Shown piece by piece: positions 1-64,000 of a stretch of 64,000 bases of DNA. A model generated the notes under the pieces. The model ran no database searches, was not told the DNA's origin, and saw nothing but the letters and a program-made list of their open reading frames with translations. The stretch is from Tubiluchus corallicola (Eukaryota; Animalia; Priapulida), in NCBI GenBank assembly GCA_030141605.1, contig JAQGDQ010000015.1, forward strand, positions 434,001 to 498,000. Direction: 5' to 3'. How positions within the stretch are numbered: the first letter of the stretch is position 1; each line of letters opens with the position of its first letter. The translations under genes and the position numbers were made by a program.

Positions 1-378
1 GCTACAATGCATGCATTGTAACTCTGAATCCAGTTCACCTGTGTCTTCTGTAGTCTTCTGTGCTTCCCCTTCTGCATCAGGTAGATTGGTTCGTGCAATT
101 GTTGAAACTCGGATAGGATTTGACTGTTTGCGTCTCTTTCGACTAGAAATCTCACCATTTTCCTCAAAGGCCAATCGTTTAGTGCCACTTCCCTGAAACG
201 AATCATCTGGTCTACTCTCACTGTCTGTCATTGCGGGTGAATGTTCCAAGTTTTCATTTTGAGGGAAATCATTGCCATCTTCATTGGATGACACTTCTTC
301 ACTACTTTCAGCTATACTGCCTTCTGGAGGTTTCATGCCTGGGTAGATACTCACAGACTCCTCCATCATCATGGCCAT
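1..378 (-). CDS. First coding exon (runs off window edge) of a probable C2H2 zinc-finger transcription factor with an RRKQxxP motif
   Basis: Open minus frame from ATG 378: MAMMMEESVSIYPGMKPPEGSIAESSEEVSSNEDGNDFPQNENLEHSPAMTDSESRPDDSFQGSGTKRLAFEENGEISSRKRRKQSNPIRVSTIARTNLPDAEGEAQKTTEDTGELDSELQCMHCS. Exon starts at 462 after acceptor gattttttgtag. RRKQSNP matches the FOG/SALL/ZEB-type motif; LQCMHC fits the first half of a C2H2 finger. Not in the ORF track, probably because there is no stop inside the window. Confidence 0.8.
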   Translation of the reverse strand, partial: MAMMMEESVSIYPGMKPPEGSIAESSEEVSSNEDGNDFPQNENLEHSPAMTDSESRPDDSFQGSGTKRLAFEENGEISSRKRRKQSNPIRVSTIARTNLPDAEGEAQKTTEDTGELDSELQCMHCS

Positions 379-995
379 TCCTCGATCACGTATTGCAAAT
401 TAAATTCTCTTCTCATCAGCTAGATTCCAACTTTTTGAGTATCTTCACCTCTTGTCCTTTACCTACAAAAAATCAACAAACTATAAATACATTATAACAC
501 AATAAACTAAAACAGCAATTTATCCAGTTGCCAATTTAAGTTACATGGTTGTTTGGTGTTAAGACCAAGGACAGACTCAATTTGCAGTGCAACTTAACTG
601 TTTTCTCAACATCCACCCACCTATTGCTAATGATTATCAGCTAGAGAAAGCTAATAAATTCAAATAAGAAAGGAATAAATTTCTAGTCAAAGATAAGTAA
701 CAAATAAAATAAAAATTTACATCAGAAATACATAAAGCAATGTATACTGGAACACTGACATCAGTAACTGGTGTCCTTTAACAGCAAATAATTTAAACAC
801 AATGCAAAACAATATATTTAACAAGTTTAGAGTAGCAAATTTAGAACATGCAGTAAATGTACTGTTTTATATTTACTCTGTTTTTTAAAGGTTAAGTAGG
901 TTACTTAAATTACTGATACACTGCATTTTTTGGATTTCAATAACTAATAATTTCAATTTTTATATTCAACTGAACTTTAAAGGATTGTGTTTAAT

Positions 996-1052
996 ATTAT
1001 GTTGTTATAATATTGTGTTATATTATGTTATGCATTATGTTATGCAACTTAT
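996..1052. repeat. Degenerate (TTATG)n microsatellite
   Basis: attatgttgttataatattgtgttatattatgttatgcattatgttatgc. Confidence 0.6.
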
Positions 1053-3590
1053 GTCCAATATACAAGGTTTAATCTAATACTAGTGTTTAGCAACAAGTAC
1101 GTGTATTTAATGGCACTTGCAATAATGACAACAGTTTTAACGAAATTTAGTTATAATACCTTTGTTTAAAAATTGATAAAATGTTTCAAAGATTTGTACA
1201 GCATTCTACAGTAAAGAAAGTTCAAATTATAAAATTTTTTAAGAAAAACAAAACTAATTACCTGTTTAATTATCCTAAGTAAGAATTTCATTAAAAACAT
1301 ATTAGTGGATGGATCACTGTTGAATTCATACTTGTTTTAGAATTTTAATCTACGATTCAGTTGTTTCTTTTTGATTGGCAACAGCCCTTTTCATTCGCTG
1401 TGTTTGCTTAAAAATTGTTCAATAGGGTTAGAAAATCAAAATTATGTTTATTTAAATTGAAACACGATTTAAATGGATGACTTTTCAAATCATGGTACAT
1501 AATGCTTGGAAAATGCCAATTTACAATTAGAAAATTATTATTTAGAAATTCTATTTCGTGATTTTTATTTTGTGAAAGAGTATGTAGTTTTGCCAATACA
1601 GTTTAGTTTGAATTTTTGTAAAATTTAAAGTTTCAGCATACTTGCCATACTACTTCGCTAGTCTATCTGCAAAAATACCACACATGGTAAGGAGCCCTGG
1701 GTAAAGGCATCGAAGAGAAGGAGATACAAAACAAAACTAAATTTGACAATAAGAGCAAATTAAAAAATAACAAAAATCCGTGTTTTACTTTATTTGAAAA
1801 ACAAAAAATACTTTTTTAAATCACTTCGTCAAACTCGATTATTCAAATCAAGATTGGACAATCTCATCTTTGACAAAACAGAAAGGTAAAGATAAATGTT
1901 CTGCAGCAGAAATTAGTACTCTTTCATTAGGTAGTTGAAGAAGTTTAATTCTTAGCGTGAACTTTTTGCGGATTATAAGGAAAAACACTCTAGTACGGCA
2001 TTAGCTTTACGTGTCAACCCCATGGCAGCCTGTTGTAAAATGAGTTACTGGACGTACGAACAAAACGCACGGTGTAAACAGATTCGCCCTTGTGTCCAAC
2101 AAGAGGCATGCGAAAAACGCTACGTTAAAATTCTATAAATTGCATTTTGCACTGTATTGAAACTACGGAAAGCAGCATTGTAACATACTGCATCAACGAC
2201 ATAGCGGTGTGGCAAAGGGAGTCATGCATTAATAGCACTATGATATGTAATTTACTGTTTAATGAGTATGCAACTTTCTACCACAAACACCCTATATTAC
2301 CTTGACTGCAGTACGGAAAGTACGGAATCTACGACAAACGTACTTTTTTTATCATTTTTCTGTGGAATGGTACGAGACTATAACTTAGCACTGTTTAAGG
2401 TCCAAGCTCATTTTCTGGCAACGTTCTTGCAGCTAGTTATAAACAATCATTTTTAGAGTCACGGTAATAATATTTAAGTGTAATATTTACAAATTATTTT
2501 ATTTTAACGAAATTATCGCTTCACGTATATGAGCAATACTTAAACAGAATGCTACTTATTTTTACCCTAACTTTGAAGTCAGTTTAATTATATATTTTGA
2601 ACTGCAATCGAGAGATTATTCTCTCTAATCATCAGTCTCTAAACTAAATAGAGACCTTTTATTTCGGTTATTTTTCAGGAATTAATAATTAAAATTATCA
2701 CCATTTTTTCTTTTTTGTTTTATTTCTCCCTGAAACTGCGATAAAATCTGTAGTTGAGCAACTAATGGCTTTTCCTACAAAGAGCACTTGTGCTGTAGTA
2801 TAATTTTTAGTTTGAAGCCAGGATATTTAACACAAATCGTATTGCACGTAAATTACATTAGTTGTCCGCTTCAGGTGGTTTTCGACTGATTTTGTTTAAC
2901 AGTGATTGCAAAAGCATTTGTAAGCATGGTTTCTTAACTTTACAACATAATACTTAAAAATATGATCCAGACTACTAATTTACTTTTCATGTTTATCTAA
3001 TTAAGCAAAAAGCACACCAATAAAACCTACAAATTAGAGGAACTATGACTAACAAGCTTGTGGCCTAACATACTTGAACAACAGCAACATGCAGGGACAC
3101 AGTTAATAAACCACAGGCATTTTGCGAGAACAATCATATAAATACGTAAGTGTCTAACGATTCGTAGAGTAAATGTTATTACAATTTAAATTAGCCAGAA
3201 TAAGTAAAGAAACTTCATGACACTTTCAATTTGTTAAATTAACAGCGAAAATTATGTAAATGAGTTGCTAAATCAGTTGTAAATGTGATACCATGAAATT
3301 AATAGGACAATAAAATGATTTCACCAAGACACTTTACAATTAACCCGCAGTTTAATTATGAAGAGAGTGATATTCATTAGGTAAATGAGTAAAAAAACTT
3401 CACTATATATATATATACTGCATATTGGTTTTCAAGATCAGTTAGATAAATGAATGTACTTAATAATTAATGTGTTAAATCATCACATGATTTTTTTTAC
3501 CGATTTTAACGCTTTCACTTTTTATTCCACCGAAACATAATAGCAACAGAGGTGGACAAAAGAATAATTTTAAAATGGTCAATTCTAGGC

Positions 3591-3809
3591 AGGCATACTA
3601 GCAGACACGGGGAACATCTGCCAAGCCGTGGCAATTTACATTATAAGCACATTTATTCAAGGTCGCCTAGAAAATATACAAACTTTGTATAAAATGTAGT
3701 TAATGTGCTATTTCTTGCCGGAAACAGATTTTAGGCGGAAAAATCGAGCCTTGGGCAAACAGCACGCGCGACAGACATGGCTAATATTGTGTCATTTGTG
3801 AGTATGCCT
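3591..3809. mobile_element. Small MITE-like element
   Basis: Ends AGGCATACT...GACAC and GTGTC...AGTATGCCT are imperfect inverted repeats ~220 bp apart; no coding capacity. Confidence 0.4.
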
Positions 3810-6800
3810 AGCGATTGAAATCCAGGTGTAGTGACTGAGGGTGTTGCTTGAAATCTACGCCAAAGATTCGAAATTTCGTTTATTTGCAAATTTCAGTCCC
3901 AGTTTCGCGCGTCAAGGAGCAGACAGACTGTTTGACTTTCTTTCAGTGTAATATTCACTAACAAAAATCCTGAAGTCATAAAACTTATTAAAATTTATTT
4001 TCCGCGGGAGCTTTAACACAGTTTTTTTAAATTATGGCTTTATTTAATTACGAAAATATAGCTTTCAGGAGACAAGGGGGTTGCAAAAATGGTTTCAATG
4101 CGGAAAAATACATGTTCTTGCCTGAATTAATCATAAGACAAACAAATCATATCCGTATTTTTTGTATTAACACTGAACAATATGTACTAGCAAGTCAAAA
4201 TCCGCGCGTAGTAACATTAATTCAATTTTTGAATACGCCCCTCAAATCATTAATGAAAAGAAAGCTAACCCCGGAGCTCAAAATTCTGGCGATTTTTCAC
4301 TTTTACGTTTAAAAAATAATTTATTTTAACACTTTGTAGAATATGATAAACTTATCAAATTTATACGTGCGCACATTATAAATGGTATGGCTTAAGTAAC
4401 ATAAAACAGGAGAAAAGAATTAACATATAAGTGAAAGTTTATGAAAATCTAAAATTTCTAGTTCTCAGCTTCTTATATGAAAAAAATATAAAAAATCGTT
4501 TTTAGCTATAATATAGGATGTGCAATGATGCGCATTCGATGTGCAACCAGAATTAGTAGAACAAAATCACTCAGCTATAAAAGCTGTACTCAAACTGAAA
4601 ACTTTATTTGCGGGGATTACGTTAACTACACACCCCATCTGCGTCGCACTTAAGCCTACGACATGGAGACATTAGCAGTTAAATTTGCAAGGAAAAAGTG
4701 AAAAATGCGAAAAATTCTCGACGTTCGACAAAAGGGGAGAAAACTCGGCACTGTTAATTCTCTCCAACTGTCAGTTTTAAACTCTGCAGCGCTTAATATA
4801 TAGCAGTGACAGGTGGCCAACTTAAACTTGAGGGTTTTTTGTGAAAAAAATCAACAGCGCAGGCATTTTTGAAAATGCTGTATACTTTGTCATTTTCGCT
4901 GAGAACGGCTTAAATTTGAAACAGCAGGCTATGGAAATGAAATGTCTTTTGTGCATAGTACAGCAGAATTTAATTCAGAACAGAGTTTAATGGAAATTGT
5001 TGAAAGCTTTAGTACAGTACAGTAATGGTCTCACAGATCGTACATAACAACTTCTAGTTTCGAAATTTGGTAATAATTTAGTAAAATGACATAAAAATAA
5101 GATAAAAAAATCAATGAAAACTGATAAAAAAAGAGACAAAGCAAAGTAGAGAAAAGAAAAGTGTATTCCAACCCATTCAGTGACCACCAAGTCTGTTTTT
5201 CTAGTAAAGCTCTCAAAAGCACAATCCTAGGTGTGCATTTCAGGACCTAATTGTGTCAATGAGGTGACTATTGTAAAAAGGGCTATGTATTATAACCGCA
5301 TACAAGTCAACATGCAGTATCAGCAATATGTGCAGAGATAAAACTAATACGAGCAAGTTACACTTTTCAGTGTTATGTAAAAATCATAATGTGACAATCA
5401 TAGAATTGGAATACATTCTATAACAATACACCTAATTGTACCAAACGATAAAATATCAACAAGTCATTAAGTAGAAAGTAGAAACTACTGAAAATTAAAA
5501 TTTTTAATAAATTTGGCAAAAAAGTCAAGAACCAAATATCGATGGTACGACTGCAAGAAATTTTGCCAAAGAAAATTTTTACGTACATAGACTGTGAAAA
5601 GCGCCACGGGCCAAACGTTTCGTAACACATTTAGCTTATATGTAGTCGCATGCCCTTGTATAAATTAATACCAGCATGCGAAGCACGTGTCCTTGATATG
5701 ATGTTTGGCCTTGTGCACCACACTATTAAGGGCTACTTATAAGCCAGCAAAGAAACCAATTTCGTTCGAAATCATGCAAACGCAGACTCTTTAAGCATCA
5801 AAATTCCAGAAAATAAATTTTAAAAAGCAATCGAAACGAAATTTAGCGTAAAATGTATGAAGTCGTAGCATACCTTGGCAGTAACTGCGAACAGAGCAAA
5901 GATTCTACAGGATATGCGTGCCACGAAATCATGATCAGTTCGGTGGTTAGTTGCACTAGTGAAATATAACTCCTGCAGCTCTCTCTATGGTTGTTTAGCG
6001 AATGCAAAAAAGCCAACAGGTCAACACTCACACACACAGTGAGTGAGGTTATGATGAGCGCGCAGGCAAGCGCGCACAGAAACTGGGGACAGTGCTCAGC
6101 AGCAGCTAGGGCAAAATCAATGCGAAAAAAAATCGATAAATTTTTATCCCCACAGTGAAAATCTTGCATGCGCTGGACACGCAGCGCTTATATTACCATT
6201 AACCCAGCGTGCAAAATACAATACTGCAGCAAAGATATGATTCACCATGGCCAAGAGAAGATGATGTAGTTAGTTCAAAAGCTACTGCTGACTTCGCTGT
6301 TTATGAAAATGACGACGAAGACGCACTGATGGTGGCCTGTTCAAAAGACGAGGGGTCTTGCCTGCAGGACTGTAAAGCTCACAAAATAGATCAAAAGAGA
6401 TTTTTAAAATTTCCGCAACATGTCGACCATAATTTTGGAAGTGTGACCCAATTAACAAATTAAAAAAATACTTAACATACTTGTACGCATTTCAGTATTA
6501 TCCTGTCGCCACATTCTACCAAAACTTGAAACTGTACAGCTAATGAACAAAAATCCAACGGCAAAAAGCTTAAAATTTGAATACAAAGTTCAAACTAAAG
6601 TCTTAAGCAAATAGAAAGCAGTTAAAACCCTGACCTGTACTTAAGCAGTAAACTCAAAATAGTTAAAAAACCTATTACAGTCAAATATTCAGGCGCTAAG
6701 CTACAAGAGAAATACAAGCCAAACTTAGTTAAAATCACTCAAAAATAGTTAAAATTTAAAAGTGCAGAAGAAAATATTTAAAGTGTAGGAGAAAAAAGAG

Positions 6801-9800
6801 TCGCAGCTTTTAAGGAGACGTTGATCAATATAAAATTCTCTATAATGAAACTACAACTACAAAAAATCCTAAAAGAAAAATTGTCTAATTAAAAAGCGGC
6901 AACACAAAATTTCTAAGGTTACAAATCAATCGTAGTACGTAAAATCTAAAATCAACTAAATGCGACAAAATGTTTACCATTATCTAGATAATTGTTGTTA
7001 ATAACAATTTAATTTTTGCAAAGTTTAAAAGCAAGAAAGAAGCGGAATTTTTTGGAAAACGTATTTTATGCGTAAAACAACTTAAACAATTAACTTGTTT
7101 TATTTTAAATCTACAATAAACATCAAAAAAATTAAATTTAGAAAATAATAATGATTTGTTAAAATACATTAGCATAGTATACGATAGACATGATACGCAG
7201 ACATGAAACTTAAAATAAAATGTAAGAGAATTAAATTAAGAAGTATTTATTTCTTTACTTCTAAATCTCTTTGCACAAGGTGTGAAAAAAATCAATATAA
7301 TGACTGAGGTTAGTGGTCACACACTTTCATCACAAACAAATCCTTTAGTTTCTGAAAATTAAAACTTCAAATTTAGATCAATTAAGACCAATTAACAATC
7401 TTAATTGACTCCTGTCGGAGGAACCGCAACTTAAATGTCCAAAGAACAAACGCCCACACAAAACACGTGTAAAACTTTACCTTTCGGTCCTTTACTGAAT
7501 TATGACGCTAATATAAAAACAAAATGCAAAACGGGCTTACGTACCAGTTGTCTATTTAACCCTTTCTCTCTGTAATTTTAAAAGGAAGTCGTAGTACGGA
7601 GAAACTTTTAGAAATTGAAATTCAGCAGCACAAGAAAGATTTCTGTGATCTTATCACTTTGGAAACAAAGTTGGTAAGGAGGCAGTCCACACAAACCAGC
7701 TTAAACCTCAACTATCCAGATTTTTCATAAAAGATGTTTACCAAATGGGCACCGGTGTATGAAGGCGCCTTTGTTTTCACGGCGATTCTGTTTTACACAT
7801 TAGCGCAGACGTAATCCCATTGGACACGGACAAGTTTGCATAAGAATAAGCCCAAGCAAGTTTCAGGTCCCTGATCAAATGATACATTAGAAAATATAAC
7901 TCCATATCCTGTAGCGACAAACAATGAGCAAAGTGGCAGGCGACGCTAAAATATTTGGGGGCAATTAACTGTAGATGAGAGGCTCAGTTGGTGTCAGGCA
8001 GTTTCTTATTTAAAGATTTAAATAATGTAAGAAATCCGGTTATGCAATAATTCAAATAACCACAGTGCTAATCTAGATTTGGTTGCGCTCAGTTTTAAGG
8101 AATTTTATTGTTTTCTTTTATGCTCGTTTATTATTGGCTTAAATTTTTAGGTTTACGTGTGCTTCAGAAATTTTATTAGAGTTATTTACGATACTAACCA
8201 TACATAAGTGTTTTAATCTCGTTTATAATATACCAAACTTAGTCGGCTGGCTAACGCAAATTTACATATAATACAGGTTATGCATTATAATTGCAAATAT
8301 CGATGGCTTGCCCATCAACAACTTGTATTGTGTTAGCTAAAATAGACGCTATCATTAGTAGTTAACCTTTACACAGTAATACTCAAGTATCTTGCTGAAA
8401 AAGTGTCATGCTTCACGAAAGTTCTTACTTAAGTTCTTTTAACTAATAAAAACCAACGCTAGGTTAACAAAAACTAATTATCTCATCATGTCAAAATCAC
8501 TGAAGATTTCAACTTTTCATTTTTACCTAGGCTTATATTAAAAACCCTATTTACAACCGTTAACTTGATGCTTAAAGATTGATGGAAACTATCTGAATTT
8601 CATTCAGATTATCTGTTAAGTACGCTATTAACTTTAATGTTCAATACTTCGGCGAATATCTTCTACGCTTTTAAGCAGCTTAGTAACAAAATTGATTATA
8701 CTAGGTCAGAGAATAAATCCGCTAAACAAAAAGAACCTCAATTTTGCGAATGACGTAAAGCGCTTAATTTCTTGGTTTCAAAAATCAAAATAATCTCAGC
8801 TGTAGTATATTACTTTTGTAGACTTACGCTCAACTCAAGATATAAAGGTAGTCTCCATTTTCGCGAATAAGACACTAAACGGTTGTTTGAGTTTCTCTCT
8901 TTTCAAGTAGACATTTAGCAGGACACAATAGCTCGGTGACAGAAAAATGTAAATAAAAAATTTCAAACTGTTGAAATTCTATAATGCTTTGGAAACAGAA
9001 GAAAAGACGGTTTAGTTTAGTCAGTTTTTACACTAAAAACAATTTTTTTTTAAATTTAAATTATTTTAATAATTCTCATTATTTATTTTATTTCTGAGCT
9101 ATGCGGATAAAATAAACAATTTATTTCTTTAATTCGCTTAAAAATGAAAAAATATTAAGAAAAGCTAAAACGCTGCAGCTTAATTTTAATTCCAAATAGG
9201 TAACGTTAAAAGTAGATTTAATTTTTATTAAATTAACTGTTCATTCCAAAATGGCAGTTTTTTTGTTTAAATTTTAAATTTTTACAGTTTGAAACTACAC
9301 TGTTATTAAACCGCTTATTACTATTATATTAAAAAGCCTTACAACGTATTATTTGAAAGAGTAAATTTATGTGAATACAATACATATAAACTAAGCATGC
9401 ACCTTATCTTGGAAAATACAACGCCTCCTAACTCGGTAGACTTTCGGAAGTAACTTCCTCCAATCCACCAGTAAATAGTTGAAATTCGGAAGTACAAGTT
9501 CATATTATATAGAACTCGGCTGTTTGATAAAAAAATAACTGGCGTCACTGTAGTAGATAAGAAACTGATACTGGTCAAGTTATACCCATGAACGCGTCTA
9601 CGGGGCTCAATTGTGTAACAAATTTTTTTATGAAGATTACGGTGTGCGAATATAGACATTTATCTTTAGTACACTATAAAGCTACAGACATGCTGATAAA
9701 CATAGTAAAACACTATATAGACAGATTAATTTGGCCTATACACCTATATTTTTTGAAGTAAACTTGGCATGTAATTTCTTGATTTCGTGAAAAAATATTT

Positions 9801-10847
9801 TTATTTAAATAAAGAGTATTTTACTATAGAAAGAACGTTCATACTGATTATTGTTTATGGTTCTTTCAATTCTTGTTAATCAAAGTTTGCTTAGTTTGAT
9901 GGACATGACTATTGCCATATCATATTTTTGAGAAAAATAAAATTTATAACTCGTGAATATTTATTTACGAAAGAAGCGTTTGTATACCATGTGACAAATT
10001 ACATAGGTATGCACGAGACACGTGACGTATTTGCACGAATCGTAATTCATGGAATACCTTTCATCTTTACGCAACAGTCAGTAAATGGCATTCTGTTCAG
10101 TAGAAATATTAAAACCTATACAACAATATTCCTAACTATTTTCCAAACATGACCACCTACAACTAAAAAAATCGCTCCATTTTGTGAGTTGTGCTGCGTT
10201 TCCCGAAGGGCTAGATTTTTTTCTACAAAATGGCTCCCCGGCCGTGTGGCACTCCCATTTATCGATTTCAATGTTGTTATAAAAATAAAATATTTAATGA
10301 ACTGGACGTGGTTGCTACTAGCAACTGAGCATTTCTCGGGAAACCGGCGAGTGCGCGAGCCAGCGCTCTAGGAGCATAGTTACGTAACGTTCACTCCTTC
10401 GCTTACTCGCACGTTTCTATAGTAAAACTGACCTAGCTTACAAGCAGCCGTCTTGACAAAAAACATCAACTTTGCTCGGATAATGTAAACATGTGCCAGA
10501 TACGCGAAACACATTGGTTTACACGCAAGAAATTTATTTTTAGTCGCTGCCAAAACATATGCATGCGTGGAGAAATTCTTGCACACTTTTAAAAATACTG
10601 GCTTCCCAAAAATGGGAAGGGTGCAGTAATATCGGTGCCTAGCTGTTAAGCTGCGTGAGAAGAAGACGTTCATTTGTTTGGTTTTAGAGCTTCATTTTCG
10701 TACACGATAGGTTACTGGCTCGTTCATTTAGGATTTTAGGCCTTATTTTGCTGTTTTGCTGCGTTCTGTTGAATTTTCCTCTTTTATTCCAGATGTTCTG
10801 CTTTGTTACTCTGAACCTATATGCACTATAATAATCTGCTTTATAAT

Positions 10848-10892
10848 ATTCTGTTCTGTTCTATTCTGTTCTGATCTGTTCTCTTCTCTTCC
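10848..10892. repeat. (TTCTG)n microsatellite
   Basis: ttctgttctgttctattctgttctgatctgttctcttctcttcc. Confidence 0.8.
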
Positions 10893-13358
10893 GTTGCCTT
10901 AAAACTTTAACTGGGTTTAATATAAGATCAACCAGAGATATCGTTTTTTTTGCTATGCAACAACTTTTTTCTTTTTTCTGCCTCATTAATTCGCCTAGTG
11001 CAATATGCATGGCCGCACGACTTATAGCCTATTTGATCATGCAAGTGCAAGACCTCTACCAGATTTAAGCCCTCGAGTCTCATGACTGAGTGCATGTACA
11101 CAAATAAATTTAATCGAGATTAACACAAGGCCTACGCACTTCAATTTTGCGTCCAAAGTTTAACATAAATTAAACCATTTATTATTTACGACAATGTTAG
11201 GCATTGCAGCGATATCAGATCGGTTTCAGTATGTGCAACGACGGTGAGTTTTTCAAATTCAATATTAACATGTACCTTAAAATGTTTACCTTCTCGTTTG
11301 AAGAGCTTAAGTGTACCAGGGTTAGTCCTACGATCTATTTTAACCCTATAAGGTAAAAAGTGGGGCCTCACGGGATCTAAGTAGTTTACAAATTATATAC
11401 AACAAACTTAGTATTATACGTGATAGCCGAATTTTATGATGTCCTTATAATCTTTTAATGTTTGTTGAAAAAAGTAAACTGGATTTTATTTTAACTCAAC
11501 TATGTTAAGATTACACTGCAGAGTAAAAAAATTTAAACCAGACGTTCGATCTAACAACCTTCTCTGTACATCCCAAAAGTTAGTAATAACGCCGTTTAAA
11601 TTTTAGTTTACATGTTGTTTAAACAAGGTTATCAAATCAAATCACACCAAATCAATTTATTTCACTAGAGCAAAATATATACGCCATCAAACAAGACAAA
11701 CAGACTAAACACTATAAGAAAAAATTAATTGATGAAACTACATTAACCAAATAAAACAATTGCTGCATGACACCTTGAAAGCATGACTCGTTTAAGGCGC
11801 CATGAATGAGTGAATAAGAAATAGTTAGTGGACATGACAGAATGAAAAAATAGTTAGATTAGGGATAGGAAGAAAGAAAGGAAAAAGGAAACGACCACAG
11901 TGTATGTTTTAGTTACGCAAAGCTATATTGAAAATACCATAATATTATAAATAATGGGAGGGGGGCAGTCATTGTGACTGTGATGAGACATGGAAGCATC
12001 AAAGACTATCATATTTATTTTTATTTTATTAGTCAGTTCTATGGATAAAAAACAATTGGAGTACTACTTTCATGAGCTCATAATTCACAATTTAACGCCT
12101 ACATCACAGGAAATTACAGTAGTCTATCAGTAGATAAGCGGCTTTGTTCTACAAACACTTCAGCCACTGACCAGTGGTCAACTGATCGACTTGCATGCAG
12201 CTACGTACTACCCAGCGCATGTCGAAGCAAGAAAAATGTGGTCTGCATTTGATTTTCACAGAGTTCTACTTGTGGTAAACAAAACACAGTTAGTAAAAAC
12301 CGCATGCGGCAAACATGCCAAGCGACTCAAAAACACGTTTAAGCAATTTTCTGAAGTTTCCCAGTGAGTGAGAAAGGCACACTGGCTAAACAAAGCACGC
12401 CGGAACTCCATCTGGTTGCCCATTGAAGTCCAGTCCATGCCCGTTGGCTCTAAATTATCCATCTCAACAGCGGTCAGTGAAATTTTACCAAAGCAAAACT
12501 CTGCTATCAAATTGCAGGGTTTTGGGAGTGGTTTTATGCAACACAAAGAGTTGTTTCTAGTACAGCACTGTATTCGATTGTTGTAGGCGTTGTTGACAGG
12601 ATAGTATACAGTACTATTACCACTAACTTAAGCAATAATAGCATAATTATAATTATAAAAGATTACAAATCAGAAATTATATTATTGGACAATTTATTAT
12701 CATCTTTAACCAGCGTTAAAAATGCTGAATGCTGTATGAGGGATTCAAAATTATACAATCAATTTTAAATGGGTTATTCTTTATTTTAATTCTGCACAAA
12801 ATATATAAAACTCTTGAACATATACAAAATATAAAAAATACGTATAATTCTGAACAAGTAATACACTCGTTCAAACGTTTCAATAATATGCTTAAGTTTT
12901 ATTCATAGTACTTCAAGTTCCTCATAGAACTGTAATGCCAGTTGTTAAATTAATTTAACTTAATATTCAAGTTATAAATTAATACATTCTAACCCCATGC
13001 AATGCATTTAGAACAATTTTATTGATTTTTTTAATATTCTCAATTTTACATTGTAAGGGCATTAGATTGCAAAATAAAGACCACATCAGATAAGTTGGGT
13101 TAATGAAGTTTTAACTGCTTCAGCATTCGTTCATTTGTTTTACACTAAAAATTTCAAAAGACATTATTATTTTTAATTTATAACTATAACTTAAATACAA
13201 AGTAGATTTTTATCAATAGCAGAAATATAAGAAATGAAAAATGATATAAATATATTTGAAAAATTCTTGCAAATAATTGCAAAACCAGTTTGTGATTCAG
13301 CAAAAGGTTAATACATAAATTACACAGTGTAAATAAAATCAAAATTTTTAGAGTTTAC

Positions 13359-13455
13359 CTGCTGTTAAATGATTATCTGGCCAAGTTTTTTTGTCTTTTA
13401 CAACCAGTAGCTATTTGGTCATGTTTGTGAACCTCTTACTGCATTCTAATTGTAT
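13359..13455 (-). other. Non-coding 5'UTR exon of the zinc-finger gene (97 nt)
   Basis: Minus-strand acceptor tttcactttttcag and donor CAG|gtaaac; stops in all three frames. Confidence 0.6.
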
Positions 13456-14874
13456 CTGAAAAAGTGAAATTATTTATCAACAACTATTTTCTGTATAAAT
13501 TCATAACTTTAAATGTTTGATATTACTATTTTTGTTTTGATGTCATGATTTTGATTTTTTTAAGTTTCTTTCTAAAAATCTGAACTCTGAAAATCGGAAT
13601 ATTGACAAATCTAAGGTTGACAGGAAAAATAATGTTAGGTTGATAGAGTTTAAATATAACGAGTTTCTTTAATAAATTGCAGACACTAATTTATTACAGT
13701 AATTTAGGTGCTAAGGAAACAGATGAATGGCTATTTGGTAAGAAATTAAGCAGCACTAGATCTGGTTAGAAAATAGATGGGCGATTGCTGGCCAAAACAC
13801 TTCTGGGTGGATTTATCTGTGGCACTGCCTCTGGACATGTATTTCGTTGAGGAATGCATATTCAATGAATGTATGCACACTTGAACGATGATGTTTTTTT
13901 TCACACATAAAACTAGAACACAGTTATAAAAGTAATATTATAAATGGGCAAATTTGGAGTGTACGACCAAGTGGTCATTTATACCCTCCCCTTAAATATT
14001 AGTTTGTGGTGCCTGTAGAAGAGTTATGTAACTATTATTACTATATTAATGTAACAAGAAAATACGTAACAAAAAAAATAAGAAAAGAACTGGCTGTATG
14101 CTGCCAGTTCAATGTCTGGTGTTAAGGAATCATGGTAATTGTTTCCACAACCTTTCAACATTACTTTCAGTGCATGGAAATGTGTAATGTAGAAATCAAA
14201 AGTGGCACAATATAAAATTATTATCCAAGATTATGAGCCAAAATAGAAGTTTAGTAGTTTAGCCAAAGTACAATTTTACAAATTTGTACGTGATTTCACT
14301 GAAATGAAGTAAACACGAATGAGCACAAGCAATTAAATTTATACTATTTCTGAAATAATAATAAAATTTAGTTGAAATTTTCCTAAATAACTATAAAACC
14401 GAAAATAATTAGTATTTTTTTTTTACTATTAAAGACATTTTATCATGTTCCATGCGTAGGTGTCATTTTTAATTGTAAACTAATTTTTAATTTAGTATCA
14501 GTTTAACTTACATAAAAGTTTTAAAACTGCTATTGCTCACTGAAACGTAGTATTGCTAACTAAACATAATAGTTCGAAAACCAGTTGCGCGTAATTCTTA
14601 TAATGAAAAGTTTCCTAGCTAGCCTTGCAATCGTATAGCTGCAGCACACATGAACACAACAATCAATCTCTGTTCCAGTTTTTTCGCGAGTCCGTCGACC
14701 GCAGCCCGCTAGCTCGTTCTATCTCTACCAAATACCAATTAACAGAAGAATTACTCAACTAACTTTATTTATTCGAAAAAAGTAAAATAAACCAGAAAAC
14801 TGTTGAAAGACTTACGCAGAGAAAAAAGTTACGCACAGACGTGCTGAAAATATAAAAACATAATTATTACTCAC

Positions 14875-14960
14875 ATAAAATGCACAACTGATAAAAAGCA
14901 GCTGATGGTTAGCGCTTCGCCATGTTTGCATCCCAACAGTCATTCGTTTGCGCTGATTGC
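14875..14960 (-). other. Probable first (non-coding) exon of the zinc-finger gene; start coordinate approximate
   Basis: Minus-strand donor |gtgagt at 14874 (alternative |gtaagt at 14815), next to promoter motifs; contains mini-ORF ATGGCGAAGCGCTAA. Confidence 0.55.
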
Positions 14961-15120
14961 GCATGCCTACACACTCATTCATAAAATAAACTATACCCCC
15001 TAAACATTTATGTTAGCTAGGTTGTGATTGGACAAACCCAACACGATGTCATTTCCGCTAGTGGGAAGCCATGATTAATCTCGTGTGTGGTGTTTATGTT
15101 TCGATTCTTCAATTTTTGGT
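14915..15120. promoter_or_regulatory. Bidirectional promoter
   Basis: YY1-like CGCCAT (14918-14923), NRF1-like TGCGCATGC (14958-14966), inverted CCAAT (15027-15031), TTTCCG; outward-facing splice donors on both sides (minus 14874, plus G|gtatgc at 15118); by eye the plus strand shifts from A-rich to T-rich around here. Confidence 0.6.
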
Positions 15121-18100
15121 ATGCTGAGTTCGTCTCCTATTTATAGTATTATTGAGTACCTTATAAACTTAAGTCCTAAACTTTTAATAACATTGAAAAC
15201 AGACTATCAATCCCACAAATGTACTAACTAGGACTATCTTCATTAGCGAAATAGGCAGATGTAAATTAGTGGCAGTTTTAAGGTACTACACTACAGAATT
15301 ATCAATGTACTTTACTGTCCAAATATGCGGCTTCTCCAAATCTATGGAAATTACATGCTTTATAATAGAAAGATATCAACCCTTTTGTCTTCAAGACTAA
15401 GAATCTAGAATTCTCAGACATTGCACTAAAATGCAATTAGGCAGTAGGCTGAGGTAAATGCAAGTTTAACCAGGTTTGGCGACATTCAGGTGTCATCTTT
15501 TTGCAAAGCGGCTTGCTGTTGGTCAACAAAACCCTGGTGCCTATAAGAAGAACTGTGTACTTGAAATATATGGTCAGTATCTTCAAATTCTAAATGTGAG
15601 AATAATAAACCTGGATTTGTACACCAGACTGTAATGTGACAAACAGGTCTGCTGCAGGGAACATATAGATGGAGCAAGACTGTAAAACACATCTTTATCT
15701 TTCACCCAAGCCATTAGCCTTAATTCATTAGATTGTGGATTCTCAATCAATGATCATGTAACGTTTCATTAGTTTGTGTTTTATGCTAGTTGTTCTTATA
15801 TGTGGTGTAATCCCTAAAACAAGATAGCTACTGATTATCACTCATTGCTCATATATGTTCATATACATTGCGTATAAAAATGGTAATAATTGTAATAATT
15901 TAAAAATCTATATTGTGTGACATGATACATTGAATTATCCAGATTAAATTTGACTTTTTGGAAAGAAAATGTAAAGTAAAAAACATAAGTATGGCAGCAG
16001 TATAGTTTCCTTTATGAAACTTTAAACTGCTACACTTTCCTCTTATCTAATTATTGTCATATGTATCTGCTATGCCTAACTATACCTCAAATTAATTACT
16101 GGAGCATGTAAAATATGTTCTGTACAGATTAATAATTCTGTAGAAGAGAAAAAATGCGCTGTTCATGTTGCTAAATGAATAAGAATAATGTCTGCAATAG
16201 GAGTTCAAACTTGTTTCAAGTGAAAAACTATAGTACTTATAGCACTCTCCATTAATAATCGTTTTTTCCTTATACTTTAAATAAACAAAAATGGATCAAT
16301 CTGGGGAATTATTTCAGTTTTAAGAGTCTTGTGTGACATAAAAATCTTCCTTTGACAATTGTGATGCTTTTACATTGACAATTGACATATTTGATAACTG
16401 ACAACTTGTCTGTGCCAGTAGAGCATGAAAAGCCAACTGTTCTAATCTTACTACTGCAGATATCTCTGCATCTAGCAAACAAGGTTCTGGTTTGAGTCCT
16501 ACCTAAGAACAGTTTTCACCATGGCAACCAGAAAAGTATTTCTTTTTGGTGGAAGAAACACATTCATAAGCCTATTTAATGATAGAGTCAAATTAAATAC
16601 TCGCATAGTTTCTTTGTTTTCAAAAATAACAAAAATGCAAATAAAACACTTCATTTAAATAGTCTCTGCATCATACAAAAGTACAAACATGTATGTATCA
16701 GTGATATGATCGCTATCAGTTTTTTAGCTATCAGTTCTTGCAGCTACTACTAGTCTCAGGGTTAAGTTTCTGCATCTATTAGTCTATTACATAAGCAGCT
16801 ATTTTGCTAGCAACTTCATTTTCCTGTGCAGTCAGTGGGGTGTCGAAAGGTGCGTATTAGAAAACTCACCTAGTACAAATATCTTCCCTCATTTGCATAC
16901 ATGGGCCATTTGGCGCAATGATGGTGGTAGGTAAAAATGAATTATTTTTGCTATAGCTAACTAGTTTTTTGGAAAAGTGACTTTGTTTCATAATTTATTT
17001 TATTATTGAATGCTGTAACTTATTTTGCTGTAGTAATCCAATAATAAATGCATAGATTTTTAGGTATACTCATTAAGATTACATAACTTCATTTTGAGTT
17101 TTGCTCTAATTATAGTAATTTATGAAGCTACAACTATTTTAACTAGTAATAACTATTTAATAGCACGGCTAATAGTGGTGGCAATCATATGATAGTATGC
17201 ATAAGAACTGGATTGAAGTACATTTATGTATTTATGCAAACAGAAAACTACAAAAAATAGTCACACAGAAATCACAAAAACCCAAAGAATTGCTTAAAAT
17301 TTCAAGTATATATATCTATATATAGATAAAGTCTACATACTTTCATATCTTTTAAGTTCGGTAAACTGACTTCGAAATGTTCTTTAAAAAAGCCTATCTT
17401 AAATCCTATGGGCATGTCAAAGATTAAGTTTCGGAAATCTTGGTTATTTTGGTTCAATGATGGCTCATGATTGCTCAGACTAATGATTGAGCCACTGAGA
17501 CATTTTTAAGAGCAAATTCTCTAGTACGAATTCTCATTATAGGACGTGTTTTACTATTAATTGGTTAACAAATGCTTGATCCACATAAAATGAAGTCAGC
17601 CTTAAAAGCTGGCATTGTCTTTTTAGTATTCAAATATTTCTACGAATATATTACAATACCAAAAAAATTAATCAATTCAAAATTCTGTTTAACTATAGTT
17701 TTTTATAAACATACAAGTTGGAAAATCCACGGGAATTGCTACTTGCTAAATACATTATTATTACAAGACTTGCACTCGTTTTACATGAAATATGAAGCTA
17801 ATTCAGCTATAGAACTACAATGATTGATGTGAATTAGACTGATTTCATTTTTTTCCTTGTCTGTCCTTTGACATATTTTTTGATATTTTGCACAACACAG
17901 AATAGCATCACCTTTACAATAGTCAAGTTAAAAGTGGTCAACACTCTCAACTGTGCAGACTTAATTATAGTAGTTTGTAGAAAGGCTGCAAAGGGGAGTC
18001 CATTATCAAGAGGAAACCTTAAAGTAAGTCATTTACTCGGATGTATATGTGTGGGTTATTTAATCGAATCCAGGATCGATTGTAGATATAATGTACTAGC

Positions 18101-21100
18101 AGGATTCATATAATGTATTGAAGCCAGCCCAGTTAGTGGCTTCATGTTCCACTTTTTATTGACTTGGTCATTAGTATGACCTAAACTGTTATAGTACATT
18201 GGTGAGCATATAACTAATCAATATTGGTTAATTTTGCTGCTTGTTTCGGTGGAGATAGAATATTATAGATGACATGTACCATTAAATACTTTATGCACTC
18301 CACATTGACTGACATTTAAATATTTAAACCAGATGCCTATCAAAATGATTTTCCATTAGTTGAGGTATCTATATATACATACATAAGAGGGTGGCAACCG
18401 TGTTAACTGGACTACATGGTGAATTACAACTAGTCGAATCACTTATAATCTTTTTTCTGATTGTGGATTCTTTAGCAGTTTTTGAAATTATTTTTTGAGA
18501 ATCCACTTTTTTGTCCATCATTAATTGGTAGTGTAATATATTCATAGAAATATTTGAATATTATAAATACAATGCCAGCTTTTTAGCCTGACTGTATTTT
18601 ATGTGCTTGAAGCAATTGTGCGTATAAATCAATTATATGTATAGACTTTTTTAACAAGTTGCTTTTCATTGACTGTTATGTACGTCTTATCAAAGTTTTC
18701 ATTTTGGTGTCTATACATTTTTATTTTTGTCAGATTTAGGACATTATTTTTGAATGTTGACTCTACGTTAATCCCTGTCATCATGAAATGTGCCCCTTTT
18801 GACACTGCCACATTGAAATAAATGACACAAGAGTTTATTAAAAGGCTTCAGGACATCAAAACTATACTTGTACAATACTCTTTGTTTAATAGATACACCT
18901 TATTTTTATTTGGGGTGCGATAAGTCGCACTTGTTTTTCAGAAGTGGAGTCGGTCCAAAAGGTCCATGCTACCCAACCTTTGTCAACCTAGGTCGAAATA
19001 AAAAACGTATGGAAATATATCCATTTTTCGCTTTATTGACAATAGTCATAAATATTAATGCCTGTTAAGTTCCTATCATGCATTGTAAGTTCCAGTGGAA
19101 ATGATATACTTAATATCATCAAAATTTTTAGACACCAGGCCTGTTTTTGATTTGCCATTTAGCCATTTTTCTAAGTCTAAACACTGTGCCAGGTGGATTT
19201 ACAAAGAGCTTGGATTTAATGAGCAGCGGATTTTCACTTGAGGTAAATTTTCTGATCTAACAGTAATGGCCACAATGACTGATTGGATTGTTTTATCAAA
19301 CATCAGCATTGTAGCATATAGTTATATTGCACAGCCTTAAGAACTTTTTAAAGAATTTAAACCCATGTCTGTGAAGTGAGCTCTGTAAAATTGGTTTTTA
19401 ATTGGGAAGGATAAGTAAAGCAGAAGTTAGTATGCACATGTGCACATATTTAGAGTGGACAGATATTTGAACCTTAACTCCCATCACACCAGCCTGGCAA
19501 TGTAAGAAAGACCTCACTGTTGCCTTAAAAACTGGCTAGGTCTCTGTCAGATCGCAAAGTCTTCTAAATCTTAGTAACAATGAAGCTGAAATGCTAAGGA
19601 CGTATTTTGGCCATGAAGGTCTTCATGTTTGCAGAAAACATTTGAACAGGTTCAAAGAATCAAATCTGCTGCTGAGAGAGCACAGACGGTATAGAAATTC
19701 AATATAGACGTGGTATGTACGTTGTAGTCATATTGTCCATCGTACTAAAGTTTTTATAAACATATATAAATTGAACAACTATTTCTGCTATGTATTGTAA
19801 ATTAAAATTTAATGTTTTGGTACACAAAAATAAATGGTTCAGCATTTAATATGAACTTTTGATACATCATATCTCTGAGAAGTATTCATCTAAAGTTATC
19901 ATAACTAAATTATTACTTGCAGTTATGATTTATCTAGGATAGTTTATGCAAATACATATTTGCCAGATCATCATTTTTATGTTTAACAGTGTTTTTTCGG
20001 TGCAAATTTTGCCAGCTAAGCCGTTTTGAATAAAAACGTGCAGTTTGCCAGGGCAAGTTTTAACCCTATTAGACAGATTTGTTTAAATTGGGCCCCACGC
20101 TAAGAGATGGATACTATGATGAATTAATGATTGCCCCTTGTGCATTAAGCTTCTTGATGCTGTAAGGGCAGTGAAATTATTCAACCCTTTTCTCGTATGT
20201 CAATGTTTTTTGCTGATCATTTCTTTATTTGTTTTGTAATTTCAATTTTTTGTCACCATTTACCTTTTTAAAAAAAGTAATTGGTGAGCCCTACATGCTT
20301 TAGTTAGATTGTAGTTTTTAATTTTACTAATTTATGGACCATATTCAAACCTTCAACACAGAAGGACTGCTGTTAATGAGATTATATAAAATAATGCGTG
20401 GGATATGATGTTGTATTGTTTGTTAAATATGTCCAAAGTGTACTGTTCTGCAGCATTTGTGGGGTAGAGAGCACCCACTAACAATTTTCTAATTGGGCCC
20501 TTCACTTCCTAGCACTTCTTTTATTTGAAGAGTGATATGTGCAGTAAATGCTGAAACCTTGCTTACATTCCTTAAATAAATTTGACTTATTGACATTAAG
20601 CAGATATATGTGTCTTGTTAGCATGGATTTCATATAGTAAGCTTACAAAAGTGTAACTGGTATACATCTAAATTTCAATTGCATTAAGTTTTGCTAACCA
20701 TACACTCTTTTCACTTACTACCTACTAGACCTGATTTTTGTAATTTCACAAACGCTATTCTTTTTGAAAATTGTTTGGGTATCTACTGGAACTTGTTTGC
20801 ATTTGATCACTATTTTTTGTGCAAATGAGTTGCTACAACGGAAAAATGGTATGTTCATAGTTCATGCTTCTCATCTTTATCCCTTCACATAAATCATGCT
20901 GCACATTGTATTCGTCGGCTGTTTTTTCATCAGTTGTGCTATTGTCTTCTCTATTAGATCTGTCAAATCACTGAATATCTGTAAAGGCTGTCGCTCTCTC
21001 CTCTTCTTAAATTAACAAATTCTGTACTGGTAAATTGCACAAAGTGTAGCTGTTGTTTGCATGGATTGTGCTGTGGGTAAAAAATCGCAACACGAAATCA

Positions 21101-24100
21101 GTGTGTAGACAAGGGCTCGAAACAACTGTGTCAATGCTAGATTGAATGCTAATCATAAAATCTGATGATAGTCACTTTGCTTGAATAACTTCAGTGAGGT
21201 GAGCAGGGCTTCCAAGAGAGTTTTGCAGATAGAATAGGATTGATTTCAGAAAAACCATTTGAGATATTTTTGTCAATAAACTACGTACATACATGAGACC
21301 TACTTACTTTAATCAGAAATTCGATATTTAATGCCAAACTAATATCAACTTCAGAAGTCGTTGACCTATCTGAATTATAATATTGCTTACCTCTTTCATA
21401 TCATTGGTTTGCATTTTTCGTCTTCTCTAAGTGTGTCTCCTGTCTAGTTGAATTTTATCAGTGTTTGAAAGAGTTTATAAGCCTCTGTAAAATACATTGA
21501 TAGTCACCTAATACGTCACGTTTCTTTATTTATTTAAAGGCGTTATGATCTTTGAAACTCAAAATCACTTTATCATAAGCACAATATTTTTTGTACCTTC
21601 AAAGTGTGTTTGAACTGTGTTTGACAATTTCAAACATTTATGGTACATCAGATAAAAAAAGTTTTATCTAACAGAGGTAATGAAAAGGTTACTTGTGACA
21701 TGTTTTTGCTTAGTTTAGTGTTTTGCCCTCATTAATCTTGAAATTTCTTCAGATTTTCATGAAGCTTGTAGTTTTCCATTGTAAAATGCGAACAAAGATG
21801 TAGTGACTAATGAATCTAATGTCTTTTTATAAAGAGGAAAGATGATGACGTAATTTATCTTTTTGATTTTTCTGTTTTAACGCGAATCATATATTGTTAG
21901 CTCTGAATCTGTGTCTTATACTTGTTGTAATATAGCTTGATGAAACTGGTTTAATAGTTTAATATGCCGGCAAGTTTCTTTTTGTTTTAATAGTTTGATA
22001 TCACAACCAAGTCATATGAACTTCATTACATCAGTCACTTGCATTGCTACCTGTCTTGTGGGCCAGATCCTTTGCATGTTAGGTAGCAGTAGCAAAGTGT
22101 GATTCTTTTTTTAATAGCACACCACAAAAATTAGTCAGTGCCTAAATCTTTGCAAAAGTGTAAGTGGGAACAATAATTGTCCGCATTTAACAGGCCACCA
22201 TTTTTTACTAAACAACGAAAAATTCTTGAGTACTTGATAGCAATCATAATGCATAGAAAGCCAAACTGAACAGCTGCAATTTTTTACTTCTTGAAATAAA
22301 AAGTAGTCATTCTTTCTTCTGAGTTTTTCATTACGTTGCTTGTGTTCTGTATACACATTAGAATTGGAAAGGGTCATTAGAGGTTGACCACTGGTTGATG
22401 ACTTTGACTTTTAATACATTATTATAATTTCTAGCTTTCTCATTGTATCCAGAACCTTAAAACTAGCTAGTTTTGCTAAATTTGGTGTATAACATTATAA
22501 GACATGATAAAATAATTTATATATTACCCATATAATTTGTATGTTCCTACATTCTTCATTTGTGTCATTACTTGCAGCCTGTTTATATGTCTTTGCAAAT
22601 TAAATGTGTTTATGGCGCAATTTATAAGAGCATGTGGTTTGAATTTATTACTGTTAAGTTGATTGCTTTTAAATAATTTTACGATTTTATCAGTAAATTT
22701 GCAAAAAATAAACATGAGGAACTATTTATTAAGTTATTGCTGGCTGTCTATGCTATAAGCATTGTTTTCAGAACATTTGGGCTCAGCAGGGTGAAAATTT
22801 AATGGCGATATAATAAAACATACTAGTTTGTTATGCCGAGCTCCGCAAACTGACAAGAGCAAGCTAATTCATCAAATTTGTCTCCAGGTTTCTCCCTGGG
22901 GGTTGGAATTTTTTCTCGCTGTCAAGCCTGTAACCCTTGGCCATTTTCATGAGAAATTCAGCGATTCAGTTAAATTTTGCCTGATTATTCTGTGTGCGTT
23001 TAATTAGTGTGAATGAGCATGAAGAATGGCTGAATGGTGGGAGAGGCTATCTAGGTGGGGATCCGAAAATTCAACTTTGAAAAAATATCCAACAAAGAGC
23101 TGCTAGGAAAAGGGGAAAAACTTGTACGTTATTACTAGAATTTCAAAAGAAGAATAAACTTCGCCCTCTAGGTTTTTTAAAGGATTTATTGTATGTTTTT
23201 CAATTAAAAGTACATGTAGGATGTTTTTGTTTGACTAGAATCCGTAAATTCTTTATAATGTGTAGTCTAAATCTTAGCAACCAGTCATATCAACTTGCAT
23301 TGAATTAATATTGTCCAGTAGGCACTGCCAGAAATTAAAGCTGAATGAACTGTAATCCTTTTTTATACTCTAAAAATTTTTGCTGTAGCTTTTCAAGCTT
23401 CAGTTGTTGACAAATGAAGAAATCAACAATATCCAGAATTGTTGATGCATTGTGATGGTTAACAAGAAAATCAATGGTAGTGTCGGTATTTAATGCTGCA
23501 ACTTTGTTGATGTGTTTCATATGATTTATTAATTTTTGCCTTTATTGTCGAAAACTGGTTGTCACTCTATAAATAACATAAGTTTTTCAGACACTTATTG
23601 TGATGTAATGTTTGAGTCACTGTTCTGGTGCTTCTTCCTTTATTTCACTTATGTATACATGTATTTTGAATTGTTGCTACTTTGCCTCTTTGGGTTAAAT
23701 TTCCTGGACAAAAAAGTTATATTTTAAATGCAAGTATTTTATAACCTGAATAAGCTAGTACCTAAGATTTCTTACATCAAACATTATTTTCACATTGTTT
23801 TCAACACTTTTTTGTATAGCCAGTTAAAGAGGCAGTGTAACCGTAATTCATGGTGTATATATTTGTCAGATAAATATTTTTATTTTTATTTTGGTTCCCA
23901 CATCCTATATCCTTAGCAAAGTAGTGTTCCATGTAGGTCAAAGCACCACAGGCCATATGAACACATATTTTGGTGGTCCTTTGACCATCCACCATGTAGC
24001 CTGCTGCCTTTTCAGTATTCAGAATTCTTTATTTTCTATTCTTTTGTAGCGGTGAAGATTACAAGCTTTGCTCAAACGAAATGGTAATTTAATTACAGGA

Positions 24101-27100
24101 CAAGTTGTGAAATTTGTAGGTAAGTTTGTTATAAAAGCTTTTTATTATTTAGTTTGATTTTTACTTTGCTTTATTAATAATTGTTAATTACATTGGCTTT
24201 ACTTAGTAGGTGTAGCTGATGATTTGTTTTATGTAGTATGAATTATGATAATGTATGCTGTTGAACAATTTCCAATTACATCTTTTGTAATATTTTATGG
24301 GTAAATTTGGTTGATATTGTAATTTTTTTATATTTTACCCCGCAGTACAGAACCGTTAGTTACCAGCAAAAATTTCAGCAATGTGTGGATTATTTTTTGG
24401 CAATCATGGTTTAATTTTACCCCAGGATGTTATTGTGCTCACCTTTTTATGCAATATGCAATGCAAGTATGCAATACAAAGTGAATGAGGTAGATGGAAC
24501 ATATAAAATGTAGCAAGTTCTAAGTCTTGCAAAATGGAAAAAACAATGTTATAGTACAAAGTGCAGAATTTAATACAAAATGTAGAAAACACTGTATACA
24601 TGCAGTATACCCTGCCACCACAACTATATAATATACGATGGCAGTGATGGTGGTAGTGGTGGTAACGGCGGCAGCAGCAGTGATGGTTTTCATTATGTAG
24701 TTTCGTCGCATCAGTGTAGTGACACAAGTGCAAGGTTTGAAGGAGCACCAGCTTATGGTGCTTCCATTTTCGTCAATAGATGCCACTATCTTGTGCATAT
24801 TGTACTATTACCTGCATTGGTTACAACAAGGCTAGTGGCCTCCATGTACTAAAATTATTAACATACTAACAGAAGTCATTGTACTGCAAGGATGGCTGCT
24901 AAGTAAACAAGTTAATGGGGAACTAGCGGCTGGCCATCAAATTTTTATGTTCGCCCTATTGATTTTTTTACCATTTTTATGCCCGCTCTTTATGTTACGA
25001 GACTGTACGCTTGTCAGCCTGTCAGAATTATATGGTTATTAAATGGCTTCCAAAGGTTCTTTACAGGCCGTGGCCAGTTCGAGGTGGCTACGTGGCAGTA
25101 GGGCGCTAACTAATTAAAAGAAATCTTGGGTCCCTACACGCAGTGTCCTAGAGTGGTTACTTTACTTTGTTGGGTTGAAAATTATGTTAGTGTCGTAGTT
25201 GTTAGGGTAGCTTTTGGTTATTCGTAATTTTGGAACCGCCCGTTGAGGAGTTTTTGATGATAGATTGTTCCCGTGATTCATGTAAAGTCACGGCGCTTTC
25301 GCGTTAAACAAAAACTTGGCTTCGGTTATAATTTTCTGCTTTCCCTGCATCCGAGGGCTTCCCTAGCGACAGGGGACACCAGTGCTCTTGCAAACCTTGC
25401 TTTTTACTTCTTATTGTAGGTATCTTGCAGGCTTCGGCACTGTTCCGTACCATTGCGCCTCATTAGAGAGGATTGAAATACCGGACGATAGTGCATATGC
25501 ACGCCACCTCTACCTCGACTCCCCCTTGTCGCTCTCCCTACACTTTGAAGAAAAACAGCTGCCGGCTGCACTTAGCAGGGAGGAGACATTATAGCCTAAC
25601 ATGGAGTCCCATCGATTGATTTGCCTGTTTCTGGAACATTCGAATTGTGGCAGAGCCACTCCACATTTTACATTCTATAAGGGATCGATTACGAGTTTTT
25701 TCTGGCTTGTTTTTTTTCCTCTGGCATGAGAAAATGCTGTCCGTGAACTGTTCCATATATACATAGTATTTAATGTTGCTAAAGTTATTATTCACAATGG
25801 TTCTGGAATTGGCATGATTATTATGATGTAGTTATGTTATGATTCTGTGAAAGAACAACTTTGTAAAGTCTTTAGTCTTCTAAGAGGACGTACAGTTTCA
25901 TTTTGTACTGCTGCAATAAAAATATCCGTACCTTGAATTATAGTAATTATTATCATGACACGGTTAATCTCTGATATTGAACATAAAACTGAGATACCTC
26001 CTTCAGTTCTGTGGCTCATCTTAGATGCATAGCCTTGATAATAAGAGAGTCCAAGTCTCGCTACGAACAGTTGAAACAGTTGAACATCTAATTTGAGTAG
26101 GAGCATGGCGTTGAATGCGCAAATTCCAAATTGTGAAAAAAATGGAAAGATAACATAATCTGGATAATTTATGATAATAATACTAAGTTTATTGTGTATC
26201 AGCTTTGAAATGATGGGACGAGCCCAATGATGACGATGAGCCATTTTACGATATTATTATGACAAGTGAATTAAACACGTTGAGCCAAATATTCTAGCTG
26301 TTATAACAGTGACCCTGTTTCCCAATGGTCATTGACTCAAAACCAAGATTATGTGTTTTTTTTGGGCATTTTCCTTTTCATCGGTCGAATTTTATCTATT
26401 CACTAAAAATGCGCCATAACGCCGATGATGCCCTTACATTTAACTTTTTATATTTTTAATTTTTACCTTTTAACTTTTATATCTATTAGCTAAATTGCTC
26501 GCTTATACACCTTCTTGTGTGCGTGCCCGTACTTTGTGCACTTGTCCTTGTGCATAAAGGAGATTGACATTAGTGTGTGTACTCCTAGGATTAAACCCTT
26601 TCTCTCACCTGTGTTCTAACCGAGTTTATGCTGATTAACTTTCCTTATCAACAAGTTAATTTGGGGCGCAGTTCTTAGTCAACAAAGAATTTTCTCCTGG
26701 TTTAGTGAGCAAATTTACTTGCATCTGTAAACAACAGCATTTGTATGTTTTAGCATATAATAACCGGTGATGAAACAAAACTTAGTCCAGTTTACTTTAC
26801 TATCAGTTTTAGGTACTAGCTAATTATTCGCATGCTAAAATAACCATGTTACTGCTTTTCTGAATTTCCTGCAATTATATGCTTAAATATATATATATGT
26901 AGTGTGTAAAAGATGTAATAGTTATTATATAAAAAGTTACTATATAAGTAATCATGATTTTAGGTTCTTAACTAGGGCATGAAAAGTGTACGGTTATAGG
27001 TGTGGGCAACAAGACAGTTTTCTTGTACTCTGTACAGAACTCGGACGGAGGCAAAATTAATAATTTTTGTTATAAAGCTGCTATGAAGAATATGTGCCAT

Positions 27101-27225
27101 TTGATAATTAAAATACTGCTACATTCTGTAATATACGCGTGATTCATTAGGAATGTTTCACGGCAAAAGTACATTATAAAAATTTTATGGTGTGTGTTTT
27201 TTGCTTGTCTAACAAAAATAAATAA
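15060..27225 (+). ncRNA. Candidate spliced lncRNA / small-RNA host gene
   Basis: AG..GT-bounded segments: first exon ending 15118, 17901-18023 (cacag|..|gtaagt), 19132-19242 (tttag|..|gtaaat), exon ending 19712 (|gtatgt), 24050-24119 (ttttgtag|..|gtaagt), terminal segment from 24346 (ttttaccccgcag|) to AATAAA 27217-27222; no protein-like ORF; many hairpins. Confidence 0.45.
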
Positions 27226-27239
27226 CACGGAATGCAACA

Positions 27240-27450
27240 GTCACCGGAAGTTACAATTTTTGATCACCGGAAACGGAGGACTTTTGCCGAGCCTATGACA
27301 GAAAACGGTTCAAGAAAAGTTCAAATTTATTGTCTGATTTATTGCGTTGCTGATACATTGCTGTTTGCTTTTGCGTTGACGAGTTTGATAAGAAAATTTA
27401 ATCAAGCAAAAAAGTCAACAGAGACCGGCTTGTTTTATGGCGACCTTAAC
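27240..27450 (+). promoter_or_regulatory. Probable promoter of CAAP1
   Basis: Tandem ETS/GABP sites CCGGAAGT (27244-27251) and CCGGAAAC (~27267), YY1-like ATGGCG (~27437), local CpG enrichment; strong downstream donor CAG|gtaagt at 28186. CAAP1 coding exon 1 begins with an acceptor, so an upstream UTR exon is required. Confidence 0.5.
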
Positions 27451-29559
27451 AGACATTTTAATCGCCAAGTGGGACATTTTAGTGTGGACCACCTGCGACT
27501 AGGTTCTAATCTTAAACTAAATTAAAGAAAAATTTGTTGCTGCGCTCAACTGATAGTTCCTTCGGGACTGTTGAAATTATACAGCCATAGACGAGATTAA
27601 ACTGATTACAGTCGTAATGTTTCAACCTTTGTCGTTAATTCTTCGGGAATTAGTTAACCGTTGATTAGAATATATAGGCGTCATTGTGCGCTTTGCGTGT
27701 TTTTAAATGTCAAGATTATAGGTTTGGTATAAGTGCTGTCAGTTTTTAATTTGTAATATACATATCTTATTTTATTTCGGTGGTATAGGGCCCTATATAG
27801 AGATTCGAGGCTACTGCTCCCAGAATGACATCACTTTTCGCGATCTGTATGTCAAACGAAAGGTCTCGATCCAGTCCTTTACCATTGGGGGCTTATTTTT
27901 TTGCATTATTGCACAATACATCTGATTTCTGCATAATTAATTGCACAATTTTGTACATAATTTTGCACAGTACTAAAATATCCACATTTTGATGAAGTCC
28001 TATTAGTTCGGTTTTGGTTAGCGTTTCTCCTATTATTGTTGTCGACAATAAAGTAACCGTGCAATAATCAGTTAAGAATTATGTACGTACAATTGAATTC
28101 ACTGCTGTTTACTTTCAAAGTAATATAATTTTGCTTTATGTTTGTTTACAAACACAGAATATAAGCGATAACTCAGTAAACAGCAGGTAAGTTGTAAACA
28201 AAATGCGGCAAACAAAGTTCAGTTGTAATTTAGCGTGTTATCGCCCTGTAAGGTGAATAGATTTGAGAGATAAGACGCATTAAGGGGTCGGATTAGCTCG
28301 TTAACTCCCGCCCAGGTACCAAAGAGTAAACATTCTGAGACAGGTGTAGGGGTTATGCACTTAGTTTGTAAAACTATGCGACGCATCTTGCTCATGATAC
28401 AGTACTAAAATTCGTTAAACAGCTAAATAAATGCATTTGTAACTTTAGAAGAAATCGCTAATTAAGCTTCCTGCTTTTTTATTCCCTGCTTTGGTTGAAG
28501 GACTAATACCATCCAAATTGAGTTTCGAATTAGGACTGTCTGTCCTTTCGTCAGCCCGCACATTTTGTTTATAACTGCTTGTAACTTTTGGCTGGTGAAT
28601 TTAAATACTTGCATTCCGTTACGACTTTGTCCTGTGGTCAAATTGATAATGCCAGCAGACATACAGCGCAAGCCAAAAGCAAATTTAATGTATTATAGAA
28701 TATCCATGAAGTCTACACATGCAGTAAATATATCATTTGATGAGAGCGGCTCCAAACCTGTTCAAATCGTATTTTTTTAAAATAGAAATTGAAATTAAAC
28801 AAGGTAATATATAAGAAATTAAAAATGTTAAATATGTATACATTATTGACTTTTGTGCCATTTCTATGAGAATTTGTTGTGGTGCACTAAAATATTTTCT
28901 ATAGTTATTTGGAACAATCGTGTTTTTTTATTTTGGGTTTATGTAGTTATTTATGCAATAGCAGAGTTGCAGTGTGAAATCAGCATTTTCATAAAAAAAG
29001 TTCACCTTTGTGTTATATTTTCATTCGTGAAAATGTAGCGATTTAATTTCAGTTAATTCCGAACTAAATTTGAAAAAATAAGCCAATTGATTATATCAGT
29101 ATTAAATTAGGATAACTTCACTTTTTGTCGAATCATGTTTAAACTGCTTTTAGAAACTTAGTGAACACTTTCCAGTTGGCTTCTAAAAGCGAATTTTGGA
29201 CTTGCCGCATCCTGTTATTAACGCAAAATAAGGAATTATATTTAAAACGATTCAATGGTTGTCTGAATATTGACGGACAGGTGGACAACGTGTTAGAAAG
29301 AACTCCCATTTCATGCTCTAAAAGTCTAAGTTATTAATTTCCACCAGAAATTCGAGTGCATGAAGTTCATCATAGGTTCTAGAGTCCTAGGTCATACGGG
29401 TATGACGTTTAATGTTGGTCTCTGTGACTAGGTTAAATATTATATTGCATTTCTCAGTTGATAATTATCTATACTCGGAGATTGTATTTTTACATTAGAT
29501 ATATTACGCCTCCTCCCTTGCACAGTCTCGTACATATGTATTACATAACTAAACTGCAG

Positions 29560-29740
29560 CGGTCTTATTCACCGCCTCTTCGTTTTATCTTCATCACTGT
29601 AAGCTAAGCCTTATATCCATGAACAAACGGTTAATTTATCTGCACCGCCTCGTGATCGGCAGCAAAAACCGACCGGCGGATGCAAATTATTCCGTTCACG
29701 GAAGCTGCACGTAATGGAAAACGAAATGGTGAACACGAAA
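29560..29740. mobile_element. Palindromic MITE-like element
   Basis: TTCACC..TTCGTTTT at left vs AAAACGAA..GGTGAA at right; inner TGCACCGCC vs GGCGGATGCA. Confidence 0.4.
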
Positions 29741-29987
29741 ATTAACGAGGGAAGTGACCCAGATAAACTGAAGAGCAATTAATCCAGTTTACCCTGCGGA
29801 CCAAAACCTGTGTTGCTCTGCAGAATCTTACCAGGTATGGGAAAAAGAAAAGTACATGCGGTTTCAGACGAGGATCAACTTCCGTCGTTTAACCATAGTA
29901 TTGTGACGTAGACCCGGTTTATTTTAGACAAAACTGCTCTTTGAAATGTAGGTTTTTCTCTATAAGATGTTTCTGATTCACATTTGA

Positions 29988-30102
29988 ATAAGGAAGCAAA
30001 AGGAGGAGGGAGACAGCGAAATTAAGAGAAACGGGATAAAAAGAGAAACAGAGGACGGAGAAGAAAGAGAGAGGGACAGAGAGAAAAAGGGTGAGAGAGA
30101 GC
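29988..30102 (+). repeat. Purine-rich (AG) low-complexity tract
   Basis: Near-pure A/G run; source of the spurious minus-strand S/L-rich ORF. Confidence 0.8.
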
Positions 30103-33037
30103 TTTGAAAATGAATAGGTGTAGGTTTTATTCATGAAGTGCTTGTTTAAATATCAAACTTTGACACTTTGAGGATAAATTAAAAAATGGAGATGAGAGTA
30201 ATTTTTTGTAGTGATTGTATAGTCGCACTCTTCTCATATCTGCATTCTTTATTTTGGTTTCACAAGGTTATATATTTAGACATTCTGACAGCCAGAAAGA
30301 TTACTACGTGTATTGGTATTTGACTTTCCGTGACTACCTACCATAGGCGATCTTAGACTGCGTGTCCGCCAAATCCAGAGTGATCCGTACTAAGGCGACC
30401 GTTTTCGTCTGTTTTCGGGTGAAAAGTTTCCGTTCTAAACACATTACATCGAAATCAATAGGTTTGAACTTTTTATGTGTCCACTGCTTTCGCACAAAAT
30501 ACGTTTTTGGTATGCCAAAATAGATTTTTCGATGTGACAGAATTTTTACGGACATTGCGGACAAAACATTCTCGTGTACATTAGCACGTGACCATTATTA
30601 AATATCGTCAAATGTATCAAATTATCTGTGGACAAGGCCATCTTTAATTCTGTGCAAAGCGAAAGGGCACTTTGTGTTAAAACTCCCGCAAAATAGGGAT
30701 TTTGTACTGCCACCTTAGCTGAAGCCAGCACAGAACTTGCGGTTGATGGTTCTGTTAATTAAAATAGGAAATCTAGTAGTTGCTTAACGTAAAAGTACAG
30801 CACTGAACATTAACATTGAAGTGTAGAAGCCAAACATTTAATAAAAGAGGCGACACAAATGTCGTAAATTTCCGTGTGTCCGTAAATGTCCATATAACTT
30901 GAGATGTATCCGTATTTGGTGGATACGTAGCCTCAACGAGGGTACAAGTGGAAAAAATCATTAAAGATGCGAAACGGATAAATAAGATCTAGGACGCGTC
31001 CCGTATCTTCTTCGTAGTACAAACGAGACTTTTGATGTCTTACATTTGACTTTGCGTAGACCTTTGTTCACATCTTAGGCAAAATTGAAATGAATGGCAG
31101 CCAAAAAGTACAGTATAAGTCCTTTAACTTAAATTGTGAGTACTTTTACCACGAGTACTCTTTAAATGACACTACATAATTTATGTACCACGCGTTGACG
31201 GGTTGAATATAGTGAACGCCGCCAGTAAAACAGCCTTCACTCACTTGAAATTGAAACATGCTCACGGTTTTGCCCAATGATCGATGTGATCTTAATGTGC
31301 ATGTGCATTGAATTTGTAAATTGTGCCGTAAAGTACATGTAAAAAGAAACGAGACAAGTTTGTTGCATACTGTTAATGCACATTGGCGATGGCTGGACTT
31401 TGAAGTCTGGCGGTAAAAGTTTAATGTAAAACGCGTGTTTGACTTTATGCTTCGGCTAAACTCGAATTGATTGATTCGTTTAACTTCTCCGCTTGACTAG
31501 CGTTTACCTAAAGCCGAAGTAATGGCTTTCCTTGAAAAAGGGTACATTCTCTTTGTTTTAAAATCGCAACTTACACTAATTCTTCGACTTTCTTGACGTA
31601 ACGTATCGTGAGGATATACCAGAGGGACGTATTTACTAGGTCTAGGTCCTATTTACAGCACGGACAGCACTGCAGCTCTTAGTTTAAGTGGCGTGATATC
31701 TCCAGAAACTCATGTACTCTCAAATTGAATCCTGTAAATGTACTCTAAATGTAAACAGTAATACTGTGCACTACATGTAATGTGCTTAAAAGATTTTTAC
31801 TTTGTCATTACTAATCTACATTCATGAGACCATAGGAGCATTGTGAATTTCAAATGACATTTGCAGTGCTAAAGCGTGCTATGTAAATAGAGGTACCAAT
31901 CATTGCAATTTTGTCAACATGTTCGAATCTGTTTGGTCCTGAAATTTTGTACTTTGTATACAAAAGATGTATAAACTCATAATAAAATATTTAGAAGTGC
32001 TAACGGTGAAAGGATGTTATGATAATGGTTATGGCTAATCTTTTCATAGTTTAGTGCTAAACATTGGCTGGAAAAGTCAATTATAGTACTGGCAATTGTC
32101 AGGCTTGCTGAACTAATTATGAATCAGATTAACTGGCTTCACAAATCATTTCACTACACTGGGCATTTCAGCGGTAGTACGCTGTGCTAATTTAGGTTTA
32201 TATTACAAAATGACACTCGCATTTCGGTCGAAATGAAGACAGTCAGTATTGCCTTAATGATAGTGATTTTATAAATTTTACATACTGTAGTTTATTTTAT
32301 GTTAGCTTTATTCATTCATTCACTGAATTTTATGGTACGTGAATTTCAAAGCAAAGGCTTATTCTTTATATAAAAGAACGCAAAATAATAAGTTAATTGG
32401 AGATCATTTATTTTGCTTTTTAATTTTTATACTCTAGACTTGTAAAGCACTGGTGGAAATGCCATTAGTACATTTATAAATTCGAGTCGTTTTTGAGAAG
32501 GCTACAATATGAGATAGTTTCGCTAAACTATTAAATTTTTTTTTTATGAACGAAATAAAGCGAAAAAAATTTAATGCGTTTAAAAACTATCGTCAAGAAA
32601 CTTTTATCTTCTTAATTTTTTTTGAGCCATTTTATTACTGGTCTTCTTCGATACGTTTTCGACCGAAGCTCATTCTAGCGAGCAAAATGCGAAACACCTT
32701 GATCGAATCTACTTGGCAACAGGCAAATTTTGCTTTTTCTAGACTTTTGACTGTTAGATTAGAGTTTTTGTTTATTCCACTATCAGTACATCTGGTTTCA
32801 AGGTTGAACAGCTTATAGAAATGCCAGGTTGTTTACACTAACTTAGGGTATGTCTGGATAGAAAAATAGTAAACAAGGTTTTATCTTGTGTATGAGTTTG
32901 CGAAATGCGTTTCAGTGGGAGTTTATCACACAAAGTTCATGAAATATTTACATTTATATTGAGTAAACAAAGGTTTTGTATTAGTCCTTCGAACATTTTT
33001 GACGTAGCGTCATCTATAAGTTTATCATTCGGAAATT

Positions 33038-33169
33038 AAACAGTTACAATAGCCGTTGAGAATATCATCATTTTACTGAAGATTAGTTTTAGTCAGTTTG
33101 AACGTTTTGCAAACTGACTGAAGCTAATCTTCAATAAAATGATATTCTCAGTGGCTGTTGTAGCTGTTT
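33038..33169 (+). repeat. Long near-perfect inverted repeat (60-position stem, 9-nt loop); candidate RNA hairpin
   Basis: Arms pair with 6 G-T wobbles, one C-A mismatch and one 3-nt bulge. Confidence 0.9.
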
Positions 33170-33558
33170 TATCGGTTTGCCACCATAACAGTTTATTTTT
33201 ACGTTAGTCGTTATTTCATCCCATCTAATTAACAATGGAAATTACGAAATAATAAGTGATTATTTGAAATTAAAGTAAGTGATACAATTATCCAGGTTGT
33301 GATGGCTTTAGCGTTACTTTAATTAAAAAATTGTTTATTTGATAAAAAATTGAAATTAGTACCTTAAATATTCGAAAATTCAAAAATGTGGAGTTTATAA
33401 AAGGCATCATGTGTAAATAAGACCATGAATCCTTCGATGGTAGAGGCAAACTATTTTGTAATAGATCGATGGTTGATTTTCAAATGCTAATTCTTTATTT
33501 CGATTTTTTAAAGAATATACGGACAGAGGTATTGCGATGCACCTACAAGGAGAGTGGT

Positions 33559-33837
<279 letters not shown>

Positions 33838-35521
33838 CAGGTGAATTTGTTTCTCCAGTTTAATTAGCATAAAGTATTTTTATTACACACAAAGGATGTA
33901 GGTATCTTTCCTGGTATGTGCCTATTATAATATAACCTATTTTTATTTAATTATACACAAAGGGCTATAAATATTTAATTCTGCTCTTTTTTCTCTGCCG
34001 CCATCAGTCTGCTTGCACTTTCATACATCGTAGTTTCTGCGAATATCATAAAGTTAAATTGTGTATGATTTACAGTTCGTACGTAAATTTGATCTTGAAT
34101 TACGTCAGCTTGGCTCCACTTTGTCAGTTTTATTTCTCCTAATTAACCTTGTAAATTATAAATCGCCTGCAAATTCTCGGAATGAATTTGTTTTGTTGTT
34201 TTGTGCTTGGGGTTCAACAGAGTTCACTTGTTAATTATGTCGTTAATTATTAATTATCTTAGTTCGCATACATTCGTAGTTAATTCTGTGAACTATATAA
34301 CGATAGTAAAAGGACCGTATTTATAATTTCCGATAACTGTTTTACAAATCTCTTGTTATTATTTCTTCTTTTTTCCTTCTCCCTTTTCTTTCTTCGTCTT
34401 TCTTTTCGAGTTTCCAGACTCCAGTTTGTTCAATGCTTGGTATGTATATTTTGCATGGCAAATTACCACTCTTGGACGTTGTACTAGCTATTTTTGTTTG
34501 ATCGACGTTGGAATAATTTTTAAACTGTAATGTGAATTCCTGTAATGTAACCTATGACTTTGGGTGAAAAGTTAATGAAAAATATGTGATCTTGTCAGGG
34601 TCATTCACATAAAAGTGCAAGAACAAGTGTGAGTGGCTAGAATGCACCAAGTAAACGTTGGAATAATAGCATGAACCTGGGTTACCAAAGGTAAATGGTC
34701 ACCAGAAAGACATAATCCAAAAATGCTTAGAAATGTAAAATTAAAATAGCAATCCACAATGCAGCAATAAGGTGACAGGCGTTGAAATGCACATAGCTAA
34801 GCACTCATGTATTCACGCACACACGCACGGTCTCGCACACACGAATATTGCCTTTTCGTATGACGTGAAAAGAAAGATATACTTGCAAAATGCTACCACG
34901 CGTTAGAAATTTCTAATGTCAAGGTTGTCGTCTTAATAAGTAATGTTCTGATACTTGTGACGCTTGTCTTTGTAATACTTCAAATAGATATCAGGAGAAT
35001 GCAGAAGAGATCACGACTGAGTTCTAAGGTCACTCAAAGGGGACATCACATAAAAAAGCTAAGGTTAGAACAAAAACTGTTGCTTTATTGCTTTTCCTTC
35101 TCAATTAATTGACAGGAAGCAAATAGCTACAAAATGTCAGAAATAAGTGTCTGCTCTGTGCACATCTTTTTTTTGTTTTTGTTGAATGTGAACACTATTT
35201 TTATGTATTGCTATTTTCTAAGCTTTTCTGTAGATCACATTAAATCCGCATACACATGGTAATTGAGCATTTCGGGATTTTCTTTTATTGGCATCCCAGT
35301 CCTGCTGTGGTGTTTAGCAACTAGTCACGTCCTGTTGAAAATAGCTCATTCCATTAAGCGCTAGATGGCTAGTTTGTATGCTGACTACAAAATATTAATA
35401 CATGTATAAATCACTAAGCATATTTTAAATCTATGTTATATGTCTGATTAATTCATATTTTTATATACTCATTAATTGATGTTTTGAAATTATTTCCAGG
35501 TTTTTTTGCAACTTTTGAACA

Positions 35522-35686
35522 ATGATTCCCGATTCCACTCAAGATGCCAAGAAGCCTATTAGAAGCTCCGTGCTTGTAAAGGCAAGAGCCACCAGATCTC
35601 GAGATGAGAGAGGCAAAAAGAGAAAAAAGCCTGACAACAAAAAGCAATCAAATAAGAAACAGAAGGAAGCAAAGTCTGTAAAGAAG
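35522..35686 (+). CDS. CAAP1: CAAP1 homolog, coding exon 1 (Lys/Arg-rich N-terminus, likely NLS)
   Basis: Acceptor tttccag at 35499, ATG 35522 in ACAATG context, donor AAG|gtaatg, phase 0; MIPDSTQDAKK...RGKKRKKPDNKKQSNKKQKEAKSVKK. Confidence 0.75.
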
Positions 35687-37293
35687 GTAATGTTGAAAAA
35701 TCACAGAAAGAGTTTATAGTTGTGTGTTTCGTTTTAAGTCTATGATTATCAATTTGTGTTTTAAACAAATTGGTCTAATTAACAAGTAAATTGACACTAG
35801 TTTAGTGGAAGGGGCCCGTTTTTTTGCACTTGATCTCCAAATGACGTTTGCTCTCTTGCTTAACTTGTCTCGTCGCAATCATGGCTCTGGCTTTTTAGTT
35901 TGATTTATTTTAAACTACATAATAGAACAGCCCTAAGAGTCACATACATTAGTATTTGATTTTCATTTTGGTGCCTTGCATGTTACCTAGGTAGCCTATT
36001 TCCACTTTTTGGCGCATGCTTAATGCACGCCTTTTGCAGCTCTGCTTCCATGTAAAAAATTCGAGCCTAGAAGCTCAGTATTTTTGGAATTTTAATTAGT
36101 AATCGAGCTGTAAAGCTATAAGATTCTACCAGAACACACTGGAGAATCTTAATAACTGCATTACTGAGATTTGTAATATCATCGTTAGTTAGAATAGTGC
36201 ATTTACAACAACAGTTTTTTGTTGTTGTAAATTTTGTTGTAGCTCTATATAGAGGACTGCACTCACGTTAGCTTCAGCTTCCACTGAAAATGTTACTTTA
36301 TTTCAATTTTTAATAATTTTCCATTTTGCTTCATACGTATATTGTGTGTAATGGAACATCTGTTGCGGACGAAATTGACCAATCAATTTTGCTGAATTCA
36401 TTGCTGTGTGTCTACGTGCAGTTATATGGCGGAAAATTGAAAAAAGCACTCCAGTTTTTGGTTTAAATTGACACGAACTTAATAATAGATAAGGAGAAAA
36501 ATTGCAATATGGCGGATACACCTGAGACCAATAATCCCGAGGAAATGAGTGAATTTTGTTTGTTTGTGTTGTGATATATGTTTCTATTGAAGGAACCAAG
36601 GAATTTTCGCCTAAATTTTGTTTGCTGGATTTTATTTTCACTTTCTATCATTATTCAATAGTAACAATATCATAGATATACTACTATATATGCAGTGCGA
36701 AAATAATTTCTGCATGTGTCTGTAACACAATGGATAAGGCAGCTTACCTTTTTATTAGGACACAGAAATTGCCTCGAAACTGCAACTCTGTTGACAACAT
36801 GCTTGTCCGATTTCGAAAATGCACTAAAAAATAACTTTTTGCAAGAAGGCAGGCAAAAAATGAGTTGGGCCGAAACATGTAAACAGAAACCGACAGTACA
36901 GAAAGAACAATTACTAAAAAACCCCTTATTTCATTATCTCATTTCACTGCTGCGTTTCTCAAATCCTATCGTCGGGGTTTCTGAAATACACTGGTTTCAT
37001 GACTAATTTTTTCTTCAAGAATGTCATTGATCTTTGATTTCTGTAATAAAAAGTGATTAGAATTAGAAAAAAGTTCAAGTAAGGAATAATATAATGATTA
37101 AAATATTTAAATATGCGTTTGCACCTACCTCTATTATTGCGAAGGCATTCTCAGTTTTTGATACACTTTAGTATGTAAACAGCCATGCCAGTGCTTCGGG
37201 GGTGTACCAAACCAATTTTGATTTTTTAGATAGCTATTTGAAAATGTTCAACTTTCTATTTGACTTTCAGTCTTCTATTTGTAATAATTAAAG

Positions 37294-37452
37294 GATGAGG
37301 ATGATTGTCCATCGGACAGCAGTCAAATGAATCTGAGCATAGAACTCAAGCCCATTGGTGGTTACCTTAATGACCGGTTGCTGATGCTGGAGCAAATGTT
37401 TCACTCCTTGAAAGAGAAGAAAATTCGTGCCATGCTTCCTGAAATTTTGAAG
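37294..37452 (+). CDS. CAAP1: CAAP1 homolog, exon 2 (first half of CAAP1 domain)
   Basis: DEDDCPSDSSQMNLSIELKPIGGYLNDRLLMLEQMFHSLKEKKIRAMLPEILK resembles the recalled vertebrate LKP..Y..D...ML.Q.F....EKK...MLP..LK; phase 0/0. Confidence 0.9.
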
Positions 37453-37524
37453 GTTCTAAAGGTTTTTGTAATATTCTTACTATTGGTACTACTGTTACTG
37501 CTTTGTTATTGCCTAATCTGAAAC

Positions 37525-37788
37525 GGTATAGTCCATGCACGAGTAAGGCATTTAGTCACATCTGTGTGTCCATCCCTCTGTCTGCACAATAAAATCAAAA
37601 CGGATGAAGTTATAATCGCCAAACGTATCACATGGATCGTCTAGGGAAGACGTGGCAGACTACTGTTCTTTGGTTCAATAGGCCAAAGATCAAAGTCACA
37701 AGGTCAAAAAATGCCAGTATAAATTTTTGCCCGTAATGACTTGGTGTGCGGGCGTGGGTCTGCACTTCCATTGAGAAGCCTCTAGTTT
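37525..37788 (+). mobile_element. Non-autonomous Helitron/Helentron-associated (HINE/DINE-1-like) element
   Basis: 5' tgtgtgtcc..tctgtctg microsatellite remnant, repeated ggtcaaag/aggtca motif, GC-rich subterminal segment, 3' end CTAG followed by T-run. Confidence 0.55.
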
Positions 37789-40700
37789 TTGCAAACTGGT
37801 TTATGATTCACTTGTCGAGTGTATTTAGTTAATTAAATGTTCCCAAAAAGTTTTCTGTTATAAAGGTGTGGAATTAGAAAGAAACGAAATTTTCTCCTGT
37901 CTTGAGCGCTGTCACAGAATGTTTGTGGCAAATTGTAAAAAGCACCCCACGACCAATCGTAAAACCATTGCATGCAGTATTATGGTTTCTACCCACACGT
38001 GCTCATCCTATGTATTTTGAATATTTTTTGAATCAGTGGACTTTTTTCTTATAATTCTGTTTGATTGGTATAAGCCTTGCCCGAAGGTAGCACAATTGTA
38101 GTTAGAAATATTTTGAGGCTTGAGATGCTTTAAAAACGGTAAACTTTCGTTTAACGGTGAAAAGCAAAGTTAGCGGTTTCTTTGCAGAAGTTAATTTCAT
38201 TTGTGCCATTTAGGAACGCCCTGTACATGTCACATTTCAGTTTTGTTCGAGCTGATTCTATTTGTGCTGACGCGTGCGTGGGTTATCGATGTTTTCAGCA
38301 AATTTGCCGGCAGAGATACATTTGCGATCTGATTTCTCATTTTACGAGAGTTGCTTTTCTAAAAACTGCAAACGTTGATTTAATAGCAAGTCAGAAATTT
38401 GAAATTTCGCAAAAGGTTCAACTTTGCGTGCACTTTGCTGGAAATTGAATCAGCTTGCGTTGAATAAAACATTGCGTCTCCCCCGAAGCTGCTTACAGTT
38501 GAAATGAGAGATTGCGCACGAATCTGAGCGTATATGAAACCATAAATTAAAACAGTTTCAAATGCTAGGCTTTTCTGATAGAGACGTTTTTCAAAATGCC
38601 AAGAAATAATGTACATAAAATTGTCAATGTTCGAATGTCAAACAATTATTTATGTTGCACTAATACGTTCAATATACGTTTAATTCCCCATAAGTGTGGC
38701 ACTGTAATTGATTAGGTTTATTTATATTCTTGGATAAAATGTTTAAAGTACTTGAAAAGCACAAATAAGAAAACATAATTAGATGTTTTACTAAAATATC
38801 TGATGCTGCCCGTGAAACGCATTTGGCATGATTCAGCATTTTCCGTGAGTTACTTTCTTATTATAAATTCACAGTTTTGTCACCAGCAAGAAGAATGACT
38901 AATCTTAAGTACATGACGAATCGATTACTGATGACATCTCAAAATGAGTCACCAACTCCCCTTTTCAATGTAACTGATAGGTATAATTTTGAAGATTGTA
39001 TAATTTTGAAGATTGTAAAACGTTTTTTGTTATGTCGCTTACTTATTTTACCTATTGCCGATGTGTGGCAATCTTTACTTTTGCTTTTTCGGTGTACGAG
39101 TCGTTTACCGACAAGCAGTTAAAATTTACTTTTTACAAATTGGGAACCTTTTATCGCAGACCCCAAGGTAAATGCGATTATAGATAAACTATGCCTTGAA
39201 CACGTAGTTCTAAATCAAGGAATATTAGCTTGGTATGTATGTAATGGAATACAAACTGTAATGCTTCTCCGATTTAGTTAAGAAACATTTAAGTTAGTTA
39301 AAACTTCTAACTGCTCTTTAGTGTACCGCTAATAGATCTTTTAAGTATTTTTTAACTGCTATTGTGCTGCTCTGGGAGTAATTTACTTTCGATGGCCAAT
39401 TTATTTGGATCAGAGTTATAGACTGCCTCTTCACTAATTATTTTCATAGCCCTTTTATTGTAATAGGTTTATAGATGTTATCATTGATATGGCCATTTTT
39501 GCACTTTGTTCTCAGGAAAGAGTGTAATAACTTTAATTTGGTGGACTAATAATACGAGTAGTATACAACGGGTTATTAGAAAAGGTATAGATTACAGTAC
39601 TGTGCAATGTTTTGGCGATAAATTTTCGGGATTTGATTTTTATGTTTGAAAGCGTTTGAGGACACATTTGTAAGACTGCGTTTAAAATTAATTTTATCTT
39701 GCTGTCTTACTACCTATTCACCCCCATCGCCAGTGCCACTACCATAGACTCCCACCGACTCCTGTCAGTGTGAATGTGTCTCATGTCTCCTATGTCTCGA
39801 AATTACTCAGAGTCGTACAAAGGCTTAATAGCTTTTACAGTACTCTTAAAACGGGAAAACTCCCAATTTTCGGGAGGCTGAGTTATGGTCGCTAATTCAT
39901 GACTTTGTCCATTTGTGACCGCTCATAAAATAACCTGTAAAAGTAATTTCTGGTGCCATAAGAACTCGAAGTCCAATGGTGGAAAGCATCAATTTGTTAT
40001 TGTTGGCTTGTACTTTCAATAGAATTTTTATAATTATTATTGCTGCAATTTAATAATGCCAAACAAATGCTGCCATTGTGTCTGAAAATAACGTCGTGAT
40101 TGGTTTAAAATTTGTTTTATTTTTGTCAAAAGTAATCACGTTCCATGCGAAGATTATCTTCTTTTCCTAATAACAACTCCGTGTTGAATTCACGTTTCAA
40201 CAAAAAGCTTTTTCGATAATTCTCCTGAAATTCTCTTGTACATTTATGAGTGCGTGAGGCTGTGGATTGTTCCAAGAATGCCGTAATTACTAAATGCCAT
40301 GTAATTGAAAAAATGCGGGAAATAAAATTCTTGGAAAGTAATTAGTTTTTAATTGGACTGGATTTTGACGGACGCGCATTTAAACTCGGTAAAAACTGCA
40401 GTAGGAGTGCGTATATATTGAAATATTAAGATGTGCCACGAAAGCACACACTCCACTGTTGTTACTAAAGGTCCTATGACACTATTTTTATGTTATTTTC
40501 TTTTGAAGCGTAGGCGGAATTACAGATTTCCTGATTTTTAAAACAGTTTTGATGCATGCTTTTATGTGATATGGTAACTTAAATTAAGCGCCGTTGGTAC
40601 TGTCACAAATACTATCGTCCGCCATGACACTCAGCGCTGTGACGTCACGTTAGGAAGCGGCAAATAACAGCCGCAGTACAGTAGAATGTGACAGTATACA

Positions 40701-40893
40701 GTGAACACTGAACAGAACGGTTATAGCTGAGTAATGATTTATCTATTAATAAAAACGTTACTTTCTATAGTATTTATCTATTTATATCAAATAAACTTAT
40801 AAGAATCAGTTTTTATTTTAGAAAAGTGCAAGGAACAAGAAATTTTTGTAACAAACGCAGAGTACTATGTACGTTACTGTACCATTATTTAAG

Positions 40894-41616
40894 ATATTTT
40901 ATTGGGTAATCACAATTACAAATCACACAATGTACACAACAATTATAAAGATACAATTACACACACATACAGCGCTACAAAAAACCTATACCACGTTATC
41001 AAGAACACAATTACACAAGTCAAACTCAACATTTTAAACCAAAGACACTACATCAAACCTTGATGTATAAACCCAATGGGCACAACATGAATATACATAA
41101 ACACAAATTTAAGATAAGTTAGCATACACATGTAGTATTTGGTTTACATAAGTGATGTTAGTTGTATACATAATTCGTTTATTTTCAATTTATAATAATT
41201 ACACTCGGGAACTAGCACATTTTAAAACAAAATTACGAGCAATTTTGAGAATTTCTGAATCGTTTGAGCCTAATAGTAATTTTAGTTTGTCATCATCTAA
41301 TATGTAATAAGTTTGATATATAGAGCTAATTTCCGTATAAAGGGTGTTTCTTAGTTGCTCATATCTACTACAGTGGAAGAGCAAATGTGTTTCGTCTTCT
41401 ATTTCTTGTTCGTTTGGGTCGCATTGTGTACAGTATCTTTCACTGGCTGGGATGTTAATAGGTTTATAATGTCTACCGGTCTCTATTGCAAGTGAGTGAG
41501 AACTAATACGTAGTTTTGTGAAAGCAATTTTAGCATTGCGGGTTACAGTATTAATTTGTAAGTAATTTTCTAATTCGTAGCGTTCTTTAACTTTGCAGTA
41601 GGTTCTTAATTTGTTT
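40894..41616 (-). mobile_element. 5'-truncated LINE 3' fragment, same family as 49900-52380
   Basis: Reverse complement aligns with 51669-52376; encodes KLRISSHSLAIETGRH...ERYCTQC..EIEDETHLLFHC; possible TSD TTATTTAA at 40885-40892 and 41615-41622. Confidence 0.92.
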
Positions 41617-44600
41617 ATTTAAACTGTGTGTGTAGGCTGTATGAACAGTAGGTGTGCCGAGTACTACTGCGAATTAGATCAAGCTGCAAGTAAGCTGCTA
41701 GGAACTATTTCGGGTTAAGATGCACACTAAGTAAGGTAATAATTAACCCCTGTAACTCAATTTCATAAAAACTATATTTAGTCAAGGTTAGCAGTAAGAC
41801 ATTTCAACCCTACCAGTTTAACGGAAACTCCCTTTCTTCACATTTTGAAATGTTTCTCCTGATATTTTACACGTTACTTCAACATAAAAATGGCACAAAA
41901 CGCGACCGCAGTGATGATAGGACATCCTTTCCTTTTGCCGCAAAAAGAAACACCCATCTATCCTGCTAGGCATGGTGAAAAATGAAGCTTGGGAAGTTAC
42001 ACGTAGAATAAAAGTGCTCGACTGCATCAAACTTATATACATGTCGATCAGCAGTCAAACTGTAGGCTATGAGAATATTTTTTACTTAAATATTTAAAGC
42101 TTTTTTCTCTGAAACCTCATTTGCACGTTCGAAAACATGCCACAAAGGTTTTGCCAGGTGTCTAAAAATGTAGGGACCGCTATTTTAATGAATTAAAAAT
42201 GTTATCTGAAAGTCATGTCTTCTTAGTTTTCCGTGTCAGACAGTATACCCGGTCTGCACAGGTTCAAAACGTCGGTAAAGCCCAGGGAACAAAATCGTCT
42301 GTCATTACTGCCTTATTGTCTAGTTCTCTTCTCTTCTATCGTTCCTGAGAATCCGTTGTTATTTTTACAATTTTGTATGCTGAAAAATGTGAAAACGATC
42401 ACTGTTCGTCAGAAGCATTGTCTGAACGGGACGTCGGGCAAAAGATACCTTGGCAGTGAGACATTTATAAAACAGAAGTGATCAGAAAATGAACAAAAAA
42501 GCAGCGCAGCGCGAAATACCAGTGATGTCACGCTAAAACTTTTAAACGTTGTACTTCGATATTAATATCTTTTTCATCTATAAAATATAGTGCATTCAAG
42601 TAAGTGTGGACAAACCTATTATATGAACTTAACACTAAAATACCAAAATGCGAGTACCCCAGTCTCTTCATTACTGGCGTATGGCTTGATTTTGCCCACG
42701 TGTAAATACAGTGAGAGTCACACATGCGCAGTGTCGTTCCTAACGCGTTGTCACCTCCGCTTTCTTCCCGGGTTTTTCGCAAGATGTCTGTGCGGCGCTA
42801 AATTTGAAGTGTTTCAATGCTAATCAAACCTAAACGCGCAATTTTATAAAAAAAATAAAGTCGCTTTTTGTATCAGGCTAGTCAATAGTGAATTTTGACA
42901 GCAAGTGTCTAGCAGGGTGACAGTGGACCTCTAAGTATACTTTACTATCGTCATGGTAACAATGTATGGCAACAACAGTGGATCACTGTGCTTTTATGGT
43001 TCGCTCAATGTAATTGTTTCATTGTTGTCATGGAAACTGCATGTTGACATTGTGATGTAACGTCACCAACTTTTTCGTCATGTCATGTTTGTTATTATTC
43101 AATTGTAGTTGTGTTTTCAAAAGTACGGGAATGTCACTTGGCAATAATTGTATCAATTTATGGGTATAAACTTGTTAAATTGTTGAACTTAGACTGTTTA
43201 ATGTGTGGTAAAGACATTTAAGAATCAGTTAGTTCCTCTTAACAAAATTCCAAATTTTCTTTAAATGTAAACTCAACAACTTCGTCTTTTATTAATTACT
43301 ACTCTTCAGAAAGTGATTTTGTGAATGAACCTCACAATATTTCTGTCTCGTTAGACTATATAATAATTATTTTCTATTAATCTTTCTCTGGATGCGGCAT
43401 AGTCTAATTAGTACAAAGCCTGAATCTACTGATTAGATTGTAATGAACACTGACACAGTTTTCCTGCTTATTTCTCCGAGCAAACTTTTTCTATGATTGT
43501 CTCGGGAACGTGCTTCTATCTTTTGGCTAATTGCTTGTACGTTTTAAGAGGCTTACTTGCATCAGTGATGGCAATATTAGCTTTATTTGGCCCTTTGAGA
43601 TGAGACTCTTTGCAAAAGTAAAGCTTGCAATACACTCGCTATTTCTTCGGGGAGTTTTATATGCCCTTATTTGCGGCCGCCTAATTCCACACATAAAATC
43701 TTGCAATGATTTCGCTGGAATGGTTTGATGATCGGGTTTTCTTTGCGTAACGTGTTGCTGTAACGTACACGCTGGGGGCATCTTGGACGTTTTGGCGCCC
43801 CCTCGTGGGTCGTAGAATCATTACTTGATAAGCTGGTATGACGCAGGTTTGATTACATTATGTATGACGAGTGGTGAAACTAAGCTTGTAAAATAGCAGC
43901 GCCTAACAGTCAGTTTTTTCCTAACGCATATCGTAAGTAACGCGTGAATTTGTAAGTAACCTACTTACACTGAAGTGGTTCATTCATCTAAGCTAAGGTG
44001 CCTTACTCTGATGGGCTGGAAATTTTTATTTAAATTGGTCAAGATGGTTTCTGAGACCTTGAATGTGGAATTTGCCAAAAATTCTACCAAGTTCACGGAA
44101 ATGTGTATGAAAATATAGACAAACTAGTTTGAAAACTGAACATCTGCTTTATTATAGCAAATTTTCAGAAATGAATGAAGTGCGATTTTTAAAGTTTAAC
44201 GTGCGCATGCGTTCTAACCTAATTTCGCGGCCGTTGCTCTAATGGATTTTTTTCAATTAACAGTTTTTATTGCAGTCTTCTAATATAAATGCTAATTCTA
44301 TGTATAATACGGGAAACAATTTTGCAGTTTATTAAATTAATTTCAGGCGAAGATGTCCAAATTTAATTAGGTTGTTTAAGATTTCCGGGCGAGGTTTTTT
44401 TTGTTCCTCATAAAAGTTTACAAAGAATATTATGTTATTTTAGAAAAATATGTTACATAGTAATCATTTTATTTGCTAAAGGCGAACGCTGTTAGTTTTA
44501 CTAAAAGTCTAAAATCCAATGTTCCCAAAAATGTAGTTGTGCCTAATTTGCTGTTGAAAAAGATCAATCACAATTTTTTTAGGTTGGTTTATACTGAGAA

Positions 44601-46496
44601 TTTAAAATTATTCAAATAAACTACTGGTAGTGAGTCAGGTGTGCATCATTATACAAGTGCTTGAAGACAGTACTGCTTGTGGCGAGTTAAAAAATGGCTG
44701 CTTATAAATGTAATTTTCCCTCGGTTCTTCTACCTGTGGAACGTTTCGCCAGAAAATTGCTTCCAAGTTAACTGCAACCTCGTCTATTTCAAAAAGATAC
44801 ACCTATTACTATAAAATAGATATCAGAATTCTGTTTTTATGGCCACCGTTATTCATTTCTACTTTTCTACTGTGATTATTATTTTATATGTGTAATGAAG
44901 TATATAGTCCAATCCTTCTTTGGTTCTATTCTCCTATACCACCTTTTCAGACCACCTTGGCATTTACGCAGTTTAAATGATGTTTTTTCGTTTCATTTGT
45001 CAAATTAAATAAATTAAAACCCCATTTTCTTGACTCCTGGAGAAACTACTGAGCTGACAAAAGCACTAAGGTAACAAACATGTTTAAGCTATCTTCTTGA
45101 CATGAATTAATTTGAGGCTGCCTAAAGTTTTAGCTTAGCAACAGTACCATACTAACAGTCCCCGATATTCGTCAGAATACAAAACTGCTACAAAACCACT
45201 AGAACGATACAAAAAGATTCCCGAAGAATTTTAATTTGTACGAGAGAAAAAGGCAATAGGAAAAACATGCCAGAAGTTGGGAGCACCTTGACACCATGCT
45301 TGGTCAATTCTAATGTAACCACACATAAGAAGGTTTGAAGAGCGTGGCATCTTAAACCTGGCGTAGAACTTGCTGTGTTGAAATATTTTAGTACACACAG
45401 AAAATGTAACTCAACATATTAATTGTCCGTGGAAACATAAAAAGAAGTTTTGGCTGTCTGTTTATCCTTGCCCTCCATGGTAAACTTATTCATTTGCTTG
45501 TCTGTCTGTCGTCCCTTTTTAGGCAAGGAGCTGTAAATTCTTCCCTGGCTCTAATATTTCACCATTTCTTGAATGTTGTACATACGAGATTTATATTATA
45601 TTCAGTATTGTTTACTTAAGCGGATTTCTGCTGTCATAAATTTATTAATGCGGTTTTTCCACAAAAATAACCTTCAATTTATGAGCCGCATTCAATTTTA
45701 AATTAAATTTGCATTGCTAATTTATGGTCGTACTATGTTACCTAGCAACTGTAAATTGCGAGGCTGAGAAGATTGGTGTATAAATTTTAAAAGAAGATTA
45801 CTTTTGCTCGAGGTGTTTGCACTGCTTCAAAATTTCCACGGAAAATATATTTTTAGATAAAGGCGTTTTTAGAAGCCAGTTCAATCACAGTTCAAATTTT
45901 CAGCTTCCTGGCGTAGCTGCTCAACTCATTTTGAGTTCTATTCGAAATAACCAAGTCCCTTTTACCTGTGGCAAGCCTTCGTATAATTTTAAATGTCATT
46001 ATAAGTTATAAGTTATTTTCTTTTTCACTTTCTTTAAAGTAATTTTTGATGAAATCTGATCATATTTCCACTTTTTAATTCATATAAACTTGCAAACGTA
46101 GAAAGCCAGAGTCAAAACTTACGGGCAGATACCTGAGGTAGAGGCTTTAAAATGGCACAGTGAACACGGTCAAGGACCAGATGTGTGATCCTTGGACACT
46201 AGTCCTCTGTCAATGACACTAGATATCAGTAAATTTCTCGATGACAATTCAAATCCTCATATCCCTTCGAATTAAATTCAGTTTTTTTCATAAATATTTA
46301 GGTATTGTGGGATAATAATCTGCAACCACACTCGACTAGGTATAGTCAGGTGTAAATGCGTTTACGGTGTTACGCTTGCGGATTTCGATTGAATTCATTC
46401 AGTCTTGTTTTACTTACCTGTTTTACTATATTGCGCCTTATAAATCCAAAAAGAGAGTGCTGTCTTTTGATTGTACCAAGTTAGTGTAAAATGCAT

Positions 46497-46666
46497 TATG
46501 AAAGCCCTATAGTATAAGTAATCTTCCATATACAATTGACATAACGTAGACGTATAATTACAATATGATCATTTTTATTAAAACTCTATAGTATAAGTAG
46601 TCTTCCATATAGGATTAACATAACGTAAGCGTACATTTACAATACAATCATTTTTATGAAAACTCT
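46497..46666. repeat. Tandem duplication, 79-bp unit, ~2 copies
   Basis: ctatagtataagta.tcttccatata at 46507 and 46586. Confidence 0.9.
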
Positions 46667-47806
46667 TGCCGTAATTTTAAGACATAGTACGTATGAAGAG
46701 TTATAGAACTGTTAGAATTGCAACACCTTTTGTGACAGTTTCTCTATGATCACTAACATTTCTTAACAGTAGAGGCAAAACAATTACTAAACATAAATAT
46801 CCTTTTTTCTCCAGTGGTCAGTAATATATCATTATAAATATGTTTATAATGCAGCTTTGCACTGCGCCCGTGGGATGGTCGTTGTTAGTTTAATGAAGCC
46901 ATCAAATGTCTTTGATGATTTGTTTACCTTGCTGGCTTCTTGTCCGAGGGGACCAGCGTGGCTTCAGTTTTATCTAGGTCAGTGTTTGATCTGTCTCGTT
47001 ATTAAAGCACTGGGTTTTTTATTGCCTGCGCTAGAGATTTCTGAAGAAGTTCTTTTTAGGGGAGATCAAAGTAAAACTTTTTGCATGACCAGTTGTGTGG
47101 CTTCGGCTTTTGTTAATAAATCCTTTTATCTTGCGTATTGAAGCTTTTGGTGTAGTGGATATTTTATACTTGAGCGAAAAATTTGTTTCTGAAAAATGCC
47201 AGGTATTTCATCAGAAGAACTTGCGCTGATGGAATGAAAGGATTTTATTGAAATCGGGAATTCAGCAATAATCGCACGCGTCTCAAACTGAAATTTATTG
47301 GAGAAATGTATACTATCATTCCTTTCAGGCTTTTAATTCAATTAAAGCACTAGATCAGTCAAGTCAATCGCTGACAAGGTGAATTACACAAATAAAAATA
47401 GTAAATTTTCTTTAGCTCACTTAAATTTTAGCTGTTGCGCTAGAGCTTTGAGAGTTCTAACGCCTAAAGCTTTAGATTGGTCACAAAACGATGACACAGA
47501 ATTTGGTACATAATGTCAGACTTCGTTAATGATTGTCTCTATTCTTGTTTTATCGTGAAAATTCAGAAATAAATCTTTATCGATTAATACATTTTCGCTT
47601 GACCACATCTGTTTACATTACATTTTCTTGAGGATATTAGTGCTTAAATTTGCATGTACAGCATGTTTTACTTAGTCTAACATTTTAGTTTTTCGTCGTA
47701 TGGTGTTCTTACTGCTGTTAAATTAGCAGCCTTATTGTTGCTATTTTGAGAAATATCTGTAGACATAGTTCGTTTCTGTAACTCTGCCTAAGACTGATTC
47801 TGTGTG

Positions 47807-48031
47807 TGCGCATGCGCTGTGAGCATATGTCATAGTTTAGCTTCTGTTTGGCTTCTCTTACATTGTACCATCAATTAATACCAGCAAACTATACTTCCAT
47901 TAATCAAAGGTTGATTCTCCATTGACTTCCGGCAATTCATTTTTCTGGCTTCGAATAGCCAATTAAAATTAATCATCAATCTGTTTGTTTTCTGTTTGTT
48001 AAAGGTCACGTGACCTAAGTGCTTGACGTCA
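47807..48031. promoter_or_regulatory. Intronic promoter-like motif cluster
   Basis: TGCGCATGCGC 47807-47817, ACTTCCGG 47925-47932, CCAAT 47959-47963, AGGTCACGTGACCT 48003-48016, TGACGTCA 48024-48031. Confidence 0.55.
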
Positions 48032-49899
48032 CTTCGTTTTATTTACTGCTGTTCTAAATAAGAAAAGTACTGCATGCTTGTTAGGGGAAAAACTTAACAG
48101 GCGAGAATTAATTTTGACATTAAAAAAGCAGTCATTTGATGAAATTAATTGAATACATACAATAAAATTAGTAATTATTCATGTTAAACTTAGGTAACCA
48201 ACACTGGACAGCAGTCCTCTAATGAAACGATTAGCAGTAAATTTCATCTCTATAGTTACTTTTTTGTGTATTGTGATTCGTGATAGTGATCTTGGTGGGA
48301 TAGTTTGGTTTTACATTTACGTAAATCCATTTTTACTTCTTTTGCAGTTGCGACTTTTCTTTTCTAAACATTATTATTTTATTTTAGTTGGAAAATGAAC
48401 ATTGCTTAGTTATCGTTAGTATTGCGATATTGCGATATTCCCTGCGTCCTGACACAGCGTGATATACATATTCGTATTCTTTTTCATATTTGTCCTGCAA
48501 CGGAAACATAAATAACCGTGTTTCAAACCAATACGTTAAATGCGTCGTTGTAATTAGAATGTACCGGCATATTATACTAGTCTCATGCGCGTGTAAAAAT
48601 AAAAAAATGTTGGTTTGGCTTATACGCTGCAATTGTTTTTTTCATTTTCCTTATTTTTCAAGTTTCTCTTGGCAGATTCATCAACGTAAATTCGGTTTTA
48701 ACATAACGTTTACTGTTCAAACTGTTTCACTGGAGCAGAAGTTCAATTCAGATCGATTTATTATCCATATTAAGGCATTACGTATACAAAAGTATAAGAA
48801 CACAATTAAAGAAGTCTCACTGTACATAAACTTATAGCTACAGTTATCTGTAACAGAAATTAGTTGAAATAATGTCAATAATTAAAACCTATTTAATATG
48901 TAAATTAAGACATGATATTATATTCTATGATACTGGTTGATTAATCATGTTACTGCTTGCAACTGAATCCTATAATATTCAAGCTGTTTTACCTGAGTCA
49001 CTTAAATTTGGCCGTTGAGCGTCATCCTTGTAACCCACTGCAAAATGGTGATGCTAATGTGCGACCACTATGACATACTGTCTCTTTCCAGCTTTGCCTG
49101 GGACTATGTAAAAAACTACCTAAGACCTGGCCATGACTAAGTTTTTGCAACGAATAATCCTGTTTCAGTTAAACTTTATCATCTAAAAACCATGAATCTT
49201 TCTCCCATTCTAGGGCCTCAACCTCAAAGGCTCTAGATTTTGACGAAATCAGCTATTGTCGGCCGTCGTTTTGATGTGATTTAGCCGGGAATTTTCCATT
49301 ATTTTAAATCAGATTGTCCCGGCAATCTCGCCGTGATTACGCCTCAATATTGAAATGCAAATTGAATTGGCCCGCAACTCAGCGCGCAATTTTCACTGCA
49401 TTAGCCGCTCAAGACGGTGAAGCAATTTTGAAAAATTGTTGTTCACATTGCACTGACAGACGAGACGTTGAGACAGTGTCGCATCCTGGCGGCAACACCA
49501 ATCCATGTGACGACGTGAAATTGCTGCTTGTGTTTTTGCTTTAATTATGCGGCGAAAGTTGGGGGGGGGCAATTCTCTGTCGTTGCAATTCTTCAGTTAG
49601 CAGTACGCCTGTTCAGTGTGAGTCAGTCATGGTCTAAGGAAGTAAAAATAACACGTTTCATTTAAGTTCATATGTAGTAAAACATTGCATGGATAAAACT
49701 TATTTTATACATGAAAATTATATCACTGCATTAATGAATGTATGTCCTTGATGTTCCTTCTTGTGGGTTTGGAAGATACCACACTCTGAGTTACTGGCTA
49801 CTGAGGACATGCTATTTTATCCAGTCCACGTAGTGATTCAATGTTTAATCCTGGGTAATAAAATTTCTTTCAAACTTTATCATGTTTTCCAATATTTAT

Positions 49900-52380
49900 T
49901 ATTGAAGTTTAATGAAGTCACTGGTTCAAATAACAAACCAATGTCAGACGTCGATCTTACCACAATGTTTAACCACTACAAACAATTACTAGCATCTAGT
50001 CAACCTGAAAACAACCAGCAAGAAAACACATACAACCAAATTCCTACTTTCAATGAGATGAATTTTACAATAAAACCACATGAAGTAATCAAAGCTGCAA
50101 ACGCACTGAAAAAAATAAATCTACCACCTACGATACCGTGTCAAATGAAGTCATAAAAAACAACAACATATCTAGCCCCATGTGTGACCAAATTATTTTA
50201 TTTAATTTACTCAGGAAATATATACCCCACGGCATGGTCCGAAAGCCTAATAGTACCAATTCACAAAAACGGAAGTAAAAATGACCCAAAAAATTATCGT
50301 AGCGTTACTATCTGCAGCTGCCTAAGCAAACTTTTTACAAAAATTCTCAATGAACGACTAAATGAATACTTGGAGAAAGAAGATATTATACATCCATCAC
50401 AAATAGGTTTCCGTAAAGGCTGTAGCACCAATGATCATTTATTAACATTAAAAACAATGATCGATAAACAAGTAAAAGCAGACAAAGGTCAGCTTTATAC
50501 ATGTTTCATCGACATTAAACAAGCATTTGATAGCGTCTGGCGATATGCCCTGTTTAATAAATTAACAAAATATGGTATTAACGGGAAAATGTTTCTCATT
50601 GTAAAAGATATGTACAGCAAAGCCAAATACTCAATAAAAACGCTAAATGGTTGTACAGATAATTTTCTGAGTACTTTGGGGTAAAACAAGGGTGTGTATT
50701 GAGTCCAACATTATTCTCGTTGTTTTTGAACGATTTCGTTAACCAGTTTAATGATACGTGTGACCCAATTATAATACAAAATGAAAGAATCAGCTGCCTC
50801 ATGTATGCCGATGACATTGTTTTAACATCAAAGTCAGAAAGTGGATTAAAAAACTCACTTAAAATACGCTCAAACTACTGTTTCAAATGGAATCTGACAA
50901 TAAATACAAACAAAACAAATATTATCGTTTTCAATAAAACTGGTAAAATGCCCTTTAACCAAACTTATCAATGCGGATCAGAACAAATTGAAGTAGTCAA
51001 ACAATACAAATACCTCGGAATAAAGTTTTACAACTATGGATCTTTTAAGCAGTCAATACAAGAACTAAAAGACAAATGCCCAAAATCTTTAAATGTACTA
51101 AGAGCTGAACTAATAAACTATAATCTACCACCGAAAATAACGATAAATCCATTTAATTCCGAAATTAAACCTATCACTTTATGGCAGCTCAGTTTGGGGG
51201 CCATACAGTGCAAATTTTCAACATGCTTTACAGTCTGACCTATCAAATGCATACGGCATTATAAGCACTGAAGACCTCAATGTAAAATTGTGCAGCTACA
51301 TACTAAATGTTAATAATAAATCAGTAAAAAACGCAGTACGGGCTGAACTTGGACAGTACCCTCTAGGAATAGATATAATATATAATGTGATAAGTTACTG
51401 GCTACAAATAATCAACAAACCTAACACATCTCTAATTAAACAGATTTATTCAGAGTCTTTAAGTCAATCAGACAGTAATATATTCAGCTGGGCAAAATTT
51501 GTGAAAGGTGTACTGAGTTTAACAGGTTTCGATCATGTATGGGAAAACCAAGGAAGTGCAAGCAACAAACGCTTACTACACAGCGTTAAACAGAAACTCC
51601 AAAATATATATCTAAAAAAGAGGAAAGAAGAATTAGAACAGAACACACAGCACTAATAACAACGATGAAAACAAATTAAGAACCTACTGCAAAGTTAAAG
51701 AACGCTACGAATTAGAAATTTATTTACAAATTAATACTATAACTCGCAATGCTAAAATTGCTTTCACGAAACTACGTATCCCACACACTTGCAATAGAAA
51801 CCGGTAGACATCATAAACCTATTAACATCCCAGCCAGTGAAAGATACTGTACACAATGCGTCCCAAACGAACAAGAAATAGAAGACGAAACATTTGCTCT
51901 TCCACTGTAGTAGATATGAACAACTAAGAAACGCTCTTTATACAGAAATTAGCTCTCTACATCCAAACTTTACTTACTTATCAGATGATGACAAACTTAA
52001 ATTATTATTAGGCTCAAACGATTCTGAAATTCTCCAAATTGCTTGTAATTTTGTTTTAAAATGTTTCAGTTCTAGGATGTAATTACAATAAAAAAAGAAC
52101 TATATATATAACTAACATCCCTTATCTATATTAAATACTATATGTGTATGCAACTACAGTAAATTTGTGTTTATGTACATTTATGTTGTATCATTGGGTT
52201 TATACATCAAAGTTTGATGTGCTGTTTTTTGTTTAAATTATTGAATTTGACTTGTAATATTGTATTCTTAGTATTTGATTTTATAGTGTTATATATATAT
52301 GTATGTAATTATATCTTTGTAATCAGTGTGTGTATTATGTGAATTGTAATTGTAACTGTTATTACCCAATAAAATATAAA
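49900..52380 (+). mobile_element. 5'-truncated, frameshifted non-LTR retrotransposon (RT-bearing ORF2; RTE-X/CR1-group-like)
   Basis: RT motifs IVPIHKNG..DPKNYR, QIGFRKG, FIDIKQAFDSV, GVKQG..LSP.LF (across a frameshift), LMYADD, YKYLG; C-terminal CxxC..H..C finger; AT-rich 3'UTR ending AATAAA; split over several ORFs. Confidence 0.95.
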
Positions 52381-52771
52381 AAAATATTATATAGTGCAAT
52401 TTGATTCCATTCAGTTTCACTCAGAAATAAAATGTTAAAATTAAGTTTTTAAGTATGTTTAGTGTCACTGTCTTCCCTCTTGCCTGCTTCTACTTGGCTG
52501 CTTTGCTTCAGCAGGTGTAAAAAAATAGAAAAACATCGTTTTTTGTAAAGATGAAAAAATCCCATTATGCACTAATTGTGGTTTAAAAACTCTGACATTA
52601 AGTTCTCATGTTGATTCCTTCTAATACTTAAGTATCAAAAAATATCTTGCTTTATCATTTAGCTTACTTCTCCTATTTTGCACTGTGCTCATATCACTGG
52701 TGAGTTATTCATTTTATTTTAATGAATCAATTTCATACTTTGCGACTTACTTTTAATAATTAATATTTCAG

Positions 52772-52856
52772 GATATGGCAATCGATGAATTAAAACGCTT
52801 GTGTGTGGAACAGCTGGAAGTCATGTCCAAAAAACGCATTCGACGCATATTAGCAG
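52772..52856 (+). CDS. CAAP1: CAAP1 homolog, exon 3 (second half of CAAP1 domain)
   Basis: tttcag|GAT; DMAIDELKRLCVEQLEVMSKKRIRRILAG; donor G|gtattc, phase 1. Confidence 0.92.
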
Positions 52857-54086
52857 GTATTCTGCTTAACGTGAAGTTTGTAAAAATATCAAATAGATGG
52901 GTTAGAGATGCTCTGCTAGGCTTGCTGATTAATTATTTTGCAGCTTCAAATTATGTTTCAAATTTCTTGATGTATTCGAGCAAATTTCATATAATATGTT
53001 AATTTTGCTGACAAAATTAATTCTAATGAAAAATTAATTCCACTAAAGTGATTAGCATTTAATTAATTACCAATTTAGTCGTAAACTAATTACTCGCCAG
53101 TGTAATAACAATATTTCATCATTTCACTATGACATTTTGAAATTTTAGCATGATAAATTTGACTGCATCATTTTGTTTTGTTTAAATACCAGTACAACAA
53201 AAAGCTTAAAATGATCATGTTTTTTTCTATAGTTTTTTAATTATTTTTTTTTATAAATTTATATATTCACAGATGTGACTTTAGATTAGTCTCCATGTTT
53301 TTCCACTTACATCATAGCACTGTGCATTAAAGAGAAATAATAGTGTTTTGTAGTTAGCCTACCGACCAAAATAACTGATGATGTTAGCAGTAAATTCCCA
53401 TGGAGCATCTTTGCTGTGTTTCACTTGAAATTGGTCCTGTTTCATTTTACAATAAGAATCCCCTACCTAACGGCGCCTGATGGTTTGTGTATGGGCCACT
53501 GTAGGATAATTGTAAATGACAAAAATTGGTAGCTAAAACATTGGCTGTTTTTAAATATATGCAATGTAAAACTTATTCCAAATAATAAAATCCAAGCATC
53601 AAGGTAAGCTATAGGAACATGCAATTTAAATTAATTTAAAATTAATTAATTTTGATTATTTTTAAATATACATAAAACAAAACTTATTTGCTCAATTTAA
53701 GTTATATAGTTAGGTGTAAACTTATACTAGCTATTAAGTTCGTATATAATTTACTAAATGTCGCTGTAAAATTAATTCATTTAGTATACTAAATATAGAA
53801 AAGCTTGTAGTATACTGAAGTAATCTTGGTATATATCAGTAACCTTCAGTGAACACATAAAAACATTAATGTTGTAGTAAAGGTCTTCAAAGCTCTATGG
53901 TAAATAAGCAAAGAACTTTTCTGCATTAGACTATATACACATGTGTTTGTTTATTTATTTATTTATTCAAGTATATTGATAGATTATATTAGTCAGTTGA
54001 ATGATTTTGTGAAACACTGATATTCACTAAATGACTGCAAGTGTTTATTTTTATCCCACGAATGTTCATCCGTCCTTTCTTTGCAG

Positions 54087-54207
54087 GAGCTGATCCAGAG
54101 GAGATTTCCTCCTCAGGTACTGAAGATGAAGATGAGGAAGAGGTGGAGGAAGAACAAGAATCCATTCAGCCAGCTGATTCTACTTCGATTGCACTGGAAG
54201 GCGACCT
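54087..54207 (+). CDS. CAAP1: CAAP1 homolog, exon 4 (acidic)
   Basis: ctttctttgcag| ... |gtaagt; (G)ADPEEISSSGTEDEDEEEVEEEQESIQPADSTSIALEGD(L); phase 1/2. Confidence 0.88.
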
Positions 54208-55129
54208 GTAAGTACAATGAAAAGCAAATGTAATTTTAGCAACATCAGAAATGTAATATGTATCTTAGTCACATGTTATATCTTTTTCATAATTGAAACT
54301 CCATTTATTTTTAAGGAGAAAAATCGTTATATTGTTTACTTAATAAATTTTTTTTCATAGAAATAATAATATTGAAGAAAATCAATTTGTATATTAGAAT
54401 TTATAAAATATATTGTCACTGTATAGTAATTTCTTTCTGCTTAATTTATAGCTGGTTTTCTACATTTTTGAGACGTATGTCGCTCTGAATTTGTATTGTA
54501 ATGGAAGAATATGAACAAAGTTCCATTGAAATCACACTTCAAAGTCATTTTTAACTATTTCTGGGAACTAGAAAAAAATAGTGAAGGTATCAAACTAACT
54601 AAAACTGGGCTGTATACACACGCTTCAGTTAGCCATTATTTGTTGTGATTTTTGTTGATTCACCAATATTTGGGTGACTATCGGTGACAGCATGGCAGTA
54701 ACCTTAAATGAACTCATGAAAACAAAGAGAGATAAATAGGTGTAAAGGCCACGAGTGATTCAAGGCTCTGCTATGATAATCAGCAAAAGAACCTTTCAGC
54801 AGTAGACTGTATACACACATGCTTGTTTATTTATTCAATTGTTTTGTTATGCAAATAAACATCAATGCGATTTACACTGTTTCAATAATTTAATTATTTG
54901 CCACATCAAAGTGTATCCCAAACGTGCTATTCTAGTATTGTTTTGATCTACTATACTGCAGTTTCAACTTCATTTGGAAACATGTGCTTGGCGCCACCTG
55001 TTAGTGCACTAACTAGTTATTTTGAACAGGACACTTGTTTTTGTGTACTATAGAAATGTGCAAAATCATTGATATGTCTTTCTAATTAAATAGTAATTCA
55101 AAGTTAATTTATTTGTTTTCTTGTCACAG

Positions 55130-55197
55130 GTTACCAGATCAAGTAGAATTGAATGCAGATGCAAATGAGGTGGATAGCTTATATGATGATAACTTGG
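55130..55197 (+). CDS. CAAP1: CAAP1 homolog, exon 5
   Basis: ttttcttgtcacag| ... |gtaata; LPDQVELNADANEVDSLYDDNL; phase 2/1 matches both neighbours. Confidence 0.8.
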
Positions 55198-55535
55198 GTA
55201 ATAACATTTCGTTGTTCTTTTTAAGTGTCTTAATTAACAGTATTTCAGAATTGCGTGAATGTATGAAATAATGAGGATAGTTAGCTGTATGTAACTATAG
55301 GTAATCAGTTATTTTTGGCCAGCATTTAATTATTAACTTACTTATTGTATGAAGGTATGCGTAACACAGTGAGTTTATGTTAAATGTGCAGTATTAGACA
55401 TATTTACTTGTATAAGGTTTATTTGAAAAAAAAATCGTCATGTGTCTGTCCATTTTTTCATCCCAGTTTGCTCCGCCTAGCCAATTACAACTTGACTTAT
55501 GCATGTAACTTTACGTGAGAAAGTAGTTCAAGGTC

Positions 55536-55729
55536 AAGAGAGAGAAAATTATAGGGAGAGGAGGTGAAAGAGAGGTAAGGAGACATAAGAAAACTGGAGA
55601 GAGTTAGAGACAGAGAGGGAAGGGGTAACAGTGAAGAATAAAGTGAGACAAAAAGCAGAGGGTAAGGAGGAGAGAGGGAGAGAATGAGAGAGAGATGGAG
55701 TCGGAATGGGGGGTGAGAGAGAGAGATGA
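55536..55729 (+). repeat. Purine-rich (AG) low-complexity tract
   Basis: Degenerate GA/GGA repeats. Confidence 0.75.
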
Positions 55730-56036
55730 ATTACAGGCATTGCCAGAAGGGCACGATTTTACACAGCGCTATATACTCTTTAGGTCCTATGGGCAATGAT
55801 GGGGCATTCAGCAAATAGTTACTTGCGAATGTCTTTGTCTTAAAAATACTTTGGTATTAAGACTCTTTAGACTCTTTACATTATTAGTAGTGTGACAAAA
55901 GTTATCAAATTTTTTGCTGCGTAAAATTCAGCCATAGTTGTATCACGTGTGTTTATTTACAAAATTCAGTCTGCAACCTTACTTTGTTGTTCAAAATGCT
56001 ACTGCCCATGGCTAAAAATAATAAATTATATTTTAG

Positions 56037-56359
56037 ATAATTTAGGTAAACCTAAAGGGAAGAATGCAATTCGCCGTGCGGATGAGGAAGCAAAAAAACG
56101 AATGCAGGCTAGTGCACTAAAACGCAAACACGATCCAGCACGTTTGGTGTCAGGAGATAATGATATATATGAAAAAGTGAATGATGGCAACAATGTTAAA
56201 GAACAGGTCGAGCAAGAGATTCATGTTGAAGATGAAAAAGGAGACAAAAAATCAGATGAAGACAAAGAAGTAGCAGAACAAGAAGAAAAAGCAGAGGAAG
56301 AAGATAGAGCTCTTAACAATGCATCATTGGAAGATATTGCATTGACATCTTTCACTAAA
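56037..56359 (+). CDS. CAAP1: CAAP1 homolog, exon 6 (charged)
   Basis: ttttag|AT ... AAA|gtacgt; DNLGKPKGKNAIRRADEEAKKRMQ...LEDIALTSFTK; phase 1/0; alternative in-frame acceptor 9 nt downstream. Confidence 0.85.
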
Positions 56360-57110
56360 GTACGTAGCACTTTTCATTTTTCTCTTTTTATGTTTGTACT
56401 CTGAATCTCAAGGGACTACGTTAATATGAGTAAGGATGTGATTAACATCCTCTGGGACTGAAATACCTTTCATGCAATTTACTGAAAATATCAGGCAGCG
56501 TGGTGTACATTTGGTTCTCAACAGGCCAAGTTACTCTTTTGCTTTCTTGCATGTTTTTATGTGGAGCTTTCTTAAAATTGGGCAATAACAGCACACCAAC
56601 GACAGTGCCACAATGTGAGCAGTGAGTGTACTTAAGTACTGCACACGTATTATGATTTCTTTGTGCCATGATTCTCTTTTATTCTTAATAAGTTTTTGCA
56701 TACTGATGTAGTTTGCATTGGGGAGAAAAAACTCTTTGCATGCATAATTTAAAATTTGATCAGAAAGTATACATGAACTGCACATGTCCTGCTACTGCTA
56801 AAGTAAAATGATATAAATGAAAAACAGCTTTTTAAACTACAATACTGTGTGTGGAATTATGGTACAATTTGCATTAAACTTACATTAAAACTTTTTTATT
56901 GTCGATTATTGCAACAATAAAGATTAACTGAAGCCAATATCATTCACATACATTAAAATAATCAGCATGGATATTACAATTAATATATAATAATAATATT
57001 AGCTTTAAGAAAATGGTGAGTGCATTTGGAGTGAATATAGAATTCCTTCGAATGCAGTACAATTTTTTAAGTGAGTAGCACATATTCTGATTATAAATAA
57101 TTAAAGAAGT

Positions 57111-57113
<3 letters not shown>

Positions 57114-57146
<33 letters not shown>
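57114..57146. repeat. (AT)n microsatellite
   Basis: Pure AT run. Confidence 0.9.
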
Positions 57147-57149
<3 letters not shown>

Positions 57150-58048
57150 TACTTGAACATACTACTTCTTCACATAATATTTATAGAAACTTGAAAATTC
57201 AAAACGAACATTCATTATATATATATGTGTGTGTATATATATATTGAACTGCAGACAGTACCTTAATCACACGGGCTAAAACTGCACAGGTTGATTTGAT
57301 TCAGTACCAGCAGAGGTGCGTTGAATTACAGAACAACTTGTATGTCAAAGTTTTGATCACCACTGTGTTACCATGAAACAGCATTGCTACGTCATAGCTG
57401 TCCATAACTGACTAGCATCTGGTGGTTTCCACGATGCGTTGATCAAACGAATCATCATGCCCCTTAAATAATAGATAAAAACATCATAACGCGGTACTTC
57501 AGCCTACCACTGGCAAAAGCACAGGTAAAAATGAATCCAAGCTTACATTCACCTGCAAAGAAATGCAGCAGACTCAAACTGTCCATTAACAGTCCATGGC
57601 TGGGTTCATTGCATCATCCCACTTCTTCTGACACCAATGAACTGCTGGCGATACCTCGCCGACAAGGGCTAAGACTACGCAGGTTGGTTCGGTACCACAG
57701 ATGCGGAGGCCAAGCACTCTACAACTCTTCTGACATCCATCCACAAGCAACAGAATGATCTGTGGGAAAAACGATACTTTTATTGGCAAATTACATGAAG
57801 TAGATCCAAAAATAATGATGAAATTAAGTTCACACCATTGTGGATTAATCCATCTCTTTTATACAGGCCAGATGCATAACTTTGCTTCAACAGAAACTTA
57901 CATTTAGCGTGAATGGGGTGTTCAGTACACTATATATATATAGTAGCTATAATATATATATTATACTTGTATAATACAATTTCATATGCTAGACCTAAAG
58001 AAACTGGTACCAAAATCAGTTAATGATTCATATGTTATTTATTTGTAG

Positions 58049-58201
58049 AACCAGATGGAAATTCTTGAGTTAGAGATGAGAGCAAGAGCTATAAAATCAA
58101 TGCTGACTGCTCAAATGGCATATTCTGCTGGTGATGATGATGACGATGAGTATCTTGAAAGTGATGATTCGGATGATAGCTTGATCCAGGCTACTTACAA
58201 G
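58049..58201 (+). CDS. CAAP1: CAAP1 homolog, exon 7 (conserved LELEMRARAIK motif)
   Basis: atttgtag|AAC; NQMEILELEMRARAIKSML matches the CAAP1 C-terminal motif; donor AAG|gtatac, phase 0/0. Confidence 0.92.
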
Positions 58202-58919
58202 GTATACTTGTTATTCCAGTGTTTGTGCTGGTTCTCAGTCATTTACGTTATTTCAGAACAAGCCTAAAATTGTATTTATTTACCATAAAATTCACTTTGT
58301 TTTAATTTCAATGTACAAAATGAAAGCTTAATTTTTCTCCGATGGACAAATCATGATGGTTCTACAAATACTTATAAGTTAATGGTAAACTAATAAATTT
58401 TGAAGCTGAAATAAAAAAAACTAAATTTATGATCATGAAACATTAGTTATCAAGCCAGTGTCCCAAATTTTAATTATTTTTAACATTTCCCTGATATGAG
58501 CTGCCACTAAGCACCCATCTTTTAAAATCTAATTTTTGTATCAGTTTGTGCAAGCTATAAATACTTCAACCATAATACAATATAGCATCATTATATTGAA
58601 CATGGTATATTGCATACACACTGGTAATACAGCAATGCTCGCAAAAAAAAACTTCCGTCATTCATTTAACTAGTACAATAACTTTGAGTTCAGCGTACTC
58701 GGTTATTACACATTGCAGACTTCTTATCGGTGCCCACTGCCTGTATTGCTGTGCATTTACAAGTTTTTAATGTATATTTTTTACCTTTGCCAGCCATTTG
58801 CAAATTAATTATAAACACAGTTAAATTTAGCCCATCACTCTTGATGCTGCAAGTGTTGTTGGGCATATAGCATTGTACATTTATACACTATTTTTATAAT
58901 TCATGCTTGTCCATCTAAT

Positions 58920-59378
58920 GGTGCATGCTTAAAGTGGCACAGGAAAAATGGCATGGTAAAAATGGCACAGGAAAAAATGGCACATATGTTATTTTGATGC
59001 AGTTGATTTCTGTAATGAAACTAGAATGTGCTCAGTAGGAAACAGATCTCTGCCAAACCTGAACAGTTTTAAAATTATTCGTCGGATTCTTTTGATTAAA
59101 AAAATTTAACACAAAGATAAACAAGCAAACATACGAAAATGTACATGTATTAAGTATTATATAGACTAGCAAAGGACTCACAAAATATCTGTTTATTAAA
59201 TCAATAATGCACGAATGTTCCACATAGTATTTATCCACCATTGTAACCCTAACCCTAAAACCACTACTGTAACCCTAACCCTATAGACATATTTTACTGT
59301 GTGCCATTTTTACCTACTTTTCAATTTGTGCCATCTTTTCCTGTGCCGTTTTTAGCTGTGCCATTTTGCCTACATACC
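58920..59378. mobile_element. MITE with subterminal repeats, 8-bp TSD and internal (TAACCC)n
   Basis: GG..CC termini; arrays of TGGCACAGGAAAAA at left and TGTGCCATTTT at right; flanks CATCTAAT (58912-58919) and CATCTAGT (59379-59386); TAACCCTAACCCTA twice. Confidence 0.85.
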
Positions 59379-59532
59379 CATCTAGTAATTACATCCATAA
59401 GATCAGCTGTATATGCTTATAAAGTACCTTTTCCTGGGTCCTTAAAGTGTTCACTATAATGATGTTATACTATACTTGCTCTCTTACGTGCTGCAATTTT
59501 TTTACAGATTTACTGTTACATTACCATTACAG

Positions 59533-60822
59533 ATTTACCCACCACTTACCGAGTCACCAAAACCTGCACGACAACCAACTGAAAAACATTCTGACAGTGA
59601 AACAGAAGAAGGAGAGGTGATAACTGATAGTGAAGAAGAACTCGAGAACAACATAACGGTTTTATCATCTAAACTGGATGTTCCTGCTGACGTGTGCATG
59701 GACTCCTACCACTTGTTAAATGATTTATCTGTAAAAGTAGCCAAGCTAATAGAAGAAAATATAAGGGAATATGATAAAAATGGTGATGACATAAATGTGA
59801 TCGCTTCTTCTCTGAACAGTTACACAAGACCTGAGACAGGTGAAACTCAGCAGCAAAATCGAAAAGAAAAAGCTTTGGAGGACAAGAATTCTATACCACT
59901 ATCTCATCAAGAAATAAATGCAAATGAATTATCTGAGGATAGAGAAGCAAGTAACCAAACTTGTGCTGTAGCAAGTGATCCTGTGGCTTCCAAAGAAGAA
60001 ACAGAGTTTCAGAGCTTACACGAAAGGGAGTCTGAACGTAAACTGCAAGATACAACATTTACTTTAGGAAAAATAGCTAGTCCTATTGAACAAAAAGATT
60101 CTCCAGAGACAGTCATATCTGAAGAAATGAATACAGAGACTGCCACTGATGTAAATGCTGAAGAATTCAAAGCTAGTGATAGCCCGCAGAGTTTAGATTA
60201 CAATTTTGATGATGAAATTGATATGATAGAGGTTTATAGTAGCGATGAAAGCGAAAGCACTGAAGCCGAGCAGGTGTCTGAGGATACAGATGATAACGAA
60301 GATATTGATGGCTTGGAAGAGGAAGTACGTAAGTCTTACAGAGCCGACATGGCAGAAGCTGCCAGACAATGTTTCAATTTGGATAATAATGTTCAAGCTG
60401 AGCTTGAATCAAATGAAAATTATAAATTTGGTGAACAGTTGGAGGAGAACAATGAATTTATAGGTAAAATAGTAGCTAATGAAAAATTGAAAGAAGATGA
60501 TAAAATGGGTAACAATTTAGATCTTTTTGGGCACACTAACGAAAGCTTGCTTGTAAATAGTGGCAGTCAAGTTGTCGGAAAGGAAGATGATATTAACGTT
60601 ATTAGTGAAACTATGCATACTGTGACTGCTTATGCTATTTTAGAATCTAGTGATGCAAAAAATGAAAATTTGCACAAGAGCAATGAAATTGAAGTTAACT
60701 TAAAAGCTAAGGATGTTGATACTAGTGGGTCTATGTCTGCAGAAGAAGATCAAACAAGCAGATCAAGTACGTCAAGTAAAACTGAATCAATAAATGAAAC
60801 CATCAACGAAACCAACAGGTGA
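59533..60822 (+). CDS. CAAP1: CAAP1 homolog, terminal exon 8 (~429 aa acidic, low complexity)
   Basis: Long open frame; phase-0 acceptor ccattacag|ATT at 59532 fits exon 7; TGA ends 60822. Confidence 0.75.
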   Translation: MYPPLTESPKPARQPTEKHSDSETEEGEVITDSEEELENNITVLSSKLDVPADVCMDSYHLLNDLSVKVAKLIEENIREYDKNGDDINVIASSLNSYTRPETGETQQQNRKEKALEDKNSIPLSHQEINANELSEDREASNQTCAVASDPVASKEETEFQSLHERESERKLQDTTFTLGKIASPIEQKDSPETVISEEMNTETATDVNAEEFKASDSPQSLDYNFDDEIDMIEVYSSDESESTEAEQVSEDTDDNEDIDGLEEEVRKSYRADMAEAARQCFNLDNNVQAELESNENYKFGEQLEENNEFIGKIVANEKLKEDDKMGNNLDLFGHTNESLLVNSGSQVVGKEDDINVISETMHTVTAYAILESSDAKNENLHKSNEIEVNLKAKDVDTSGSMSAEEDQTSRSSTSSKTESINETINETNR

Positions 60823-60881
60823 TATAGTAATGAAAGTAAGTGCCATTCATAATTGGATTTCTCTCAAACAACTATGATGTA

Positions 60882-60887
60882 AATAAA
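60882..60887 (+). terminator. Candidate polyadenylation signal of CAAP1
   Basis: AATAAA 60 nt after the stop with a T-rich tract downstream. Confidence 0.4.
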
Positions 60888-62566
60888 GAATGTGATTATC
60901 AGCAAATGGAGAGAGACTAACCTGCACTTATTTTTATTATTATTTTTTATTTTTTTGATGATTCGATTCTGAAATGACATTTTATAGCCTGTTCCTGGTT
61001 TGTCGAAGAAAGACACAATTTAGTCAGTTGTGTCAAGTACCCAGTGTACTATCAACAGTGCAGTCAAATTGGGCAAAGATTGCCTGCATTGTTCAAAGTG
61101 TTTTGCAAGATGGATTAATTATATACCTGCAGCTGTAATTTCGCGCTATAAGTAAGTTTGCACATTATTGTGTCTTAGTGTTCAAAAGCAAATAATTCAG
61201 TTTAAACTGAAGACAAATCTTGTAAATTGTAGGCTCTTATCATATTGCTATTGCTACCAAGGCATCAAAATCACGATAAGACTGGTTTCAATATTTTTGC
61301 AGAAAAGTCCTTGTTTTAAGGTTTGTATTAGTGAAAGTTGACTGTAAAGATGCAACCTTCCTGGTAATAATCTTATTTCAAATTTATGTAAATAAGTAAA
61401 TCTAGATTGTCCTATAATTCCAGAAGTCTAATTTTCTTACTTGTTTTTACTTTTGGATGATCAACTTAATTAGACCATTCATAAGGAAGCATTATATTAT
61501 TAAATTAAAACAAACCTTTGTAATATTCAAACCAAATCAAGTTTCTTAATTCAAGAATGGGTAAACTGGCCAATTTCAATAAGAATGGTATTACATGTCC
61601 TATGATAACGATGGAAATTGTAACTGCATTGGCTTGTGGTGCCATCTGGTGGTAGATTTGCAATTATATTGCTGGTAAATTTTTAGTAAGACCTTTACTT
61701 CATCGCCTGAACTAAGGCATTGTTTGGCGTGATCCAGGGTGAATTGTAACATTTTTTTCAAAATAATGTTCATTGATGTTATTTTGTTATCATAATGCAT
61801 TGTCAATACTGTTCACGTTGACATACATAGCATCCTAAAAAACGATTTCCTTTTTTTAGATTATGTTGCTCAGTTCAGTCCTTTGTAACTGAGCTTATTT
61901 TTCTTCTGATTGAATCTGTTTTTGTGATTTGTAAGGAAGTGTTCATATTAAATCCATTACTTCAACAGTGATACTGTAAGAGTTGTAAATAGGTTTTTTC
62001 GTTGGCAGTTTCATTTTCCGTATGGATTCGGGCTTTTGTGGAGAATGTATATACCAATCTTGGGCAACTCTGCCTGTTTACTGGCCCATCTTAAAGAGAT
62101 ATCTTTGATAACGAGCCAGACTAGTCTTGTCACAAACTAGTAGTAGGCCCTGCCATTGAATACTGAATCTTGCAGTGTGCACAACTGCAAAAAATGAGAT
62201 AGCAATTCATTTTAAATGCAGCAAAATTGAAGCCAAAATTGTAGTTGTTATTTATTTTGCTGTTGAATCTTTGAGACTACTTTCCACTATAATTATATTT
62301 ATATGCAGAAGGGGCACCAGAGTATGAAATCTTTCTTTTCAAACCATTCAGTGCATTGTGTACTATCGCTAACACTGTTCGTATACTTATGTCACCCAAA
62401 ATCTACAGAAATTATTCAAATTAGTGTTAAACTTAAAGTAATAATAATAAACACCATATAGTCTATAGTAGTTTTAGTCTCTTTGGATAACAGTACTGGC
62501 CCTTGCTGCAACCAGATTCACACATGAATTTGAAAAAGATGACAAGAACTCTACTTCTTCGTGTTA

Positions 62567-62572
62567 TTTATT
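62567..62572 (-). terminator. Candidate poly(A) signal of a convergent minus-strand gene
   Basis: AATAAA on the minus strand with a TG/T-rich downstream element. Confidence 0.35.
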
Positions 62573-63654
62573 TCTTCAACGAGTTAATATACACAGCATG
62601 CAGTTGGTGTAAATCTTTCTGCAATTCTGTTACATGGAATCGCATTGCATTCTGGGTAATTTGTCTAAGCGCCGTGTAAGCCCCTGATTTACGGTGCGGA
62701 TTTGGTTGCTGTGACATTAGCAATACTTCTTCGTCACACTCACGTTTTATAGGTGGGTGGCAGGGATGCTTAAGACCCGTTATGGCTATTTGATGACGCT
62801 TCGCTCTGATCTACGGATTTATCTGATGTGCATCCGACAAAACCGACGCGCCAACAAACAAAAAATTGTCTAACCCGAGTAACTTCGTCATTTAAAATAC
62901 CATTTGCAGCCATTTCTGCTGTCTTCTGTGTTTACTATCTAATAAGGTTTAGAATTGCGCAGTAAAATAACTTATTAATGTAACTGGAGTAAGCAATTCT
63001 CAGAAATTTATCAAACGAAATCCATACTTGCACTTTGTTGTCATTATTTTAAAAAATGAATGAAAACTTTTTTAGTTCAGTATATACTTTTCCCGAATGG
63101 AGACAGGCTTTATTTAATGGTCGTACTTCAACTCCACGCAAAAGTAAACAAACGAAAAGTATGGGCCTTTCGCCTTTGATTTGGTGCACTCTTAGCATGT
63201 GACAATTAAACCTTAATTGCGCTTATAAGATTACTGGATGAAAGCATATAATACGGTTTTCTTAATACACTAGAAAGCCTGAAACAGTTTGGAACTCAGA
63301 TCATCTATGAGCCAGGTGGCCATGCTGACTGCATTTTAGAGAAACCAAATCTATAATCATGAAATACAGGCTCGGTTTAGTGATTCCACAGCATTTACAA
63401 CTGCTTAGTCGAATGTTACTTCGAAACCAAACCGAGTGTGATGTAAACATTCTGCAGGCCTCATTTCTCTACTTCCTGTAAATTTGCTTGGTCCTAATTT
63501 GTGTTTGAAAGGGAGCGGACAAAAAATTTTCCTAAAAATAAATCGCAACATAAAAAAAAAACTCAGACTGGTTAATGCATCGTGAATTATCGTTTCATCT
63601 GGCGGACACCGGGGATCTTCGGGTGTTACAGAAATCCTGAACACGCCCATTGTA

Positions 63655-63710
63655 TTAGCCCGCTGAGACGCAGTTTTCAATACACAAGTAGTGATCATTG
63701 ATGGAAGATC
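63655..63710 (-). CDS. Possible last coding exon of an unidentified convergent gene
   Basis: Acceptor cttctcgtgtag, then phase-1 frame SSINDHYLCIENCVSAG*; ~1.1 kb of putative 3'UTR to the AATAAA at 62567. Confidence 0.25.
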
Positions 63711-63734
63711 CTACACGAGAAGTCCATTTGCACC

Positions 63735-63980
63735 CAATGAGTGCCACCCTCACCAGAATGAAATTAAACCTTTGTTGTCTACTGCTTGACAATGTTTATA
63801 AGCTCAGTGGCGGATCCAATGTGCAAAATGTGTGCCACCCTCAACAGAATGAGAAACTTCTGTTGCTTGCAGCTTGACAATATTTATAAGTTACGAGGCG
63901 GATACACTACTGGAAAGTGCGGAGTTCTTACCAGAATGAAAACAATCTCCTTTGTATCCTAGGGGCGGATCCAGTAACGC
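63735..63980. repeat. Diverged ~90-bp tandem repeat (~3 units) containing GGCGGATCCA
   Basis: gtgccaccctca.cagaatga at 63742 and 63832; ccagaatga recurs at ~63931; GGCGGAT recurs three times. Confidence 0.75.
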
Positions 63981-64000
63981 GATAACTTGCATCCATTGGT

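What the first reader, a model, noticed from the sequence alone, without database searches (positions are those of the whole stretch)
15060..27225. Candidate 12-kb spliced lncRNA packed with structured domains between the ZF gene and CAAP1
Seen: at least five AG/GT-bounded non-coding segments, a long terminal segment ending at AATAAA just before the next promoter, few recognisable transposon remnants compared with neighbouring introns, and a series of multi-stem folds on the + strand (listed separately). I recognise no known RNA family. Inference: an undescribed structured lncRNA or snoRNA/scaRNA host gene, the best candidate here for a new system. It could instead be an extended CAAP1 5' leader.
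Basis: partly seen in the sequence, partly recalled or inferred. Interest (0 to 1): 0.75.

Follow-up and report, generated by a model that had tools for sequence, protein, structure and literature searches.

The report
Ordinary divergent transcript, not structure-packed RNA
The 12-kb gap between two animal genes folds no better than ordinary introns and matches no known RNA family; its base composition suggests it is likely a long-transcribed, likely non-coding unit read away from a shared promoter, which is a common arrangement.

Summary
The headline claim fails. Folding z-scores across 15060-27225 match neighbouring introns (120-nt windows: mean 0.006; 4 of 102 below -2, against 17 of 257 and 8 of 118; p=0.45-0.49). 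Rfam, tRNA and snoRNA scans are empty. AG/GT-bounded segments are as dense on the minus strand, and the 27217 AATAAA is one of 16 and sits at the CAAP1 promoter. What is real: CpG o/e 0.38 (about 1.0 in neighbouring large introns), a plus-strand T>A skew from 18000 on (16 of 18 blocks), and bidirectional-promoter motifs at 14900-15060. These point to an old transcription unit diverging from the upstream gene. Best exon: 24050-24119, likely spliced to 25420. The one strongly non-random RNA structure is a 95-nt inverted repeat (17568-17662/18525-18619) around a candidate exon. A 57-codon frame (25421-25594) has no homologue and borderline coding statistics. Splicing could not be tested directly. 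Verdict: likely an ordinary promoter-divergent spliced non-coding transcript (0.5); orphan small-protein gene 0.22; CAAP1 leader 0.13. The scan's index showed no earlier finding on this or look-alike DNA.

The parts
14900..15060 (.). CpG-normal, likely bidirectional promoter with YY1-like (14918), NRF1-like (14959), CCAAT (15027) and ETS/E2F-like (15053) motifs; motif consensuses recalled
   Evidence: CpG o/e 1.15 at 14500-15100 and motif positions; minus-strand first-exon candidate with a GTGAGT donor near 14875
15060..15118 (+). candidate first exon (start not mapped); ATG at 15071; moderate donor
   Evidence: donor score 6.2; inference only
15150..24500 (+). CpG-depleted, TpG/CpA-rich block resembling a methylated gene body
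   Evidence: 92 CpG seen, 242.5 expected (o/e 0.38); TpG 1.28, CpA 1.31; p=3e-12 against the pooled large introns
17568..17662 (+). left arm of a 95-nt inverted repeat
   Evidence: 86% complementary, E=3.7e-25; duplex -101.5 kcal/mol; closes the fold of 17540-18650
17901..18023 (+). candidate exon inside the inverted repeat (alternative acceptors 17959, 17981)
   Evidence: donor 8.0, acceptor 4.7; unverified
18525..18619 (+). right arm of the inverted repeat
   Evidence: no further copy in the window
19132..19242 (+). candidate exon (alternative donor 19192)
   Evidence: acceptor 3.5, donor 8.0; unverified
19635..19712 (+). candidate exon (alternative donor 19688)
   Evidence: splice-only 16.5; unverified
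20030..20520 (.). dispersed repeat, likely a MITE-like remnant
   Evidence: many diverged contigs and loose ends in run X1; a short piece also in X2
24050..24119 (+). best candidate internal exon (alternative donor 24083)
   Evidence: acceptor 9.6 plus donor 10.2 = 19.8, highest of eight regions
24950..25750 (.). CpG- and GC-rich island with no sign of other copies, unexplained
   Evidence: CpG o/e 0.87, TpG 0.99; one X1 contig over 25522-25847 with 0 differences
25420..25935 (+). candidate terminal exon; holds a 57-codon open frame without ATG (25421-25594) and AATAAA at 25915
   Evidence: acceptor 9.9; terminal-exon score p=0.024 against 500 shuffles; no homologue
27217..27222 (+).

Best explanation
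The region is likely an ordinary spliced, non-coding transcript made from the promoter it shares head-to-head with the upstream minus-strand gene, and it has no more RNA structure than neighbouring introns. Polymerase II would start near 15060 and run on the plus strand through a few short exons (best supported 24050-24119) to a terminal exon at 25420, likely ending after the AATAAA at 25915 rather than at 27217. Long-term germline transcription would explain the gene-body-type CpG loss and the T-over-A skew. In a path built from seven of the better exons, the frame from the first ATG ends in the fourth exon (113 codons), so that RNA would be a nonsense-mediated-decay substrate. Any role would more likely come from the act of transcription (keeping the shared promoter open, or running towards the CAAP1 promoter) than from folded domains. 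The 95-nt inverted repeat is predicted to pair in the pre-RNA and would favour skipping of the exon it encloses. Shown: composition, motifs, background folding, the inverted repeat. Inferred: transcription, exon chain, 3' end, decay, function.
For: CpG o/e 0.38 in 15150-24500 resembles the exon-dense CAAP1 body (0.47), not the large introns (0.93-1.06). CpG o/e tracks gene-body methylation in polychaetes (PMC10414810, passages). T>A in 16 of 18 blocks of 500 nt from 18000 to 27225 (mean 0.104, se 0.017): same sign as CAAP1 (24 of 31), opposite to the minus-strand gene (8 of 28). TT/AA 1.46; intronic TT excess on the non-transcribed strand is tied to transcription and seen across invertebrates (PMC8002178, passages). 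The promoter motifs belong to the set enriched in human bidirectional promoters (PMC10887517, passages). No Pfam family reached its cut-off in 150 of the 155 frames of 33 aa or more. The open three-exon chain is chance-level (28% of 150 shuffles; 5 of 17 control windows).
Against: All evidence for transcription is indirect. The first 3 kb (15060-18000) has no skew (3 of 5 blocks; TT/AA 0.95). The minus-strand gene's promoter-proximal intron is also CpG-poor (0.43), so depletion may mark old DNA in a methylated domain. Exon density is not clearly above control. The terminal segment scores as the best coding-type terminal exon of eight regions (30.8), and the best ab initio gene chain on target + (96) beat four non-coding controls (71-76), which favours a protein. 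The CpG island at 24950-25750 is not explained.
Confidence: 0.5

Rival explanations
1. A lineage-restricted small-protein gene (about 90-146 aa) whose last coding exon is 25420-25594, with a short 3' UTR to the AATAAA at 25915.
For: Strong acceptor (9.9) followed by 57 open codons at 52% GC; terminal-exon score p=0.024 against island shuffles; 6 legal splice paths join ATG 15071 to this stop; a methylated gene body usually marks protein genes (PMC4378273, passages); one of five single-sequence AlphaFold models reached pLDDT 72.
Against: No homologue among 1.84 billion representatives other than bacterial-type BspA leucine-rich-repeat proteins matching a short motif (43 hits; two of them scanned, both LRR_5). 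None in two word-indexed searches, Pfam or PDB sequences. Coding score alone p=0.06 and frame length p=0.19. Only 6 of 1152 paths reach the stop; all need the weaker donor 19192 and skip the 19635 exon. The strongest junction, 24119 to 25420, leaves the frame without an ATG. The other four models had pLDDT 42-49.
Confidence: 0.22
2. An upstream alternative promoter and long multi-exon 5' leader of CAAP1: transcripts from 15060 splice on to CAAP1's small non-coding exons.
For: Same strand, and the skew continues up to the CAAP1 promoter. CAAP1's start is at 35522 (a 91% identical spliced relative begins at the same Met), with small candidate exons upstream of it such as 28158-28186.
Against: CAAP1 has its own CpG-normal promoter with ETS-like and YY1-like motifs at 27244-27437. 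A leader on the seven-exon path would carry 19 ATGs. No donor scoring above 7 lies between 24119 and 26766, so 25420 looks terminal.
Confidence: 0.13
3. No stable transcript: old intergenic DNA inside a methylated domain between two housekeeping-type promoters, with pseudo-exons only.
For: Exon-like segments are as frequent on the minus strand; no skew in the first 3 kb.
Against: The skew over 18000-27225 is stronger than in CAAP1's own introns (0.104 against 0.067). Invertebrate methylation is higher in genes than between them (PMC10414810, passages).
Confidence: 0.1
4. One reading: a lncRNA packed with functional folded domains, or a snoRNA/scaRNA host.
For: A few windows fold well: 25250-25650 z=-2.76 (0 of 100 shuffles) and 20990-21270 z=-2.43 (3 of 200). 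At 400 nt, 4 of 30 target windows fall below -2 against 1 of 30 control windows. Hairpin density is 2.85/kb against 2.2-2.6/kb. Rfam covers this animal group poorly (own knowledge), and many functional RNAs are not folding outliers.
Against: No shift at 120 nt (p=0.45, 0.49) or 250 nt (3 of 49 below -2, against 8 of 61 and 3 of 56). Control introns reach z=-4.6. Three outlier windows fell to z of -0.55 to -0.88 when refolded with other limits. Rfam: 0 at gathering, only sub-threshold rows otherwise. C/D candidates 0.24/kb in both target and control, all three with an imperfect C box and 150-170 nt long.
Confidence: 0.05

Closest known systems
Promoter-divergent lncRNAs from bidirectional promoters (e.g. 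GATA6-AS1; PMC10887517, passages read)
   Same: Head-to-head with a coding gene; promoter carries NF-Y-, NRF1-, YY1- and ETS/E2F-like motifs; multi-exon and without a recognisable protein.
   Different: No transcript shown here; gene-body-type CpG loss is stronger than I would expect for a weakly expressed lncRNA (inference); it runs to within 1.3 kb or less of the next promoter.
snoRNA host genes (GAS5/SNHG, Drosophila Uhg; features recalled)
   Same: Short exons with stop codons, housekeeping-type promoter, predicted nonsense-mediated decay.
   Different: No intronic C/D or H/ACA RNA was found.
Reverse-complementary matches flanking skipped or circularised exons (C. elegans zip-2; PMC8330042, abstract read)
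   Same: An inverted pair in the two introns flanking one candidate exon (17568-17662 and 18525-18619).
   Different: Here the exon is unverified and only 43-123 nt; conservation untested; the pair may be the ends of an old DNA transposon or a local inverted duplication.
Structured lncRNAs (Cyrano, MALAT1, COOLAIR; named in PMC8564735, passages read)
   Same: Only the size class and lack of a known protein.
   Different: Those rest on probing and comparative support; here folding is at background and no alignment exists.

Membership tests
Promoter-divergent lncRNA | Transcribed, over 200 nt, from the opposite strand within about 1 kb of a coding gene's start | tested here: inconclusive
   Geometry, motifs, CpG loss and skew fit; no direct transcript evidence was obtainable
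Promoter-divergent lncRNA | No translated protein | tested here: inconclusive
   No family or homologue, but the 57-codon terminal frame is borderline
Promoter-divergent lncRNA | Spliced at the predicted junctions | not testable with these tools
   Needs RNA reads; sequence scores single out only 24050-24119 and 25420
Structured lncRNA | Folding stability above dinucleotide shuffles and above control introns | tested here: not met
   weak contrary trend at 400 nt
Structured lncRNA | Covariation across species | not testable with these tools
   No orthologous DNA could be fetched
snoRNA host gene | Intronic C/D RNA with RUGAUGA and CUGA boxes and a terminal stem | tested here: not met
   4 perfect C boxes on +, none among the stem-closed candidates; 3 imperfect candidates at control density
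snoRNA/scaRNA host gene | Intronic H/ACA double hairpin | tested here: inconclusive
   0 in target and 0 in three controls with a strict descriptor and no positive control; Rfam empty
snoRNA host gene | Guide complementary to rRNA or snRNA | not tested
   No candidate worth testing and no rRNA of this animal in hand
Selenoprotein gene | In-frame UGA | tested here: inconclusive
   One hand-picked six-exon path has a single internal UGA (codon 114 of 190); no long frame with TGA read as U looks protein-like
Selenoprotein gene | SECIS element in the 3' UTR | tested here: not met
   0 hits in 25590-27240 with a simple pattern-and-pairing scan, no positive control

The most novel reading that the evidence does not exclude
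An orphan protein gene of about 190 codons in six exons (15071-15118, 17901-18023, 19132-19242, 19635-19688, 24050-24119, 25431-25594), open except for one UGA at 24053 that is read through without a canonical SECIS, with the 95-nt inverted repeat switching an in-frame 123-nt cassette exon in or out.
Probability: 0.04. Interest if true: 0.55.

Novelty: new member of a known kind. Interest (0 to 1): 0.12.

Why it matters
On the best reading it matters little: divergent non-coding transcripts at shared promoters are common. It would be a modest annotation gain, an unrecognised transcription unit whose CpG loss suggests long germline expression. It would matter more if the terminal frame proved translated (an orphan protein in a methylated gene body) or if the inverted repeat proved to control exon choice. 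Nothing here supports a new structured-RNA system.

Tried and rejected
Expression data: no RNA holder listed. Run X1 covers 29-30 of 30 bins including introns, so it behaves like genomic DNA, and its joints (all in the 20082-20475 repeat, none GT..AG) say nothing on splicing. Run X2 laid only 1-2 contigs, on that repeat, and none on the neighbouring genes' first exons, so it is uninformative. No whole genome is held. Metagenome scan with the 57-aa frame: 595 pattern matches, none confirmed. The phmmer hits to BspA leucine-rich repeats were rejected as a chance short motif in highly repetitive proteins. ESM Atlas: no usable hit for the 57-aa frame, and only 0.81-0.83 hypothetical clusters for 19132-19242. 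PDB sequence searches: 0 and 0. Structure searches of the 57-aa model: Foldseek best E=2.6; VIA-align best Z=3.7 of 48161 chains; the 75-aa model had pLDDT 55. tRNA/tmRNA: 0. U12-type introns: one 5' site (23907), no branch point; about one is expected by my estimate. Considered by eye from recalled features and dropped: antizyme-type frameshift at 19147 (the shifted frame stops in the same exon), telomerase RNA (a template-like 8-mer on the minus strand near 25205 folds at z=+0.9), RNase MRP, 7SK, pre-miRNAs (hairpins at 21034 and 22033 are no stronger than control hairpins), and thioredoxin-like CxxC proteins. The CAAP1 coding join had a boundary error, fixed; the codon scores are not used. 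Splice matrices and amino-acid frequencies in my scripts are recalled approximations, not trained models; they recovered the CAAP1 3' exons. Homologue searches for frames other than the terminal one were limited to Pfam, PDB and the Atlas.
Full report
Setting. The window is AT-rich animal DNA (GC about 0.33). A minus-strand gene has a candidate first exon near 14875-14930 and a coding exon at 1-375; I could not confirm its 'ZF' label (no Pfam family). CAAP1 is confirmed: two exons match PF15335 (E=1e-12 and 3.8e-07), eight exons from 35522 to 60822 give one open frame of 787 residues, and a 91% identical spliced relative begins at the same Met. Unreviewed notes on other pieces of this genome suggest a priapulid; I did not test that. 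Priapulus caudatus is predicted to have a full DNMT set and DNA methylation (PMC8821070, passages).

Structure claim. Rfam gave 0 matches at gathering score over the whole window and only sub-threshold rows in three permissive scans (1, 3 and 4 rows, best E=0.51). With 120-nt windows against dinucleotide shuffles, the target has mean z -0.01 (203 overlapping windows). On non-overlapping windows 4 of 102 fall below -2, against 17 of 257 in CAAP1, 8 of 118 in the upstream gene and 5 of 102 on the target's minus strand (p=0.45, 0.49, 0.81). At 250 nt the counts are 3 of 49, 8 of 61 and 3 of 56. Hairpins of 18 bp or more occur at 2.85/kb against 2.2-2.6/kb in four controls. Of eight hand-picked stretches refolded with 100-200 shuffles, two kept z near -2.4 to -2.8 (... 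see below) and five did not; the eighth, 17540-18650, was too long for shuffles. The two are 25250-25650 and 20990-21270, picked after looking, and control introns reach -4.6. The region is therefore not packed with structured domains. This test cannot exclude a single small functional RNA.

snoRNA host. Three stem-closed C/D candidates (0.24/kb, the same as in CAAP1) all have imperfect C boxes; a strict H/ACA scan found none in target or controls and had no positive control. No tRNA.

Splicing claim. The segments exist. An approximate model that recovers the CAAP1 3' exons finds 10 exon-like segments on each strand of the target and 0.59-0.70/kb in control introns. On splice scores alone the target has 8 pairs at 15 or more (6.6 per 10 kb; seven controls 2.1-6.0), and 24050-24119 is the best of all eight regions by a narrow margin (19.8 against 19.1). 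The next strong acceptor is 25420 (9.9). The AATAAA at 27217 is one of 16 on the plus strand, has only 23% T downstream and runs into ETS-like motifs of the CAAP1 promoter; 25915 has 40% T.

Repeats. Run X1 shows a dispersed repeat at about 20030-20520 and a short one at about 26006-26049, but much less repeat depth than flanking bins. Self-comparison of the window finds one pair in the target: a 95-nt inverted repeat, 86% complementary, E=3.7e-25, with a predicted duplex of -101.5 kcal/mol and no other copy in the window. It encloses the candidate exon ending at 18023. Flanking reverse-complementary matches promote skipping and back-splicing in C. elegans (PMC8330042, abstract), so skipping is the expected effect if the exon is real. 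Old transposon ends are an equally simple origin.

15150-24500 has 92 CpG against 242.5 expected (o/e 0.38) with TpG and CpA excess, like the exon-dense CAAP1 body (0.47) and unlike the large introns (0.93-1.06) and promoters (1.09-1.15). In oyster and polychaetes methylation concentrates in gene bodies of housekeeping genes and is mirrored by CpG o/e (PMC4378273 and PMC10414810, passages). From 18000 to 27225 T exceeds A in 16 of 18 blocks, the sign seen in CAAP1 and the reverse of the minus-strand gene; TT/AA is 1.46, the direction expected for the sense strand of introns (PMC8002178, passages). The first 3 kb lacks the skew. The promoter carries YY1-, NRF1-, CCAAT- and ETS/E2F-like motifs (consensuses recalled), the set enriched in human bidirectional promoters (PMC10887517, passages). 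Together these make a plus-strand transcription unit likely, but they do not show it.

Is it coding? No Pfam family reached cut-off in 150 of 155 frames of 33 aa or more (best E=0.002, below cut-off). An ab initio chain scored 96 on target +, 71-76 in four non-coding controls and 278 on the CAAP1 control; the excess comes mostly from 25420-25594. That segment has the best terminal-exon score of eight regions (30.8; next 30.3), p=0.024 against 500 shuffles of its GC-rich surroundings, but its coding score alone gives p=0.06 and its length p=0.19. It has no homologue: 43 phmmer hits were long proteins matching a short motif, and the two I scanned were BspA repeats; two word-indexed searches gave nothing. 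Only 6 of 1152 enumerated splice paths join ATG 15071 to its stop. An open chain through the first three internal exons (96 codons) is matched by 28% of 150 shuffles and 5 of 17 control windows. One six-exon path has a single internal UGA, but no SECIS-like element was found downstream. A protein stays possible (0.22) and is not supported.

Mechanism and comparison. The most likely picture is a promoter-divergent spliced RNA without a functional protein, probably decayed by NMD, whose role, if any, lies in transcription itself. It works like known divergent lncRNAs; membership is unproven because transcription and splicing were not shown. It fails the test for a structured lncRNA and for a C/D host. 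A literature search for CAAP1, lncRNA and upstream returned 20 papers, of which I saw the listing of 12, all on human or livestock topics; that is my only search for a prior description, and I read no supplements. The scan's own index held nothing near, by words or by sequence.

Verdict. Observation partly confirmed, interpretation partly supported, headline refuted. Interest 0.12.

Noticed in passing
window 24950-25750: CpG- and GC-rich island (o/e 0.87) inside otherwise CpG-poor DNA, with no sign of other copies and no ETS, NRF1 or YY1 motif; a helix between about 25364-25374 and 25524-25535 spans the 25420 acceptor. Could be an enhancer or an internal promoter.
   Followed up: partly
window 27290-35521: CAAP1 appears to have several small non-coding exons before its ATG at 35522 (e.g. 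28158-28186 with a strong donor), with an ATGGCG at 27437 that may open an upstream frame.
   Followed up: partly
window 40894-41616 and 49752-52377: Broken LINE-type reverse transcriptase frames inside the large CAAP1 intron, with an inverted partial copy 84% identical; the LINE label is my reading of the translation.
   Followed up: no
window 59533-60822: CAAP1 ends in a 1290-nt acidic exon, giving a 787-residue protein, longer than I recall for vertebrate CAAP1.
   Followed up: no
window 12256-12627: A 123-codon minus-strand frame in the upstream gene's first intron, with no Pfam family for the 74 residues scanned.
   Followed up: partly
window 33570-33835: Long GA microsatellite.
   Followed up: no
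window 59245-59282: Short telomere-like repeats next to an inverted repeat at 58941-58987/59324-59371, possibly a transposon remnant.
   Followed up: no
window 2000-12000, 28400-33400, 37500-49500 versus 52500-61500: Within single genes CpG o/e switches from about 1.0 in large repeat-rich introns to 0.3-0.5 around exons, so CpG o/e is a handy marker of old genic DNA in this genome.
   Followed up: yes
protein P0045: The only CAAP1 relative returned is a 140-aa spliced form that ends just after the third coding exon and has a few odd substitutions; it could be a transcript fragment of a relative or a processed copy.
   Followed up: partly
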